From Naegleria gruberi (Eukaryota): DNA of 64,000 nucleotides. A model generated the notes under the pieces. It worked only from the letters and a program-made list of their open reading frames with translations, had not been told where the DNA came from and made no database searches. Within the stretch, counting starts at the first letter, position 1. Every line of letters starts with the position of its first letter. Of this stretch, positions 1 to 64,000 are shown piece after piece. The position numbers and the translations under genes were made by a program. The stretch is from the NCBI GenBank assembly GCA_000004985.1, contig GG738888.1. One strand, written 5' to 3'.

Positions 1-192
1 CCCTTGTTTCCGATCATCCAACCAACTAGCCTTGTATGCATGAACATAGGCACTTGTGCACACACACAATACTACTGTAAAAATCAAACTCTCAAAATTA
101 AACAAGGCACTCTAAAACGATCATCAACATTAAATAACCCAAAGATGAAGAACATTAAATTCTTACCATTTTATATTTTTTTTATTTGTTTT

Positions 193-621
193 TTAAACAT
201 TTTCTGTTGCCAACTCGGAAGAGTTTTCAATAAATACCTTTACAAATACACCATCTTCATTTTGCAACGTTGGATAGACGTGTACATAACTATTTACAGA
301 GATTGGCCTTAATCTGACCCTTTCGTCATCATCAAGGAAGGGACTAGCAAATAATTTATCAAAAAAAGAAGAAGGTGAATTATTATTACTTGATGACGAT
401 GATGGTGATGATGAAGAATTGGAAAATAATCGAGTAAATAAATATCGGAGTGGTGATGATCGTCCCATGAAAACAAATCCACCCAATAGTGTTGCTATTA
501 TATAGAATATTAAATTCCAAAGTGATTTAGATTCCGATGATTGTGATGACGATTCTTCCTCCTCTTCTAAATATTCGTCGTCATCTTCATCCTGTTGATT
601 CGTTAATGATGAAGAATTCAT
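193..621 (-). CDS. Hypothetical small protein, acidic and Ser-rich with one predicted TM segment; possibly a terminal exon of a larger gene
   Basis: 142-aa ORF on the minus strand with a hydrophobic stretch (LIFYIIATLLGGFVFM). No recognisable family. Confidence 0.25.
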   Translation of the reverse strand: MNSSSLTNQQDEDDDEYLEEEEESSSQSSESKSLWNLIFYIIATLLGGFVFMGRSSPLRYLFTRLFSNSSSSPSSSSSNNNSPSSFFDKLFASPFLDDDERVRLRPISVNSYVHVYPTLQNEDGVFVKVFIENSSELATENV

Positions 622-730
622 TTTTTTCTCTTATTAATTTGAAATTGTTAACAACATTACAATAAATTTACAAATATCTACTATTCAATGTACAAGTTTG
701 ATATAAACAATTTATTTGAATATGATTGAT

Positions 731-1655
731 TTAATAATATTCATCATCAGAGTCACGATTTGGATCATATTTACGAACATATTCTTCCTCTTCCTCTTCC
801 TCTTCTTCTTCTGGTGCATCTTGTTGATAATTATTGTCACCATATTGAGGTTCTTCCTCAGCTTGGGTTTCCTCTTTTATTTCGAATGAAACTTTAGTTT
901 CCTTTTCAGTTTCTTCTGGTTTCTTACGACCTTCAAGTCTTTCTTGTTTTTTCTTTTCAATCTTTTCCAATTTCTCCTTAATTTCATCTTCAGTTTTAAT
1001 AACTTCATCTGGGAATTTTTCCTTAAATTCCTTTGTAATTCTTTCAGCATCTTCCTTATCAATAATAGGTGGCTAATTTTCATAAATCATCATCAATACA
1101 CAGAATAATAATTATTATTATCAACACTATGCTTTGAATAGAAATAACATACATTTGGACCTCCTTTGTATCCTGCCTGTTGTAATTCTAATAAAAATCT
1201 TTCTTCTTCAATCCATTCTTCAGCATCTTCGAATGTCTAAAATGTTAAACATTCAAAATTGATGACAATTATTATCCATTCAGTATGATTACGATTCAAT
1301 TGTTAATGAAAACATGATAATCAGAATTTACAAAATTGTAAATTAAACATACACCAATAAATTTAGTATCAACAAATAATTGTGGTAAATCATATAAACC
1401 ACCATTGTATTTTAACATTTCATTAATCTTTTCCGGAACGGTACCCAAATCTATCACTGTATATTTAACTTGATTACTATCCAAGGTTTGAATTAATTTT
1501 TTACATTGGAGTGAACGTGATCGGATAGACTTGACTGAATTAGATTCATCAAATATTGATTCGAAACCTACAGAAATATAACTAATGTACACAAAGAGTT
1601 CTCCTCTAGTGGTACTACTTTCTTGAGACATTTTTTTGTTGTTTTTAAAACACAC
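731..1655 (-). CDS. SH3BGR-family protein (glutaredoxin-like fold with Glu-rich C-terminal tail), 3 exons
   Basis: Exons on minus strand: 1353..1655 (ATG at 1631 or 1655), 1153..1236 and 731..1072. Introns are GTATGT...TTTTAG (116 nt) and GTATGT...AAATTAG (80 nt), both frame-consistent. The protein LFVYISY...VKYTVIDLG...PQLFVDTKFIGTFEDAEEWIEEERFLLELQQAGY plus an E-rich tail matches the SH3BGR/SH3BGRL pattern. Confidence 0.6.
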
Positions 1656-1686
1656 ATTGACAAGTGATTACATGACAACCTGACTG

Positions 1687-2235
1687 TTATTTTACTTTTT
1701 TAAGAGGAGGTTCTGTATTATCTGTTGTTAATTGTTGTTGATCCTCCCGTTTTCTCTTATCTTCTGAATGATCTTGTTCTTCATTTGATAAATTAGTAGA
1801 TTCAATTATTGTTGATTTTTCTTCTTCTTGATTTTCTTCAGAAACCTGTGGTGGATGTTTAAAACACCAATCACATTGTAAAACTTTACTTCCTAATCTT
1901 TTCCCACGTAATCCCTCAAGAGCTTCCCTAGCTTGATCTAAATTTGCATATTTTACAAGAGCCAATCCGATTGGTAATCCTGTCCTTCTCGAAAGTTCAT
2001 AATGCAAACTAATAACTTGTCCAAAGTCTGATAATGTATCCGTGAGAGTTTCTGCATCAATATTTCTATCAATATTATTAATAAATAGCACATATCCTTG
2101 TACACTTTCCACTGGATGCGTTATTTGTGATTCCGATGCTGCTAAAGAATGTTTAGAATGTTGTTGCTGATGTTGTTGGGGATGATGATTTATGTTGTGA
2201 TGAGTATTGTGCTGCTGCTGATGATTGATTCTCAT
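1687..2235 (-). CDS. RBM8A: RNA-binding protein 8A (Y14)-like, exon-junction complex RRM protein
   Basis: RRM core GYVLFINNIDRNIDAETL...GLPIGLALVKYANLDQAREALEGLRGKRLGSKVLQCDWCF, including the Y14-specific VDWCF-type motif. ATG at 2235. The ORF-track start at 2310 is a TTG. Confidence 0.7.
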   Translation of the reverse strand: MRINHQQQHNTHHNINHHPQQHQQQHSKHSLAASESQITHPVESVQGYVLFINNIDRNIDAETLTDTLSDFGQVISLHYELSRRTGLPIGLALVKYANLDQAREALEGLRGKRLGSKVLQCDWCFKHPPQVSEENQEEEKSTIIESTNLSNEEQDHSEDKRKREDQQQLTTDNTEPPLKKVK

Positions 2236-2711
2236 TTTTGTATTCTTTTTACCGTTATTTAATATTTCAATTAAAAATGTTTTGTTTTCCACAACAATGA
2301 GCCTTACCAAAAACTATCAATGAAGCATAATCGACGATATCGCACAAAAATCACTTAATCATTTGCCAAGATGTTCGTCTCAATATTGAGGTATCTTTAT
2401 CAGAATGTACACCTTCACAACAACATACCCACATAAAGTCAACTGATAGCGTTTAGGAGTTATTTTTGATCAATAATATTTTTGAGTTGTTTTTCAAATG
2501 AATTGTTGAGAGAAAATGCGTTAAAAAAAAGGGACAACACTTTAAAGTTTTTTCATGTTTTGAACACAACTGTTGGAAATATTTAATATTTTGATCATCA
2601 TCTTCAAAGAGAATACTTGTTGAAACAACATTTAATACTTTATCAATCAAAATATACCATTTACTATCAAAAGAATCAATTTCTTGTTGAGAGTATTCTT
2701 CCGAATCAAAT

Positions 2712-4913
2712 ATGAAACAATCACCAATTCATGATGAAGCCTTTACAACAACTAATCCATGTATAGAATCGACTAATCCAACAGAAGCATCATCAACACA
2801 TATGGAAGATGAAGATTCTCTATCGAGCCATTCCTCTTACACAATAATGGAACAAGAAAGTGGTATCATTGACCCAACATCCAATCAATCTTCAATTATT
2901 ATTGGTGGACAACCTAATTCAGGTGCAAGTGAAGAAGAATTACTTGCCATGATAAGTGATGATACAATTTCTTCTTCCAGTGTTGCAAGTAGTGGAGGTG
3001 GCACAATTTTCATTCCAGCTGATATTTATGATGATGATTCTGATGGTGAAATAATTGTGGCAAGCGAAGCTACTTTTATACCAGTTGTGAATCCATCAAC
3101 TGGTCATTTGAATAATTCTCTTCTTTCTGGAGTACATTTTCCAAACCAAAACTTGTATTTCACTTCTAAAAATGGTACAACCTTTAGGTTTATTCCGTTT
3201 TTAGAATTAGTTCAAGAGTTAAATAATGATAATACTTGGTCTAATGTACAATTTACAACAGAGAATCCACAAAACAATTTTGAAAAGAATAATTCTTCAA
3301 GTAGTACAACTACTACCAACACTTCTACCAGTAATAGTGATATTGCTACTCGATGTGCTAGTAGTTCTTCTACAAATCAAGATAATATTGTTGTTTCTGA
3401 TCAAACAACAGCCATAACGACTACCCAAACTGGTTCAAATTCTACATCAAACAAGAGAAAGAGAGATGAAGAAGTTGAATGTGAAAAGAAGGTGAAAATG
3501 TCTTCTCTTGAACTTGTAGACTTACCAGTCCATATCAAACTGAAAATCCTAGGTTACTTACACGTTCCATTTATGGAATGTTATAGCAATTATCAAACTT
3601 ACGAACTCAATATTTCTCGTATTTTTGGTAAATTTAAAAACGATCCTTTTTCCACAATTTATTTAATGTACACAAGCTTGGGCATGAAGTTGAAACAACA
3701 ACATGGTGGTGTTTTACCAATTGCTAAGCGTACTAAAGATTTGAGAATTCTTGTTGACCCAAAGATTGCCAATCTTGATTTTATTAGTGGGTTTACATAT
3801 TTGCAAAAGTTGAGCATTTGGCTGACAGATTCTAATTTGATGAATTTGTTCCAAAAGCAAGCTGTTTTATTCCCTAAAATAGTTTACTTGAGTTTGGTGT
3901 TATTTAATGATTTGTCTGATACACATTACAGTGAGACATTCCTTAAAATGCCAAATTTGAGAACTTTGCAGATTTTCTCTGATTTGGAGAGATGCTCCAT
4001 CAAGGCAAAGGTTAACTTGCCACCACGTTTGACAACTTTAAGATTATTGAATTATGAGTTTATTGATTTTTCATTCCTCTGTCATAATACTCAAATTACT
4101 TCATTGACAGTTGTTGATTCCTGTAACTTGTCTAATATTGACAAGATATCTTCCTTAACACAACTAAAGAGATTAAAGATCAATGAAGAAGAAACAATGG
4201 ATGGAAGAAACTTGGATTTGAACGCAATTTTCCAATTGGAAACATTAGAACGATTGTCAATTCCTTTGGTTTCATTCAAATATCGTTTGAATGGGTTGAC
4301 GAAATTGCACTCTTTACGTATTCATATTGGTGACGATTTAAATCTCACTCAAATTGAGAAATATGCTAATTACATTTTAGAATGTAAGAGCTTGAAGATA
4401 TTCAAATTTGAAATGTCTGAAGATTGTCCAGCTCAAATTCAAAACAAATTCTTAGACGTTTTATCAAAGCATTCATCTATCGAATATTTAAAGACAAGTT
4501 CACTCATTACTTCAAGCCAAGTAATCAAATACATATTCCAGAATAATAGATTCCCTGCTCTTAAAGAGATTGATTTTTCAAATGCTGAAGATTTAACCAT
4601 TGAACCTTTCAAACTCTTAATAGATACCCAATTGTTTAAGAAACAATTTAATCGAGTAATATTACCAATGAATTTTAACTCTTCAATTGAAGAATGTTTT
4701 GGAGCATTGCTTCCAAACACCAAATTCAGTGAAGATTTCAAAGACAGTTACGAATATTTTGATGTTTGTGACTTTGACGATGATGACTCTGATGATGAAG
4801 ATACACGTTCCATAATTTCTGAACTAATGTCAAATGCTGATGGAGCAAGTTATTATGATGACGATTCTGATTCTGAGGACGATCAACTTTTGGAACATTT
4901 AATCGGCCACTAA
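2712..4913 (+). CDS. Leucine-rich-repeat protein with acidic N- and C-terminal regions (733 aa), single exon
   Basis: Long uninterrupted ORF. The central region has repeated L-x-x-L-x-L-x-x-N/C-type LRR periodicity, and the D/E-rich termini are ...DFDDDDSDDED... Confidence 0.5.
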   Translation: MKQSPIHDEAFTTTNPCIESTNPTEASSTHMEDEDSLSSHSSYTIMEQESGIIDPTSNQSSIIIGGQPNSGASEEELLAMISDDTISSSSVASSGGGTIFIPADIYDDDSDGEIIVASEATFIPVVNPSTGHLNNSLLSGVHFPNQNLYFTSKNGTTFRFIPFLELVQELNNDNTWSNVQFTTENPQNNFEKNNSSSSTTTTNTSTSNSDIATRCASSSSTNQDNIVVSDQTTAITTTQTGSNSTSNKRKRDEEVECEKKVKMSSLELVDLPVHIKLKILGYLHVPFMECYSNYQTYELNISRIFGKFKNDPFSTIYLMYTSLGMKLKQQHGGVLPIAKRTKDLRILVDPKIANLDFISGFTYLQKLSIWLTDSNLMNLFQKQAVLFPKIVYLSLVLFNDLSDTHYSETFLKMPNLRTLQIFSDLERCSIKAKVNLPPRLTTLRLLNYEFIDFSFLCHNTQITSLTVVDSCNLSNIDKISSLTQLKRLKINEEETMDGRNLDLNAIFQLETLERLSIPLVSFKYRLNGLTKLHSLRIHIGDDLNLTQIEKYANYILECKSLKIFKFEMSEDCPAQIQNKFLDVLSKHSSIEYLKTSSLITSSQVIKYIFQNNRFPALKEIDFSNAEDLTIEPFKLLIDTQLFKKQFNRVILPMNFNSSIEECFGALLPNTKFSEDFKDSYEYFDVCDFDDDDSDDEDTRSIISELMSNADGASYYDDDSDSEDDQLLEHLIGH

Positions 4914-5087
4914 ATCTGCAAATATTTTGCAGATTTGAGAGAAACTAGAGTTATCACACCTCTGAGTGTGAACATACGATTTTTGCAGAGTTATTTTAAA
5001 TTTTAATAGGAAATAAACAAGTAAATATCAAATGATTGGTATTACTTAATACTTTCAATACATGCATTAGTATCAGTAATATCAAAA

Positions 5088-5693
5088 TTGAAGATGTTAA
5101 TTTTTAATAATAAAAAAATGAGTGAAAGTAAAATTCGTAAAATTGAACAAGAACCATCATTGGAAGAAATGCATGACGAAGGAGAAGAAGAATGGGAATC
5201 GGAGGAAGAAGATTTTACTTCTAGAAATTCATCACAAAAAATACCTAATGAAAGCACAGTTATAAAACCATTTCCACCATGTTAGTATCATCATCATTAT
5301 CAAAGTATTTATTGAATAATAATAGTGAAATTAAAAAAGCGAGCTCCACCAAAAGTTGGAAATATTAAAAAGAATGATATATTTGTATCGAGGAAATCTA
5401 AATATCATGCATTATTAACTAGAGGAAAAATGTTATTGGAACAAGGAACGTTACAAAATAATTTTATTACAATTCATGGATTAGGAGCTGCTATTCAAAC
5501 AGCAATTGACCTAGCTTTAGATTTACAGACTTATTTTGGAGGAGAATCGAATTTAACTTTTAATATTAAGACTGATACAGTGCCACTAGTGGATGATTTT
5601 TATTCCAGTCACTTGTCGAACGATTTTTACAAAACAAGTCAAGTAAGGTTTAACTCTGCAATTCACATAATTTGTACTAGAGTCAAAAAATAG
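5088..5693 (+). CDS. POP7: RNase P/MRP protein subunit POP7/Rpp20 (Alba-like), 2 exons
   Basis: Exon 1 is 5088..5280 and exon 2 is 5326..5693, with an intron GTTAGT...AATAG (45 nt) in phase 1. The protein IFVSRKSKYHALLTRGKMLL...ITIHGLGAAIQTAIDLALDLQ...TDTVPLVDD...RFNSAIHIICTRV closely parallels human POP7 (IYVNMKTDFKAQLARCQKLL...IHGLGLAINRAINIALQLQ...TSTVELVDE...RNNSAIHIRVFRV). Confidence 0.75.
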
Positions 5694-5709
5694 AGAAATA
5701 ATAAATAGT

Positions 5710-7026
5710 TTATTCAACATATGGATGAATATCGCCTGGAATAGCTTGACCAATAACCAAGCCAGTGTTTGAACCCAAACAGATACCCATCAACAAGAAG
5801 AAGGTCATAATTGTACCAGCAGTTTCCTTTTCATGATCGTCAACAAGACTTGGACCATACATCATACACAATGATGAAAGATAACCATTTGTCAAAGCAA
5901 CAGCTGAGATAGCCAAAAGTGGAACAGCATCATTGAAAGCATCCAAACCAACAATGCTTGGCTTGTACATGAAAACGAATAATGGAACCAACAAGAGACG
6001 AACAAAGATTGGAGCAGCAACCCACTTACGATTGAACATGACAATCCAACGTGGAGCAGATCTACCAATAAAGTCGAAAATGTTAAAGCTAGCTCCAATC
6101 AAGATTGGCAACCAGTCCTTCATAACAGTTCCTGTATAATAAGTTGGTACTGAGACAGACAAACCTGGGAAAACTGAAAGAGTCATCCAAAATACTGTCA
6201 TGACGAGACAAGCTTGAATCCAAATCTTTTTGAAAACTGTGAAAATTCCAGATTTTTGTGGTGTACTTGTTGGAACCAATGTGGAAACTTCGTCATAGGA
6301 TTGTGATTGATCATTAATGGAGGTCTTTGGCTCAGATGCCTTTTGCAAATAATGTTGAACGAATGGAGTTCTCATAATAATAATGAAAGTAGCAATACAA
6401 GCAATGATAACCAAAGCACAGACAAAGAAATAAACAGCAGCTGAGATAGTCATAGTTTGAATTGGGACATGCTTTTTGTTTTGTTCAATGGTCAATTTGG
6501 TGACAATTCTCAAGAATGAACAAGCAACACCAGCAATACCGTTACCAGACATGACAGCTTGTGTGTAATTTGGAGGTAAAACACCAGCAAAACCAAAAAT
6601 ACCACCTTGTAATAATGAAGTACACAAAGCAGCCAAAATAATCAAAACAATTGTAACTGAAAATCCAGCAATGCCATTAACTCCTGCAAAACCTAAAATT
6701 GGAACAAGGATCAAAATGAAAAATGTTAAAACGTAAGCAGGAATCATTTTCATTCTCAATGATAATTTAGATCCGAATTTAATCATAAATAATAAACCCA
6801 ATAAATTAGGTACTGAATATGCTACACTGAAATATAACATTGTATTTGGGAAATATAAAGCACTGAAATAGTCAGGTGCTGAAATAAAAGCATTCCAAGG
6901 GAACAAAACTCCTGTTCCTTGTAATAAGAATATTAAATATACCAAGTTAAATTTATCCTTAGGCGCTTCATCTTTAGTAGCACCAATATCTTGATAGAAA
7001 ACTGGTAATTCTTCCTTTGTATCCAT
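5710..7026 (-). CDS. Equilibrative nucleoside transporter (ENT/SLC29 family), single exon
   Basis: 438-aa ORF with about 11 TM segments. The N-terminal KFNLVYLIFLLQGTGVLFPWNAFISAPDYF is a typical ENT signature region. Confidence 0.75.
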   Translation of the reverse strand: MDTKEELPVFYQDIGATKDEAPKDKFNLVYLIFLLQGTGVLFPWNAFISAPDYFSALYFPNTMLYFSVAYSVPNLLGLLFMIKFGSKLSLRMKMIPAYVLTFFILILVPILGFAGVNGIAGFSVTIVLIILAALCTSLLQGGIFGFAGVLPPNYTQAVMSGNGIAGVACSFLRIVTKLTIEQNKKHVPIQTMTISAAVYFFVCALVIIACIATFIIIMRTPFVQHYLQKASEPKTSINDQSQSYDEVSTLVPTSTPQKSGIFTVFKKIWIQACLVMTVFWMTLSVFPGLSVSVPTYYTGTVMKDWLPILIGASFNIFDFIGRSAPRWIVMFNRKWVAAPIFVRLLLVPLFVFMYKPSIVGLDAFNDAVPLLAISAVALTNGYLSSLCMMYGPSLVDDHEKETAGTIMTFFLLMGICLGSNTGLVIGQAIPGDIHPYVE

Positions 7027-7089
7027 TGTTATTCCAAAGTAAATGTCAAAAATTGGCTCGATCTCAGCAAATTAGAGAATATAATAAAT

Positions 7090-7530
7090 TAATAGCAACT
7101 ATTAACGGTTAGTGTGGTGATGATGGTAATAATAAAAATTGCAAAATATATTGATGATGAGATGATGATAATTCTCTCTCGCTCCGAAAATCTCGCAATT
7201 TTTTTCTTCTCGCAAAAATGCCTCAACACCAACTCTCAAATATTTTGTTGAGAAGTAAGTGGGCACCAAACGATGAAGGCTTTATTATTTGAGCGCGCTG
7301 AAAATCCCAACAAGAGCCTTGAAAAAGAGGCGACAGAAACAAGATAAGGTTCTCGGAGTTGGGAAGGAAGTACTAATGTTGCTAGCGGAGGATTAAGGAA
7401 GCAGAAAATCATGGATTAGATCATCACAAATTGAAGGTAGGGAGGAATTATACAAGTGTTTAGGAAGGTAAGAGCAGTTTGTTGGGAGACAATCCTATTT
7501 TCTTGTTTGATTCATAAAGATATTGTAAAA
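7090..7530. other. Locally GC-enriched non-coding island between two minus-strand genes; candidate structured RNA or regulatory region
   Basis: About 45% GC against an AT-rich background. It has no ORF and contains local stems such as AATCCCAAC ... GTTGGGAAGG at 7306-7370. Confidence 0.15.
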
Positions 7531-7566
7531 ATATTTTAATTTTGAAACTTTTTATAGAGCTATAGT

Positions 7567-8151
7567 TTAATCTTCATCTTCAATAACAATGAAACCAAAA
7601 TATTTCAAATTCATTGCTAAAACTCCTGAATCAAAAGTTGCATTTGTTAAATTACTACTAGTTGTGTAGAGTTTTCCATGGGTAGGATTGACCTCACTAT
7701 TTGAAAAATAAATTGTTTCATTTGGAGTTTCTTCTGAACTTTCGAATATTTCAATAAAACTTGATGCCAAACTTGCTGCCTTTGAGCTAGTTTTCAAAAC
7801 AGAATTATAGGCCAAATCCTTTGTAAACATCATTTCAATAACTTTCCTTGCCTCCTCTTTAGAAACATGATTAAATTCAGATCCATCTGAAACATCTTCC
7901 TCTTCTTCATCATCATAATAATCATCATCATTTTCATCTTTTGGTTTGCTTGGATATAACAATGGAAATAGAATTTTAGGAGGTGGTAAAGTAGAAAAAT
8001 TAGTTAAATGTTTTTTCAATGTTTTAATCAAAACTGAATTATTCCAATCTGATAGCTGTTGAATAGTATCCATTGAATTAATCTCACAATGAGTTTTACC
8101 ACATTTTCTTGATGATCGGAGCGTGAGGGCAGTTGATGAATGGTGAGACAT
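7567..8151 (-). CDS. Hypothetical acidic protein (194 aa)
   Basis: Intact ORF with a D/E/Y-rich tract. No recognisable domain. Confidence 0.3.
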   Translation of the reverse strand: MSHHSSTALTLRSSRKCGKTHCEINSMDTIQQLSDWNNSVLIKTLKKHLTNFSTLPPPKILFPLLYPSKPKDENDDDYYDDEEEEDVSDGSEFNHVSKEEARKVIEMMFTKDLAYNSVLKTSSKAASLASSFIEIFESSEETPNETIYFSNSEVNPTHGKLYTTSSNLTNATFDSGVLAMNLKYFGFIVIEDED

Positions 8152-8366
8152 TTTTTTAATGTTGTAATGAATGCGTTTTTAGAATTGAGTGAAAAATCAA
8201 ATTAATTCACCAAGATTAAGATTTGAAAATCAGATTTGGGCTATCTTAACATTTGTAAGGATCATTGTTTTAAAATGCAAGTTGTACGGAGTTAAAGTGA
8301 TTCGGATCTTACTAAATTAATCATGTGCCAAATTTATTGTAATAAGCAATAATTAGAATTAAAAAA

Positions 8367-9215
8367 ATGCTCAAACAACTCAACCCTGCCAAGTCTCGTG
8401 TCTTCGGAATGATGAAAACTTGCAACAAGTCATCAGTATTCTTTAATAATTTGATTAAATCATCAACTGGTAGTACTACTATTGTAAATATTAGAAATTT
8501 GACAACAGCTGTTGAAGTTCCTTTTGGAGATCATTTAGCAGTGTTTAAGCCTCTCACTCAGGAATATGTAGATCAGGCAATTTTATTAACTTGTCATACA
8601 TTTTCAGAGGCTGAACCAATTAATAGAGCACTGAAAGCTACACCACTTGATATGTTTCCTACAGCCAAGCATTTTGTTACAAATGCTGCAAAGGAAGGAT
8701 TGGGACATGTTGCAATTGATAATCAAACTGGAATGGTGGTTGCTGTAGTTTATAGTGAGGATTTTGTGAAGGCTCATTCCGATAATTTTACTCATTCTGA
8801 AAAGTATGCAATTTTGAATTCTCTTTTCGAACAATTGCATTCTCAATATTTCAATTCAGAACATTCTCAATTTGATGAAGATTATTTTTCTAAGAAGGAA
8901 CATTATGGAGAAATTTTGCATGTTATTATTGCTGGTACCTATAATTTTTACAGGTCTAAGGGATTGATTCGAGAACTAGTAAAAACTCACTTGGAACATT
9001 GTAAGGCAAAAGGATTTAAACATGCGATGGCTGAGTGCAGTGGAGAATATTCGAGAAGAGCATTCGAAAAATTAGGATTTGAATCAAAGGCCAAAGTTTT
9101 TTACAATGATTTCAAAGTAAAAGATAGGGTAACAGGCCTTTTCCAAAGACCATTTCAGGATAAGATTCCACAACCTCATGTTTCAATGGACATGGTATGG
9201 AAACACAATTTGTAG
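8367..9215 (+). CDS. GNAT-family N-acetyltransferase-like protein, probably mitochondrial
   Basis: 282-aa ORF. The C-terminal part FYRSKGLIRELVKTHLEHCKAKGFKHAMAECSGEYSRRAFEKLGFE resembles the acetyl-CoA-binding motif A (R/Q-x-x-G-x-G/A). The N-terminus looks like a targeting peptide. Confidence 0.45.
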   Translation: MLKQLNPAKSRVFGMMKTCNKSSVFFNNLIKSSTGSTTIVNIRNLTTAVEVPFGDHLAVFKPLTQEYVDQAILLTCHTFSEAEPINRALKATPLDMFPTAKHFVTNAAKEGLGHVAIDNQTGMVVAVVYSEDFVKAHSDNFTHSEKYAILNSLFEQLHSQYFNSEHSQFDEDYFSKKEHYGEILHVIIAGTYNFYRSKGLIRELVKTHLEHCKAKGFKHAMAECSGEYSRRAFEKLGFESKAKVFYNDFKVKDRVTGLFQRPFQDKIPQPHVSMDMVWKHNL

Positions 9216-9377
9216 GAATTATGCCTTAGTAAATAAAGCTATAAAATTCATAAATTATTATTAATCTTCCCAAGACATTGTAAAGAATTGAGAATGTTGA
9301 GCTTCTCTGCTTAACCTTTCAAAAGTTGTTCTAAGGGTTTGATGGTTTGGTGAAGAGCACTAGCTTCTATTAATCAC

Positions 9378-12300
9378 TTATTGTTTATTTTTCTTTCTTC
9401 TTTCATTGGTGTTGGAAGTTGGTTCAGCAGAGCCAAAGAAGGAGGAAACAGCTGCTCCAATTCCACCAACTACTGTTGAAGAGTTGTTTGTTGCATTGTC
9501 ATTCAGTCTCGATGAATTAATATCATAATTGGTTGAAATTTCCACAAGCTTATCTGAAAGTAATTGAATTTGATGTTCGTAGATAACTTTAGAAGATTGT
9601 AACTCTTCAGATACACTATCCATTTGTTGTTGAATTTGAGAGATTTTCAATTTCAGTTTTTCTTCTTGGTCCTGAGCTTTTTCTAAATCCATAATTGCCT
9701 GTTGGTATTGAATTCTATATTGAACAGTCTTCAAGTCACAAACTTCAATTTGTCTCATCAAGTATTCAATTTGCTTAGTATACTTGGCTTCCAATTCCTT
9801 CTCTCTACTAATTTCTGCATGTGAGAAAATCTCTTTATCATTTGTTGGCTTTCTAATGCTAATGGCTGATGATTTAGTGTAGGTAGAGTTTGGAGTTGAT
9901 GGTTCACTAGTGGTACTACTAATTGGAGATGATTCATCAGTATCCTTGGTTTGAATAATAGATTTTTCAACAGTGGATGACCTTTCTACTTGTTTTGAAA
10001 GTTTTTCATTTAACTCATTAACCTTTCGTATCAATTCCTTGATGGATTGGTTTGTGTAATTTCTATAACTCTCAACAGGATCATTACCAGAAGCACTGTT
10101 ATTGATACTGAGATTCAATTTGGAAACCAAATTCACGGTTTGATTCAATTCTGTTGTCATTCTATCATTGACAAGCTTCAAGTTGTTTTTGTACTCTTCA
10201 TTTTGCTTCTTGAGGTTATTGATAATAATTGATTGTTCCTCCTTTTCTTTTTTCAATATTTCAATTAGAGAGTACAAATCATTCATCTTGACCTTCATGA
10301 CTTCAGCATCTCTCATTGTGAAATCACTACTAGATAGATTGAGTAGATTATTTTTCATATAGTTGGATGATTCATTTCTCAAATGGTTAATACTCTCTTG
10401 GTTATTGTAATAGAAATTAAAGACAGTATTGTTGATAGTATTGTTGTTTCCAGTGAATGAATTATTGACTTGAGTATTTGTAATATTTGTAGATTTGACC
10501 TTTGACGATAGAATAGTTTCATAATCAACAAGAGCACCTCTAGAATAATTATTTGTGAAATCCTTTTCACATTTTTGTAAGCCATTGTGAATAAGTAGGA
10601 GATTATCCAACAATCCTAACATTTGTGAAAGTGATTTGATTAGTTTGTCGTTGATATTTTTGATAAAAGGAGGAACAAAATTCTTTACATTTTCCTTCAA
10701 TAACAAATTGGACAAAATGTCACAATAATCCTTAAATCCGTCCTTAATGCTTTGCAGGACATATTTACATTCTTCTCTAATAGAGAAGTTTCCACTTGAG
10801 GAATTATTACTCTTACTATTTTTAATCTTGGAAATGAAGTCTTGTGCATTTAGTGAATCATTTGGAGGTGAGCCAGCACTAATATTCAGACTGTTAAACA
10901 CCCTCTTGATTTGACTATTGTTTAGATATGTCTCTAACACTTGGTAATCTTCAACATCCAAAATACTCAAATAAAAAGTATTAATAAACGTTTCAAATCG
11001 AGAAAATAGAGTATTTAAATATTTAAGTGCCAGAGTAGCATTGGTATTTCTCATATAAATAAAACCTTCAAATTGAGTAAAATCTTCTTCACTTTCGAGT
11101 TGGCAATCTTCCAATTGTGAGCAAATTGTCAAGTAGAGTAAACATTTACATTTGTAATTGATAATTTCTTTACAGGTCTTAAAAATACAAAAGATGATTT
11201 TCTTGTCCATTGTTTGTGCCTTTTCTTCTTCCTCTTTAGTGAGGTCAAAGCTGACTGTAATCTCATCATTTTTCAAATACTTTAAATAAAGTTCACAATA
11301 TTTGATTAATTTGGCAAATAAATTAGGGAATGTGGAAATATCTATTGTAGTATTCATCCTAGTGTTCAATAATTTGATAATATTTGCCTGTGTATTCGAT
11401 AATTTGTTCAAATGTTGAATTTTTTGTGGAATAAATAAATAGGTGCTACTAGTACATTTTGAAAGGTTTCCTAAAATTGCAATTAAATTTTCAATTAATT
11501 CAATTTCAACTGGGTTACGTTTAAAATTAGAAACATTCAATAAATTAAATTCGTGGTGTCTTGTTTCATCAAATAAAACCTTTCTATTTACATAAGTTTC
11601 AAGATTTGTTATCTCTTCATGTTGTTGATAAGTATAGTTTCTAATGAAACTTTCAGAATCCTTTAAACTCTTCATGTCTGTCTTTAAATTTCTCATCTTA
11701 TCCTTCAAGTGGTCTTTTTCGTTTTGGAATTTCTTTTGATTTTCTTCAATATTAGTTTTCAAAGAGTGAATTGCAGAATCCTTTCCATAAATTGAGTGTT
11801 GTAAATCACTGATCGTATGCTTGAATTTGGCCAAGGTTTTTTCATGTTCCTGTTTTAATTCAAATAAATGAATGTGAATGCTTTCATTCTCTTTAATTTT
11901 AGATTCTAGCTCCTCTTTGATAATTTCTACTTCGGTTTCTTTTTTTGGTTGTTGAGTTTCTGAAGATCCAAATAAGCCAGAAAAAAAGGAAGATTGACGA
12001 GTTGACTTGACCTTGTTTAACTGTTCCTCTAAATCAAACATTAACTGAGCCATTCTCTTCTCCAATCGTTGATTATTAAATTGTAAAATGTCATTCTCTT
12101 CAATTTTTGTTTTTAATTCATTTTCCTTTTTTTCTAATTCTAGTGAAATTTGTTTCCACTTTTGCTCTTCAGTATTTACAACTTTCTTCCATTTAGAATA
12201 CTTTTGTTTATATTTTTGAAATTCCTTTACAAGTTTTTCATACTTGTCCTTTGAGAGTGCAACAATTTGCAAATTATTTCCGGAATTATTGTTTGCACCA

Positions 12301-12455
12301 TTATTACTACTACCAGTACCACTATTACTACTAGATGAAGAATTATTCATACTTGTTGGAATATTGGCCAATGATGTGGGAGATGATGATGGATCCATCG
12401 CCAAATAATTAACAATCGGTGATGATGACTCTGATGAATCTAATGGTGATGACAT
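9378..12455 (-). CDS. Large coiled-coil protein (about 1025 aa), single exon
   Basis: Uninterrupted minus-strand ORF. The first ATG is at 12455 and the ORF-track start at 12548 is a TTG. Heptad-rich sequence with N/S-rich low-complexity stretches. Confidence 0.45.
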   Translation of the reverse strand: MSSPLDSSESSSPIVNYLAMDPSSSPTSLANIPTSMNNSSSSSNSGTGSSNNGANNNSGNNLQIVALSKDKYEKLVKEFQKYKQKYSKWKKVVNTEEQKWKQISLELEKKENELKTKIEENDILQFNNQRLEKRMAQLMFDLEEQLNKVKSTRQSSFFSGLFGSSETQQPKKETEVEIIKEELESKIKENESIHIHLFELKQEHEKTLAKFKHTISDLQHSIYGKDSAIHSLKTNIEENQKKFQNEKDHLKDKMRNLKTDMKSLKDSESFIRNYTYQQHEEITNLETYVNRKVLFDETRHHEFNLLNVSNFKRNPVEIELIENLIAILGNLSKCTSSTYLFIPQKIQHLNKLSNTQANIIKLLNTRMNTTIDISTFPNLFAKLIKYCELYLKYLKNDEITVSFDLTKEEEEKAQTMDKKIIFCIFKTCKEIINYKCKCLLYLTICSQLEDCQLESEEDFTQFEGFIYMRNTNATLALKYLNTLFSRFETFINTFYLSILDVEDYQVLETYLNNSQIKRVFNSLNISAGSPPNDSLNAQDFISKIKNSKSNNSSSGNFSIREECKYVLQSIKDGFKDYCDILSNLLLKENVKNFVPPFIKNINDKLIKSLSQMLGLLDNLLLIHNGLQKCEKDFTNNYSRGALVDYETILSSKVKSTNITNTQVNNSFTGNNNTINNTVFNFYYNNQESINHLRNESSNYMKNNLLNLSSSDFTMRDAEVMKVKMNDLYSLIEILKKEKEEQSIIINNLKKQNEEYKNNLKLVNDRMTTELNQTVNLVSKLNLSINNSASGNDPVESYRNYTNQSIKELIRKVNELNEKLSKQVERSSTVEKSIIQTKDTDESSPISSTTSEPSTPNSTYTKSSAISIRKPTNDKEIFSHAEISREKELEAKYTKQIEYLMRQIEVCDLKTVQYRIQYQQAIMDLEKAQDQEEKLKLKISQIQQQMDSVSEELQSSKVIYEHQIQLLSDKLVEISTNYDINSSRLNDNATNNSSTVVGGIGAAVSSFFGSAEPTSNTNERRKKNKQ

Positions 12456-12947
12456 CACGACCGAAATGTCTTGCTTGCAGGAGTATAGGATTGCAATCAA
12501 GATATTTTTTAATTTAGCTAACCAAATAATCACGTATTCTAATGGCAAGTAGAAGAAGAGAATTATATTGATATGGAAAGGTTATTAAAATATGTTAATA
12601 ACAATAACAAAATAATTCATGATCGTAATATTCAAAAATTGAATTGATCAATGGAATGGCAGAAAAAATAGTCCATAGTACTCTTTTACATCACATTACC
12701 TCCAATTAATTTTAATAAATAATTAATAAACCACTTCAATGAGATCAAAATTAATTTTATTATTCATCATCAACTATCTATCAATGGTAAATCTTCCTCC
12801 ATACAACAACAAGTCCTCACCAACTTCACAGCCAATAATATTTTTAGCTTTAAATTGGTGGTTGTAAAATTAACGATAATTAAATTCAAAAAAAAATACT
12901 TAAAAACAAAATCCTACACAAACAACAAGAAATACTCTGCGATCACA

Positions 12948-15839
12948 ATGTCTGACAACGAATCCGACTATGAAGAAGAAAATTACGACGAGGAAGAGGA
13001 GGAAGAAGAAGAAGATAACTATGAACCTGCTCAAAAAAAATCTAAATCATCAAAAAGCATGTTTATTGATGACGCTGCTCAGGAAGATGATGAAGACGAA
13101 GAAGAAGAGGGTGAAGAAGACTTTCACCAACAATATAGAAAGACATCGGTTTCCGATCTTCCACAACCATCTGCACAAAGAAAAAACATTATGGCTGATA
13201 TCGAAAGAAGATATGCAGGTGCTGATGACGAGGATGAGGATGATGAAGTATATAACGATACTGTAAGAATTGCTCAAAAACAACAACCAAATCTTCCAAC
13301 ACCTGAGGATCCAAAATTATTTTTAGTTAAATGTAAACAAGGAAAGGAAAAGGAAGCTGTCATGACATTATTACAAAAACACTTCAGTGTGAAACATTCA
13401 CCAAACAAAAAAGATCGTCTTCTAATTACATCAGCTTTGTTTATTGAAGGTTTCAAAGGAAAGATCTATATTGAAGCTCAAAAAGAAGTTCACGTAAGAC
13501 ATGCTATTGAAGGACTTAGTCATTTGATTTATGAAAGTGGAATTAAACTTGTACCATTGAAGGAAATGCCTGATGTCTTGAATGTGAACCAACTCTCAAC
13601 AAAAATTCAAGATATTTCTGTTGGAAAATGGGTGAGAGTTAAAAGAGGTACATACAAAGGAGATATCGGAAAAGTCCATGATGTGGATAAAGCTAGAGGA
13701 TATTGTGTAGTTGTACTTGTACCAAGAATTGATTATACTGGACAAAGTTCTGGTAAACGTCCACCACAAAGACTCTTTAATAAGGAACTTCTTCCACAAA
13801 CTGAACAAGAAAAAGTTGAAGATGCAAAGGATCAAATTACTTATAGTGTTTATCAAGGAAACAAATTCCATGACGGTTACGTATATAAGCACATTCACTT
13901 AAAGTCTTTGGAAACAAAGGATATCATACCAACTAATAGTGAACTTCAAATTTATTATCAAAATGAAAGTCCAAGTACTGCTATTTCGTTATCAAGAAAA
14001 ACATATTTCAAGAGAGGTGATAATGTACGTGTTATCAAGGGTGAATTGAGAGGAATGGTTGGTCAAATTACAAATATTGATGAAGAATCTCAAGTAATTA
14101 CAATGCTTCCAAAGAGTAATGATATTAACACACCACTTCAATTTACAAGCAATCAACTTCAAAAACACTTTTCTGTAGGTCAATTCTGTAGAGTTGTAGG
14201 TACTGGTAAATGGGAAGGAGAATCTGGTTACATTGTCAGAGTTAGTGAAGATGATGATAGTATTGTCTTGTATAACGAAGTAAGAAGATGTGACATGAAT
14301 GTGTACTCGAATGAAATCCAAGAAACAACTACTGTTGCCTCAGAGAACAAACTTGGTAACTATTCATTATTCGACATGGTTCGTCTTGATTCACAAACTA
14401 TGGGTGTTATTGTAAAATTTGATTCTAATAAGAACACATCTGATGCTCAAGTTCAAGTTGTAGATAATAATGATGTACTAAGACAAGTTAAATTACAAGA
14501 ACTAGGAAGAAAGCAAAATACTAAAGCTGGATACAAAGCTCCTGATAAGAGTAAGCATCTCGTTGGTATTAGTGATACAGTTAAAGTCATTGATCCAACA
14601 TCTGTACATTTTGGAAGAGAAGGCGTTGTTAAGCAAGTTTTTAGAAAATTCCTTTTCTGTTGTTCTATTGATTTAATTCAAAATGCTGGTATTTTTGCAG
14701 TCCCAGCATCTCATTGTGAATTGAGAGGAGCAAGAAACAGACAAATACTGAACTCTCAAACATCTGGTGCTGCTGGTAATACTACAAATAAGAGAGGGTT
14801 CGTATTTACAAAGAGAAGAAGAAACCATCCATTCACAAACAAGACAGCTATTATCACTAAAGGTCCATACAAAGGATACTTGGGTATTGTTAAGGATGCC
14901 ACTGATACCACTGCTCGTATTGAACTTCACTCTCAGAATAAGATTATTAACGTTGATATTTCTTGGATTTCTTTGCAAGACGAAAAGGAAAAGAGAAAGG
15001 ATACTTATCAAACAGTTTCTACACCTTATCACAATTCTGGGGCTGCTACACCATTCATGCCACCTTCAACTCCTTGGGACAATAGAGATTCATCCAAAAC
15101 TCCAATCCATACATCCCTTGGTCATGAAACTCCAATCCATCGTCCAGAAACACCATCCCGTAGTGGTGATGCTTGGAATCCTCGTAAACCAAATACTCCA
15201 ATGCACGATTGGCAAGAAACAACAACTCCAGGAGGTGTACCATCCACTCCACATGATAATTATACAGTCAATACTCCAGGTATTGGCATGAATCCAATCA
15301 CTCCAGCTTACACTCCTGGTGTAGGTGCTCCAATCACTCCTGGAATTACCACTCCAAATACTCCACATGGAGACAACTCATACTCATACCACCCAATTAC
15401 ACCTGGTATTCAAACTCCAAATCCAGTTACACCTCACGAATCTTACAATTCAATTTCAACTCCAGGAGGTGTATTCCAAACTCCAAATCCTGACATGTAT
15501 GGTTATGGTTCAGTTGTTACACCTGGAATGGGACATTCAGTTTCCACACCTTATGGTACACCTGGTATGATGCATCACCCAACTACTCCAGGAATGATGC
15601 ACCATCCAACTACTCCTGGCTTTATTGGTTATCCTGGTATGCACCCAATGACACCTGGTCTTATGAATCCAACTACTCCAGGTATGCATCCAATGACTCC
15701 AGGTATGATGAATCCTACAACACCTGGAATGCATCCAATGACCCCTGGAATGATGCACCCATCCACTCCAGGTATGCATCCAATGACACCAGGTTCAAAT
15801 CCAATTACTCCAGGAAATCATTATGACGATGACGAGTAA
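12948..15839 (+). CDS. SUPT5H: Transcription elongation factor SPT5, single exon
   Basis: Acidic N-terminus, an NGN domain ([21 protein letters not shown]) and multiple KOW motifs ([60 protein letters not shown]). The C-terminal repeat region is P/T-rich, with about 12 Met-rich repeats of TPGM(H/M)P(M/T). The first ATG is at 12948. Confidence 0.9.
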
Positions 15840-15892
15840 ACTCTCCAATTTTATTGTTCAATAACTAAGATAATCTAGAATAAATCTTTAAA

Positions 15893-16312
15893 TTAATCAT
15901 CTAATAATAAGGCAGCTTCCAAAGTGTCATATTCTATAAGAATTTCATCATCGTCCAGTTCAATATTGTTTGCTAATTTCTCATTCGTTTCCTTAATTTG
16001 GTTTGCAATTGTTCGTGTAAAAATAAAATCTTCATCTGTAAGATCTGAAATGAATGGCTTCTTTCTTTTCATTAATTCCAATTCATTTTCCACAGTTTCA
16101 TTTGATTTGGTTAATTCTTTTGATTTTTCATCCTCATCACAATCTTTAGACATTTCAAATAAATTTCTTTTATAATCCCTCTTCTCTAAATTCCAACAAT
16201 AATTGGTAGGTTTAGAATTTTGATCACTACTATTGGAAATTATCATTCTTTTAAATATTGTTTCCGAATGATTGATCGAGGCATCCTTTACATTTTGATT
16301 TTTCTTCATCAT
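15893..16312 (-). CDS. Hypothetical protein (about 139 aa)
   Basis: Intact ORF. The ATG is at 16312. No recognisable domain. Confidence 0.3.
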   Translation of the reverse strand: MMKKNQNVKDASINHSETIFKRMIISNSSDQNSKPTNYCWNLEKRDYKRNLFEMSKDCDEDEKSKELTKSNETVENELELMKRKKPFISDLTDEDFIFTRTIANQIKETNEKLANNIELDDDEILIEYDTLEAALLLDD

Positions 16313-16394
16313 CAACTATGAAATTGCATTCAAAAAAGCCTTTTTATTTCATCTAGCTTTTAAATTTGTTTTTTTGAATTTTTAAAATTAAAAA

Positions 16395-17081
16395 ATGTTG
16401 CGACATAACAATAAGCGAAAGAAGAGAGTATTTATTGACTATTCAAAACGTAAAAAACAAAGATATTTCCTATTGGAATTTATACCCCTTTCTACATATC
16501 ATGATCCACAAGCTCTTGCTCGGAAACAAAAAAATAACGAATTTGAAAAATCATTTATTGGAAATATTACTCCCGATAGAGTTTTAAAACAAATACAAAT
16601 TTTAATTGAGGAATGGTTTGGATTGTATTCACTTGCTCATGCAATGTTTTCTAGGTTTTATCATAAATTTATTTATTTCAATGAAAAGACAGGCTTGGCT
16701 ATTTTGGCTTGTCCACAAAAATTATTTTCCATCATGACAACAGTACTCTCCCTGATGAAAATTTCAACAAACAATGAAGTATATATTTTGAGAACAATGG
16801 CAACAAGTGGATCGATTAAGAAATGTAAGAGAGCTGCTGCTCAATATCAATTAAAGTGGATAAACGAAAAAGGTCAACTTGTTAGTGATATTAAATCATT
16901 CGAAAATATGACACCAATTTCTTTCACTTATAATGAAATGGCAGACGATGAAGAAATAGGACCAAGCTCATCAACATTGGAAAATGAAATGGATGATGAT
17001 GATAATAGAAATAGATTTTTCACTCTCTCATCTACAGAAGCTATTTCAGAATTTATTCAATTATACACAAAGAATAAATAA
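16395..17081 (+). CDS. POP5: RNase P/MRP protein subunit POP5 (Rpp14/Pop5 family)
   Basis: RYFLLEFIP...GLAILACPQKLFSIMTTVLSLMKI...TSGSIKKCKRAAAQYQLKWI parallels human POP5 (RYLLCEL...GIVLLRCRKEFYQLVWSALPFIT...GGTIRTCQKFLIQYNRRQL), with an acidic C-terminal tail. Confidence 0.6.
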   Translation: MLRHNNKRKKRVFIDYSKRKKQRYFLLEFIPLSTYHDPQALARKQKNNEFEKSFIGNITPDRVLKQIQILIEEWFGLYSLAHAMFSRFYHKFIYFNEKTGLAILACPQKLFSIMTTVLSLMKISTNNEVYILRTMATSGSIKKCKRAAAQYQLKWINEKGQLVSDIKSFENMTPISFTYNEMADDEEIGPSSSTLENEMDDDDNRNRFFTLSSTEAISEFIQLYTKNK

Positions 17082-17084
17082 TTA

Positions 17085-18398
17085 TTACATTACACAAAAA
17101 AGAGCAGTTCCACCTTTTTCAAATTTTGAAGAGGAAGGCACACCACTGATTGCTGTTCTGCATACAGGACATTGAGTAGCAGTCTGATTTCCAGAGCTAG
17201 CCCATTCAGTGATGCATTGTTCACAGTAAATGTGGTTACAACCCAATTTAACAGGTCTATTAAATGGCTGCAAACAAATACTACATTCAGCTTCGCCCAA
17301 CTCGGTCAATTCAGAAGCTGAAACTGGCCTTCCAAATGGGCAGGTAGGTGAAAAGAGATTCTTACAAGTAATGATCAAGTCAAACACCAATGAGATGGCT
17401 CCTCCAACCTTGAATATTCCATAAATTACAAGAACAATGATTGCAAATATTTGATTATATGAGCCTAATAAATATCTAACCCAAATATTAGGAGGAAGGG
17501 AAATTCTATACAATTGTGTGAATACCTCTACTATGGCCAAAATTCTTCCAACTTGAATTGGCTTTACAAATGAAGGTAATATCACCACTATTAAATGCTT
17601 TAAAAGCATGCCAGTAAATTTTACAATAGTATCTACAACAAAAACAAAGAATAAACAATCAAGAAAGGTAACTAAAACGTCCTTTTCATCAATAATAGTT
17701 GTTGAATATGCCATAAAATTCCAAATTTGATATTGAGAGAAGAATAAAAACATCACTCCAATTGATACTGCAAGAATAAAGCCATTCAATAAAAGAATGA
17801 AAATTTTTCTTGCAGTTTTCAAGCTCACTTGTTCCTTGAGTTTGACATCTGAGCTAATGGTTGTAATAATAACCCAAATTGAGATCAACACGCCAGTATA
17901 GTGCCAATACATTAACAAGGCAAGTGGTAACACAACCAGTGGCAGAATTCTAAACGCGAAAAATGCCAAATCTCTAAAATTGATCTCCAGTCTTCTTCCA
18001 GTAGTTGGTTGAGTATTTGTATTGTTATTTTGAGTTGCATCTCCTCCTTGATTATTACTATTATTTTGATTGGTTTGATTGTTTTGAAATTGTGCTAATA
18101 AACTTGACAAATTTTGTCCACCCAAACTCTGCATTAAAAAATCATTTCTAGAAACATTTAAATTCTGATTATTATTATTAGTGGTCAACACATTCGGCTG
18201 TACAGGATTGTCATCATCCACAACTCGATTATTTAAAGAATCGTTTCCTAATAATGAAGAATGATGCTCATCACCACCATCTGTTGAAGAAGATAAAACA
18301 GGATCGTGATGGTGAGTCATATCATCACCAAGTGCTCCATTCACCGAACGATTTTCCTGCAATTCGTGATTGTTAGCCTCATCATGATGACTACTCAT
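17085..18398 (-). CDS. Multi-pass membrane protein with C-terminal C3HC4 RING finger (E3 ubiquitin-ligase-like)
   Basis: 437-aa ORF with several TM helices, followed by CSICLQPFNRPVKLGCNHIYCEQCITEW...CPVCR. The N-terminal region is H/N/Q-rich. Confidence 0.6.
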   Translation of the reverse strand: MSSHHDEANNHELQENRSVNGALGDDMTHHHDPVLSSSTDGGDEHHSSLLGNDSLNNRVVDDDNPVQPNVLTTNNNNQNLNVSRNDFLMQSLGGQNLSSLLAQFQNNQTNQNNSNNQGGDATQNNNTNTQPTTGRRLEINFRDLAFFAFRILPLVVLPLALLMYWHYTGVLISIWVIITTISSDVKLKEQVSLKTARKIFILLLNGFILAVSIGVMFLFFSQYQIWNFMAYSTTIIDEKDVLVTFLDCLFFVFVVDTIVKFTGMLLKHLIVVILPSFVKPIQVGRILAIVEVFTQLYRISLPPNIWVRYLLGSYNQIFAIIVLVIYGIFKVGGAISLVFDLIITCKNLFSPTCPFGRPVSASELTELGEAECSICLQPFNRPVKLGCNHIYCEQCITEWASSGNQTATQCPVCRTAISGVPSSSKFEKGGTALFCVM

Positions 18399-18434
18399 TT
18401 TTTTAAATCGTGGTTTGATATTGCATTAATTTAA

Positions 18435-18604
18435 TCACGACATAGGTTGTAAAATATTATATGGAAATGGTAATTTAGTATCATCTTTCTTATTTAATTT
18501 TCTCAATTCTTCATTTGCTTGATCCATACAGTCATTTGCTTGTTCAATATTATTTTCAAACATGTTCATTAATTCACCTTGTTCTTCTACTTTGGATTCA
18601 AAGG
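18435..18604 (-). other. Orphan SNARE-motif coding exon (Q-SNARE heptad layer) ending at a TGA; the upstream exons and start were not found
   Basis: Minus-strand frame encodes ...AFESKVEEQGELMNMFENNIEQANDCMDQANEELRKLNKKDDTKLPFPYNILQPMS*. This resembles the syntaxin C-terminal SNARE motif ([35 protein letters not shown]). It is preceded by an acceptor-like CAACAG, has no ATG-initiated ORF of 60 aa or more, and no TM follows. Confidence 0.3.
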
Positions 18605-18912
18605 CTGTTGAGTAAACTCAGTACTTTTGTAAGATTGGTTAGTTTTCCATTTGAAGAATAATATAAAACCCATCAAGCTTTAAACAAAATCGCCGAAAGG
18701 AATAACCAAAGCCACTACATGGACCAATTTTCAAGCAGTAGATGCATTGGAGGGATATCAGCACAGATTTAAATTCTCCCATTCTGTTTTATAATCGGGA
18801 TTTGATGTTTTCTCTCTCAACAATGTTTTAATGATTCTTTTCTTTGGTGCTGCTAAATCATCAAATAATTTTCGAAACGGTTTTTTTAAAATTTATAATA
18901 AAACACAAAAAA

Positions 18913-20244
18913 ATGTTCAAGAGAGCCTCATCATCACTCCTCCGTTCTGCCTTCACTACCCAACAACAAAGATTCTTCTCTACTCAAAGCAGCCTTTTGC
19001 AACAAAAGATTACTGCTACCTTGTTCCCTGGACACGGTATTGGTAGGTTTACTTTTAGTTTCTAGTTGTATATACATTGTTTTTGTATTATTTGATGTTT
19101 GTGATGGTATTAATATTATAATATTGACAAAACTTGTTCCGTAAATGGATATAATATTGAATCCAAATTAATATTTACTACTATTCAACATATCTATGAA
19201 CATTCAAAATTGACGAACCTTCATCAATCAATTTATTTCAGGTCCTGAAATTTCTGCTGCTGTTGTTAAGATTCTTGATGCCGCTGGTGCTAATATTTCA
19301 TGGGAAACCCACGATATTGGTGTCCCACAACCTGGAAGTGTTGACTTGATTTCTCCAGAAGCTCTTGCCAGTGTCAGAAAGAACAAGGTTGGTTTGAAGG
19401 GTCCTTTGGCTACACCAATTGGTAAAGGATACAGATCTTTGAATATTACTTTGAGACAAGCTTTGGAACTCTATGCCAACGTTAGACCAGCTGTCAGTAT
19501 TCCAGCTATTAAGACTGGTTATCCACACGTTGATGTTGTCGTTGTCAGAGAAAACACTGAAGGTGAATACTCTGGTTTGGAACACGAAGTTGTCCCAGGT
19601 GTTGTTGAATCATTGAAGGTCATTACTCAAAAGTCATCTATGCGTATTGCTGAATATGCTTTCAGATATGCTTCTGAAAACTCTAGAAAGAAGGTCACTG
19701 CTGTCCACAAGGCCAACATGTAAGTTTTTTTTGTTTAACCTTAATTGTAAACTAACTTTAATTTAGCATGAAGATGAGTGATGGTCTCTTCTTGGAATGT
19801 TGCAGAGAAGTTGCTAAGAAATACCCAAATATTAAATACGAAGAAGTCATTGTCGATGCTTGTTGCATGAAGCTCGTTCGTTATCCACAAGAATTCGACG
19901 TCTGTGTCACACCAAACTTGTATGGTGATATTTTGTCTGATTTGTGTGCTGGTTTGATTGGTGGTTTGGGTTTGACACCTTCAGGTAACTTTGGTGAACA
20001 TGCTTCAGTTTTCGAAGCTGTCCACGGTACTGCCCCTGATATTGCTGGTCAAGATAAGGCCAACCCAACTGCTCTCTTGTTGAGTGCTTTGATGATGTTG
20101 AGACACTTGCAAATGCATGACACTGCTGCTCGTATTGAAAAGTCTGTCATGAAGGTTCTTACTGAAGGTAAGGTTTTGACTGGTGACTTGGGTGGCAAGT
20201 CTACTTGTTCTGAATATACCAACGAAATTATTAAGAATCTTTAA
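18913..20244 (+). CDS. IDH3A: NAD+-dependent isocitrate dehydrogenase subunit (IDH3 alpha-like), mitochondrial, 3 exons
   Basis: Exons are 18913..19042, 19242..19719 and 19767..20244. Introns are GTAGGT...TTTCAG (199 nt) and GTAAGT...TTTAG (47 nt). The spliced protein ...[22 protein letters not shown]...[29 protein letters not shown]...[62 protein letters not shown] is near-collinear with human IDH3A. Confidence 0.9.
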
Positions 20245-20358
20245 ATATTAAAACTAATATAATTAATTTATGTAAAAACATTTTTGCAATTATTATTATC
20301 TTACTCTGTAATTACAACAGAGAATAATTATCTCAATTCTTTTAACACAAATTAAAAA

Positions 20359-21450
20359 ATGACAAAAACAGATTTACCAACAGTCACCTCTAGAAAGGAT
20401 GCCAAAAATTCGGAGAGCAATTCCTTTTCACCATCAACACTTTTTAGTATTAGAGAAGTGGCAGAAATGACTGCCTATGGAATTTTCTTTGGAGCTGTAT
20501 ATGGAGGAACACGAGGATATTTAAATATGAGAAATATTAAAATCCCAACAGCAACCCTCGATAAGATGAGAACTAATTTATTCTACAGAAAACAAATGAA
20601 GGAAAAGCAAAATTTAAAGGAAAATCCACCATCACCAAACGAATTTAATCCAAATAAGAGCAGCCAAGATAATGTCAATACAGAATATGATCCACAATCG
20701 ACTCGAGTTGATAGAAAACATATTATTTTGGCTCACTTGTTTCATCAGGCATTTAGATTTGCCACAAATGTTGGATTATTTGCATTCTCATTTTCATCTA
20801 TTGATTTATTATTGAGAAGTAAGAATGTTTTCAATTGTTACTATTCAAACGACGATGAAAAGGACGAAAATTCGCTCAAATATCAAATTCAATCAATTTC
20901 GGGACAAATTGCCAAAGTTACACTCACAGAGGATCAATTAAAAACCATTGAGGAGAATGATTTTTTAAAGGAGAGAGTTAATCAATTGAATATTTTACAT
21001 AAACCAATTGCTGGAACTGTTTCAGGTGGAGTTTTTGGTTTACTGGCATCAGTTCCTAATTTATTTATGGGAATTGGTACAGCTTCTGGAGCTCTTTCAC
21101 TTACTATTGCCTCAATTGGATATGGATTAATATTTGGAACATTATCAGGAATGTGTTTAATACCATTGCAAAGTTTTTATATGGTTGAACGTTTTAAAGC
21201 ATATCAACAAGTTGAAACTAAAAAAGAGGATGAAGTTGAATTGGCTTTACAACAAGAAGAAGATGGTATTGAATCTGAATTATTGAAAGAGATTTCTAAA
21301 AAGTCCAAAGTCAGTCTTCAAGCTTTCATCAATGAAGAAGAAACTTTTTTGAATCAATTAGAGAAGGTTTCTGAAAAGATTAAGGATATTAAATTGAATG
21401 ATGATGAGGAAATAGATATTTCAACAAGACAACAACAAGAAAGGAAATAA
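20359..21450 (+). CDS. Membrane protein with Gly-zipper (GxxxG) helices, possible Tim17/Tim22/OEP16-family fold, plus C-terminal coiled coil
   Basis: 363-aa ORF. AYGIFFGAVYGGTRGY and GTVSGGVFGLLASVPNLFMGIGTASGALSLTIASIGYGLIFGTLSG resemble Tim17-family glycine-rich helices. The assignment is tentative. Confidence 0.3.
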   Translation: MTKTDLPTVTSRKDAKNSESNSFSPSTLFSIREVAEMTAYGIFFGAVYGGTRGYLNMRNIKIPTATLDKMRTNLFYRKQMKEKQNLKENPPSPNEFNPNKSSQDNVNTEYDPQSTRVDRKHIILAHLFHQAFRFATNVGLFAFSFSSIDLLLRSKNVFNCYYSNDDEKDENSLKYQIQSISGQIAKVTLTEDQLKTIEENDFLKERVNQLNILHKPIAGTVSGGVFGLLASVPNLFMGIGTASGALSLTIASIGYGLIFGTLSGMCLIPLQSFYMVERFKAYQQVETKKEDEVELALQQEEDGIESELLKEISKKSKVSLQAFINEEETFLNQLEKVSEKIKDIKLNDDEEIDISTRQQQERK

Positions 21451-21502
21451 ACTTTCAATTTCTTCAACAAAGTTTTTGTAAATTTTACAGTAATTGAAAA
21501 AA

Positions 21503-21981
21503 ATGTCTTCAATTGTTGAATCTATTGCTAGTTATAAAGTAAGCTCCGTACTCAATAAGAATAATAAAGAATTCGGAAAACAATTCCTATTTGATGGAAG
21601 TGATGAAACTTGTTGGAATAGTCATCAAGGAAAACCACAATATATTTATTTGGAATTTAAAGAACCTGTTCAAATCAACAAGGTACATATGGTCTTTCAA
21701 GGTGGATTTGCTGGAAAGGATGGTCAATTCTTGATTGCTAATGGAAATGAAGAATTATCACTCCAATCCGATTTCTATCCTGATGACATTTCAACTGAAC
21801 AGGTATGTTTTGATTATTAAATCATCGGAATGAATATATTGACATGTAAATAATAATAATACATTGATTTGGAATTTAGATATTCGATTTGGGAGCCACT
21901 TGTACCAAATTGAAAATTATTTTCAATGATTCAGCAGATTTCTACGGAAGAGTGACGATTTATAAATTGGATTTTAGTTAA
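21503..21981 (+). CDS. NR2C2AP: Nuclear receptor 2C2-associated protein (NR2C2AP/TRA16)-like, 2 exons
   Basis: Exons are 21503..21802 and 21880..21981, with an intron GTATGT...ATTTAG (77 nt). The protein VSSVLNKNNKEFGKQFLFDGSDETCWNSHQGKPQYIYLEFKEP...FQGGFAGKDG...DFYPDD...ADFYGRVTIYKLDF matches human NR2C2AP (VSSVLNRNTRQFGKKHLFDQDEETCWNSDQGPSQWVTLEF...FQGGFSSRRG...DFYPED...TDFFGRVVIYHLRV). Confidence 0.8.
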
Positions 21982-22135
21982 ATATTCTTCTTATTTTCAT
22001 ATTTATTATTCATGATGGAAATAATTGAAATTCGAATAGGCTTTGAATACGAAATTAACACTTTGATGATGGCCACGTAATTATTCTTGTTGTGGAAATT
22101 ATCTTTGTAACTGTTGGAGGATTTAAAAGAAAAAA

Positions 22136-22885
22136 ATGTCTGCAATAGTTTCCATGTTGGCCGATGTTTTGATGATTGTCGGACCATGTGCTGGTTATAT
22201 TGATCAAATTAGACAATTTGTGAATACTAAATCAAGTGGCGGATTCAGCAAATTCATCAGTTTGATTTTGCTTATTGCTAACATTCTGTATGTTTGATGA
22301 TGATATAATACTCATGTTGGAATTGTTAATATTTCGGATGATAATAGTCGTTGCTTTTTTAGATATTACAAAGAATTTGAGAATGTTCTTCTCTATCAAT
22401 CTATCTTGATGATTGCATGTCAAGTTGTTTTGATTTTCTTCTGTATTCGTTTTCGTTCAACTGAAAATGGAACAATCTTTACCAGCCCTGTCCGTAGTTT
22501 TTGGAATTGGATTAATATTTCTAGTTATTTGACATTCTTGATTCTCTTTTCATTGGTTGTTGGACTTGTTTCATTGATTTTACATCCAATTTTTGGAGAT
22601 TTTTATGGTGAATTACTTGGAGGTGCTGCTTTATTTACTGAAGCTGTTTTGGCTGTTCCACAAGTTTATAGAAATTATAGGGAAGGATCTGCTGAGGGCT
22701 TGTCATGGGTTTTACTTGGAACTTTCTTCCTTGGTGATGCTTATAAGACTGGTTACTTTTATCATAAGGGATTGCCAATTCAATTCGTATTATGTGGTTC
22801 TTTCCAACTCTTTGTTGACTTTGTTCTTGCTTTCCAAGTTTTAACTTACAGGAAAAAGCGTGGTGGAGGATTATTGAGCTATTAA
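22136..22885 (+). CDS. PQ-loop repeat membrane protein (SLC66/PQLC family), 2 exons
   Basis: Exons are 22136..22287 and 22363..22885, with an intron GTATGT...TTTTAG (75 nt) in phase 2. Two PQ-loop-like segments are present (PCAGYIDQIRQF and AVPQVYRNYREGSAEGLS), with 6-7 TM helices. Confidence 0.65.
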
Positions 22886-22926
22886 ACTTTCATTTATATT
22901 ATCAGTAATAATCATTGTAATCAATT

Positions 22927-24339
22927 TTAATAGAAACATAAAAATTGACCTTGTTCTGGAATGGTAACAGCACAATCAAGTGAAGCTTCCTTAAGTCCAC
23001 TTTGCAATTGTTTTTGAATGAGTACTTGGGCACTTTCACTGAATGTGCTTGTGAAAGTAGGTTTGATATGTGTCACTACAATAGTGAGAGAGCTTAATTT
23101 GTCCCCTTTCAAGTTACTCAACTCTTTCAGTATGAGAACTAAATCCTTTGGTCTCATATGACCGTACAACTCTGAATCTTGAGCTTCATTTGTAAAGCTC
23201 ACCTCAATAATAATTACCCTCAATTTACTAATGTCAACAGCGTTCCACACAGCAGTGATCTTTGATCTCCAATCACAAGAAGAATATGTGTTTGATCCAG
23301 TGTCAGAGAAGAAAATGAGTTGAACATTATCATGTTCAAATAGGAAGGCAGCTGATGGGAGAGAGTGGCAGAGTGAGAAAGATTTCACAGTTGTATCTGA
23401 AAATAAATAATTACTTCCAATAAGTTGGTGGGTATCAATTTTAGGATTAAATGAATTTGGACTCATATAAATTAAATCATTGACATAGTAATTAATATTG
23501 TGTTCAATAGGTTGATATTGATACCATGGTGTGTACTTTGGAATATCTGGCCATACCTTATCATTAAACAAGCTCGAATTAATAGCACTAATAACCTCAG
23601 TAGATGTAATTATCCTCTTACTGGATGGTATTTGATAGTCCTTGGTTGAGGTATCCATAAAGGTTCCTTCAGGTGATGAAATGACCAAGCCAGATAGATG
23701 ATCCAAATGTGCATGTCCAATAAAGTACCCCAAAATGAACTGTTTCATAATATAACCAGACAATGATAAGTAATATTGATTCTTCTCGCTTGTAGTTTTC
23801 AGACTAGACATATCCACAGATGATAACCATGATGGTAAGTTAGGGAATAACAATTTGATAAATGTTTGATTATTCGTCTCACTACTAACAAACTTGTAAA
23901 TTCCAGATAATAGAATTCCAGCATCCAAACTAATGAAATTTCCTCTACTAGAATTTGTTCTCAATAATACATTTGTCAAATCCGATTCCAACAATCCACC
24001 TTCTCTACCAGAAATCACCAATCCAAAAGTACATTTATCATTCAGGGTACTTTTAATTTCATCTTCGGAGGCTCCAGCAGCTGCAGCTGCCTCCATCCCT
24101 AGAGGAATTGCTGTAGCTAAAGTGAAGGCTATTGTAACAATGGCAATTCCTACCAAGCCTAACACCAATATTGCTTTTGATTTCTATTGAGCATAATCGA
24201 TTTGGTGGTTAAAATTATCCACATTTTGATATCAATTATAACAGTCATGATCATTAGATAATAATAACAATCATACATTTTCTTGTTTCCTTCTATTGAG
24301 TAAATGTTCTTCAAATTCCGCATCCTCCAAATCAGTCAT
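22927..24339 (-). CDS. Class II 3',5'-cyclic-nucleotide phosphodiesterase (PdsA/Pde1 type), probably 2 exons with an N-terminal membrane anchor
   Basis: The main exon is 22927..24183 and contains the class II PDE metal-binding signature GYFIGHAHLDHLSGLVISS. The hydrophobic segment AILVLGLVGIAIVTIAFTLATAI precedes the first in-frame ATG. An upstream exon 24276..24339 (MTDLEDAEFEEHLLNRRKQEN) joins in frame through GTATGA...CAATAG (92 nt). That join would make it a type II signal anchor. Confidence 0.75.
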
Positions 24340-24503
24340 TTTTATTTATTAAATTAATTATCAATCATCAATTCAAACATTTTAATTTATAGATTTATAA
24401 TTTTGACATAACAAACATAAATAATTTTAAACACCAAAGAAAATATATTTATAATATAATATTCTCATCTTTGATCCAATAATTAATACACAATTTTAAA
24501 AAA

Positions 24504-25071
24504 ATGATTGATATTGGTAAGTGGTGGATTTTAATTTTCAATAACTCAATTCGGAATGAGTAGTATTGGCAATTTCAGTGTGTGGTTTAATTGCCTTGAT
24601 GATCACTCCAGTCGATAAGAATACATCACGATTCAAGCATGTAGGTTTTTCAATAGTATTGTTGATTATTGATGCAAAGATTTAAAGTTTAAAAACAAAG
24701 ATCCGATGCAAATTGTCTACATGATTAAAAAGGAGGAAGAAGCTTTGGGAATGCTCACTCATGAATCAATTCCGAATGGAAATGGTAAAATTCAACAGGA
24801 AGATCATCAAATAATTTCATCAAGAATTGGAAATAATCCTTCATCGACTTGGCTTGTTTCACCATCATCAACAGTAACAACCAATATGAATCAAACAACA
24901 CCTATTAATTCTACAAATATGGTTGTTCATTTGATTTCCAATTCATTAACAGGACGATTTTTCAATTACTTTTTAACAACCTTTCAAAGAGTAAGGCAAG
25001 AGAGAAATTTAAGGAGAGGAAATAATGGAAATGAAAAACCTAGTTCATCATTAGTTTATTCTTCGTCGTAA
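24504..25071 (+). CDS. Hypothetical low-complexity protein; a 3-exon model is possible
   Basis: Candidate exons are 24504..24516 (MIDIG), about 24574..24634, and an ORF continuing to 25071 with an N/S/T-rich product. Splice sites are plausible but weak. Confidence 0.15.
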
Positions 25072-25135
25072 TTATATGGGATTATGGTGTGTTTTTACAA
25101 AATTTTAGTGGAATTCTCAAAGTGGAATTTACAAG

Positions 25136-25798
25136 TTAGCAGTGGTTCTTAATTTGGTCAATAATTTCTTGCTTCAATTCAGCAATGTATGGAAGATTTC
25201 TATATAATTCACCAAAGTCCAAACCGTATCCAACAACGAATTTTTCACCAATATCAAATCCAATAAAATCAGCATTGAAATTTTCAATCTTTCTCTTCTT
25301 CTTAGGGGCAGTCAACAAGACACAAGTCTTAATGGACTTGACACTTCTGGTTTGGAATAAACTGCTCAAGAAACTCAATGTATAACCAGTATCAATAATA
25401 TCTTCAATAATCAAAACATGTTTTCTGCACATTGATTTTCTAGTGTCCATGATAATCTTAACTTCACCACTTGAAGTAATACTGTCTTGATATGAGCTCA
25501 ATGCAATGAAATCAGTTGTAACTGGAACACCTATTTAATTACAATAATACAATTTGAATGATTGAAATAATTAATAAGATTGCACTGACAAATCACTAAA
25601 CTTACCAATATGTCTACTCAAATCAGCAGCAAAAATGTATGAACCCTTCAAAACTGGAACCAAGATCAATGATTCACCTTCTTCCAAAATACTCTTGTAG
25701 TGTTCTGTGATTTGGTGAGCCAATTCCTTGACACGTTGTTGGAGTTGTTCTTCAGTGTACAAGATATTGTCACAAACGTTTGGTAATGGAAGAGTCAT
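25136..25798 (-). CDS. HPRT1: Hypoxanthine-guanine phosphoribosyltransferase (HGPRT), 2 exons
   Basis: Exons on minus strand are 25606..25798 and 25136..25530, with an intron GTAAGT...AAATAG (75 nt) in phase 1. The protein ...ILVPVLKGSYIFAADLSRHIG|VPVTTDFIALSSYQD...VLIIEDIIDTGYTL...FVVGYGLDFGELYRNLPYIAELK carries the PRPP-binding motif VLIVEDIVDTG. Confidence 0.85.
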
Positions 25799-26143
25799 TT
25801 CGGAATTAATGTTGTTGTGTTGTTTTTTTAAATTGTATGGATTCAGTATAATCACCCTCTTTCTTCTAGGACAACACAAGACGAGGTACGTACCTCATCA
25901 CAATTACCTTCATCTCTCCCTAATAATTGTAAGGCACTTTATCAGAGGTCTGTACTCGGTCTTTTTATGCCAAATGGTAACTATTACTATTTAACAACCT
26001 AAAAATGATTATTGGTTGTTTATGATTCTTCCAGTGTGTTCGGTATTATAGCTTTGAAGAAATTAGAGGATAATAGAAATTTTCATTGATGTTGCATAAA
26101 TCATAAACTAATGATTATATTTTATTGTTCTATTTAGTTGAGA

Positions 26144-26557
26144 GCAGACTTGATGGCCAAGATGGAAACAGTCAAGAGGGAGAAAGCAAAGAGACCAGTG
26201 TAGTTCTTTGGTTCAGCTGGCTTGGCAGCTTCAGAAGCCAAAACCTTTTCTCTGATGATAGTCATGGAAACCTTTCCTTCGCTAATCTTCAAAGTCAATG
26301 GCTTGAATGGAGTACCTTGCTTGGCGTGAGCACCATCACAATACTAGCAATTATTAAATACATTGTTAAAAAGATGACGACATTATTCCATCATCATGGA
26401 ATAAAAAATTACTTACTGGCTTGGTGGCAGACAAACCACAAGTACACAAATACTATCATAGAAAAAATTGATGAAAATGATTAAAAACTTCCGTGATGGT
26501 AGTATGACATACCTTGGTTTCTTCGAATTCAGCAACAGGGACGACGTATTCAGACAT
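26144..26557 (-). CDS. CDGSH iron-sulfur domain protein (mitoNEET/CISD-like) with a C-terminal transmembrane tail, 3 exons
   Basis: Exons on minus strand are 26513..26557 (MSEYVVPVAEFEETK), 26417..26452 (YLCTCGLSATKP) and 26144..26343 (YCDGAHAKQGTPFKPL...TGLFAFSLLTVSILAIKSALN). Introns are GTATGT...GATAG (60 nt) and GTAAGT...TTGCTAG (73 nt). The spliced product carries the full CDGSH signature C-x-C-x2-S-x3-P-x-C-D-G-A-H. Confidence 0.7.
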
Positions 26558-26666
26558 TTTATTTTAAATTTTACAAACAATTTAAGGGAATGTTCAAGAG
26601 AGATTCTGGAGTTATTGGTGCAAAACGCCCGAAAAAAAATTGATCCAAAGAGAGTTTGTTATTTAA

Positions 26667-28186
26667 ATGAAAAGAAAGCCATTGAGTGAGGAAGATGATC
26701 AATCAGGAAAGAGAAGAAGATCACATTTACCTTACGTAGAAATATTCAAGGATGAAACATTACTTCAATTGATTGATAAATGTAAGCGTGATGAGGGTGC
26801 AAATAGAATATTGGAATGTAATAGGCACAAAATACTATTCGGTGATATGATTAAGGAGGTAAGGTGAATGAAACTTTAGAATTCTAAATGAAAAAGAAAA
26901 TGATCAGTATCGGAGAATCAATTGGAGCTATTGAGGATGTTGTCTGTACTATAGATCATTTCTTTGTTTTGACTTCAAAAGGTTTAGTTTACTCATATAA
27001 TAGAGGTAAGATGATAATGATAAATAATTATAATTATTTATAATTTGATTTAATAGATGGGAATAAATTGGAGGGAATCATAAATAGAGAGAATGAGGAA
27101 GTATCAAGTATCAGTTTGAACAAGTACAACTCAAGTTTAATATTGCTTTATTTCTCTAGTAATCATGGTCAACGAATTTTATGCAAGAGCATTTCGATTA
27201 GGTAAGATATTTGCGATAGAGTTTCATCCTATTTAAGGTATTTAATTAGTAATATTGTACAGTGTAAATATGAATTATGTGAGCAGCTACTAACAATGGA
27301 AGATTTGTCCTTTCCTAGTTTTGTAGAAATTGATAATTTTCATCAAGTTTTGCTTTCATTCACTGCTTCTAAGAAGTAAGTAAATTTAGTATGAGATATG
27401 ATTTTAACTCATAACAAGCTCTTACAAAGTTTGGGATATGAAAGATTATACTCTAAGATTTGAAATGACAGGGAAATTCATTCAAGATGTAAAATTAAGG
27501 TAAGTTTAAATTAGTCTTGTTCAATATTAATTTATCGGGAAATTGAAGTCCAATGGGAATATGCGTTAGATTTTTGGAAAACAAGAATGTTGTACCTTTG
27601 AAAATTGTAGATTATAACTCTGGAAATGAGATTTTCTCAATGAAACTCAAAACTAAGGACAGAGGAAAGCTAACATTTCTCGAATATTTTGGAAATCACT
27701 TGTTCTTCATGCAGGAGAGAAGGAAACTTACAGTTATTGATCTAAAAAAGAATAAGATTGTTGCCGTTCAAAAAAGCTTTGAGATACCAAAAACTTTCAT
27801 CTTTCTTCACAAGTGGGGGAAAATAATAGGTGTACAGGAATCTAAAGAGATGGCAATATGGGACTTGAAAGGTTCCTTAGAGATGGAGTAAGTTCGTAAT
27901 AATCAGTTATTCTTAAATTTTAAGATTGGAAGATCACCAAGTTGTTTCAGAAAATTCTTGTTGTTTCACAGTTACAAAAGATGAGAAAGTTATAATATCT
28001 CTCTGTACGGATTCAGCATGTAAACTTTCAATTCATGCATCAGATATCAAAACTGGATCTTTATTAACTAGTGTAGAATGTAGAGATTTCGATAACATAA
28101 CTTCAATTTCGTTTTGTGAAGATAGAAAGCAATTAGTGGTTGGAAATAAGGATGGAAAAATAGCAATTTATTCTTTGAAAAATTAA
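26667..28186 (+). CDS. Hypothetical multi-exon protein with a WD-repeat-like C-terminal region, 7 exons
   Basis: Frame-consistent exons are 26667..26859, 26897..27005, 27057..27201, 27238..27375, 27420..27499, 27549..27887 and 27925..28186. Introns are 37, 51, 36, 44, 49 and 37 nt, all GTAAG/AG. The C-terminal sequence ...LVVGNKDGKIAIYSLKN is WD-like. The junction between exon 1 and exon 2 is uncertain, and an alternative start is the ATG at 26900. Confidence 0.45.
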
Positions 28187-29431
28187 TTAATCTTCATGAA
28201 GTTGCTCCTCTTCTTCTCTTACAGACCTTCTTCTTGGTTGATAAGTAGGTGCTAACGAAATGAAGAACAGATAAACGACATGCACTAGCGTACCAATAAC
28301 TCCTCTTTCTACTGTAGCATTGTCCACATTATTTTCAATAGTTGTAGTTTCTTCTGTAGATTCCTCATTAAGTCTTGCTTGCTCCTCTCTTTCTCTTCTT
28401 TCTTGATCTCTGACAACACGTCTATGTATCACATTATTGAGATACTTTAAAAGTAAGATTGCAAAAAAGAATCCTAATGTACATAAAATCCAAGTTACCC
28501 ATCCTTCCTTTGCAAAAACTACTGTCGAAACCAATAAAACTTTTCCAAAAGTATAAATATAATCATATGCATTTTCTTGTGGTTGTGGATTTTCTTCTTG
28601 AATTAATCTTTGAGGTGCTGCTACATTTTGTTGTGGAATATTTTCTTGGGCTGCAGCAGGAACTTCACGTTGAAGTTCTTGATTCTCTGGAATATCCTCA
28701 ATAATTGGACCTTCCTCTTCTTGGGATAGTGGTTTGATTTGATCATTTGTTACTGTTGAATCTGTTTTGGTTTCAGTTGCTTGAGGTTTTGGTGTGGAAA
28801 CATTTGTACTGACAGTATTGAAAACATTTTGAGAAGGTTGGAAGGCACTTGCAGAAAATGGTGAAAGTGGTGTAGATGGAACTGTTGGCGAGAAAATGTT
28901 TGAATTAAAGTTAACCCCAGCAGGTGCTGATTGAACCAGCGTTGGAGAATTTGCTAATATTAATTGATTCATCATCATTTGAGTCATTAGCATTTGTTGT
29001 TGCAAAAGCAATTGTTTTTGAAGTAATAGATAGGAATTTGGAGTTGAAGGTGTTGATGGAGTGAGTGGAGTGGTTGGTGATTTCAACTCTGCTGTAGGCT
29101 CCGATGGTTTTGATGATGTTGCTGATGGTACTTCTGGTTGAGTTTTACACAAACCACCAATCAAGTGAATTGTTGGTGTTACAGAGGTATCAATCCTCTC
29201 CAAAACTTGAGAAAATGTTTGATCATTGGTTTGAATCTTTCCCGAGAAAATCATTTTACATTGACTAATATTTTCTATAATTCCTTTACCATTCAAAACT
29301 TCTTTAAGATGGAGAACAGTATCCGATTTGTTGATCATCATATTTGTATCACGTGTCCTATTATCCACATTTGTTCTAAAATTTACACTGATTTTATCGG
29401 ATGATAAAGTTTCCTTGTTGTTGGCGATCAT
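28187..29431 (-). CDS. HERPUD-like protein: N-terminal ubiquitin-like domain, P/Q-rich linker and C-terminal membrane hairpin (ER-associated degradation factor-like)
   Basis: 414-aa ORF. The UBL-like N-terminus is KISVNFRT...LHLKEVL...CKMIFSGKIQTNDQTFSQV...IHLI. The middle is P/T/Q-rich. The hydrophobic segments VLLVSTVVFAKEGWVTWILCTLGFFFAILLL lie near the C-terminus. Confidence 0.5.
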   Translation of the reverse strand: MIANNKETLSSDKISVNFRTNVDNRTRDTNMMINKSDTVLHLKEVLNGKGIIENISQCKMIFSGKIQTNDQTFSQVLERIDTSVTPTIHLIGGLCKTQPEVPSATSSKPSEPTAELKSPTTPLTPSTPSTPNSYLLLQKQLLLQQQMLMTQMMMNQLILANSPTLVQSAPAGVNFNSNIFSPTVPSTPLSPFSASAFQPSQNVFNTVSTNVSTPKPQATETKTDSTVTNDQIKPLSQEEEGPIIEDIPENQELQREVPAAAQENIPQQNVAAPQRLIQEENPQPQENAYDYIYTFGKVLLVSTVVFAKEGWVTWILCTLGFFFAILLLKYLNNVIHRRVVRDQERREREEQARLNEESTEETTTIENNVDNATVERGVIGTLVHVVYLFFISLAPTYQPRRRSVREEEEQLHED

Positions 29432-29974
29432 TTTTTTTTCAATATTGTTACGGAATTTATTTTAGGAACACGTGTTTGATATTCTTGTAAGAAAATTGTT
29501 GCAACAGTCAAAATTATTACAATATAGTTTCAATGCAAGCCTTAATAAAACATTTATTAAATTCTTTCAAGAATGGTCAATTAGTTATATGCTAGCTTAA
29601 AAGAGTCGTTCATACAAAATTGTAATCGAATCCTATCCACTATAGCTGTAAAACATTTGAATGTGAGGAGTGAACTAAGAAGGTTTTTGTATGAATTGTC
29701 TCAATAACTTTCTCAAAAAAAGTCACAATCTGTTTCAATCTCCTTCGATCACACTCCTGAGTTAAAAATCCAAATCCTCTCCTGAGAAACATGTTTTGCT
29801 TTTGGTGTTGTAGCACAATGATATCTCTAGCAAAATATTCAAAAAAATCTAAGGAGCAGGCACATTCTACCTATAACCGAATGCAATAAGCTCAATCATC
29901 GGAGAATCAAATCTCGAGGGGAGGGATTTGACCATTTTTATTTTTGAATAAGCTCATCCATCATAAACAAAACA

Positions 29975-32040
29975 ATGAATAAAGAACCTCCACTGCCTGG
30001 GCAAGAGGGTGTTGATACATCTGGTCATTCAAAAGATTCAAAGGATCCAACGATGAATATTATTTCAAGTCAGCAACCACAACAATTAGAAGAAGGTCAT
30101 TATTTAATGACGAAGAATAATGAACCAATTAATGAAAATAGAGAGCATTCGACGAGAATAATCACATCCTCAACTATAGGTGATAGAAGCCATCTCTCAA
30201 TTAGAAAAGAAACACCACCATACAATGGTGATGAAAATTCCAATAATCACAACATCCGATACCCACAGGATGATTACCATCATAACAACACCACATCATC
30301 CAATTTAAGAGGGCCAGAAGAATACAAATTACCACCAATAACCACAAGAAACATTAGCCAACAAAATAATATCAACAATTCGGGAGAACTTGTTATTGAT
30401 GACGGAGAGAACAATGTAATGAATAAGATCATTACTAAAGAGAGCTGCTTCAATGAACAAGAGTCTACAATAACAGAGGTTTCCGTCAGAGAGTTGGATA
30501 ATAATAATAACAATTTGGAAGCCAATGATGATGATGAGCCAACCAATGCAGATGCTTCAATGATTGTTTGGTGTGATATGTGTAACAAAGGTTAGTATAA
30601 TTATAGAGTATTGAGCTTGAAATTAATCAACCATTCCTTTTGATAACTTTTACCATATTGTGATTAATGATTCTCTTTCTCAATTATAATTGAAAACACA
30701 CATAGAGGTTAAATCATGGAGGCATCACGAGAAGACCCGACTTCATCAATCCAATTTATGGAACAACAATAGAAAGAGAAGACCCTCTCCTCCCAGATTT
30801 AAGTTTATCAATGTGGTAAAATCATCTTCAACATTACCAAATACAACTGCTCCTACTACTACTAATGGTAATGCAAATGGTGGTGGTTCAATGACATCAA
30901 ATATTATGACCACAATTGAGAATGGTGGTAATTCAAATAGTGGTGGTTCAATGACGCCAAATCAATCACCTCCAAATCAAACAAATGCTTCCTCTCTATT
31001 GAATGCAAGCAGTGGTGTTAGCAACAATCAAAGCAACACTCCTCAAAATGGTTCAACGAGTATGATCATTTCACAATCCTCCTCTTCCTCATCGTCAAAT
31101 CTCTCATCAAATTATGCTCTTGGAAACAGCAATGGATACTATAGCTCCAAATCAGACATGTTAAATGGCAGCTCTGAGAATATTGATGAAGGTGAGTAAT
31201 ATTCTATCTCTGATTATTAGTTACTAAATTTTTACTTTATTAGCACGAGCTCAAAATAGTCACAAGAGAAATTTGACCGAATACCAAAGTCAACACAAGA
31301 ATTCTCTCAGTCCTATCAATACTATGAAGAAGAGTGAAAGTTTTTCAAGAAATACACCAAGCTCTTCAGATTCTTCCACAGATACGAAAGTCAACAGTAA
31401 TGGCAGAATTCATTCACCTCCAAGTCGTCCCTCCATGAATTATACAATGAATATTCAGCTCACAGATTCAAAGACAAGACATTTATTTCTCTCATCTAGC
31501 CCTGAAGAACAGCAGCAAATGTTTGCCAATTCAGAAAGGGGATATGCCTTCATGGAACAATTGAAAAAGTTGAGAAGTTCTAATGAAAATCTTCATGAAC
31601 AACTGAGTCAACAACACGGCATTAACATTAATTCAAATAATCAATGCTATTATCAACATGCACCTCAGCATTATTCAAATAATAACAATGAAACTCATCA
31701 CACTGGCTCGACTGATAATTTACAAAATCAATCTTTCAATAGACAGATCAATAATTATTCCTCCAACCAATATCATTCATACCAAATTGAGGATAGAAGA
31801 AGTACACCTGCAACAACAATTCCAAATTCTCAAAACAATTCTCAATCGTCAACCACCAATTATCATCATGTAAATAACAGCAGAAATCATTCAATGAACA
31901 TACCTTTGAGTGAACCTAAGAATCCAACTACTACTACAGATTGGATAGATATGACAAACCAAAAAAAACAAAAAAAAGAAACAAAATCCCAATTTCAATT
32001 TGTAGATCATTTCGAACAGAAAACTAAAAAACGAAAATAA
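29975..32040 (+). CDS. U1/matrin-type C2H2 zinc-finger protein, N/S/Q-rich, 3 exons
   Basis: Exons are 29975..30590, 30706..31191 and 31244..32040, with introns GTTAGT...ACATAG (115 nt) and GTGAGT...TTATTAG (52 nt). The zinc finger WCDMCNKG|EVKSWRHHEKTRLHQ is split by intron 1. The rest of the protein is low complexity. Confidence 0.55.
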
Positions 32041-32164
32041 AAATCATGAAATATCTTAATTATAATTTTAATGAAACATTGTTGTTTTGTACGCCTTTCG
32101 AAATTCACTGAGAGTGACTCAACATCATCTCCTTAAAAATCAACTGTCATCAAACAACAAAAAA

Positions 32165-34388
32165 ATGGGAAAAAAGAAGAAGCCAGCTACCACTAATACA
32201 AGTGCCTATCAACAAGTGGATGATGATGGCGATTCTCTCTTGATACAGGAACCTGTTGTACTTCAATCAACAACACCAAAACAAGAACCAATTTTTAGTC
32301 AGGGAGGAAGTGTTCCTATTGATGATCAATTAGATGATGTTTACAATAATTCTCAAACATACAACAACAATACTTCATCATCGGTTTTTATTCCATCCTC
32401 CTCATCTAATGGAAACAATCCACCAAATAACAATAATAAGAATGATTTCGATGATGATGGAACTAAAGTAATGACCTTTGAAGAGGCTGTCGAATATATT
32501 GGATTTGGATGGTATCAAATATTCCTAATGAATATTTGTGGTGCTGGTAAGTGACAATCTAATAATGTGTTGGGAGATTTTAATCCTATTAGGTTGGTTA
32601 TTTGATGGTATCGAGTTGACAATGATTAGTTTTATTATTCCACAATTAACTGATGAATGGTCAATGACTCCAGTCCAAGCTGGATCTTTGGGAAGTGCTG
32701 TTTTTGCAGGCATGATGATTGGAGCTTGGTTGGGAGGTTAGTTTTTAAAAATCAAAATTTAGTATTAATTGCTTAATTCTAAATCATGTTTGAAAATAGG
32801 AATTGTTTCTGATAAGGTTGGAAGAAAAGTAAGTTTATTAATAATTGAGGAGTTTTCTGAAAATTGTAAAGTGGATCTTTTGTGGCAGTGTATTTATTAG
32901 TGCAACATTTGGGCTTGCCTCTTCATTTTCTAATGGATACATAGCTTTTATTTTCCTTAGATTCTTTGTTGGATTGGGTTTAGGTGCGATGGTTCCAGGT
33001 TTGTATCAAGTTGATTGGCTGCTTAAATTTATCAAATTCATATCATTTATTTAAATAATTAATAGTTGATTTTTCATTATGTGAGTATGAAAATATTTCA
33101 AAGTTTTCTAATTATCATGTTAGTTATGGAATTCATTCCACCAAAGAATAGAGGTGCTATTTTGGGTGTTTTGAACATTTATTGGAGTATTGGAGCTGCT
33201 TTCGAGTGTTTAATTGCCTGGATCTGTTTACAAGCTGGTGGTTTCAGTTTAGAGACCTCATGGAGATGGGTTGTTGCTTTGAGTTCAATTCCTGGTTTTG
33301 TAATATTTATTTCACGTTTATTTGTTCCAGAAAGTCCAAGATTCAATGCTCTCAGAAATAAGGCATCTGAAGTTCACAAGGTTATCAACACTATGGCTGA
33401 GGTCAATTGTATTTCTAGAGATGATCCAAAGAAGGGATGGATTTTCAGAAGATCCAAGTGGAGACTCAGACTTCCAAAAGTTGAAAAGCAACTGAGTCCT
33501 TGGGAACAATTGAAGAATTTATTCGCTAAAGATTACATTCTTGGTTCATTCCTGTTGTGGATTATTTGGTTCTTTATGAGTTTTGGTGGCTGGGGATGTA
33601 AGTATAATATTAATTTCCATATCAAGTTAACGTATTTTAATAGTTAATTGTAAGTATTCCATTATTACAGCGATTATTTAACAATTATACAGTCTTGTTA
33701 CCAATTGTATTTATCAAATTGCAGAACAATAACGTGTATTTGAATACTTTCTATGTAACTGGTGTAGGATTCATCTCAAACATTTTCACTTTATTTATTA
33801 TTGATAGAATTAGTAGAAGAGCCTTGATGAGTAGTACATTTATTATTACTGGTTTATTAACAGCAGTTGTTGGTATTAGTGAAGATCCAATCTATGTATT
33901 GGTATTTTCAATGTTGAGTAATTTCTTCTCTTCATTCCCATGGGCAGGTAAGTTTGTCACTTTACAAAAATTATCAATTCTTCACATCTTCTTCAGTTGT
34001 TTACACGTATACACCGGAATTTTACCCAACCTCTTTCAGAGCTACTGGTATGGGAACATGTTCTGCATTTACAAGATTGGCTGGTACAATTACTCCAATT
34101 GTTGGTGAAGTCTTGTTGAAGGAGAATTACTTTATTCCATTCCTTGTGTTTGGTATTGCATTCTTCATTAGTGGTGTGGCTGCAATCTTCCTTCCAAGAG
34201 AAACACTTGGTCAAGCTCTCGAAGACGTTTCAGGAGAATCTCACTTTTTGCCAAACTCAAAGAGCCACTTCCAAGTTGAAACTTTGGGCACTCCATCAGT
34301 TCCATCCTCAAGTACTGATCTCACTTCATCTCTTTTGGAAGAAGATAAGATTTATACTGCTTCCAATGATACAGCTATTAATGTTTAA
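32165..34388 (+). CDS. MFS transporter, SV2-related (SVOP-like), 7 exons
   Basis: Exons are 32165..32546, 32593..32736, 32800..32828, 32873..32998, 33124..33597, 33693..33947 and 33997..34388. Introns are 46, 63, 44, 125, 95 and 49 nt, and one donor is GTTTGT. The spliced protein ...GWYQIFLMNICGAGWLFDGIELTMISFIIPQLTDEWSMTPVQAGSLGSAVFAGMMIGAWLGGIVSDKVGRK... ...VYTYTPEFYPTSFRATGMGTCSAFTRLAGTITPIV parallels SVOP (...[35 protein letters not shown]). Confidence 0.7.
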
Positions 34389-34488
34389 TAAAACAAAGTT
34401 GTGTAAAAATTATTTCTAATCATTATCCCATTATTCAATTGGAATTACATTCGCAAATTGTTTTTTCAATTTATTAAAGTTAAGTATT

Positions 34489-34606
34489 GACTACGGCCAT
34501 ATCACGATGAATGCACCTCATCCCGTCCGATTTGAGAAGTTAAGCATCGTCGAGCCACATCAGTACTGAGGTTGGAGACAACTTGGGAACCTGTGGTGCT
34601 GTAGTC
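34489..34606 (+). rRNA. 5S ribosomal RNA gene (118 nt), solitary copy
   Basis: GACTACGGCCATATCACGATGAATGCACCTCATCCCGTCCGATTTGAGAAGTTAAGCATCGTCGAGCCACATCAGTACTGAGGTTGGAGACAACTTGGGAACCTGTGGTGCTGTAGTC carries the 5S hallmarks: helix I ends GACUACGGC/GCUGUAGUC, CCGUCCGAUnnnGAAGUUAAGC in loop B/helix III, and GGGAAC...GGUGCUGUAG at the 3' end. It is followed by T5. Confidence 0.85.
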
Positions 34607-34611
34607 TTTTT
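34607..34611 (+). terminator. Pol III terminator (T5) of the 5S gene
   Basis: TTTTT lies immediately 3' of the 5S helix I closing strand. Confidence 0.6.
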
Positions 34612-34740
34612 CTTAGTGTTAAAGAAAAAAGATATTGATTGCTTAATAAAAGTCTTTTTCAAACTAACACTTTTAATCCAACTTTTATGTAAAATATTAA
34701 AAATGACTCGCATTGAATTTCTATTATTTAACAGAGCGAG

Positions 34741-34965
34741 AAATCATACCAGATGAATCCTCACAGGAAAAAATTGAGAAGGAGGGCAACAACCACTTTG
34801 ATTATTGACCAAACTCTGGCTACTCATCCTCAGAGTGCAAGGAGGAGAGTTTCCAGATTCACATTTCAGTCTGCATGATCACTGAAATGTCCTTCAAGGT
34901 AAGTATGAAGAAACCAAAGAGTGGAAATTCGAACAAATCTTAAAAACCTTTCTCGATGGATGTTT
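34741..34965 (+). ncRNA. Candidate unannotated small RNA in the Pol III island, ending at a T6 run
   Basis: A locally GC-enriched, non-coding stretch lies between the 5S and tRNA genes. It contains a perfect 9-bp hairpin (CATTTCAGT-n10-ACTGAAATG, 34868-34895) and a TTCGAAC motif resembling a B-box core. It ends at TTTTTT (about 34958). No protein ORF longer than 41 aa is present. Strand and ends are uncertain. Confidence 0.2.
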
Positions 34966-35283
34966 TTTGAAAACTGAATTATGGTCGTTGTTTGTTTTTT
35001 CATGATTAGACTTCTTTGAAATAGTTGAACATGGAGCAAACACAGAGTGACATTATTACATTGAACTTTAATTGCGAGAATTGAACAAGGAGTTCAATAG
35101 ATAATAAAGAAAATGGGTCAAAAAATGTTCAACTGTGCATTATTGAATATTTCCATTTTGGTTTTTATTTACAATGATTGCCAAGGTTTACAACATTTTG
35201 AAGTCTTTTTGTAATGTCATTAAGGTTCTATTATTTGAGAATTGTTTCATTGCAATATTATTAAAAATACCAAATGTGTGAAA

Positions 35284-35354
35284 TCGGGTGTGGTATAGTG
35301 GTAGCATTCCAGACTGTCACTCTGGCGACCCGGGTTCAATTCCCGGCACTCGAG
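35284..35354 (+). tRNA. tRNA-Asp (anticodon GTC)
   Basis: The cloverleaf is acceptor TCGGGTG/CACTCGA (one G-U pair), D-loop AGTGGTAG, anticodon stem CCAGA/TCTGG with loop CTGTCAC (GTC), and T-arm CCGGG-TTCAATT-CCCGG. The discriminator is G and CCA is not encoded. It is near-identical in layout to eukaryotic tRNA-Asp-GTC. T5 follows 5 nt downstream. Confidence 0.9.
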
Positions 35355-35359
35355 ATTAA

Positions 35360-35364
35360 TTTTT
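35360..35364 (+). terminator. Pol III terminator (T5) of tRNA-Asp
   Basis: TTTTT lies 6 nt after the tRNA 3' end. Confidence 0.6.
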
Positions 35365-35723
35365 GCTTCCATAGCAGGTATTTACGTTTTGATATTTTTA
35401 CCATATGTTCAATTCAATTTAATCTATAAATCCATCATTTATTACAGTTTCATATCTTAAAACCATTAGTAAAATAGCCTCAGCTTTGGGTCTATTTTTT
35501 TGATTTTTTATCCATTTTTAAAAAAATATTAAAGTAAAAAAACTATTTTTTGAGATATCTCCCAAAGGTTCACCTAATATTTATAAATAAACAATTTAAT
35601 GAAATTCCTCAATTCATGGTATCTTAATTCTACGCACGACCACCAAAATAACGATTCTGCTCATCCTTCCACCACAAGGCATTCTCAAAGAAACTTAAAT
35701 AAAGCCAAGCACTCTTAAAAAAA

Positions 35724-36632
35724 ATGAGAAGAACAATCATCAGCTCAATCTCGAGAATTTCATCATCAACAAGGAAATCATCATCACTAACCGGATCATC
35801 ATCTTTAAATTATCATTATAATTTTACTAGATTGGATGCCAGAAAGGAGATGTTCCCTGAGGAAGCAGCAATTTTTGAAAAGATCGTTCTTCAAAGAAAA
35901 GCCATCAAATCTTTCAATTCCGATAAACCAGTTCCAATGGATGTATTAAATCATATTCTTGCACTTACTCAACGTGCACCAACTGGATATAATCTTCAAC
36001 CTTGGACTGCTGTTGTTGTTTCGGATCCAGAAAAGAAGAAGGCTCTTCATGAAGCTGCATTATCTCAACCCAAGATTTTGGAAGCACCAATCACAGTTGT
36101 TTTTGCAGCAAATCTTAATGCATTGGCCAATCAAAGTAAAGTGATCTCAATGAATGTACAAAATGGAATGATGAGTGAGAATGAAGCTGCCACCATGTCT
36201 AGAAACACAACTGCATTGCTCAAATCTGATCCAACCTGTATTATACAAGCTGCCAAATTTGTTGTTGGTTCAGTGTGGAGTTTATTTAAACCAATGATGG
36301 TTCCTCCAATCAATATGAAGGCTTATGTGTGGAAACAAACAATGATGCCAGTTCAAACGTTCATGTTGGCTGCCAGTAGTCATGGATTAGATACTTGTCC
36401 AATGGAAGGATTTGATGAGAGAAGAGTTAGACAAGTTGTTGGACTCCCTTGTAATTATTCTATTCCAATTATTGTCTCACTTGGTTATGCATCTGATCAT
36501 GCCATTAATCAGAGACCTCAATCTCTCAGATTGAATCCAGAAGATCAATTCTTTGACAATACTTTTGGAAATCAAAAGAAGGATATCAAATCATTCAATG
36601 AATCTATTCTGAATAAGAAGAATTCTCAATAA
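35724..36632 (+). CDS. Nitroreductase-family flavoprotein with a predicted mitochondrial presequence
   Basis: 302-aa ORF. QRKAIKSFNSDKPVPMDVLNHILALTQRAPTGYNLQPWTAVVV matches the conserved N-terminal nitroreductase motif (R-x-[SA]-x-[RK]-x-[FY]...P[ST]..N.QPW). The N-terminus is R/S-rich. Confidence 0.6.
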   Translation: MRRTIISSISRISSSTRKSSSLTGSSSLNYHYNFTRLDARKEMFPEEAAIFEKIVLQRKAIKSFNSDKPVPMDVLNHILALTQRAPTGYNLQPWTAVVVSDPEKKKALHEAALSQPKILEAPITVVFAANLNALANQSKVISMNVQNGMMSENEAATMSRNTTALLKSDPTCIIQAAKFVVGSVWSLFKPMMVPPINMKAYVWKQTMMPVQTFMLAASSHGLDTCPMEGFDERRVRQVVGLPCNYSIPIIVSLGYASDHAINQRPQSLRLNPEDQFFDNTFGNQKKDIKSFNESILNKKNSQ

Positions 36633-36733
36633 ATATAATACTATGATTTTATCATAGAAGAATAATTTATTAAATTGATTAATTTTTGAATTAATTGAAC
36701 ATCAACATTCAATAATTTATAATTTACAAAAAA

Positions 36734-38365
36734 ATGCAAACAAGCAAATTGTTATCAACATCGAGGATTTTCCTTCTCGGATCAAGCAAATTATTTACTT
36801 GTGGTTCTAGAGTTGTTATTAGTCAACAACCGATTTTTCAATCAACAAGACCATTTAGTACTCAATTGAATAAGTTATGCTCGGAATCATCAATAAGAAA
36901 ATCCAAGCCTTCGTTCAAGAAGGAAAAATCCTTTGGAGCATCATCATCGGAAAAGAAGAATAAACCAATCAATATGGAAAAGAAAGATTTTCAGAAAAAC
37001 AAGGTTGCACCATCAACAATAGAAAAGAAAGAAAAGAAATTAACCTATTCACCAGAGGAGAAGAGTCACTACTTTCAACAAATTATATTTCCTTTAAGAA
37101 AAGCATTGAAAGAAAGAAATATTGAAAAGTGTTTATGGTTTTTTGAAAGTGAAGCACCAAAATATTTAGTGAGCATTCCAATTCAAGAAACCAATGAAAT
37201 GTTAGTTCTTTTGGGTGGTGTTGGTAATTTCAAAAAAGCTTATGAGATGTACTCTAAAGTTTTGGAAAAGTATCAAAGTAGTGGTGGAGCCAAACCTGAT
37301 ATTAACACTGTTGAGAGTTTGTTCTTTGCTGCCAAACAAAATAGAGATTTATCATCATTGAATATGTTGAAAAGATTGGAGGTAGTATTGTTGGACGACA
37401 TGGAAGCTCTTAATCTTAAATTGAATAATAGAATTTTCCACGATTTGATTGCTGTTATATTATATGGACTTAGGGGTTCACATAGTGCTGATTTAAAGTC
37501 AGCTCTCAATGGAGAAGAAGTAAGAGGAACTCCATACTTGGAATTAACATCTAAAACTATTTTGGAATTATATAACAAACTCACTAATAAGACCAAGTTT
37601 GTACATACTACAATGATTCAATATCTCCAAAAAATGGGTGATGTTGAATATATTTTCCATATCTATGATGAATTGAAGAAGGGAGAAAATTCTGTTGCTT
37701 TAGATACTACATTTTACAATACTTTAATTATGTGTTTAATTTCAAACAAATTTGAAACCTATGACGATGTTCTTTTCATGTTTGAAGTCTACAGAGAAAT
37801 GGTTGAAGTTGGTGGATGTAAACCTTCGTGTCACACATATAACATGATGCTTTCTGCTCTCAAAGTAGCTCATGAAAAAAACATGTTTGAAAATAGAATT
37901 GAGTACAAAGAAAAAGTTTATGGCCTCTATAAGGAAATTAATTTCAGATTGAATCCAATTGAAATAGATCCTCCACTATTGAACCTTCTTTCTCAATTGT
38001 TGAGCTATATAGGAAAGTTAAAAGAGTCTAGAGAGTTAATTAACGCACAACCTTTAAATATTACACCTTTAACCGTTCAATTTTTATTGAGAAAGGCCGT
38101 TACAGTTGAATGTGAATCTATTGGGGACTTTAAGGCTAATGTAGCTCCATTACTTGGCTTGCTTTCTGATAAGGGGTATAAGATGACTTCTGAATTTTTG
38201 AACTTTTTGGTATTGAGAATGTTAGATACCTACAAACCACTCAGAATTATTGAAATACTTGTTCAATATGTATACGAACATTTTGGAGTTAAAATAACGA
38301 TAGAACCAAGAACAGTCGAAAAGAATAAGATGGATTTCATTAAAAAATTAAGAGAGACCGTTTAA
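36734..38365 (+). CDS. Mitochondrial helical-repeat (PPR-like) protein
   Basis: 543-aa ORF with an S/K-rich presequence. It contains repeated 35-aa helical units of the form Y..LI.......D..L.F..M...G..P...TYN.ML. Confidence 0.35.
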   Translation: MQTSKLLSTSRIFLLGSSKLFTCGSRVVISQQPIFQSTRPFSTQLNKLCSESSIRKSKPSFKKEKSFGASSSEKKNKPINMEKKDFQKNKVAPSTIEKKEKKLTYSPEEKSHYFQQIIFPLRKALKERNIEKCLWFFESEAPKYLVSIPIQETNEMLVLLGGVGNFKKAYEMYSKVLEKYQSSGGAKPDINTVESLFFAAKQNRDLSSLNMLKRLEVVLLDDMEALNLKLNNRIFHDLIAVILYGLRGSHSADLKSALNGEEVRGTPYLELTSKTILELYNKLTNKTKFVHTTMIQYLQKMGDVEYIFHIYDELKKGENSVALDTTFYNTLIMCLISNKFETYDDVLFMFEVYREMVEVGGCKPSCHTYNMMLSALKVAHEKNMFENRIEYKEKVYGLYKEINFRLNPIEIDPPLLNLLSQLLSYIGKLKESRELINAQPLNITPLTVQFLLRKAVTVECESIGDFKANVAPLLGLLSDKGYKMTSEFLNFLVLRMLDTYKPLRIIEILVQYVYEHFGVKITIEPRTVEKNKMDFIKKLRETV

Positions 38366-41208
38366 TATTCGTCATCAGAATCAGCTGCATGTCTAGACAA
38401 TAAAGCGTCGAAATCGTCCTCGACAACATTTGATTTTCTGCTTGGGAAATTGTAAGTACTTCTTTGTGGAATTACAGGGCTAGCATCATCGTCATTTTCA
38501 GAATCATGATGTAAGAAAGAGGTTGGAGAAAGAGGTTTGGAAATTGCTGGTTGGTAGGTAGTAGTTGGTTGAGGAGTATCTTCGTCATCAGAATCATCTG
38601 CAAACTTGTTCAAAATAGAGTCCAAACTACCTGGTTCTGGTTTAGAAGGAGCCAATTCAACTACTGGTTGACTGATTGGAGACTTTCTTGGAGAAATCTT
38701 AGTTTCTGATGAACGTCTTCTATCGTTATTTGTTACAACTGGTTTTGGTGGTTCATCATCTTCAGAGTCAGAATCAGCAAACTTCATTCTGGCAGCCATT
38801 TGATCCAAATGGATTTCTCCTGAATTGACTGCTGAAGTAACAGGCTTAGTTGCAGCAGGTTGAGAACTGAACACTGAGGAAGACATTTTCTTTTCTTTAG
38901 GAGATTCCTCATCGTCTCCTCCCCAATGTTTATCCATCAAAGAGTCAAAAAGCTTTGCATTTTCACGTTGAATTCTTTGTCTTTCCTCTTCTTCCTTTCT
39001 CAATCTTTCTTCTTCTCTTCTCAATTCTTCTTCTTCTTCTTGTATTCTGAGCAAGTTTTCCTTTTCTTGTTCATCCATAAACAAATTATTTTGATCTACA
39101 ACATTTGCTGGAACCTCATTCAAAATATTTTGAATAACATTTGGTTTCTTTGGATCTTGTGTTTGTGGTTTCTTTACAGTTGTTACAGGAGTTGGTTGAT
39201 TAAATGTTGGAGTTGGTTGGTTGAATTGAGGAGTAGGTGGATTAAAGGTTTGAGGAGGGTTAAAAGGTGGAGATGTAATTGCACTTGTTGGTGAGTCTTG
39301 AGGAATAAGTTGTGGCATATCAGGTACAGTGCTACCTGCCTTTCTATATTCATCATACCTGATCATTTCCATCATTTCAATCATGGTTTTCATGGCCTTT
39401 AAATATTTAGTAAATTGGTCAACATTCAAAGATGTTTGCACGGCAATTGGAGAAATTGAAGGCATTATTCTACATGCTATAATCTTAGTCAATCCTGGAT
39501 CATTTCTCTTTTGTAAAAGTTTAGAAATCTTAAGATAAACACCAACACAGGTAATTAAAAGTGGTGCAGAGAGTTGAGCACCAGATCTTTCAGCTCCATA
39601 AAGAGGAGCAAGAGATGATTCTAAAATTGGTATAATTGTAGCAGATATTACAGAGGTTTCAAAATGTGGTAAAATTTTGCCAAGACAAACAATACCATTA
39701 ATTCTTACACTTTGATTGTTAGTATTGTGACAAATCAACTCAATAGGTGGCAATAAAGTAGATTTGAAATCATCATAGGTCATTCTCTCTTCGTTCAAAC
39801 ATTCTTCACATCTCTTCATGGCTTCATTTTGAATTTCTGGGAACTTGCTATCTAGACATCTAATCAAGAATGGAATTAAACAAAGTCTATGGTCTTCATC
39901 AGTTGTCTTATTCCACATCAAGTTGAAACTTTCCAGAATTTTCAATGGAATTTTTGCAGGAGTGCTTTGCATCAATGCAAACTTTGAAAGAGTAGGCAAA
40001 ACTTGCTTACTAAATTCCTTGACTGTCATTCTTTCACTCAATACAAGTACGTTTGGCAATGCATGTAATAACATCTTTAAATCTTTGCATTCATTCAATA
40101 ATGGAGGTAAAATTTTAGAAAAGACAATACTGTTGGAAAATCCTTCATCTGGAATGTCTTCAACTCCATTAATCAATTGTTGAGGTTTAGGTGCTTTAAG
40201 CATAGGAGCAAGTGTAGACAAGAATTGTGCCTTCTTGACAGGCTCTCTAAGCTCCATACTGGCAAGATATCTCAATGCCCTAACTTCATTTCCGAATAAT
40301 AGTTCACAATTTGAAAGAAGGAAATGTGAGGTAGGTCTTTCCTGGTGTTTCAATGAGCATGAACTCAATAATGATTCTCTGATTTCTTGTGGAAGCTTGT
40401 TAATGTTCTTTACAACTTCATGCAATCTAGAAACGTTATTGGTGTATGCATTAATATCTTGATCAGATTCCAAAATAGAATGTGATTTTTCAAGAAGTAT
40501 TTGCAAATAAATAAGGGTAAAAGAAAAAATATCGGAAGAATTACAAGGATTTTGTTCTAACACATATTCAGGTGCTGTATAATCCAATGATGGAAGGAAA
40601 TCTCTTTTTTGAAAGTTTCTTTTGAAGAGAGTCGGTGCAGAGTTTGTTTCCGTAGATCCTAATGCTGTAAATGAAAAGTGAAATCCACTAATTTTCCAAT
40701 GACCATCAGTTGTAATATAAATATTATTTGGATGCAATCCAGCGTGAGTTAGTTTTGCATTTTGATGGCAAAAAGTTAAAGCTTCCATTACTTGACACAT
40801 TCCATACTTTAATTCCAACTTGGTTAAACGATAATTCTTCATCATTGGTGATACGTCAGGAATGTTTTGATGATTTCTAAACACTAAATTGTTCAATGAT
40901 CCTAGTATCGGTTCGGTTATCATCGCCAACATTGTTTTTGTTTCAAAGAATTGTTGTTGGGGAGACAGTATTAGAGGATGCCTGAGTTTTTGTAGCATTA
41001 GGCTTTCATTCTTGAAGTAATTTATCACAGTTTGAAGATTATTTCTTCCATAGACAGCTTCAATATCTTTAAAAGCACAACAAAACACAGAAACTTCCTC
41101 TCTTGTTTGTCTGTGAGTTCCGTTATGTATTCTCCAAAGGCAAAAAGGACCACCAGTTGCAAATGGTTTTTCTCCAATAGTATAATCCTTTTCTAATTGA
41201 TTGCCCAT
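38362..41208 (-). CDS. SCY1-like pseudokinase (SCYL1/SCYL2 family) with HEAT repeats and an acidic coiled-coil C-terminus
   Basis: 948-aa ORF. The N-terminal kinase-like domain (MGNQLEK..., HAGLHPNNIYITTDGHWKISGFHF) has degenerate catalytic motifs. HEAT-like repeats follow, then an E/R-rich coiled coil and a PT-rich region. Its stop codon overlaps the stop of the convergent gene 36734..38365 (TTAA). Confidence 0.65.
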   Translation of the reverse strand: MGNQLEKDYTIGEKPFATGGPFCLWRIHNGTHRQTREEVSVFCCAFKDIEAVYGRNNLQTVINYFKNESLMLQKLRHPLILSPQQQFFETKTMLAMITEPILGSLNNLVFRNHQNIPDVSPMMKNYRLTKLELKYGMCQVMEALTFCHQNAKLTHAGLHPNNIYITTDGHWKISGFHFSFTALGSTETNSAPTLFKRNFQKRDFLPSLDYTAPEYVLEQNPCNSSDIFSFTLIYLQILLEKSHSILESDQDINAYTNNVSRLHEVVKNINKLPQEIRESLLSSCSLKHQERPTSHFLLSNCELLFGNEVRALRYLASMELREPVKKAQFLSTLAPMLKAPKPQQLINGVEDIPDEGFSNSIVFSKILPPLLNECKDLKMLLHALPNVLVLSERMTVKEFSKQVLPTLSKFALMQSTPAKIPLKILESFNLMWNKTTDEDHRLCLIPFLIRCLDSKFPEIQNEAMKRCEECLNEERMTYDDFKSTLLPPIELICHNTNNQSVRINGIVCLGKILPHFETSVISATIIPILESSLAPLYGAERSGAQLSAPLLITCVGVYLKISKLLQKRNDPGLTKIIACRIMPSISPIAVQTSLNVDQFTKYLKAMKTMIEMMEMIRYDEYRKAGSTVPDMPQLIPQDSPTSAITSPPFNPPQTFNPPTPQFNQPTPTFNQPTPVTTVKKPQTQDPKKPNVIQNILNEVPANVVDQNNLFMDEQEKENLLRIQEEEEELRREEERLRKEEEERQRIQRENAKLFDSLMDKHWGGDDEESPKEKKMSSSVFSSQPAATKPVTSAVNSGEIHLDQMAARMKFADSDSEDDEPPKPVVTNNDRRRSSETKISPRKSPISQPVVELAPSKPEPGSLDSILNKFADDSDDEDTPQPTTTYQPAISKPLSPTSFLHHDSENDDDASPVIPQRSTYNFPSRKSNVVEDDFDALLSRHAADSDDEY

Positions 41209-41491
41209 CCCGTGTGATGAAGATTGATGATTGGAACAATAAATTTAATTTTTTTTAATAAATAATTTTTGTATTTTTAGATTTTATGTGTTGGCAATTA
41301 GAAATTATAATGAATGCACAAAGGAACATTACGTTGTTTCTCTCTTTGCTTTGTCAGGCAAAGGAGTAATTAGAATGTGAGCACTTCATACATCCATCTC
41401 CGATAGCAATATCATATTTATAATAATCACTCCTCATTCCGAAATCATATTTACATTTTATTTACAAGCACCATTTGAACATATTCAACAG

Positions 41492-42004
41492 TTATTCTTG
41501 AGATTGAATATCAATAGATCTAACCTTTGGAGTTTGTTTTTGTTCAGTCTTAATCTTTTCCAAAATAATCTTCAATTGACCATCTTTCATTTGAGCTTTG
41601 AGTTGTTCAATCTTGACATCATCTGGAATTGTGAATCTTCTCTCAAATGAAGATGAGCTTCTCTCCTTGATGTGATACTTTCCTTCCTTATCTTTCTCTT
41701 CCTTTTCATTCTTGGTTTCTCCTTTGAGAGTGAGTGTTCTTGTTTCTTCGTCCAAATCCAATTTAATGTTATCTTTTGTGAAGCCTGGAACATCAGCAGT
41801 TAACTCGTAGCTAGTTTCATTTTCCTTGACATCGACAGCTGGTGCATTGAAAGATCGTTGTTGAGAGAATGGAGAAAGTGAATCGAATTCTTTGAAGAAT
41901 GAATCGATATGTGGATCATTGAAGAAGTTGGCTGGAAAACCAAATGGTTTTCTATACACTGGATTCATAACCTTGTTAACGTTTCTTACTAGCTTATCAA
42001 TCAT
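41492..42004 (-). CDS. Small heat-shock protein (Hsp20/alpha-crystallin family)
   Basis: 170-aa ORF. The alpha-crystallin domain runs DVKENETSYELTADVPGFTKDNIKLDLDEETRTLTLKGE...FERRFTIPDDVKIEQLKAQMKDGQLKIIL. Confidence 0.8.
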   Translation of the reverse strand: MIDKLVRNVNKVMNPVYRKPFGFPANFFNDPHIDSFFKEFDSLSPFSQQRSFNAPAVDVKENETSYELTADVPGFTKDNIKLDLDEETRTLTLKGETKNEKEEKDKEGKYHIKERSSSSFERRFTIPDDVKIEQLKAQMKDGQLKIILEKIKTEQKQTPKVRSIDIQSQE

Positions 42005-42235
42005 TTCTATTTAGTTGTAATTGAAAATTTCTTTTTGATTTGGTTTTACAAAGTGCGCAATGTGTAAGTCAATTTATTGTTTGTAAATTCCGAAAACAAA
42101 CAACTTCCGATAAGATCTAAAAATGTTTTTCAATTTTTGATTGAACACTCTTTTGGGCTTGCTTCATATTCGGAACAAGTGAAAATAGACTCATTAGTTT
42201 GGTAATAGTAAGACGAATGGCTGATTCAGATTGAA

Positions 42236-43987
42236 TCAAGATAAATCTCTTCTGTCTAACAGTAATTGAACGAGTAGTTTGTTATGATGTGAAATGGCTT
42301 GGACAGAGACAAATGGCAGATACATTGTATAGAGTTCAAAATGAGAACGAGCATACTTCAAGTTATTTCTGGTCATTTTGAGTTCAAGCATCTTTTCATC
42401 TTCAAACCATTCCTTGAACCAATATTGAACTCCCTCACCACAAACTCCAATTTCTGTATAACCTTCATCTCTGTATTGTTGAAGAGTAAAGCACATTTCC
42501 CAAACTTTCTTTTTCAAAAAGGCGACTTGTTCTTCATCATTCTTTTGGTTGGTATTAATTGTATTGAGAGGAACAATTCTTGGTGCAAAAACTCTATTGT
42601 AAATTCGATCTACTAAAATAAAATGTATCAACCCAGGACAGTAATGGAGATAGCTAAGCATGGTGACATGTGACTCGGCCTTAATTTTCAAAAATGAAAA
42701 TCTCTTAAAGTTTGAAATTTCTTCATTGACTCTTATAGCTGCCTCTTTCAATTGATCATGAACTGTTTCCTTATTTTGTTCTTCATCAATTGGTTGTTGT
42801 TCAACTTCTTTGAATGATGCTGCCATTGTTAGTGAAGAGGCAGATTGGTAACTACCAACAGAGGATGGAATCACTTTGGTAGTCTGTTGCTGGATATTGG
42901 TAATATTGGACTCGCAAATCAACATTAAAGTCATATCTTGGTCCTTGTCATATTCGAAATAGACTCCATATCGTCCAAGTTTTTGATCATGATCTCCTCC
43001 ATTCTCTGTCACATGGAAATTCAAATACTCGAAAATAGATCTTGTAATATTATCAGATTCATCACTTGTTCCATTCTTACCCATTTGTTTTGGTTTTTCT
43101 CCGTAGAAAGCACTCTGAGTAAAAACAATCAAACACAAAATATCTCTTGGAAGCAATATCCAAGTCTTTTCTCTAGAGTGTACAGCAGCCAATTTAGTAC
43201 CAACAAGTAAGACTGCATGCAAAATATATGGGTAAGGTTCAGTACCTTTCTTCAGTGCTTCAATAATTGAACCTCTATTGAATTGATTCAAATCTACATA
43301 TTCAATTCCTTGCACGAGAACACTCTGTTGTGTTCTATACAGCCTTTTCATTGTTTCTACAAGTGGTTTCATTAAATTGTAAATAGCAGATTGATTCAAA
43401 GATCTGTTGTTGAAACCATGTTGATTGAAAGGATTCAACATGATGCAAAAGTTTGTCAAATCGTGTAATAAACTAATTTGTCTGTACAAGGCTGCTGTTG
43501 ATTCTTTTGGTTCCTCTTCAAAATCTTCATTATCAAAAACTTCTCCCTTCTTTCTCTTTTCAACTTCTCTAATATAAATAATACAATAATGCAACTCTCC
43601 ACATTGATGTGTCAATAGTACTTTATCATTTCCAAGTGTATGAATTTGTCTACATGTTGTACTATAACAATTCTTTAACGTTTGTTGAGCAACACTCAAA
43701 ACTGGAATGCCAAGCTTTGCAGCTGGGTGATCCGAGAATAATTCCATTGAAGTTTGAGCAATAGTAAAGTATTTGTGAGAAACCACCCTGGAAACATATT
43801 GATTATCTTGTTGATTCTTTGAATATAATCCATCACCACCACTATTATTCTCACCATTAAATCTTATCGAAGCTAGTGGAGAAACAGGTGTCTGATTTCC
43901 ATTCGATGACAATCCACCACCAACACTCAAAAAATCAGATCCTCGCCCACTATTCAACACTGTCCCTCCATTGTTATTGTTTAACAT
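42236..43987 (-). CDS. Hypothetical protein (583 aa), weak longin/SAND-like resemblance, possibly trafficking-related
   Basis: Intact single-exon ORF with no strong motif. The segments ...IHTLGNDKVLLTHQCGELHYCIIYI... and ...ILHAVLLVGTKLAAVHSREKTWILLPRDILCLIVF... are reminiscent of longin-domain regulators. The assignment is speculative. Confidence 0.2.
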   Translation of the reverse strand: MLNNNNGGTVLNSGRGSDFLSVGGGLSSNGNQTPVSPLASIRFNGENNSGGDGLYSKNQQDNQYVSRVVSHKYFTIAQTSMELFSDHPAAKLGIPVLSVAQQTLKNCYSTTCRQIHTLGNDKVLLTHQCGELHYCIIYIREVEKRKKGEVFDNEDFEEEPKESTAALYRQISLLHDLTNFCIMLNPFNQHGFNNRSLNQSAIYNLMKPLVETMKRLYRTQQSVLVQGIEYVDLNQFNRGSIIEALKKGTEPYPYILHAVLLVGTKLAAVHSREKTWILLPRDILCLIVFTQSAFYGEKPKQMGKNGTSDESDNITRSIFEYLNFHVTENGGDHDQKLGRYGVYFEYDKDQDMTLMLICESNITNIQQQTTKVIPSSVGSYQSASSLTMAASFKEVEQQPIDEEQNKETVHDQLKEAAIRVNEEISNFKRFSFLKIKAESHVTMLSYLHYCPGLIHFILVDRIYNRVFAPRIVPLNTINTNQKNDEEQVAFLKKKVWEMCFTLQQYRDEGYTEIGVCGEGVQYWFKEWFEDEKMLELKMTRNNLKYARSHFELYTMYLPFVSVQAISHHNKLLVQLLLDRRDLS

Positions 43988-44090
43988 TTTTTAAATTAAT
44001 GAAAAATCTAAAAATTTGAAAAAAAGCAAAAAATTCATTGTCATCAAGAATTGACACAAAACAACAGAATCCACTAAAGAGGAGAATATA

Positions 44091-45617
44091 ATGGTACTTG
44101 TAGCTCATGTTGCACTGAAGGAGGGCTGTGTATTCTCGGGATCTAATGTATCATTCTCTGTTCAATTGATGAATGTTCCGAAGGAGAGTGTGAGTGAGAG
44201 TGGTGGACCCTATTATTCGAATTTGATAGAGGTTTTTAATGATGAATTGGAGGTTTTTAAACCATTTAATACATTAACTAAATCATCATCGGATTTAAGT
44301 ACTACCATTAGTAGTACTTCTTCAAGTACAAATGGTAGTAGCAGTGGAGGTGGTGGATTATTCTCTTGGTTTTTCTCATCATCAGAAAGTAGTGAAGAGG
44401 ATAAGAGGAAGGTTGATATTTGGAATGTTGATTGTATGAGTGCCCAGATATTTGGAGTTTGGATTGGAGATTCTACATGTTTAAACATTCCGATTAATAA
44501 TTCTAGTCAGACAATTACTTATAATGATGATTTAACCAATCAATACAAAATTACAGATGAAAAACTGACACATCTCATGGGCCAAAAGAATGGTAAATTA
44601 ATATTTGCCTCTAAACCATATACAGTCATGGAAAATCAACCATTTTCATCATTGGAAAAGTCCATGTTAAATGTAAATGTTTTGATACCGAATGAAATTC
44701 CTCCGAGCTTTAATGGAACTCTCATACGATATACCTACCACATTTCTGTAACGATACAAGTATCTGATAGATACAATACTGTATATAAGAAAACAATTTC
44801 GATACCTTTCAAAGTTTATAATCCACTTTCATCAATTTGTAGTATTGCTTCTTCCTATGTGGATTCATTTGAATTTAAATGGAATGTACAAAATTCCTTA
44901 GAGGAACCAATACCTAAATTGGAAGATTATACTCACAAATATATGCTCTCTTCAGGAAATAATGATTCATCAGCTGTATCACCATTCTATTATTCATTTA
45001 GGCAAATTGAAAATATTGTCTCACTCAATTCAAAAACAAGTCATTATGATATTGCAGATGATACTCAACTTGTTTGTAGAGTTTCACTTTCCAGTTCTGC
45101 ATTTTACATTGGAGATACAATATCAGGAATTTTTGATTTCACAAAGAGTGAAAAATTATGTACCAAAGTTCAATGTAAATTAATTTATGAAGAAAAGGCA
45201 GCATCCAAAATTATTTCAGATTATTACAAACACAAATCAACTGAAATCAGCTCGGAATACTTTCAACCATTAAAGAATAAGAGCACTTATTCCAAGGTTG
45301 CAAGATTAGACAGATATACACTGAATAATATCACTTCAGACTTTAGAATTATCATACCTCCACACACACCATCCCAATTCTCCTCCGACCTAATCAAGAT
45401 CAATTGGTTTTTGAAATTCAAATTCTACTTGATTGAGGGAGATTTAGTTGATGATAGAATTCAAGTTATAAGCACTAAGGATTTATCTGAAAAGAAGGAT
45501 CGTTTTAAAGTCAACTCAATGACCTGGCTTTTACCGATTCACGTTTTTGTACCAACCAATTTTCGTCCACTCCATGAAAAGAGCCAACACAAAGAGCAGT
45601 GCATTGTTGTGCTGTAG
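44091..45617 (+). CDS. RGP1: RGP1 homolog (Rab6 GEF complex RIC1-RGP1 subunit)
   Basis: 508-aa ORF. The N-terminus MVLVAHVALKEGCVFSGSNVSFSV, an arrestin-like middle (SFNGTLIRYTYHISVTIQVSD versus human SFRGQSVKYVYKLTIGCQR) and a C-terminus (VNSMTWLLPIHVFVPTNFRP versus VDTFSWDLPIKVLPTSP) all parallel human RGP1. Confidence 0.65.
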   Translation: MVLVAHVALKEGCVFSGSNVSFSVQLMNVPKESVSESGGPYYSNLIEVFNDELEVFKPFNTLTKSSSDLSTTISSTSSSTNGSSSGGGGLFSWFFSSSESSEEDKRKVDIWNVDCMSAQIFGVWIGDSTCLNIPINNSSQTITYNDDLTNQYKITDEKLTHLMGQKNGKLIFASKPYTVMENQPFSSLEKSMLNVNVLIPNEIPPSFNGTLIRYTYHISVTIQVSDRYNTVYKKTISIPFKVYNPLSSICSIASSYVDSFEFKWNVQNSLEEPIPKLEDYTHKYMLSSGNNDSSAVSPFYYSFRQIENIVSLNSKTSHYDIADDTQLVCRVSLSSSAFYIGDTISGIFDFTKSEKLCTKVQCKLIYEEKAASKIISDYYKHKSTEISSEYFQPLKNKSTYSKVARLDRYTLNNITSDFRIIIPPHTPSQFSSDLIKINWFLKFKFYLIEGDLVDDRIQVISTKDLSEKKDRFKVNSMTWLLPIHVFVPTNFRPLHEKSQHKEQCIVVL

Positions 45618-45929
45618 ATAACAGAATAAGTATGGAACGTTTAAAGGAGAGAGCAAATAAAGTTGGGATACTGATTGAGTTACTACTACATTTCAACTGA
45701 TTAAAAATTGTCGTTCTCATTTCAGTATTTTAGTCTGTTTTATCTAACTCAAGCTCATTCTATCTTTTCTAGCCCCTTATCTATTTAATGAATAATCTTT
45801 GAATAATTCTTTTATCAAACATCTTAAATTATGTAAAGCGTGTTGTGAAATTGAATGTTTGTTCTATTATTAGAGGATTAGTACGCCTTAAAAAAAAAGA
45901 TTTCTATCCATTTCTTTCACAATCAAAAA

Positions 45930-46889
45930 ATGTTCACACTCAAAAAGCTATCATCCCTTCCGTTGCAGTCTGCTCTTCGGAGGAGTGTTTTCGATTTCCT
46001 TAAATTCAATGAAGGTTATTGTGGATTATTGGTCGGAAATTTATTCTTGAATGGAGACAGTATTAAAGAAGGCCAAATTTATTCAGGTGATTACAAGGTT
46101 TTTGTTTCTGATGAATGCAAACAATCAAATGAATTTAATCAAGTAGGAGGAGTTTATTGTCATTTTGTTGCTGGCAACTTGTTATTTCAATTTAACCCAC
46201 AAATAGATGAACATGTTAAGAAATCCCTGATTGATCAAATGATTCAAGAAACACTTCAAGATGGTATTCAATTAACAGGGTAGGTTGCTTGAATTGATAT
46301 TATTTGAAAATAATCCTGAAGTGTGATTGGAGAATATTCTATTGCTAATTCTATTGTTGAAAAGTTGTTCGAAACGAATGTGTGGAATAGGGATCGTTTA
46401 ACACTCTTCCAAAAAGAGAATTTATATCAATATGATCTTTCTTCCTTTGACGAGTCTGTTTTCCTTTCACACCCTGAACTTTTAACTCGTAAAGTTACTG
46501 AACTTGATCATGAACAAAATTTCATATGTATGCAACTATTTGAAACAGATATATTTGGAGAGCCAAAATCTACAAAGGACCATTCAGATTATCTTTTAAA
46601 GAATAGCACTACTTTTGGTGCATTTGTTGGAGAAGAGCTTGTTTCTACTGTTAGGATTAACTCACATTCTGATAAGCACTGTACTTTGGGATTTGTATTC
46701 ACCAAACCAGAACATAGAAGAAAAGGTATTGCAAAAATATTATTCAAGCATCTATTTGAAGAATGTATTAGAATGGGATTCTCTCATGTTGACCTATTTA
46801 CCAATTTAGACAACTCTGCCAATCACTTCTATCAAAATTTGGGTTTTAAGAATATTGGCGAGATGGGATTGTTTATCGTTTCAAAATAA
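45930..46889 (+). CDS. GNAT-family acetyltransferase with an N-terminal extension, 2 exons
   Basis: Exons are 45930..46279 and 46322..46889, with an intron GTAGGT...CTGAAG (42 nt) in phase 2. The C-terminal LGFVFTKPEHRRKGIAKILFKHLFEECIRMGFSHVDLFTNLDNSANHFYQNLGF matches GNAT motifs A and B. Confidence 0.55.
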
Positions 46890-46913
46890 ACTTAATAATA
46901 CATCTTAGATTCC

Positions 46914-47915
46914 TCAAAAAATAATTTCCATATCTGAAAGTTGATTATTAATCTGTTTTAAAGCCAAATTGCTAACAAAGGTTTCTCCACTTTTTCTCAA
47001 ATATTCAAACAGTAGAAACTTTAGGGAATAAAAGGTGATATCATATTGAGAATTATTGCCATGCGAAAAACCATACCAAGGAGTAAACATGACCTTATTG
47101 TTTTTGTGAACTAACCATGAAACTCTATCTTTACCTTGATAGTCTGAACTTTCAGCTAAAAAGTGCCAATCATCTTTTCTTGTCAATGTTGTAACCACAA
47201 CTCCACACATATATGTATCAGACAAATAAATACAATTTGGTGTAAGTATTGTTTCTGTTGGACTACTTTCTTGAATGTTATCTTTCAAATTCATTTTTTG
47301 TCTATTGATCAAAACCTCCAAACTTTTTTGGTTAATTTGTTTGATTTTGTCAACCTTTAATGCAATATCACCAGTAATAAATTCTATAAATCCATCTGTT
47401 CGTCCCAAAGAATATCCAAGTTTAAAGGGCATTGCTTGTTCACTTCCTCTCAAAAACAGTACAGCAATTTGATTTGAATCAATCAATTGATGGAAAATTG
47501 ATAAAGTCTCCTGATCCCACATTCTTGTACCTGTTCCAGCATAAAGAGTAAATACCAATAGATCATAATTTCTCAGCAAGGACTTTATCACTCCAGGTCT
47601 GCAACTACATAAATCTGTTTGAGCAATCAAATCCACTGCTTTAAATATCAAATCTTTCTCACTCACTGTCTCAAGCCACGGAATTGAAACATTCGGATCA
47701 AGAAGGCTAATTTGTTGTTCCAAATAGATCGGAGCTCTCACAAACGAACACAACTTCTCTCTAATTGTTTTCATGAAATGAGAAGGTTCTCCTGAATCAG
47801 CTGTGATGATTAGTGTTGATTTTAATTGTTTCAATTCTTTGAAGGAGAGAAAAGATTCATCACTTTTGGCGAGATGAATTAAATGTTCTACTTGTTCCCG
47901 GTTGTGGAGTTCCAT
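46914..47915 (-). CDS. Hypothetical protein (333 aa)
   Basis: Intact ORF with no recognisable family. Confidence 0.3.
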   Translation of the reverse strand: MELHNREQVEHLIHLAKSDESFLSFKELKQLKSTLIITADSGEPSHFMKTIREKLCSFVRAPIYLEQQISLLDPNVSIPWLETVSEKDLIFKAVDLIAQTDLCSCRPGVIKSLLRNYDLLVFTLYAGTGTRMWDQETLSIFHQLIDSNQIAVLFLRGSEQAMPFKLGYSLGRTDGFIEFITGDIALKVDKIKQINQKSLEVLINRQKMNLKDNIQESSPTETILTPNCIYLSDTYMCGVVVTTLTRKDDWHFLAESSDYQGKDRVSWLVHKNNKVMFTPWYGFSHGNNSQYDITFYSLKFLLFEYLRKSGETFVSNLALKQINNQLSDMEIIF

Positions 47916-48057
47916 TTTTTTTTGTAAAGTTTAACAAGCTTTTATTAGAATTATCCCACAAGAAATCGCAAACAAATTGGATTCTTTAATCATAAAACTT
48001 GATATCAGAAGAGTGTTGTTTGAAGCTCATCAGCTCATTGCAATGAATTAATTGAAT

Positions 48058-48840
48058 TTAAGGAACTTGAACCACAACTGACCTCATAGTCAATGAAACT
48101 CTTCTGAACTTGTTTTCATCGAAATCTTCACTTCCAAAAGCCAAAGTTTTCCACGATTCACCTAAATACTTTTTCCAAAGACATTGTTTTGGTATTTCGT
48201 GTTGCCACAAGTATCTGGCCTTTCCATTCAGCACTAACAATGAGCCAGGCTTTAACACGAGGCACATCTTCTTTCCTGTCGCTTGCAAATTCTGAATTGG
48301 AATAATTTCATTGGCATTCCATGTAGCATTTGGATCTTTAGGTGTTCTTTCGTGTAGAACAATGAGGCATGGATCTCCAAGTGAGATAATTGCCACAGTA
48401 GGTCCAAAATCCAATGAATCAATATGTTTTGAAATGTAAGTCTCCAATCCCTTATATTCATTCAAGATTATTTGTGAAATTTGAGGATAGTGCCAACATG
48501 AACCATCCTCCAATTGTTCAATTCTTTCCATCACTGGTTTTAAATAATTCGGAATTTCCTCTTGCAATTTTCTCAAACCTCCTCCATGAAGATAATTAAA
48601 GTGATAACCATATTGAAGTGTTCTTCGGGAATTAATTTCACTCTCCCATTCATTTCTCTCATCAATTTCGTTCAACAAGTCTAAACTTTGTTTCTCACTC
48701 AAAAAATCTGGGAAATATCTCAAGCCTTCAATTGATTCTTCCAAAGATTTAATCTCTGATTCAATATTTTCCAACCCCATGACAGTCGTGGTGGTAGTTG
48801 ATGAATTCTGCAGCTGCATCGAAGATTGCATTTTCAACAT
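48058..48840 (-). CDS. ALKBH6: AlkB-family 2OG-Fe(II) dioxygenase, ALKBH6-like
   Basis: 260 aa. ...IPNYLKPVMERI...WHYPQISQIILNEYKG..ISKHIDS..FGPTVAIISLGDPCLIVLH...GSLLVLNGKARYLWQHEI...RRVSLTMRSV parallels ALKBH6 ([39 protein letters not shown]...RSLLVLRGPAYTRLLHGI...RVSLTIRRV). The His-x-Asp...His iron ligands and the RxS motif are present. Confidence 0.65.
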   Translation of the reverse strand: MLKMQSSMQLQNSSTTTTTVMGLENIESEIKSLEESIEGLRYFPDFLSEKQSLDLLNEIDERNEWESEINSRRTLQYGYHFNYLHGGGLRKLQEEIPNYLKPVMERIEQLEDGSCWHYPQISQIILNEYKGLETYISKHIDSLDFGPTVAIISLGDPCLIVLHERTPKDPNATWNANEIIPIQNLQATGKKMCLVLKPGSLLVLNGKARYLWQHEIPKQCLWKKYLGESWKTLAFGSEDFDENKFRRVSLTMRSVVVQVP

Positions 48841-49371
48841 TGCACTTTTTTATTCTCTTGATAAATTTGCCTTGTTTCTTCCATTATCTTTGTTGTGCAA
48901 CACTCGAAAACTATCTTCTATTGGTGCAATTTAAAAATATCATCACGGAGATCTATTTTTAAAACCCTTCAAATGTATGAATGCAGCTGAGGTTGAGGTT
49001 CTTATTTGCAACAAAACCTAAAAAAATTTTACGGTCATCATCGTCATCAACACTTGACAACAATAACAAGAATTAGAATTGCACCTTCTATTATTTGAAG
49101 AAGCATAGTAATATCACACACAAACTAGCATCTATACGCTTTAAAATACAAATTGCCACAAAGGCCAAATACATCATCACAAATTTTTAGCTTTCTACTG
49201 AAATTTTAATATCACTAGCAAGCAACCAAATAATTATTTACTAATAACAATACATCAGAAAGCGGAACACAAACAATACGAACGCTTTTTGAACAAACTA
49301 TTATCATCAAAACAACAATCTATTTATTAATCACAATTTTGCGCCAAGTGCAAAATAATCAATTATACTTC

Positions 49372-49869
49372 ATGTTCTTTAACGCCAATAACACTACTAA
49401 TAACATTAATAACAACAATACCGCCATCGTTGCCGTCTCCAATAACACTGTCTTTACTACTAATAACACTACTACTACAACAACAACAACTACTACACCT
49501 GCCACCGCAGCATTTGCGGTCCATCACCACCATCACCATCATCAACACAACTCTATTCCAATTCCACCTCCACCCATTCCAATTCAACAACAACAACAAG
49601 ACCAACAACAACGAAAGATTTCATCCTCCTCGCTCTATTCATCAGATTTAGACGATTTACTTTTGGATACTTTACTGAAACAAGTGTTTTTGGGGGAGGG
49701 AAAACAAACCAAACGCTTTTATTCTGTTTGTGGCTTGGAAGAAGTATTTGAAGAAGGAGGAGAAGAAGAAGAAGAATCATTTAGAGGCTCTAGTAGAGGA
49801 TCTAGAGGCAGGAATATCATAGTAAATAGTAATAGTTATTGGACTAGTTGCTGGCAATACTGCTATTAA
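49372..49869 (+). CDS. Hypothetical low-complexity ORF (poly-N, poly-T, poly-H, poly-Q, then acidic), upstream of the exoribonuclease gene and overlapping it in another frame
   Basis: About 165-aa ORF from the first ATG. It consists only of homopolymeric tracts. It could be a real disordered protein or a long leader of the downstream gene. Confidence 0.15.
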   Translation: MFFNANNTTNNINNNNTAIVAVSNNTVFTTNNTTTTTTTTTTPATAAFAVHHHHHHHQHNSIPIPPPPIPIQQQQQDQQQRKISSSSLYSSDLDDLLLDTLLKQVFLGEGKQTKRFYSVCGLEEVFEEGGEEEEESFRGSSRGSRGRNIIVNSNSYWTSCWQYCY

Positions 49870-49901
49870 ATAGCGTTTCTAAAATTTTCAAAACAATCCC
49901 A

Positions 49902-52349
49902 ATGAGCTCAGCAGCAGTCCTGCCAAACACAAGTGGAGACTCTTTGAAAAAGAGACAACAACCAAGCAAGCCAAGTATTAAAAAAGAACCTGGTTGCGAT
50001 GACGGTAATGTAAATGAAAACAAACGACGTGGAGACAGAAAGAATCACAAAAGTAGTAGCTCTAAGTCAAGGTTTGTTGAATACATTACACCTTCAGAAG
50101 TACAAGAGGGTTTAAAGAGTGGAACACTCTTTGAAGGTATTCTTCATGTAAATCAACAAAACAGACAGTTAGCTTTTGTTGTTTTAGATGATCCAGTTAA
50201 ACAAAAACTTCAACATGACATGGATGTCAGAATTAGTGGAGAAGCAAGAAGAAACAGAGCTCTCCATGGTGACAAGGTAGTTATTAAAATTGATGAAAGA
50301 AGTGAGTGGACAGAAAGAAAAATCTCACTCAATCAACACCAAAGGTGTGACGAGCCTGGAGGTGAATATGAAGATGAAGCTAATGACGGTAATGAAGAAG
50401 AAAATGTACCTTCTGATAGTTTCAAGAAGGTATTCCAACCAACAGGTAGAGTCGTAGCAATCAAAGAAAAGTCAAAGAAAAGAGATTTTGTTGGTTTCTT
50501 GACAACCTCCAGAGAAAATGGAGTAATTGACCAAGCAGATCAACACTGTATCTTTATTCCATTAGATAAGAGATGTCCAAGAATGGTTGTTCCATTATCT
50601 CAATGCCCTGAATCATTTAAGACTAATCCAAATGGTCATGGTATGGAGTTATATGTAGTACAATTTGTTACTTGGAATGAAAAGTCAACACTTCCATATG
50701 GTAAATTGATCAAACATTTGGGAAGAGCTGGTAATCTTGAAACAGATTTAGAATCAATCATTATTGATTTTGAAGTTGATACATCTTCTTACACAGAGAA
50801 GGTTATTGATGAAATCAAATCAGATTTAAATATCCAGTCCACCAATGATTGGACAATTCCAGTAGAGGAATTAGAAAAGAGAAAGGATGCTAGAGGTGAA
50901 AGAGTTTTCACTATCGATCCTAAACATGCAAAGGATTTGGATGATGCCATTTCCATTAGCAAGTTAAATGATAATCTTTTCAGAGTTGGTATCCACATTG
51001 CAGATGCCTCTTATTTTGTAGCAGCTGGTTCAAAGCTCGATAGAATTGCTCAACGTAGAGCAACTAGTGTCTATTTGGAACACTTAATTGTTCCAATGCT
51101 TCCTCACTTCCTTTCAGATGATATTTGCAGTTTATTGCCTTCAAAGGACAGATTGGCATTCAGTATTTATGTTTTATTGGATGCCAATGGTGAATTGGTC
51201 AAAGATCAAGAATCTGTTTTCCAAAAATCTGTTGTGAGATCATGTGCCAAATTGAGTTATGAAATTGCTCAACAAGTTATTGGTGGTGAAATCAAATCAG
51301 ATTCTGAAATTTCTCAAGATATTTGTCCAAGAGAAGGAGATATTTTCTGCCCAAACCTTGGTGGATCTTTAGTAGAAGATATCACCATGCTTCATAAACT
51401 TGCAATGAAGAGAAGAGAGAGTAGACTTGAAAGTGGTACTCTCTCCCTCAACAAACCAAGAATTCAACTCGAATTATCAGAGGACAATCAAAGTGTCAAA
51501 TCCATCAATGTAAAGGAAGAAAAGGAAAGCAATAATATGATTGAAGAGCTTATGCTTTTGGCTAACTATTTGGCAGCTGAAAAGTTATTGAAATCATCCA
51601 ATGATACTGTTTTACTTCGGTCACATGGAAGTCCATTGGAGAAGAAGATGAGTGATTTTATTGACTTTTGTAACAGTGCCAAGTTAGACATTAATGTAGA
51701 GTCTGCAGCAGAACTTGATAACAGTCTTAGAAGCATTACTGACACTGAAGTTTCAGCAGTAGTTAATCTTGAGGCAACAAAAGCAATGCAAACAGCCAAA
51801 TATTTTGCTTACTCTGATAAGAATAACTGTCTTTCAACCCATCACTATGCTCTTAACGTTCCATACTATACTCACTTTACATCGCCTATCAGAAGATATT
51901 CTGATATTATTGTACATAGACAATTAGAATCAGCTCTTTTTGCATCACCAATTCCTTATACATATGAATTGAAGAAACTTATTGATATTTGTAATAAGAA
52001 ATCAACATTGGCAAAGAAGGCTGAAGAACAAACCAAACATATTTATTTTTGCCGTTACATTGAAGAAAATCCAGAAATTGCTAAAGTTTCAGGTATTATC
52101 AGAGGTTTGAGTGGCAAGACCATTAGAGTAGTAGTTCCACATTTTTCTTTGGAATGTAAACTTCCAATTGATTCTTTCAGATCTAGAATCAAGGACAAGA
52201 AACATGACAAGGAAACAGGAATTCTACACTGGACTTGGACTGAAACTGAACAAGAAGAAAAATTACGTCTCTTTGACAAACTTCCTGTTAGACTTTATGT
52301 TAAGAGATTTAATCCAATTCCTGAAATTTGCATTTCCTTGGATAAATAG
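49902..52349 (+). CDS. DIS3L2: DIS3L2-like 3'-5' exoribonuclease (cold-shock domains plus RNB domain, no PIN domain)
   Basis: About 815 aa from the ATG at 49902. The N-terminal region is FVEYITPSEVQEGLKSGTLFEGILHVN. The RNB catalytic motif is VFTIDPKHAKDLDDAISISKLNDNLFRVGIHIADASYFV. There is a C-terminal S1-like region. Confidence 0.8.
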   Translation: MSSAAVLPNTSGDSLKKRQQPSKPSIKKEPGCDDGNVNENKRRGDRKNHKSSSSKSRFVEYITPSEVQEGLKSGTLFEGILHVNQQNRQLAFVVLDDPVKQKLQHDMDVRISGEARRNRALHGDKVVIKIDERSEWTERKISLNQHQRCDEPGGEYEDEANDGNEEENVPSDSFKKVFQPTGRVVAIKEKSKKRDFVGFLTTSRENGVIDQADQHCIFIPLDKRCPRMVVPLSQCPESFKTNPNGHGMELYVVQFVTWNEKSTLPYGKLIKHLGRAGNLETDLESIIIDFEVDTSSYTEKVIDEIKSDLNIQSTNDWTIPVEELEKRKDARGERVFTIDPKHAKDLDDAISISKLNDNLFRVGIHIADASYFVAAGSKLDRIAQRRATSVYLEHLIVPMLPHFLSDDICSLLPSKDRLAFSIYVLLDANGELVKDQESVFQKSVVRSCAKLSYEIAQQVIGGEIKSDSEISQDICPREGDIFCPNLGGSLVEDITMLHKLAMKRRESRLESGTLSLNKPRIQLELSEDNQSVKSINVKEEKESNNMIEELMLLANYLAAEKLLKSSNDTVLLRSHGSPLEKKMSDFIDFCNSAKLDINVESAAELDNSLRSITDTEVSAVVNLEATKAMQTAKYFAYSDKNNCLSTHHYALNVPYYTHFTSPIRRYSDIIVHRQLESALFASPIPYTYELKKLIDICNKKSTLAKKAEEQTKHIYFCRYIEENPEIAKVSGIIRGLSGKTIRVVVPHFSLECKLPIDSFRSRIKDKKHDKETGILHWTWTETEQEEKLRLFDKLPVRLYVKRFNPIPEICISLDK

Positions 52350-52415
52350 AAAAAATTAAAATCTGTGAATAAAAAATTAATTAATTCTAGATGTTTGATA
52401 TTATTAACATTAAAA

Positions 52416-53271
52416 CTACAAGATGATACACTTTTTCTTCTTAGGTTTTGGCTTTGGAGTTGTGGAAGCTTTGGTTTCTTGTTGATCTCCAGTTGGTTGG
52501 TTAGCTTGTTGAGCTTCAACGTGATGATCTTCCTCTTCAACTCCTTCAACTGTGTTGATCATACGAACCAATTCTTCGAAAACGTTATCCACATTTTCTC
52601 TTGTTTTAGCTGATGTTTCAATACATTTACAGAAATCTCCAAACTTCTTAGCTTGTTCTTCACCTTCTTCCTTTGAAACTGCTCTTTCTTCTTCCAAATC
52701 GAGCTTGTTACCAACAAGGATGATTGGTACCTTTTCCCCTTCTTCGGCAGCCTTTGCTTTAAGGATTTCCTCATAATACTTTGGAGTATCTTCGAATGTT
52801 TGAACATCTGTAATACTGTACACAATCACAAAGCCTTGATTTTAGAAACAATAAGTAATTATTTATCTTATTAAGAACCTACCATGTCCCTTTCCCATAT
52901 ATTCACCAGCAAGTGAGTGATATCTAGTTTAACACATCAATAAATATTTAAATTATCATCATCACAACTTACTCTTCCTAATTATAAATAATCATTAGAA
53001 TTAAATTTTAATTTAAATAACTTACTTGTCCTGCAGTATCCAAAATATCTAGCATAACAGCTGAACCATCAACTTCAACTTGTTTTCGGTAAGAGTCCTC
53101 TATGGTTGGATCATATCTTTCGACAAAGGTTTGTTGAATATATTGGATAGTGAGACTTTATTAAGGAAATTAAAACAGTGTTTGTTGACCTTATAGTTTT
53201 AAAGTTTGAATTACTTACGCGCTTTTACCAACACCTCCTGAACCTACGACAATTATTTTATATTCAGCCAT
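52416..53271 (-). CDS. Ras-family small GTPase with a C-terminal CaaX box, 5 exons including a 5-nt microexon
   Basis: Exons on minus strand are 53219..53271, 53026..53155, 52973..52977 (GAAGA), 52883..52923 and 52416..52834. All introns are GTAAGT/GTAGGT...AG, 47-63 nt. The spliced protein is [92 protein letters not shown]...ILVGNKLDL...[10 protein letters not shown]...KKKKCIIL. The P-loop, effector loop, DTAGQEEY and NKxD motifs are Ras-like. Confidence 0.8.
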
Positions 53272-53880
53272 GGATCTTAATTCTTGTTAATTTTTTTTAA
53301 AATAAGAGAAGCACTTAGTGCTGCTTGGGGCTGAGTTTATTGTCCGTTTACAAAGCAGATTGTATTGACATTTGTACTGTGATGGAAGTACTTCCTCAGA
53401 AGATCGCACCATGTTCGTTTTCTTATTGCGTATAATCACCTATTGAGGTTGAGGATGTGAAGAAAATTGATGAATGGAAGATTAACCTTCCTATGAAATA
53501 AGTTAGATCCATATAATATCTGAAATATAGTGATTGTTGTATTCAAAGTTGTTTTTCTAGGATCTTAATAAAGAATCTTATTGATCTTTTAAGGCATCCA
53601 TAATATTATTGATTCTTCATCATCTTGGTTTCTATTTAATAGTTAACTTTAAATCTATCAATTCACGCATTGCCAATCAAACACTCTGCACCTCAGCGAT
53701 ATTCCAAGTTGGTCTATGAAGATCACAATTTTTCTCGAAACAGCAGTTGCAACTCCCTTAAGCTGAATGTTTTAGAGCTGAAACAAAGTCGGTTAAAAAC
53801 TTTTAAAAGTTCCATTATAAAATTATTATTATTTCATAACGTTTCCAGTAGATGTTTAGGCGGCAACCAAACAGAATAAA

Positions 53881-55389
53881 ATGAAAACACGGGGCATTCG
53901 GGAAAGTAACTGCTGTGGGTCTTGCCCGTTACTGACCATCAAAACAAATTCTTCATTTTCATCATCATCGAGGAGTAATCATCACGATTATTCATCAAGC
54001 AATGCTATTAGCCATCAAAACAATGTAGTAAATACTCTAGGAAGCAAAAATCAACAAGTAACTTATCTAGGCAGCAAGAGAAACAGCTTTATTTATTCCC
54101 TAATGTTTATAATATTATTCTGCTTTATGATACACCACGTATCATGTCAGTTTTACGATCCACCCACAAATTTACAATACTTTACTTCATCAAAGAACTC
54201 TAGGCGTTGGATAATTGCTGGCAATTTCACTTCGATATATGTAAATAATAAGACTGCAACCTACACAAATCTAAATAACATTGCTGTTTGGAATGGAAAT
54301 TCATGGAAAGGACTAGGAACAGGAACTAATGGCTTGGTAAGAACCCAATTCATTGATACCTGTTATAATTTATATATTGGTGGCGATTTTAGTAGGGCAG
54401 GAAATATATCAACTGGACCACTCGCAAGATGGTCAATACCTAAACAACGATGGGAGTCAATAACGGATAATGTAGTCTGGGGTAAGGATAGTAAGGTTAA
54501 TTCCATCTCTGTGGATTGCTACAATACACCCTCAGAAGCATCAAGATGTAACTGTAATGTGTGGGTTGGCGGTTCTTTCGAACTTACAATTACCAACTCG
54601 ACGCATAAGGCAACTAATTTAGCAATGTATGAGGCCCGTACCAACACTTGGTATTCCCTTAAAGATACAAACGGACACAACTTGACCCTCTCAAATAGTG
54701 TAAGGACTGTTTTCAAGAGAGACTTTGGTCAGACTTTTAACTCTAGAAAGACATTTGTTGGTGGTGAGTTTCCATACATTCTCACATGGGATCCATACTA
54801 CAAGATTTGGGACAAGATTGATTTGGGTAATTCTAGTCAATCTGTTGTGAATCACATTCATTTCCATAAGGGTATTTTGAATACTGATTTCTTTGATTAT
54901 TGGAACTATGTAGTTGCTGGAGAGTTTGACTTTTCTGTGAACTATACAAGTACAGCTTCTAACAAAACTGTGAGCTGTCGTAATTTATGTTTTCTTGATT
55001 TTAGACATGGTGTGTGGTCTTCAGTCCTGTCAGACCCAATTCTTGAAGGATATGTTGCACACGTCTCAACCAGTGATGGAAATTTATGTGCAGTTGGTAA
55101 CTTTTCCACGGATGCAATCACAAACTTGGTTTCAATAACTTCAGATGGAATTGATTACACCCTATTTAACAATACAATGTCAGGGGAACCGTTTAAAAAC
55201 ATATACTTATGCAAAGAGACAGATCTTGAATGTGCAACAAAGAGTGCTGGCTTATCTGATTCTAATGGTGTTGTTTGGTTTTTTGATTCAGAAACGAGTA
55301 CCTTTACTGAATTTGGAAGAGTCAATGATGGTGGTGTTGTGGAATCGATCAATTCGATTTTTTTATATGGAATTGCTGATAAAATGTAG
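53881..55389 (+). CDS. Type II membrane or secreted protein with a repeated GG(D/E/S)F beta-propeller-like motif (502 aa)
   Basis: S-rich N-terminus, a signal-anchor (FIYSLMFIILFCFMIHHV), then at least 6 spaced GGxF units (IGGDFS, VGGSFE, VGGEFP, VAGEFD, AVGNFS) and many N-x-S/T sites. Family unknown. Confidence 0.35.
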   Translation: MKTRGIRESNCCGSCPLLTIKTNSSFSSSSRSNHHDYSSSNAISHQNNVVNTLGSKNQQVTYLGSKRNSFIYSLMFIILFCFMIHHVSCQFYDPPTNLQYFTSSKNSRRWIIAGNFTSIYVNNKTATYTNLNNIAVWNGNSWKGLGTGTNGLVRTQFIDTCYNLYIGGDFSRAGNISTGPLARWSIPKQRWESITDNVVWGKDSKVNSISVDCYNTPSEASRCNCNVWVGGSFELTITNSTHKATNLAMYEARTNTWYSLKDTNGHNLTLSNSVRTVFKRDFGQTFNSRKTFVGGEFPYILTWDPYYKIWDKIDLGNSSQSVVNHIHFHKGILNTDFFDYWNYVVAGEFDFSVNYTSTASNKTVSCRNLCFLDFRHGVWSSVLSDPILEGYVAHVSTSDGNLCAVGNFSTDAITNLVSITSDGIDYTLFNNTMSGEPFKNIYLCKETDLECATKSAGLSDSNGVVWFFDSETSTFTEFGRVNDGGVVESINSIFLYGIADKM

Positions 55390-55432
55390 TAAAGCTTCTT
55401 TAACCAGTCAGCTTTAATGAAATATCTAGGGT

Positions 55433-56200
55433 TTATTTAGTTTTTGTCATTGTTAATCTTTCAAGTTCTTGAGAATATTGTTGGTTTTGCTTCTTTAAGA
55501 AGGCAATTTCTTCTTCGAATTTCTTCTTTTCCTGTTTGCTCTTTTCTCTTTCTCTCTTTTCTGTTGCTTCACATTTGGCCTGCCATTCCTTAACTTGTTT
55601 ATCCAATTCAGCCTTTTCCTTTTCTAATTGCATAATCTTCAATTCCATTTCAGTTTTTCCGTCTTCGGCGTGAAGTGATTTTCTCATACCAAAAGCCACA
55701 CTACTTTCATACAATTGCTTATATGCTTTGATTGTCATTTTGATTTCATTCCTTACTCGCAGCATCAATAAACCTCTTTGTTGGCAATTTACAGTAACTT
55801 GTCTGATGAGTTCATCAAAGCATTGAGAATATAATTCTTCTCTCACTGGACAAATACCAGTTTCCTTAGCTTTTCTTTTCAAAAGATTTGAATCTAATTG
55901 TTCCTCAAGATTTGTAACATCCAACCTGGTGGCAGGCGTGGATGATACATATTGTATCCATTGTTGACTATTTTCGGAGAAGACTACTGGTGGGAGTATT
56001 GAATTTAAAATATCTTCTGTTTGTGTTAGTCTTTCAGATCCTGTTGTTTGAAGAGGTGGTAAGGCTTGTTTATTCTTTCCTGAAACTCCCATCAAAGCCT
56101 TATTTCCCTTCTTCTTTATTGCCTCCGACAGAAGAATTGGTGTATCATATTTTACAAGTGTATTGGCAGGTGATATATTTTCTTGCTCTTGTTGCATCAT
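55433..56200 (-). CDS. DNALI1: Axonemal inner-arm dynein light chain p28 (DNALI1)
   Basis: LVKYDTPIL...EDILNSILPP...QWIQYVSSTPATRLDV...ETGICPVREELYSQCFDELIRQVTVNCQQRGLLMLRVRNEIKMTIKAYKQLYESSVAFGMRKSLHAEDGK...AKCEATEKRE is near-collinear with human DNALI1 (LLKYDTPVL...EEILNAILPP...LWIQQVSSTPSTRMDV...ETGICPVRRELYSQCFDELIREVTINCAERGLLLLRVRDEIRMTIAAYQTLYESSVAFGMRKALQAEQGK...AKCEATEKRE). Confidence 0.9.
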   Translation of the reverse strand: MMQQEQENISPANTLVKYDTPILLSEAIKKKGNKALMGVSGKNKQALPPLQTTGSERLTQTEDILNSILPPVVFSENSQQWIQYVSSTPATRLDVTNLEEQLDSNLLKRKAKETGICPVREELYSQCFDELIRQVTVNCQQRGLLMLRVRNEIKMTIKAYKQLYESSVAFGMRKSLHAEDGKTEMELKIMQLEKEKAELDKQVKEWQAKCEATEKREREKSKQEKKKFEEEIAFLKKQNQQYSQELERLTMTKTK

Positions 56201-56591
56201 TTTTTATAGTTTTTATTTGTACAACTCTTCAGCATACAACAGTAGATTTTTGCTTGGCGCCAAAATTTCAAAATGTAATTTTTCAACGTCCAAGTTCGCA
56301 CTTGTTGCTACTCAGCTTGCTCAATATTAAATATATTAAAAGCAAAATTACCCTCACAGAATTATTTCTTGTCCTTATTAAATTCAATAATAATAATATT
56401 AAATAAATAATTTAACAAGAAGTTTTTCAGATTAGATGCGAAAGTCTGTATTCCTCACTTATTCTTCAGAGTGTACAAAGGTTAAATATAATGTCATCAC
56501 TATCTCTTCATGAGAGAAATCCTCACTCAAAAAGCAAGCAAACAAGCAAAATAATTCATCACTATGGTTTTGCATTAAATTTTAAAAAAAA

Positions 56592-57262
56592 ATGGAAAAT
56601 GTCAACACTAGGTTCAAAAAGATTTTGCTGAAGGCCTTCTCACTTGCAGAGAATTGGCAACAATTGCACAAGGAGAATTGTGAATGTTTTATTGCAATGA
56701 TTAGAGATTTATCGAGTTGGACTTTAATGTCGGGAATGAGTGGAGAAACACAACAAGCCTCGGAAATGGATTCATCAAAATTTGGTATTTTTCAATATTT
56801 TCCCAAGACAACAACACTCATACAGGGAACATATGTTAAAAAGCTGGAGGAGAGTTATAGTAGTATTTATAATAGCTTGTAGGTTTTGATATTTAAATAT
56901 TATTGGAATTAAATGTTGTGGAAAGAACAAAATTCGAAAATATTTGTCACCAATTAGATGTTATTCAACAGGAGGCTGATTCTTTCTATCATCAGTCCCA
57001 ATCGGAATTATTAACATCCATGGAAAGAAAAAGAAATGACAATTCACAATATAATTTTGCCATTGTTGAGGAATATGTGGCAGGAGTTCGAGAAATATAT
57101 ATAATGTTTAAAAAAGAATTATTGAGATATCAAGATTTATTTAAGAACAAATTGAATTATATTGGTCAATCACATGAGGAAATTCAGGACTTGTACAGAC
57201 AATACTCGACACACAAATTTATTAACATTAATAGAGGTAAGTCAACAAATTTAAAATTGTAA
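56592..57262 (+). CDS. Hypothetical protein, 2 exons (about 208 aa)
   Basis: Exons are 56592..56878 and 56926..57262, joined by GTAGGT...GGAAAG (47 nt) in phase 2. No recognisable family. Confidence 0.35.
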
Positions 57263-57424
57263 ATTAATATTTCAATAGTTGTTCAAATTTTGGAAACTTC
57301 AGAACGAGAAACGCACCTCGACAAGGTTGACAAACACAGGTAGAACTCATACTTCCTCAATAAATGATTCATCTATTGATGATAATGATGATGTCATATC
57401 TTGTTGTAAAATTAAATCAAAAAA

Positions 57425-58339
57425 ATGTACAAAAACGACTTTATTGGAGAGGCAACAAGAATGTTGTTCGGCAAGAGATCGAGTGTATCGAGCACACATT
57501 CGGAACAATCCCAACCATCACAACAACAACAACACGATATTAAACAAGCAATGAATGTTGTTGAACAAATAACTAATTTAATGTATACTATTGATCAGGC
57601 TGTTCAACGTATTCAATTATCAATTTCTATCATTCCTTCGATAGATGCCTTGAAGGGTGATATTGCAGAGGGATTATCAGAATCGGAGAAGAAAATTGGA
57701 GAGTTGGAAAGATATTGTGAGGAGAGAATTAAACAACCAACTGGTACTGATGCTGATGAAATTGGATTAGGAAGAATATTGGAAAAAACAACAAACTTGA
57801 AGAAACAATTATCTAGTTTGCAAGTGAAATTTAGAAAGGCTGTACAAATATATAGTAATAAGGAAAATGAATCGAAATTAAAGAGAGAAAAATTGGTAGG
57901 ATTTGAAAATGTTCAAATATCAAGAAAGTCATCACAAAATATTAAACAACAATCGAGACAATCTAGAAAAGTAACAGATTCACTCAAAAGAACAAAAGCC
58001 ATTGTTTCATCAAATTTAGAACGAACTTCATACTCTATGGAAAAATTATCGGAACAAGCATCAATTTTTGAGAGAGCTATCAATACTCAAGAAGGATATC
58101 AAGACAAAGTGAAACAATCAACCATGCTTATCAAGGATTTGAAATGGAAGGAAAGAAGAGATCACTTTATCACTATTGGATGCTTTTTATTCTACTTATT
58201 GGTTGTATTGATAGTATTTAATCATAGAATTCCAGTCTTTACACTGACCTATTATTTTGGAAATTTAATATTTGGAATATTTGGAGGTAGTACAGCTGCA
58301 ACTGACTCAATTATTACAAACGAACCAACGATAAATTAA
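57425..58339 (+). CDS. Tail-anchored coiled-coil protein, Sec20/BNIP1-like ER SNARE candidate
   Basis: 304 aa. A Q/S-rich N-terminus and central coiled coils are followed by ...SSNLERTSYSMEKLSEQASIFERAINTQEGYQDKVKQSTMLIKDLKWKERRDHFITIGCFLFYLLVVLIVF, that is a membrane-proximal helix plus a single C-terminal TM as in Sec20. Confidence 0.35.
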   Translation: MYKNDFIGEATRMLFGKRSSVSSTHSEQSQPSQQQQHDIKQAMNVVEQITNLMYTIDQAVQRIQLSISIIPSIDALKGDIAEGLSESEKKIGELERYCEERIKQPTGTDADEIGLGRILEKTTNLKKQLSSLQVKFRKAVQIYSNKENESKLKREKLVGFENVQISRKSSQNIKQQSRQSRKVTDSLKRTKAIVSSNLERTSYSMEKLSEQASIFERAINTQEGYQDKVKQSTMLIKDLKWKERRDHFITIGCFLFYLLVVLIVFNHRIPVFTLTYYFGNLIFGIFGGSTAATDSIITNEPTIN

Positions 58340-58340
58340 T

Positions 58341-59663
58341 TTATTTCTTCTTCTTAGTTTGAGGAGCAACAGTTTCCTTCTTTTCGAACAAACGTTCAAA
58401 TTGTTGAATTTTCTCTTGTTTTGCCAAAATTTCAAAGAACGAGTCCAGTATTTCACCATCCATCATCTTATCCAAACCAAATTGTGAAAATGAAATTCTG
58501 TGGTCAGTAATTCTATCTTGAGGGAAGTTATAAGTTCTAATCTTGTCTGATCTATCACCTGAACCAATCTGTTCTTTTCTTTCAGATGACATTTTCTGAA
58601 TTTTCTCGTCTTGTTGCTTTTGATAGAGTCTCGAATGCAAAATCTTGAAAGCTTTTTCCTTATTTCTATGTTGTGACCTTTCATCAGCAATACAAACAAC
58701 AGTACCAGTTGGAATGTGGGTTAATCTGACAGCAGAGTCAGTTGTGTTAACATGCTGACCACCAGCACCTGATGCTCTCATAGTATCAATTCTGACATCT
58801 GCAAGATTAATCTTGACATCTGCTTCTGTAACTTCTGGTAAAACCACAATAGATGCTGATGAAGTGTGGACTCTACCTTGTGATTCTGTTGCAGGTACTC
58901 TTTGAACTCGGTGAACTCCACTTTCAAATTTCATACATCCATAAACTCCCAATCCTTCATCGTCTCCATACGATGATCCAGAAATGAGTGCAATTCCTTC
59001 CTTACATCCTTCACCTCCATTATTTGCACTCAAACTCAAAACTTCAAATTTCCAACCTCTTTTAGTTGCATAAAATTCATACATTTTAAATAATTCCATA
59101 GCAAAAAGAGAAGCTTCATCACCTCCTGTTCCAGGTCTAATTTCAATAATAGCATTTGAATTTGGTGAAATTTGATGGTCTTCTGTATCAGATACTGGAG
59201 CATTCAAAAGAACACTAATTAATCTTTCTTGAGTTTTCGAATATTCAATTTCAGTTTCAGAATATTCTTCCTTAGCTAATTGCTTTAATTCTGGATCCTT
59301 TTCCGTATTCATCATTTCTTTGAGTTGTGTAAGTTGAGTTTTTAAATTTTCATACTTGTCTTTTAATTCAACAACATTGTTCAACCATTTTAATTCAACA
59401 AATTGTGATTGTTTTGTTGCTTGACCTGAATAGACAGATTGCGATAATACTTGATGTTTTTCTTGTGCTTTGGCAAGAAATTGAGCAACTTGTTCATTGA
59501 CTGCGAAAGTATACTTTCCGATGGACTCATCATTATCTTCCGAATTGTATTTTATACGTGTAGTGTGAAATCCAACACTTTTAGAGAATGCTGATGATGA
59601 TTTTAATATTCTACTATTGTGTGAATAAAATTGTAATGCTGTCTTTTGAAGGTTTCGTAACAT
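58341..59663 (-). CDS. MTRF1L: Mitochondrial peptide chain release factor 1 (MTRF1/MTRF1L-like)
   Basis: 440 aa. The PCRF and RF-1 domains carry the universal GGQ motif (RASGAGGQHVNTTDSAVRLTHIPTGTVV...RSQHRNKEKA), with an N-terminal presequence-like extension. Confidence 0.8.
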   Translation of the reverse strand: MLRNLQKTALQFYSHNSRILKSSSAFSKSVGFHTTRIKYNSEDNDESIGKYTFAVNEQVAQFLAKAQEKHQVLSQSVYSGQATKQSQFVELKWLNNVVELKDKYENLKTQLTQLKEMMNTEKDPELKQLAKEEYSETEIEYSKTQERLISVLLNAPVSDTEDHQISPNSNAIIEIRPGTGGDEASLFAMELFKMYEFYATKRGWKFEVLSLSANNGGEGCKEGIALISGSSYGDDEGLGVYGCMKFESGVHRVQRVPATESQGRVHTSSASIVVLPEVTEADVKINLADVRIDTMRASGAGGQHVNTTDSAVRLTHIPTGTVVCIADERSQHRNKEKAFKILHSRLYQKQQDEKIQKMSSERKEQIGSGDRSDKIRTYNFPQDRITDHRISFSQFGLDKMMDGEILDSFFEILAKQEKIQQFERLFEKKETVAPQTKKKK

Positions 59664-59696
59664 TTTTTTACATAATATTTATTTTTATTTTTTCAT

Positions 59697-62600
59697 TTAA
59701 TAATTTGAATACTTGCTCTTTGAGCGAGAGGATGAACCCAAATCTTCATAAGGATCATAATCAAACTCAGTCGATCTGTTTAAAATTTCTTCAACAGTCA
59801 TTCTCTTATTTGGTCTACCAGGACTAGTAATCTTTCTTGCTGGACTGCTTGTACTCATACTCAAACTGTTTTGGAGTTCGGCAAGGTGAGCTCTGGCATT
59901 CTTAAGTTCCTTATCTAATTCTTGGACTTCTCTGCTAGTCTTGGCATTTGATTCGTTCAAAGTCTTCATAATCTTATGACTGGCTGACAAATCTCTTTCA
60001 ACCTTTTTCTTGACAGATCCAAAAGCGGATGTTGGAGTTTTAGAAATTGAGGAATAAGCTGATGGAGTTGCCTTTGGAGTTTGTTCTTCTTTTTGAAGAG
60101 TAGTATTCAATGTTGGTTTGCTAGCAAATCCTGATGTATACTTAGAGGTGGTGTTGGTAGAAGAAATACTAGTATTAGTAAGAGAGTCAGAGTCACTGAA
60201 AATAGAAGCATCCTTTGGCTTCTTGAAAAGCTTTTGTCTGAGGTCTGAAACCATATTTTCATACTTGCTCTTTTCTCTTTCTAATTCTGAAAGCATTTCA
60301 CTGGTCTTCTTAGATGTATTGAAAAGCTTGCTACACTCGTCTCTCTTCAATTCAAGTTCTCTTGAGGCAGAATCTAACTTTTGAGTCTTTTCAGAGAGTT
60401 GATCTTGGAGTTCTTGAAGGTCGGATCTATATTGGTTAAGTTGGCTTAATTGAGATTCAAATTCTTGCTTGAATTGTTCCTTTTCGAATTGAACAGTAGT
60501 ATAGTTTGATCTGAGTTTTTCAACTTCCTTCTTCAACATGTCGAACTTTTCAGGTTCAATAAGATTGAGATTTTCTTCCTCTAGATCATTGATTCTATTT
60601 TCCATGAAAGATACCAATTCAGATTTCTTCTTGATGATTTCTTCCATTTCTTCAGCTCTCTTGGAAACTCTTTCAACTTCTTCTGTCAATTGGACACACT
60701 TCTTTTGCAAACTGCCCTTTTCAGACTTCAATTCTCTCAAAGACTTGACAACACCAACAGTTGTTTGTTGAACAACACTAAGACCTCTCTTTTGAGGGCT
60801 TGAATGTACAATGGTCTTTAGTTGCTTCTTGATTGGAGTACTGAAAGAATCATTTCCGTTATATTTGTATCCAGTAATGAGTTGTCTGTTAATGGTGGCT
60901 TGGAGTCCGTCGTGGAGACTTCTCATCAATGACAGATCTTCTCTTGGTTCGTCAAATTCATTATCAAGTTGACCAACAAGTTGGAGGTAAGCATGAATGG
61001 ATCCCTTGTATTCGTCCATTGGAATTTGCAATTCTCTATTATCATTGATAGCTTCAGGGGCCAACAAACCTAATCTGTCCCCACCAACAGTGTAATAGAG
61101 AGTTGATCCTTCCTTTTCTTCTCTCTTTTGAAGAAGAAGCTTGTTGAATCTGTTACCAATAATTACAGCCAAAACAGCAGCTCTGAAAGATGTCTTTGGT
61201 TTTTCAGAAGAGTATTCTCTTGGGAATTCAAATTCAGAAACAACTTCAAATTCAGTTGAAAGTGACTTGACAGTTTCATAAACACCTTTGAGGAGTCTTT
61301 CATATTGTCTAAGTTGAGATTTGAGAACAACCTTGTGCATCTTGAGGTCATCAATTCTATCCTTCATTGGTCTGATACCTCTGGCCAACAACTTCAATCC
61401 ATTATGAAGCTTGTTTTGATCAATTTGAGAGTCTCTAAGCTCAGTCTTCAAAACTTCAACAATCATAGTAGATTTCTTCAACTTTCCAGTAGTATCTGAC
61501 AATTGTTCTTGAGTTTCACGAAGAGCTTCTTCTAGTTCTTTAACCTTTTCAGTGTAATCAATTTCGAGCATTTCAATTTGATGTTCAAATTTGCTTCTTT
61601 GCTCATCAATTTCACCTTGATAGTTCTTTTCTAATTCGCTTCTTTCGGATTCATACTTTTCCATATTGGCCTTCATTGTCTTGTTTGCTTCTTCAAGTCT
61701 GGCATTAAGATCGGCAATTTTTTCCTTTTGAGCAGCAGCTTCCTTCTTCAATGATTCTCTTTCAACAAGGTGAGCAGTAACTTGTTCAGAGAATAAAGAT
61801 TGGAATGTTTCCCAGCTGATAGGTTCGTCACTATCAGAGCCTTGTGGTCTTCCTCTGAGTGGTGATCCGTTTCTTCTATCATTTGTTGGTGTATCCTTCA
61901 ACATCTTGTACAAAGAATAGACATATCTCAATCTGTTCTTTTCTTCTTCTTGGTGAGAGTCAAGGAGTTCTTCCAATTCATTAACAGAATCTTCGAGTTC
62001 TTGCTTTTGTTCCTTAAGAGCTCTGTTGACCTTTTCACCATCAGATAATTGCTTCTTAAGATTGATCAATTCCTTGTAAGTATCAGAGTGATCATGATTC
62101 AAGTTTTGGAAGTTGCTTGACAAACCATCGAGTTCATCTTGCAAAATCTTACACTTGTCTCTACTTACAATGAGATCATCAAGAGCGTCGAGAACCTTAG
62201 ATTTAAGAGCCTTATAATTTGGTTTGACAGCTTCAAGAGCCTTCTTGTTGAGTTGAGAATCATCTTCATTTCTAGAATATTCGTGACCTTCCAAGACATG
62301 TTCAACAGTCTTCATCATTGCATAGAAATCAGAAGCCAATGATCCATGAGCAGAACCGACTTCGCTTTCCTTAAGATCTCTTTGAGAAACAGCCGAATTG
62401 TATTGTTCAGTGATTCTTTCAGATGTATCCTTATAGTGGGAAAGTTCTCTTTGGAGGAAATCATTTTCTGCCTTAACTTTTGAAAGTTCATCAAGTCTAT
62501 CCTTCAATTGATCATTTTCATCCTTCAAATCAGCAATATAAGCTTCCAAGTTGTCATTGATTTCGTTCATCTTTCTCAACTCTTCAGTAACCAATTGCTT

Positions 62601-63938
62601 TCCGTGATTTTCCTTATCAAGTTGATTTTGAACTTCTTCCAATCTCTTACGAGTATTTTGAATTTCATTCTTGAGTTCAGGAATAATACTGAGATCCTTC
62701 TTCAATTCAGAAACCAAAGTTTCTTCAACGTTCAATTCAGTGACTCTATCTTGCAAAGAGAGAATATTGTTTTGAAGTTGGCTGAGGGTTGAACCTTGTT
62801 CTTGCTTTTCCATTTCAAGTCTATCAATCTTTCTCTTCAGCTTGTCAATTTCAAGGTCCTTATCTTCAGAAACCTTTTGTCCCTTTTTGATTCTCATATC
62901 GGATTCATTAATTCTCTCAGTAAGCTCGGATCTAGTATTAAGAAGGATTTCAATTTGTTCTTGAAGCTTTTCAGCCAATTCCTTTTGACTCTTAGTCTTC
63001 TTATCTTGAAGCTCGTTTTGTTCTCTCAAAGAGATTGACAAATCTTGTAATTCTTTTTCGAGATTTGCTCTTTGATGTGCAGAAATCGCAATTTCTTCTC
63101 TTGATTGATCGAGTTCCTTCTTGAGTTGGGAAATTTCAACATCTCTCTTACCCTTTTCTTCAGTCAGAACTTGTTGAAGTTGAAGTAATTCTTCTCTCAA
63201 TTGCTTTTCAACACCCTTTTGTGTTGTAATACGATCATTAGCTTCTGATTCAAGTCTCTTCATTTCTTCTTCCTTACCTCTGGAACGTTCTCTTAGGATA
63301 CTAACTTCGTTTCTTAATTGTACAGTATCATCCCTATATTGAAGGAGATCATCGACTTGTCTTTGCAAATCATTAATAATTTTTTGTTTTTTCTGATTTT
63401 CAAACTTAATTTGTTGGACCTGGGTTAATTGTTGTCTTAAGAGTCTAACAGAATCATCGTCATCACCACCCTTCTCCATATTTAGTTTGCTCTTCTCTAA
63501 CAGCTTTTGGAATTCTCTAAATTCAGTTTCTTCATCTTGTATATCTTGTTGATATTGTTGATGTTGTTGCTGTTGTTGAAGCTCGGCCTCCTCGGAAAGT
63601 TTTCTATAGATCTTCTCACCAGTTGGGCTAAGGAATTTGGCAAAATCATCAGAAGGTTGTTCTCTCATAGAATCTCTAGGGTCTTCTTCTATCATTGATG
63701 ATGATGTTTGTCTTCTAGAAGTACTGTTTGATCTTCTTTTTGGAGTTTTATAATAAGAGTTTGAGCCTCTAATAGGAGATTCTTTAAGGGAAGTTGGGCT
63801 TGATACTGGGTCAATCATTCTTGATGATGCCTTAGTTGTGCTAATAGACATTGAACGATTATTAGTATTATTTGCGTTTGGAGTAAAACTCGTTCGCCTC
63901 TTAGGGGTTGATTCATACATGAAAGAGTCTTGATCCAT
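59697..63938 (-). CDS. Very large coiled-coil protein (1413 aa), single exon
   Basis: Uninterrupted 4.2-kb ORF. The N-terminus is S/T/R-rich, followed by about 1000 aa of heptad-repeat E/K/L/Q-rich sequence and a short globular C-terminus. Family unknown. Confidence 0.5.
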   Translation of the reverse strand: MDQDSFMYESTPKRRTSFTPNANNTNNRSMSISTTKASSRMIDPVSSPTSLKESPIRGSNSYYKTPKRRSNSTSRRQTSSSMIEEDPRDSMREQPSDDFAKFLSPTGEKIYRKLSEEAELQQQQQHQQYQQDIQDEETEFREFQKLLEKSKLNMEKGGDDDDSVRLLRQQLTQVQQIKFENQKKQKIINDLQRQVDDLLQYRDDTVQLRNEVSILRERSRGKEEEMKRLESEANDRITTQKGVEKQLREELLQLQQVLTEEKGKRDVEISQLKKELDQSREEIAISAHQRANLEKELQDLSISLREQNELQDKKTKSQKELAEKLQEQIEILLNTRSELTERINESDMRIKKGQKVSEDKDLEIDKLKRKIDRLEMEKQEQGSTLSQLQNNILSLQDRVTELNVEETLVSELKKDLSIIPELKNEIQNTRKRLEEVQNQLDKENHGKQLVTEELRKMNEINDNLEAYIADLKDENDQLKDRLDELSKVKAENDFLQRELSHYKDTSERITEQYNSAVSQRDLKESEVGSAHGSLASDFYAMMKTVEHVLEGHEYSRNEDDSQLNKKALEAVKPNYKALKSKVLDALDDLIVSRDKCKILQDELDGLSSNFQNLNHDHSDTYKELINLKKQLSDGEKVNRALKEQKQELEDSVNELEELLDSHQEEEKNRLRYVYSLYKMLKDTPTNDRRNGSPLRGRPQGSDSDEPISWETFQSLFSEQVTAHLVERESLKKEAAAQKEKIADLNARLEEANKTMKANMEKYESERSELEKNYQGEIDEQRSKFEHQIEMLEIDYTEKVKELEEALRETQEQLSDTTGKLKKSTMIVEVLKTELRDSQIDQNKLHNGLKLLARGIRPMKDRIDDLKMHKVVLKSQLRQYERLLKGVYETVKSLSTEFEVVSEFEFPREYSSEKPKTSFRAAVLAVIIGNRFNKLLLQKREEKEGSTLYYTVGGDRLGLLAPEAINDNRELQIPMDEYKGSIHAYLQLVGQLDNEFDEPREDLSLMRSLHDGLQATINRQLITGYKYNGNDSFSTPIKKQLKTIVHSSPQKRGLSVVQQTTVGVVKSLRELKSEKGSLQKKCVQLTEEVERVSKRAEEMEEIIKKKSELVSFMENRINDLEEENLNLIEPEKFDMLKKEVEKLRSNYTTVQFEKEQFKQEFESQLSQLNQYRSDLQELQDQLSEKTQKLDSASRELELKRDECSKLFNTSKKTSEMLSELEREKSKYENMVSDLRQKLFKKPKDASIFSDSDSLTNTSISSTNTTSKYTSGFASKPTLNTTLQKEEQTPKATPSAYSSISKTPTSAFGSVKKKVERDLSASHKIMKTLNESNAKTSREVQELDKELKNARAHLAELQNSLSMSTSSPARKITSPGRPNKRMTVEEILNRSTEFDYDPYEDLGSSSRSKSKYSNY

Positions 63939-64000
63939 CCTAGTTAATATGTAATGGTATTTTTTTGAATAATTTTGTGAAACGACTATCGTTTTTGGCG

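What the first reader, a model, noticed from the sequence alone, without database searches (positions are those of the whole stretch)
38355..38372. Convergent genes whose stop codons physically overlap (TTAA): PPR-like gene (+) and SCY1-like pseudokinase (-)
The plus-strand CDS ends with TAA at 38363-38365. The minus-strand CDS ends with TAA encoded by 38362-38364. The two coding regions therefore share 2 nt and leave no intergenic DNA. Each gene's 3' UTR and polyadenylation signal must lie inside the other's coding region, which implies obligatory antisense overlap of the two mRNAs.
Basis: seen in the sequence. Interest (0 to 1): 0.5.

Follow-up and report, generated by a model that had tools for sequence, protein, structure and literature searches.

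The report
Two Naegleria genes sharing interlocked stop codons
Two real, conserved genes of the amoeba Naegleria gruberi run into each other tail-to-tail so tightly that their stop codons interlock (TTAA), but several other gene pairs in this very compact stretch of genome sit almost as close, so it is ordinary here rather than a special device.

Summary
The + ORF (36734-38365, PPR-like) ends with TAA at 38363-38365. The - ORF (38362-41208, SCY1-like pseudokinase) ends with TAA read from 38364 down to 38362. The stop codons share 2 nt and the CDS intervals share 4 nt (TTAA).

The window is Naegleria gruberi. Orthologues in N. fowleri, N. lovaniensis, an unnamed relative and Willaertia magna align to the last residues of both proteins, so no hidden C-terminal intron rescues a spacer. 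The public N. gruberi model of the PPR gene does invoke a 65-nt intron and an early stop, but the 153 residues it discards are as conserved as the core, so that model is probably wrong.

The pair is convergent in all five species, with spacing from -4 to +10 nt. W. magna has the same TTAA overlap.

It is not special to this pair. In the window, 3 of 10 convergent ORF pairs lie within 3 nt and 7 of 10 within 53 nt. Published data give N. gruberi a median 3' UTR of 39 nt, AAUAAA signals and "dual-use" stop codons.

Predicted, not shown: the PPR mRNA uses AATAAA at 38399-38404 inside SCY1L codons, and SCY1L uses ATTAAA spanning its own stop. The mRNAs would then overlap by about 75-85 nt.

Low novelty.

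The parts
36734..38365 (+). PPR-like protein gene: uninterrupted 543-codon CDS plus TAA stop
   Evidence: ORF. Pfam PPR_2 hit, E=7e-8, 32.9 bits against a cut-off of 30. Orthologues in N. fowleri (544 aa), N. lovaniensis (531 aa), an ENA contig species (524 aa) and the W. magna ORF align in frame to the last residue. The C-terminal 153 aa are 52-63% identical to orthologues, the same as the core at 50-60%.
38362..41208 (-). SCY1-like (SCYL2-type) pseudokinase gene: 948-codon CDS plus TAA stop
   Evidence: ORF. 100% identical over its full length to the NCBI N. gruberi predicted protein P0001, and homologues are named 'SCY1-like protein 2'. Pkinase hit E=7e-18. Aligned to an active kinase, HRD is HAG and DFG is SGF. 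The C-terminal motif FDxLLxxHxxDSDDE[YF] is conserved in 7 heteroloboseans.
38362..38365 (.). TTAA: the two interlocked stop codons (+ TAA 38363-38365; - TAA 38364->38362)
   Evidence: Read directly. W. magna has the same TTAA geometry at L002 8862-8865.
38361..38366 (-). ATTAAA hexamer containing the SCY1L stop codon: candidate 'dual-use' poly(A) signal (inferred)
   Evidence: Stop-spanning ATTAAA occurs at 6 of 41 ORF ends in the window against 1.3 expected (P=0.002), and 5 of those 6 lack AATAAA within 270 nt. Orthologues have AGTAAA (N. fowleri, N. lovaniensis) or canonical AATAAA (ENA species) at the same position. Caveat: PMC11529991 finds AUUAAA weaker than AAUAAA in N. gruberi.
38342..38357 (-). 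U-rich tract (ucucucuuaauuuuuu) 5-20 nt after the SCY1L stop: candidate downstream element or cleavage zone, antisense to PPR codons ...KKLRE (inferred)
   Evidence: Sequence. A U-rich element downstream of the poly(A) signal is described for N. gruberi in PMC11529991.
38399..38404 (+). AATAAA 34 nt after the PPR stop: candidate poly(A) signal of the PPR mRNA, lying antisense to SCY1L codons GCT TTA TTG (Ala-Leu-Leu of the conserved FDxLL motif) (inferred)
   Evidence: This offset (+33 in the script's count) falls in the window-wide cluster of first-AATAAA offsets (-9 to +39; 20 of 41 ORFs against 4 expected, P=2e-10). The chance of one falling there from antisense AATAAA density is about 8%.
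38429..38443 (+). U-rich tract (uuugauuuucugcuu) 25-40 nt after the AATAAA: candidate downstream element for PPR mRNA 3'-end formation (inferred)
   Evidence: Sequence. Element type as in PMC11529991.
38083..38088 (-). First canonical AATAAA downstream of the SCY1L stop (hexamer starts 274 nt after the stop, +273 in the script's count): the alternative poly(A) signal if ATTAAA is not used
37903..37967 (+). 65-nt GT...AG 'intron' of the public N. gruberi model (P0012, 410 aa), which shifts frame and stops near 38031: judged spurious
   Evidence: The 'intron' encodes YKEKVYGLYKEINFRLNPIEI, which is conserved in all orthologues. The downstream frame is conserved to the end.

Best explanation
This is a genuine tail-to-tail overlap of two conserved nuclear protein-coding genes of Naegleria gruberi. 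It is produced by genome compaction and not by a dedicated mechanism.

Convergent genes need no promoter between them. Naegleria mRNAs have ultrashort 3' UTRs, and their AAUAAA-type poly(A) signals often sit in or beside the stop codon. The spacer between convergent genes is therefore dispensable. Here it has shrunk to the geometric limit at which two stop codons interlock (TTAA) without any amino-acid codon being shared.

Each gene's 3'-end processing signals and 3' UTR are written in the last few dozen coding nucleotides of its partner.

Predicted (inferred):
- The PPR mRNA is cleaved about 15-20 nt after AATAAA 38399-38404, giving a 3' UTR of about 54-59 nt.
- The SCY1L mRNA is cleaved about 15-20 nt after the stop-spanning ATTAAA, giving a 3' UTR of about 16-21 nt.
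- The two mature mRNAs are then complementary over roughly 75-85 nt (about 38341-38424).

Shown: the overlap itself, the authenticity of both C-termini, conservation of the abutting arrangement in five species, and how commonly convergent pairs abut in this window.

Inferred: the exact poly(A) sites and any consequence of the RNA overlap.
For: Geometry.

Organism and gene identity.

C-termini are genuine. The SCY1L tail DSDDE[YF] is conserved. The PPR C-terminus aligns to the last residue in 4 other species, and its last 153 aa are as conserved as the core.

The abutting arrangement is conserved. CDS spacing is -4 (N. gruberi), -4 (W. magna ORF), +4 (N. lovaniensis), +9 (ENA species) and +10 (N. 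fowleri).

Other pairs in the window show the same arrangement:
- The 10 convergent ORF pairs have gaps of -4, 1, 3, 24, 41, 43, 53, 162, 295 and 796 nt. Their median is 42 nt, against 512 nt for divergent and 298 nt for tandem pairs.
- The 1-nt and 3-nt pairs are real genes: Sec20 with RF-1, and Rpp14 with a RING-finger protein.
- The Sec20/RF-1 1-nt gap is also present in N. lovaniensis.

Poly(A) biology. PMC11529991 reports for N. gruberi the AAUAAA signal 15-20 nt before cleavage, a median 3' UTR of 39 nt, 11-13% dual-use stops with a median 22-nt UTR, and AAUAAA depleted in CDS. In the window, AATAAA occurs 4 times on the sense strand and 85 times on the antisense strand of 45.8 kb of ORFs. 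It starts within -9..+45 of 20 of 41 stops (4 expected). Stop-spanning AATAAA occurs 7 times and ATTAAA 6 times, against about 1.4 expected for each.
Against: - No transcript data for these two genes could be accessed. The supplement of PMC11529991 is not held and N. gruberi contigs are not in the look-up index. The poly(A) sites and the extent of mRNA overlap are therefore predictions.
- The public N. gruberi model ends the PPR gene 330 nt earlier through a GT-AG intron. If that splice were real and dominant, the CDS overlap would vanish.
- ATTAAA is reported as a weak discriminator in N. gruberi.
- No UGUA lies upstream of either candidate signal.
- Window statistics rest on ORF proxies (110 aa or longer), not curated gene models, and on only 10 convergent pairs.
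Confidence: 0.8

Rival explanations
1. There is no real overlap. The PPR gene has a 65-nt C-terminal intron (37903-37967) as in the public N. gruberi model, shifts frame, and terminates near 38031. That leaves about 330 nt of 3' UTR or spacer before the SCY1L stop.
For: The public model P0012 (410 aa) has exactly this structure, and the proposed intron has GT...AG ends.
Against: - The 'intron' and everything after it are conserved as protein in the unspliced frame in N. fowleri, N. lovaniensis, the ENA species and W. magna. Identity is 52-63% over the last 153 aa, equal to the core.
- The spliced frame gives an unconserved 20-aa tail.
- Orthologues are modelled without this intron.
- Other models at abutting junctions also stop short of the conserved ORF end: W. 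magna P0016 and N. lovaniensis Sec20. Gene callers may therefore avoid overlaps.
Confidence: 0.05
2. The overlap is a selected regulatory device. The complementary 3' ends of the two mRNAs form duplexes, trigger RNAi, or cause transcriptional interference, and this couples expression of the PPR and SCY1L genes reciprocally. The model is yeast convergent pairs or plant nat-siRNA pairs.
For: - The pair has stayed convergent and within 10 nt in five species spanning Naegleria and Willaertia, despite rearrangements on both flanks.
- In budding yeasts, convergent pairs with short spacers form mRNA duplexes and keep their orientation preferentially (PMC6993858; PMC3900390).
Against: - The same abutting geometry occurs between unrelated genes three times in 64 kb, so nothing singles out this pair.
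- Conservation is equally explained by the absence of any DNA in which a rearrangement breakpoint could fall without damaging a gene.
- The poly(A) signal positions are not conserved. The PPR signal moved from its own last codons into SCY1L codons in N. gruberi.
- No functional link between the two proteins is evident.
- Not tested experimentally.
Confidence: 0.1
3. The overlap is real, but the SCY1L transcript ignores the stop-spanning ATTAAA. It runs about 300 nt antisense into the PPR coding region, to the first canonical AATAAA (38088->38083). The antisense overlap is then several hundred nucleotides rather than tens.
For: PMC11529991 finds AAUAAA to be the main determinant of N. gruberi poly(A) sites and AUUAAA to be common in coding regions. 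The first canonical hexamer on the SCY1L strand starts 274 nt after the stop (+273 in the script's count).
Against: - Stop-spanning ATTAAA is about 4.5-fold enriched at ORF ends in the window, and 5 of 6 such ORFs lack a nearby AATAAA.
- A U-rich tract follows immediately.
- The ENA species has canonical AATAAA at the same stop-spanning position, and N. fowleri and N. lovaniensis have AGTAAA there.
- The median 3' UTR in this organism is 39 nt.
Confidence: 0.2

Closest known systems
'Dual-use' stop codon / poly(A) signal and ultrashort 3' UTRs in Giardia and Naegleria gruberi (PMC11529991, Genome Res 2024)
   Same: Same organism and same 3'-end logic. The signal is AAUAAA-type, cleavage falls 15-20 nt downstream, the median 3' UTR is 39 nt, and stops are embedded in the hexamer. 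The window reproduces the sense-strand depletion of AATAAA and the stop-spanning hexamers.
   Different: In the passages I read, that paper does not discuss what lies downstream of the stop. Here the downstream DNA is the partner's coding sequence. The SCY1L hexamer is the AUUAAA variant, not AAUAAA. Actual 3' ends of these two genes were not available to me.
Convergent gene pairs with overlapping 3' UTRs / mRNA duplexes in budding yeasts (PMC3900390; PMC6993858)
   Same: Tail-to-tail genes whose mRNA 3' ends are complementary. A short spacer goes with conserved convergent orientation across species.
   Different: The yeast reports concern overlapping 3' UTRs of convergent pairs that still have an intergenic spacer. 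Here the coding intervals themselves touch or overlap, and each 3' UTR is the other gene's coding sequence. No duplex or regulatory effect has been shown in Naegleria.
Overlapping transcription in compacted eukaryotic genomes (microsporidia, nucleomorphs; from my own knowledge, e.g. Williams et al. 2005 PNAS; not retrieved here)
   Same: Loss of intergenic DNA forces transcripts to extend into neighbouring genes.
   Different: Naegleria is free-living, with a genome of about 41 Mb (from memory, not checked here) rather than a reduced parasite or endosymbiont genome. The compaction seen here is specific to convergent junctions: median gap 42 nt, against about 500 nt for divergent junctions.
4-nt convergent overlaps (TTAA/CTAA/TTAG/CTAG) of prokaryotic genes (from my own knowledge; not retrieved here)
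   Same: Identical geometry. It is the only way two opposite-strand stop codons can share bases, and it is the closest approach that shares no sense codons.
   Different: Prokaryotic 3' ends are made by terminators. Here cleavage and polyadenylation signals must be accommodated in coding DNA.

Membership tests
Tail-to-tail (convergent) overlapping protein-coding gene pair / cis-natural antisense pair | Two genes on opposite strands, 3' ends facing, with genomic intervals overlapping | tested here: met
   + CDS ends at 38365 and - CDS ends at 38362, a 4-nt overlap.
Tail-to-tail (convergent) overlapping protein-coding gene pair / cis-natural antisense pair | Both partners are real, selected protein-coding genes up to the overlapping ends | tested here: met
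   Both C-termini are conserved in 4-6 other heteroloboseans.
Tail-to-tail (convergent) overlapping protein-coding gene pair / cis-natural antisense pair | Mature transcripts of both genes exist and overlap in antisense | not testable with these tools
   No RNA data were accessible. This is inferred from zero spacer plus the published median 39-nt 3' UTR.
Tail-to-tail (convergent) overlapping protein-coding gene pair / cis-natural antisense pair | Reciprocal regulatory effect of the overlap | not testable with these tools
   Needs expression or perturbation data.
Dual-use stop codon / poly(A) signal (as defined in PMC11529991) | Stop codon lies inside the poly(A) signal hexamer | tested here: inconclusive
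   The SCY1L stop lies in ATTAAA (38366->38361), an AWUAAA variant and not the AAUAAA used in the paper's count. The variant is enriched at stops in the window (6 against 1.3 expected). The PPR stop is not in such a hexamer in N. gruberi. In the other four species the PPR gene has AATAAA ending 1 to 4 nt before its stop.
Dual-use stop codon / poly(A) signal (as defined in PMC11529991) | Cleavage site about 15-22 nt after the stop (ultrashort 3' UTR) | not testable with these tools
   Requires 3'-end mapping.
SCY1-like (SCYL) pseudokinase | Protein-kinase-like domain lacking catalytic residues | tested here: met
   Pkinase hit E=7e-18. Aligned to an active kinase, YRDLKPEN corresponds to HAGLHPNN and ADFG to SGFH, so both catalytic Asp residues are replaced by Gly.
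SCY1-like (SCYL) pseudokinase | Orthology to SCYL2 and a C-terminal helical (HEAT-like) region | tested here: inconclusive
   Homologues carry the JGI name 'SCY1-like protein 2', and there is a Balamuthia SCYL2 hit. The only helical-repeat evidence is a weak sub-threshold MMS19_C hit. No phylogeny or structure was done.
Pentatricopeptide-repeat (PPR) protein | PPR motifs detectable by profile | tested here: met
   PPR_2 scores 32.9 bits against a cut-off of 30, at residues 324-376. The N. fowleri orthologue is named for a PPR region of PRORP by UniRef. Only one repeat pair is detected, so 'PPR-like' is the right strength.

The most novel reading that the evidence does not exclude
Naegleria and its relatives may systematically place cleavage/polyadenylation signals and 3' UTRs inside the coding sequence of convergent neighbours. 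Codon choice at the C-terminus of one gene would then be co-selected as the other gene's poly(A) signal. An example is GCT-TTA-TTG, coding Ala-Leu-Leu in SCY1L and read as AATAAA for the PPR gene. The resulting short mRNA 3' duplexes would lock gene pairs together over long evolutionary times and might couple their expression. The PPR/SCY1L pair has abutted since before the Naegleria-Willaertia split and shows turnover of the signal's position, so it would be a clean example.
Probability: 0.12. Interest if true: 0.55.

Novelty: new member of a known kind. Interest (0 to 1): 0.25.

Why it matters
There are three practical points.

1. Annotation. The public N. gruberi model of the PPR gene loses 153 conserved C-terminal residues to a spurious intron. 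Two models in other species also stop short at abutting junctions: the W. magna PPR gene and the N. lovaniensis Sec20 gene. Gene callers that penalise overlaps may therefore mis-model 3' ends across Naegleria genomes.

2. Dual function of coding DNA. In this organism coding sequence routinely doubles as the neighbour's 3' UTR and poly(A) region. This constrains codon choice and matters for designing knock-ins, tags or recoded genes at C-termini.

3. Antisense overlap. If most convergent pairs behave this way, short antisense overlaps between mRNAs would be the norm in Naegleria. This is a cheap, testable question with existing direct-RNA data.

None of this is conceptually new for compact eukaryotic genomes.

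Tried and rejected
- Exact-protein look-ups of the N. gruberi SCY1L ORF, the PPR ORF and the public PPR model found no N. gruberi contig in the index. I could not see the official gene table or any transcript assembly.
- The supplementary 3'-UTR annotation of PMC11529991 is not held, so measured poly(A) sites for these genes could not be read.
- Literature searches for Naegleria gene overlap or intergenic distances returned nothing relevant. The two Naegleria genome papers I text-searched (N. fowleri; genus pangenome) do not discuss overlapping genes, intergenic regions or UTRs.
- One search failed on syntax.
- Acrasis kona has the SCY1L gene but a different neighbour about 1 kb away, so the pairing does not extend that far.
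- The control pair Sec20/RF-1 is not syntenic in W. magna.
- Canonical poly(A)-signal variants other than ATTAAA and AATGAA were scanned on both strands near the junction and not found. No UGUA lies upstream of either candidate signal.
- I considered a shared palindromic bidirectional terminator module and rejected it. Apart from TTAA itself, the three abutting junctions share no common palindrome.
- The ancestral state (overlap or small gap) cannot be resolved. Spacing is -4 in W. magna and N. gruberi and +4 to +10 in the other three, and the three Naegleria-like lineages are about equidistant.

Full report
**Observation.**
Window positions 38360-38367 read g-t-T-T-A-A-t-a.
- The + ORF 36734..38365 (543 aa) ends ...GTT TAA, with the stop at 38363-38365.
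- The - ORF 38362..41208 (948 aa) ends ...TAT TAA, with the stop read from 38364 down to 38362.
- The stops share 2 nt, and the CDS intervals including stops share 4 nt (TTAA).
- Each stop borrows the third base of the other gene's last sense codon. No sense codons overlap.

Only the phrase 'coding regions share 2 nt' needs this small correction.

**Origin and gene identity.**
- The - ORF is 100% identical over its full length to an NCBI 'predicted protein [Naegleria gruberi]'.
- It has a Pkinase domain. Aligned to an active kinase, the catalytic HRD Asp and the DFG Asp are both Gly (HAG, SGF). Homologues are named SCY1-like protein 2. 'SCY1-like pseudokinase' is therefore supported.
- The + ORF has a PPR_2 hit just above Pfam's cut-off, and its N. 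fowleri orthologue is named for a PPR region. 'PPR-like' is therefore fair.

**Are both stops real?**
- SCY1L: seven heterolobosean orthologues end with the same acidic tail, FDxLLxxHxxDSDDE(Y/F). The public N. gruberi model equals the ORF.
- PPR gene: the public N. gruberi model (P0012, 410 aa) does not equal the ORF. It removes 37903-37967 as a GT...AG intron, shifts frame and stops near 38031.
- The evidence goes against that model. The 'intron' encodes residues conserved in every orthologue. The unspliced frame aligns to the very last residue in N. fowleri (544 aa), N. lovaniensis (531 aa), an ENA metagenome species (524 aa) and the W. magna ORF. The 153 residues the model discards are 52-63% identical to orthologues, the same as the core at 50-60%.
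- I conclude that the uninterrupted 543-aa ORF is the gene and that the overlap is real.

**Conservation of the junction.**
The two genes are convergent neighbours in all five species. CDS spacing is:
- N. gruberi: -4 nt
- W. magna: -4 nt, with the same TTAA. The annotated W. magna model ends in another frame, 10 nt past the SCY1L stop, but it loses the conserved C-terminus.
- N. lovaniensis: +4 nt
- ENA species: +9 nt
- N. fowleri: +10 nt

. Flanking genes differ between species, and Acrasis kona lacks the pairing. Whether the overlap is ancestral cannot be resolved.

**Other convergent pairs in the window.**
I used non-nested ATG ORFs of 110 aa or longer as gene proxies (41 ORFs).
- The 10 convergent pairs have gaps of -4, 1, 3, 24, 41, 43, 53, 162, 295 and 796 nt. 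The median is 42 nt, against 512 nt for divergent and 298 nt for tandem pairs (Mann-Whitney P=0.001).
- Seven of 10 gaps are shorter than two median 3' UTRs (78 nt).
- The pairs with 3-nt and 1-nt gaps are real genes: Rpp14/Pop5 with a RING-finger protein, and Sec20 with a mitochondrial-type release factor.
- The Sec20/RF-1 1-nt gap is also found in N. lovaniensis, but not in W. magna.

The finding is thus one instance of a spacing that is common among convergent pairs in this window.

**How 3' ends are probably made.**
Published nanopore direct-RNA work on N. gruberi (PMC11529991) reports:
- AAUAAA as the signal, 15-20 nt before cleavage;
- a median 3' UTR of 39 nt;
- 11-13% of stops overlapping AAUAAA, with a median 22-nt UTR;
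- only 1238 AAUAAA in all coding sequences;
- UGUA upstream and U-rich downstream helper elements.

The window reproduces this:
- AATAAA occurs 4 times on the sense strand and 85 times on the antisense strand of 45.8 kb of ORFs.
- Its first occurrence starts within -9..+45 of the stop for 20 of 41 ORFs, against 4 expected (P=2e-10).
- Stop-spanning AATAAA (7) and ATTAAA (6) are each about 4-5-fold enriched. Five of the six ATTAAA cases lack a nearby AATAAA.

*PPR gene.* The first AATAAA is at 38399-38404, 34 nt after the stop (+33 in the script's count). It lies on the antisense of SCY1L codons GCT-TTA-TTG (Ala-Leu-Leu of the conserved FDxLL motif) and is followed by a U-rich tract. The predicted 3' UTR is about 54-59 nt.

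In the other four species the PPR gene carries AATAAA inside its own last codons (aaA-ATA-AAt...I-N), ending 1 to 4 nt before the stop. N. gruberi has lost that signal (its protein ends ...RETV) and instead has one in the neighbour's codons. This looks like turnover of the signal's position.

*SCY1L.* The stop lies inside ATTAAA (38366->38361) and is followed by a U-rich run. The same position holds AGTAAA in N. fowleri and N. lovaniensis, canonical AATAAA in the ENA species, and nothing in W. magna. The next canonical AATAAA starts 274 nt after the stop (+273 in the script's count).

I therefore favour a dual-use stop giving a UTR of about 16-21 nt. A longer read-in of about 300 nt remains possible.

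Under the favoured model the two mRNAs are complementary over roughly 75-85 nt. All of this paragraph's end positions are inference.

**Interpretation.**
The simplest account is compaction. No promoter is needed between convergent genes, 3' UTRs are tiny, and signals can sit in or beside stop codons. Deletions can therefore remove the spacer down to the TTAA limit. After that, no breakpoint can separate the genes without damaging one of them, which by itself explains long-term adjacency. A regulatory role for the RNA overlap, as reported for short-spacer convergent pairs in yeasts (PMC6993858, PMC3900390), is not excluded. Nothing singles this pair out.

**Novelty and score.**
Overlapping convergent genes and transcripts are well known in compact genomes, and ultrashort 3' UTRs with dual-use stops are published for this organism. 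New here are:
- this specific overlap, which is hidden by a faulty public model;
- its conservation as far as Willaertia;
- the local evidence that coding DNA serves as the neighbour's poly(A) region.

I rate it a new member of a known kind, interest 0.25.

Noticed in passing
window 37903-38031 (public model P0012) and L002 8862-8876 (W. magna model P0016); L007 5427-5678 (N. lovaniensis Sec20 model): Three public gene models at abutting convergent junctions stop short of, or deviate from, the conserved ORF end. The N. gruberi PPR model has a spurious 65-nt intron. The W. magna PPR model ends in another frame. The N. lovaniensis Sec20 model is truncated at 208 aa. This suggests a systematic gene-caller bias against overlaps in Naegleria annotations.
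   Followed up: partly
window 16395-18398 and 57425-59663: Two more abutting convergent gene pairs. Rpp14/Pop5 (+) and a RING-finger protein (-) are separated by 3 nt, and the + gene has AATAAA immediately before its TAA. Sec20 (+) and a mitochondrial-type release factor PCRF/RF-1 (-) are separated by 1 nt, and the - gene has an AA-TAA-A dual-use stop. The 1-nt gap is conserved in N. lovaniensis (L007 5425/5427).
   Followed up: partly
window 34489-34607 (+) and 35284-35354 (+): A 5S rRNA gene (Rfam 106 bits) and a tRNA-Asp(GTC) gene sit together in the gap upstream of the nitroreductase gene.
   Followed up: no
window 36959-36964 (+): One of only four sense-strand AATAAA hexamers in 45.8 kb of ORFs lies inside the PPR ORF (codons Asn76-Lys77), in the unconserved N-terminal part. 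It could mark a downstream true start codon or a tolerated premature signal.
   Followed up: no
window 59663-59697: Only 33 nt separate the stop of the upstream 1413-aa ORF (59697..63938, -) from the first ATG of the release-factor ORF (58341..59663, -). That upstream ORF's first AATAAA, 8 nt after its stop, lies within this interval. The public N. gruberi RF-1 model (P0017) is only 324 aa against a 440-aa ORF, so the start or 5' end of this gene is uncertain.
   Followed up: no
L001 7177-7648 (N. lovaniensis SCY1L): The N. lovaniensis SCY1L model (P0002, 897 aa) lacks about 30 residues (RINGIVCLGK...PILES) that are present in all other orthologues. The ORF is split there, which suggests a mispredicted intron or an assembly frameshift.
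   Followed up: no
window 22885-22927: In the convergent pair PQ-loop protein (+) and class-II cAMP phosphodiesterase (-), both genes have ATTAAA spanning their stop codons. They are separated by 41 nt, and neither has AATAAA within 290 nt.
   Followed up: no
window 15001-16000: A local composition anomaly at the 3' part of ORF 12948..15839: GC 0.41 against about 0.33 elsewhere, and GC skew -0.31.
   Followed up: no
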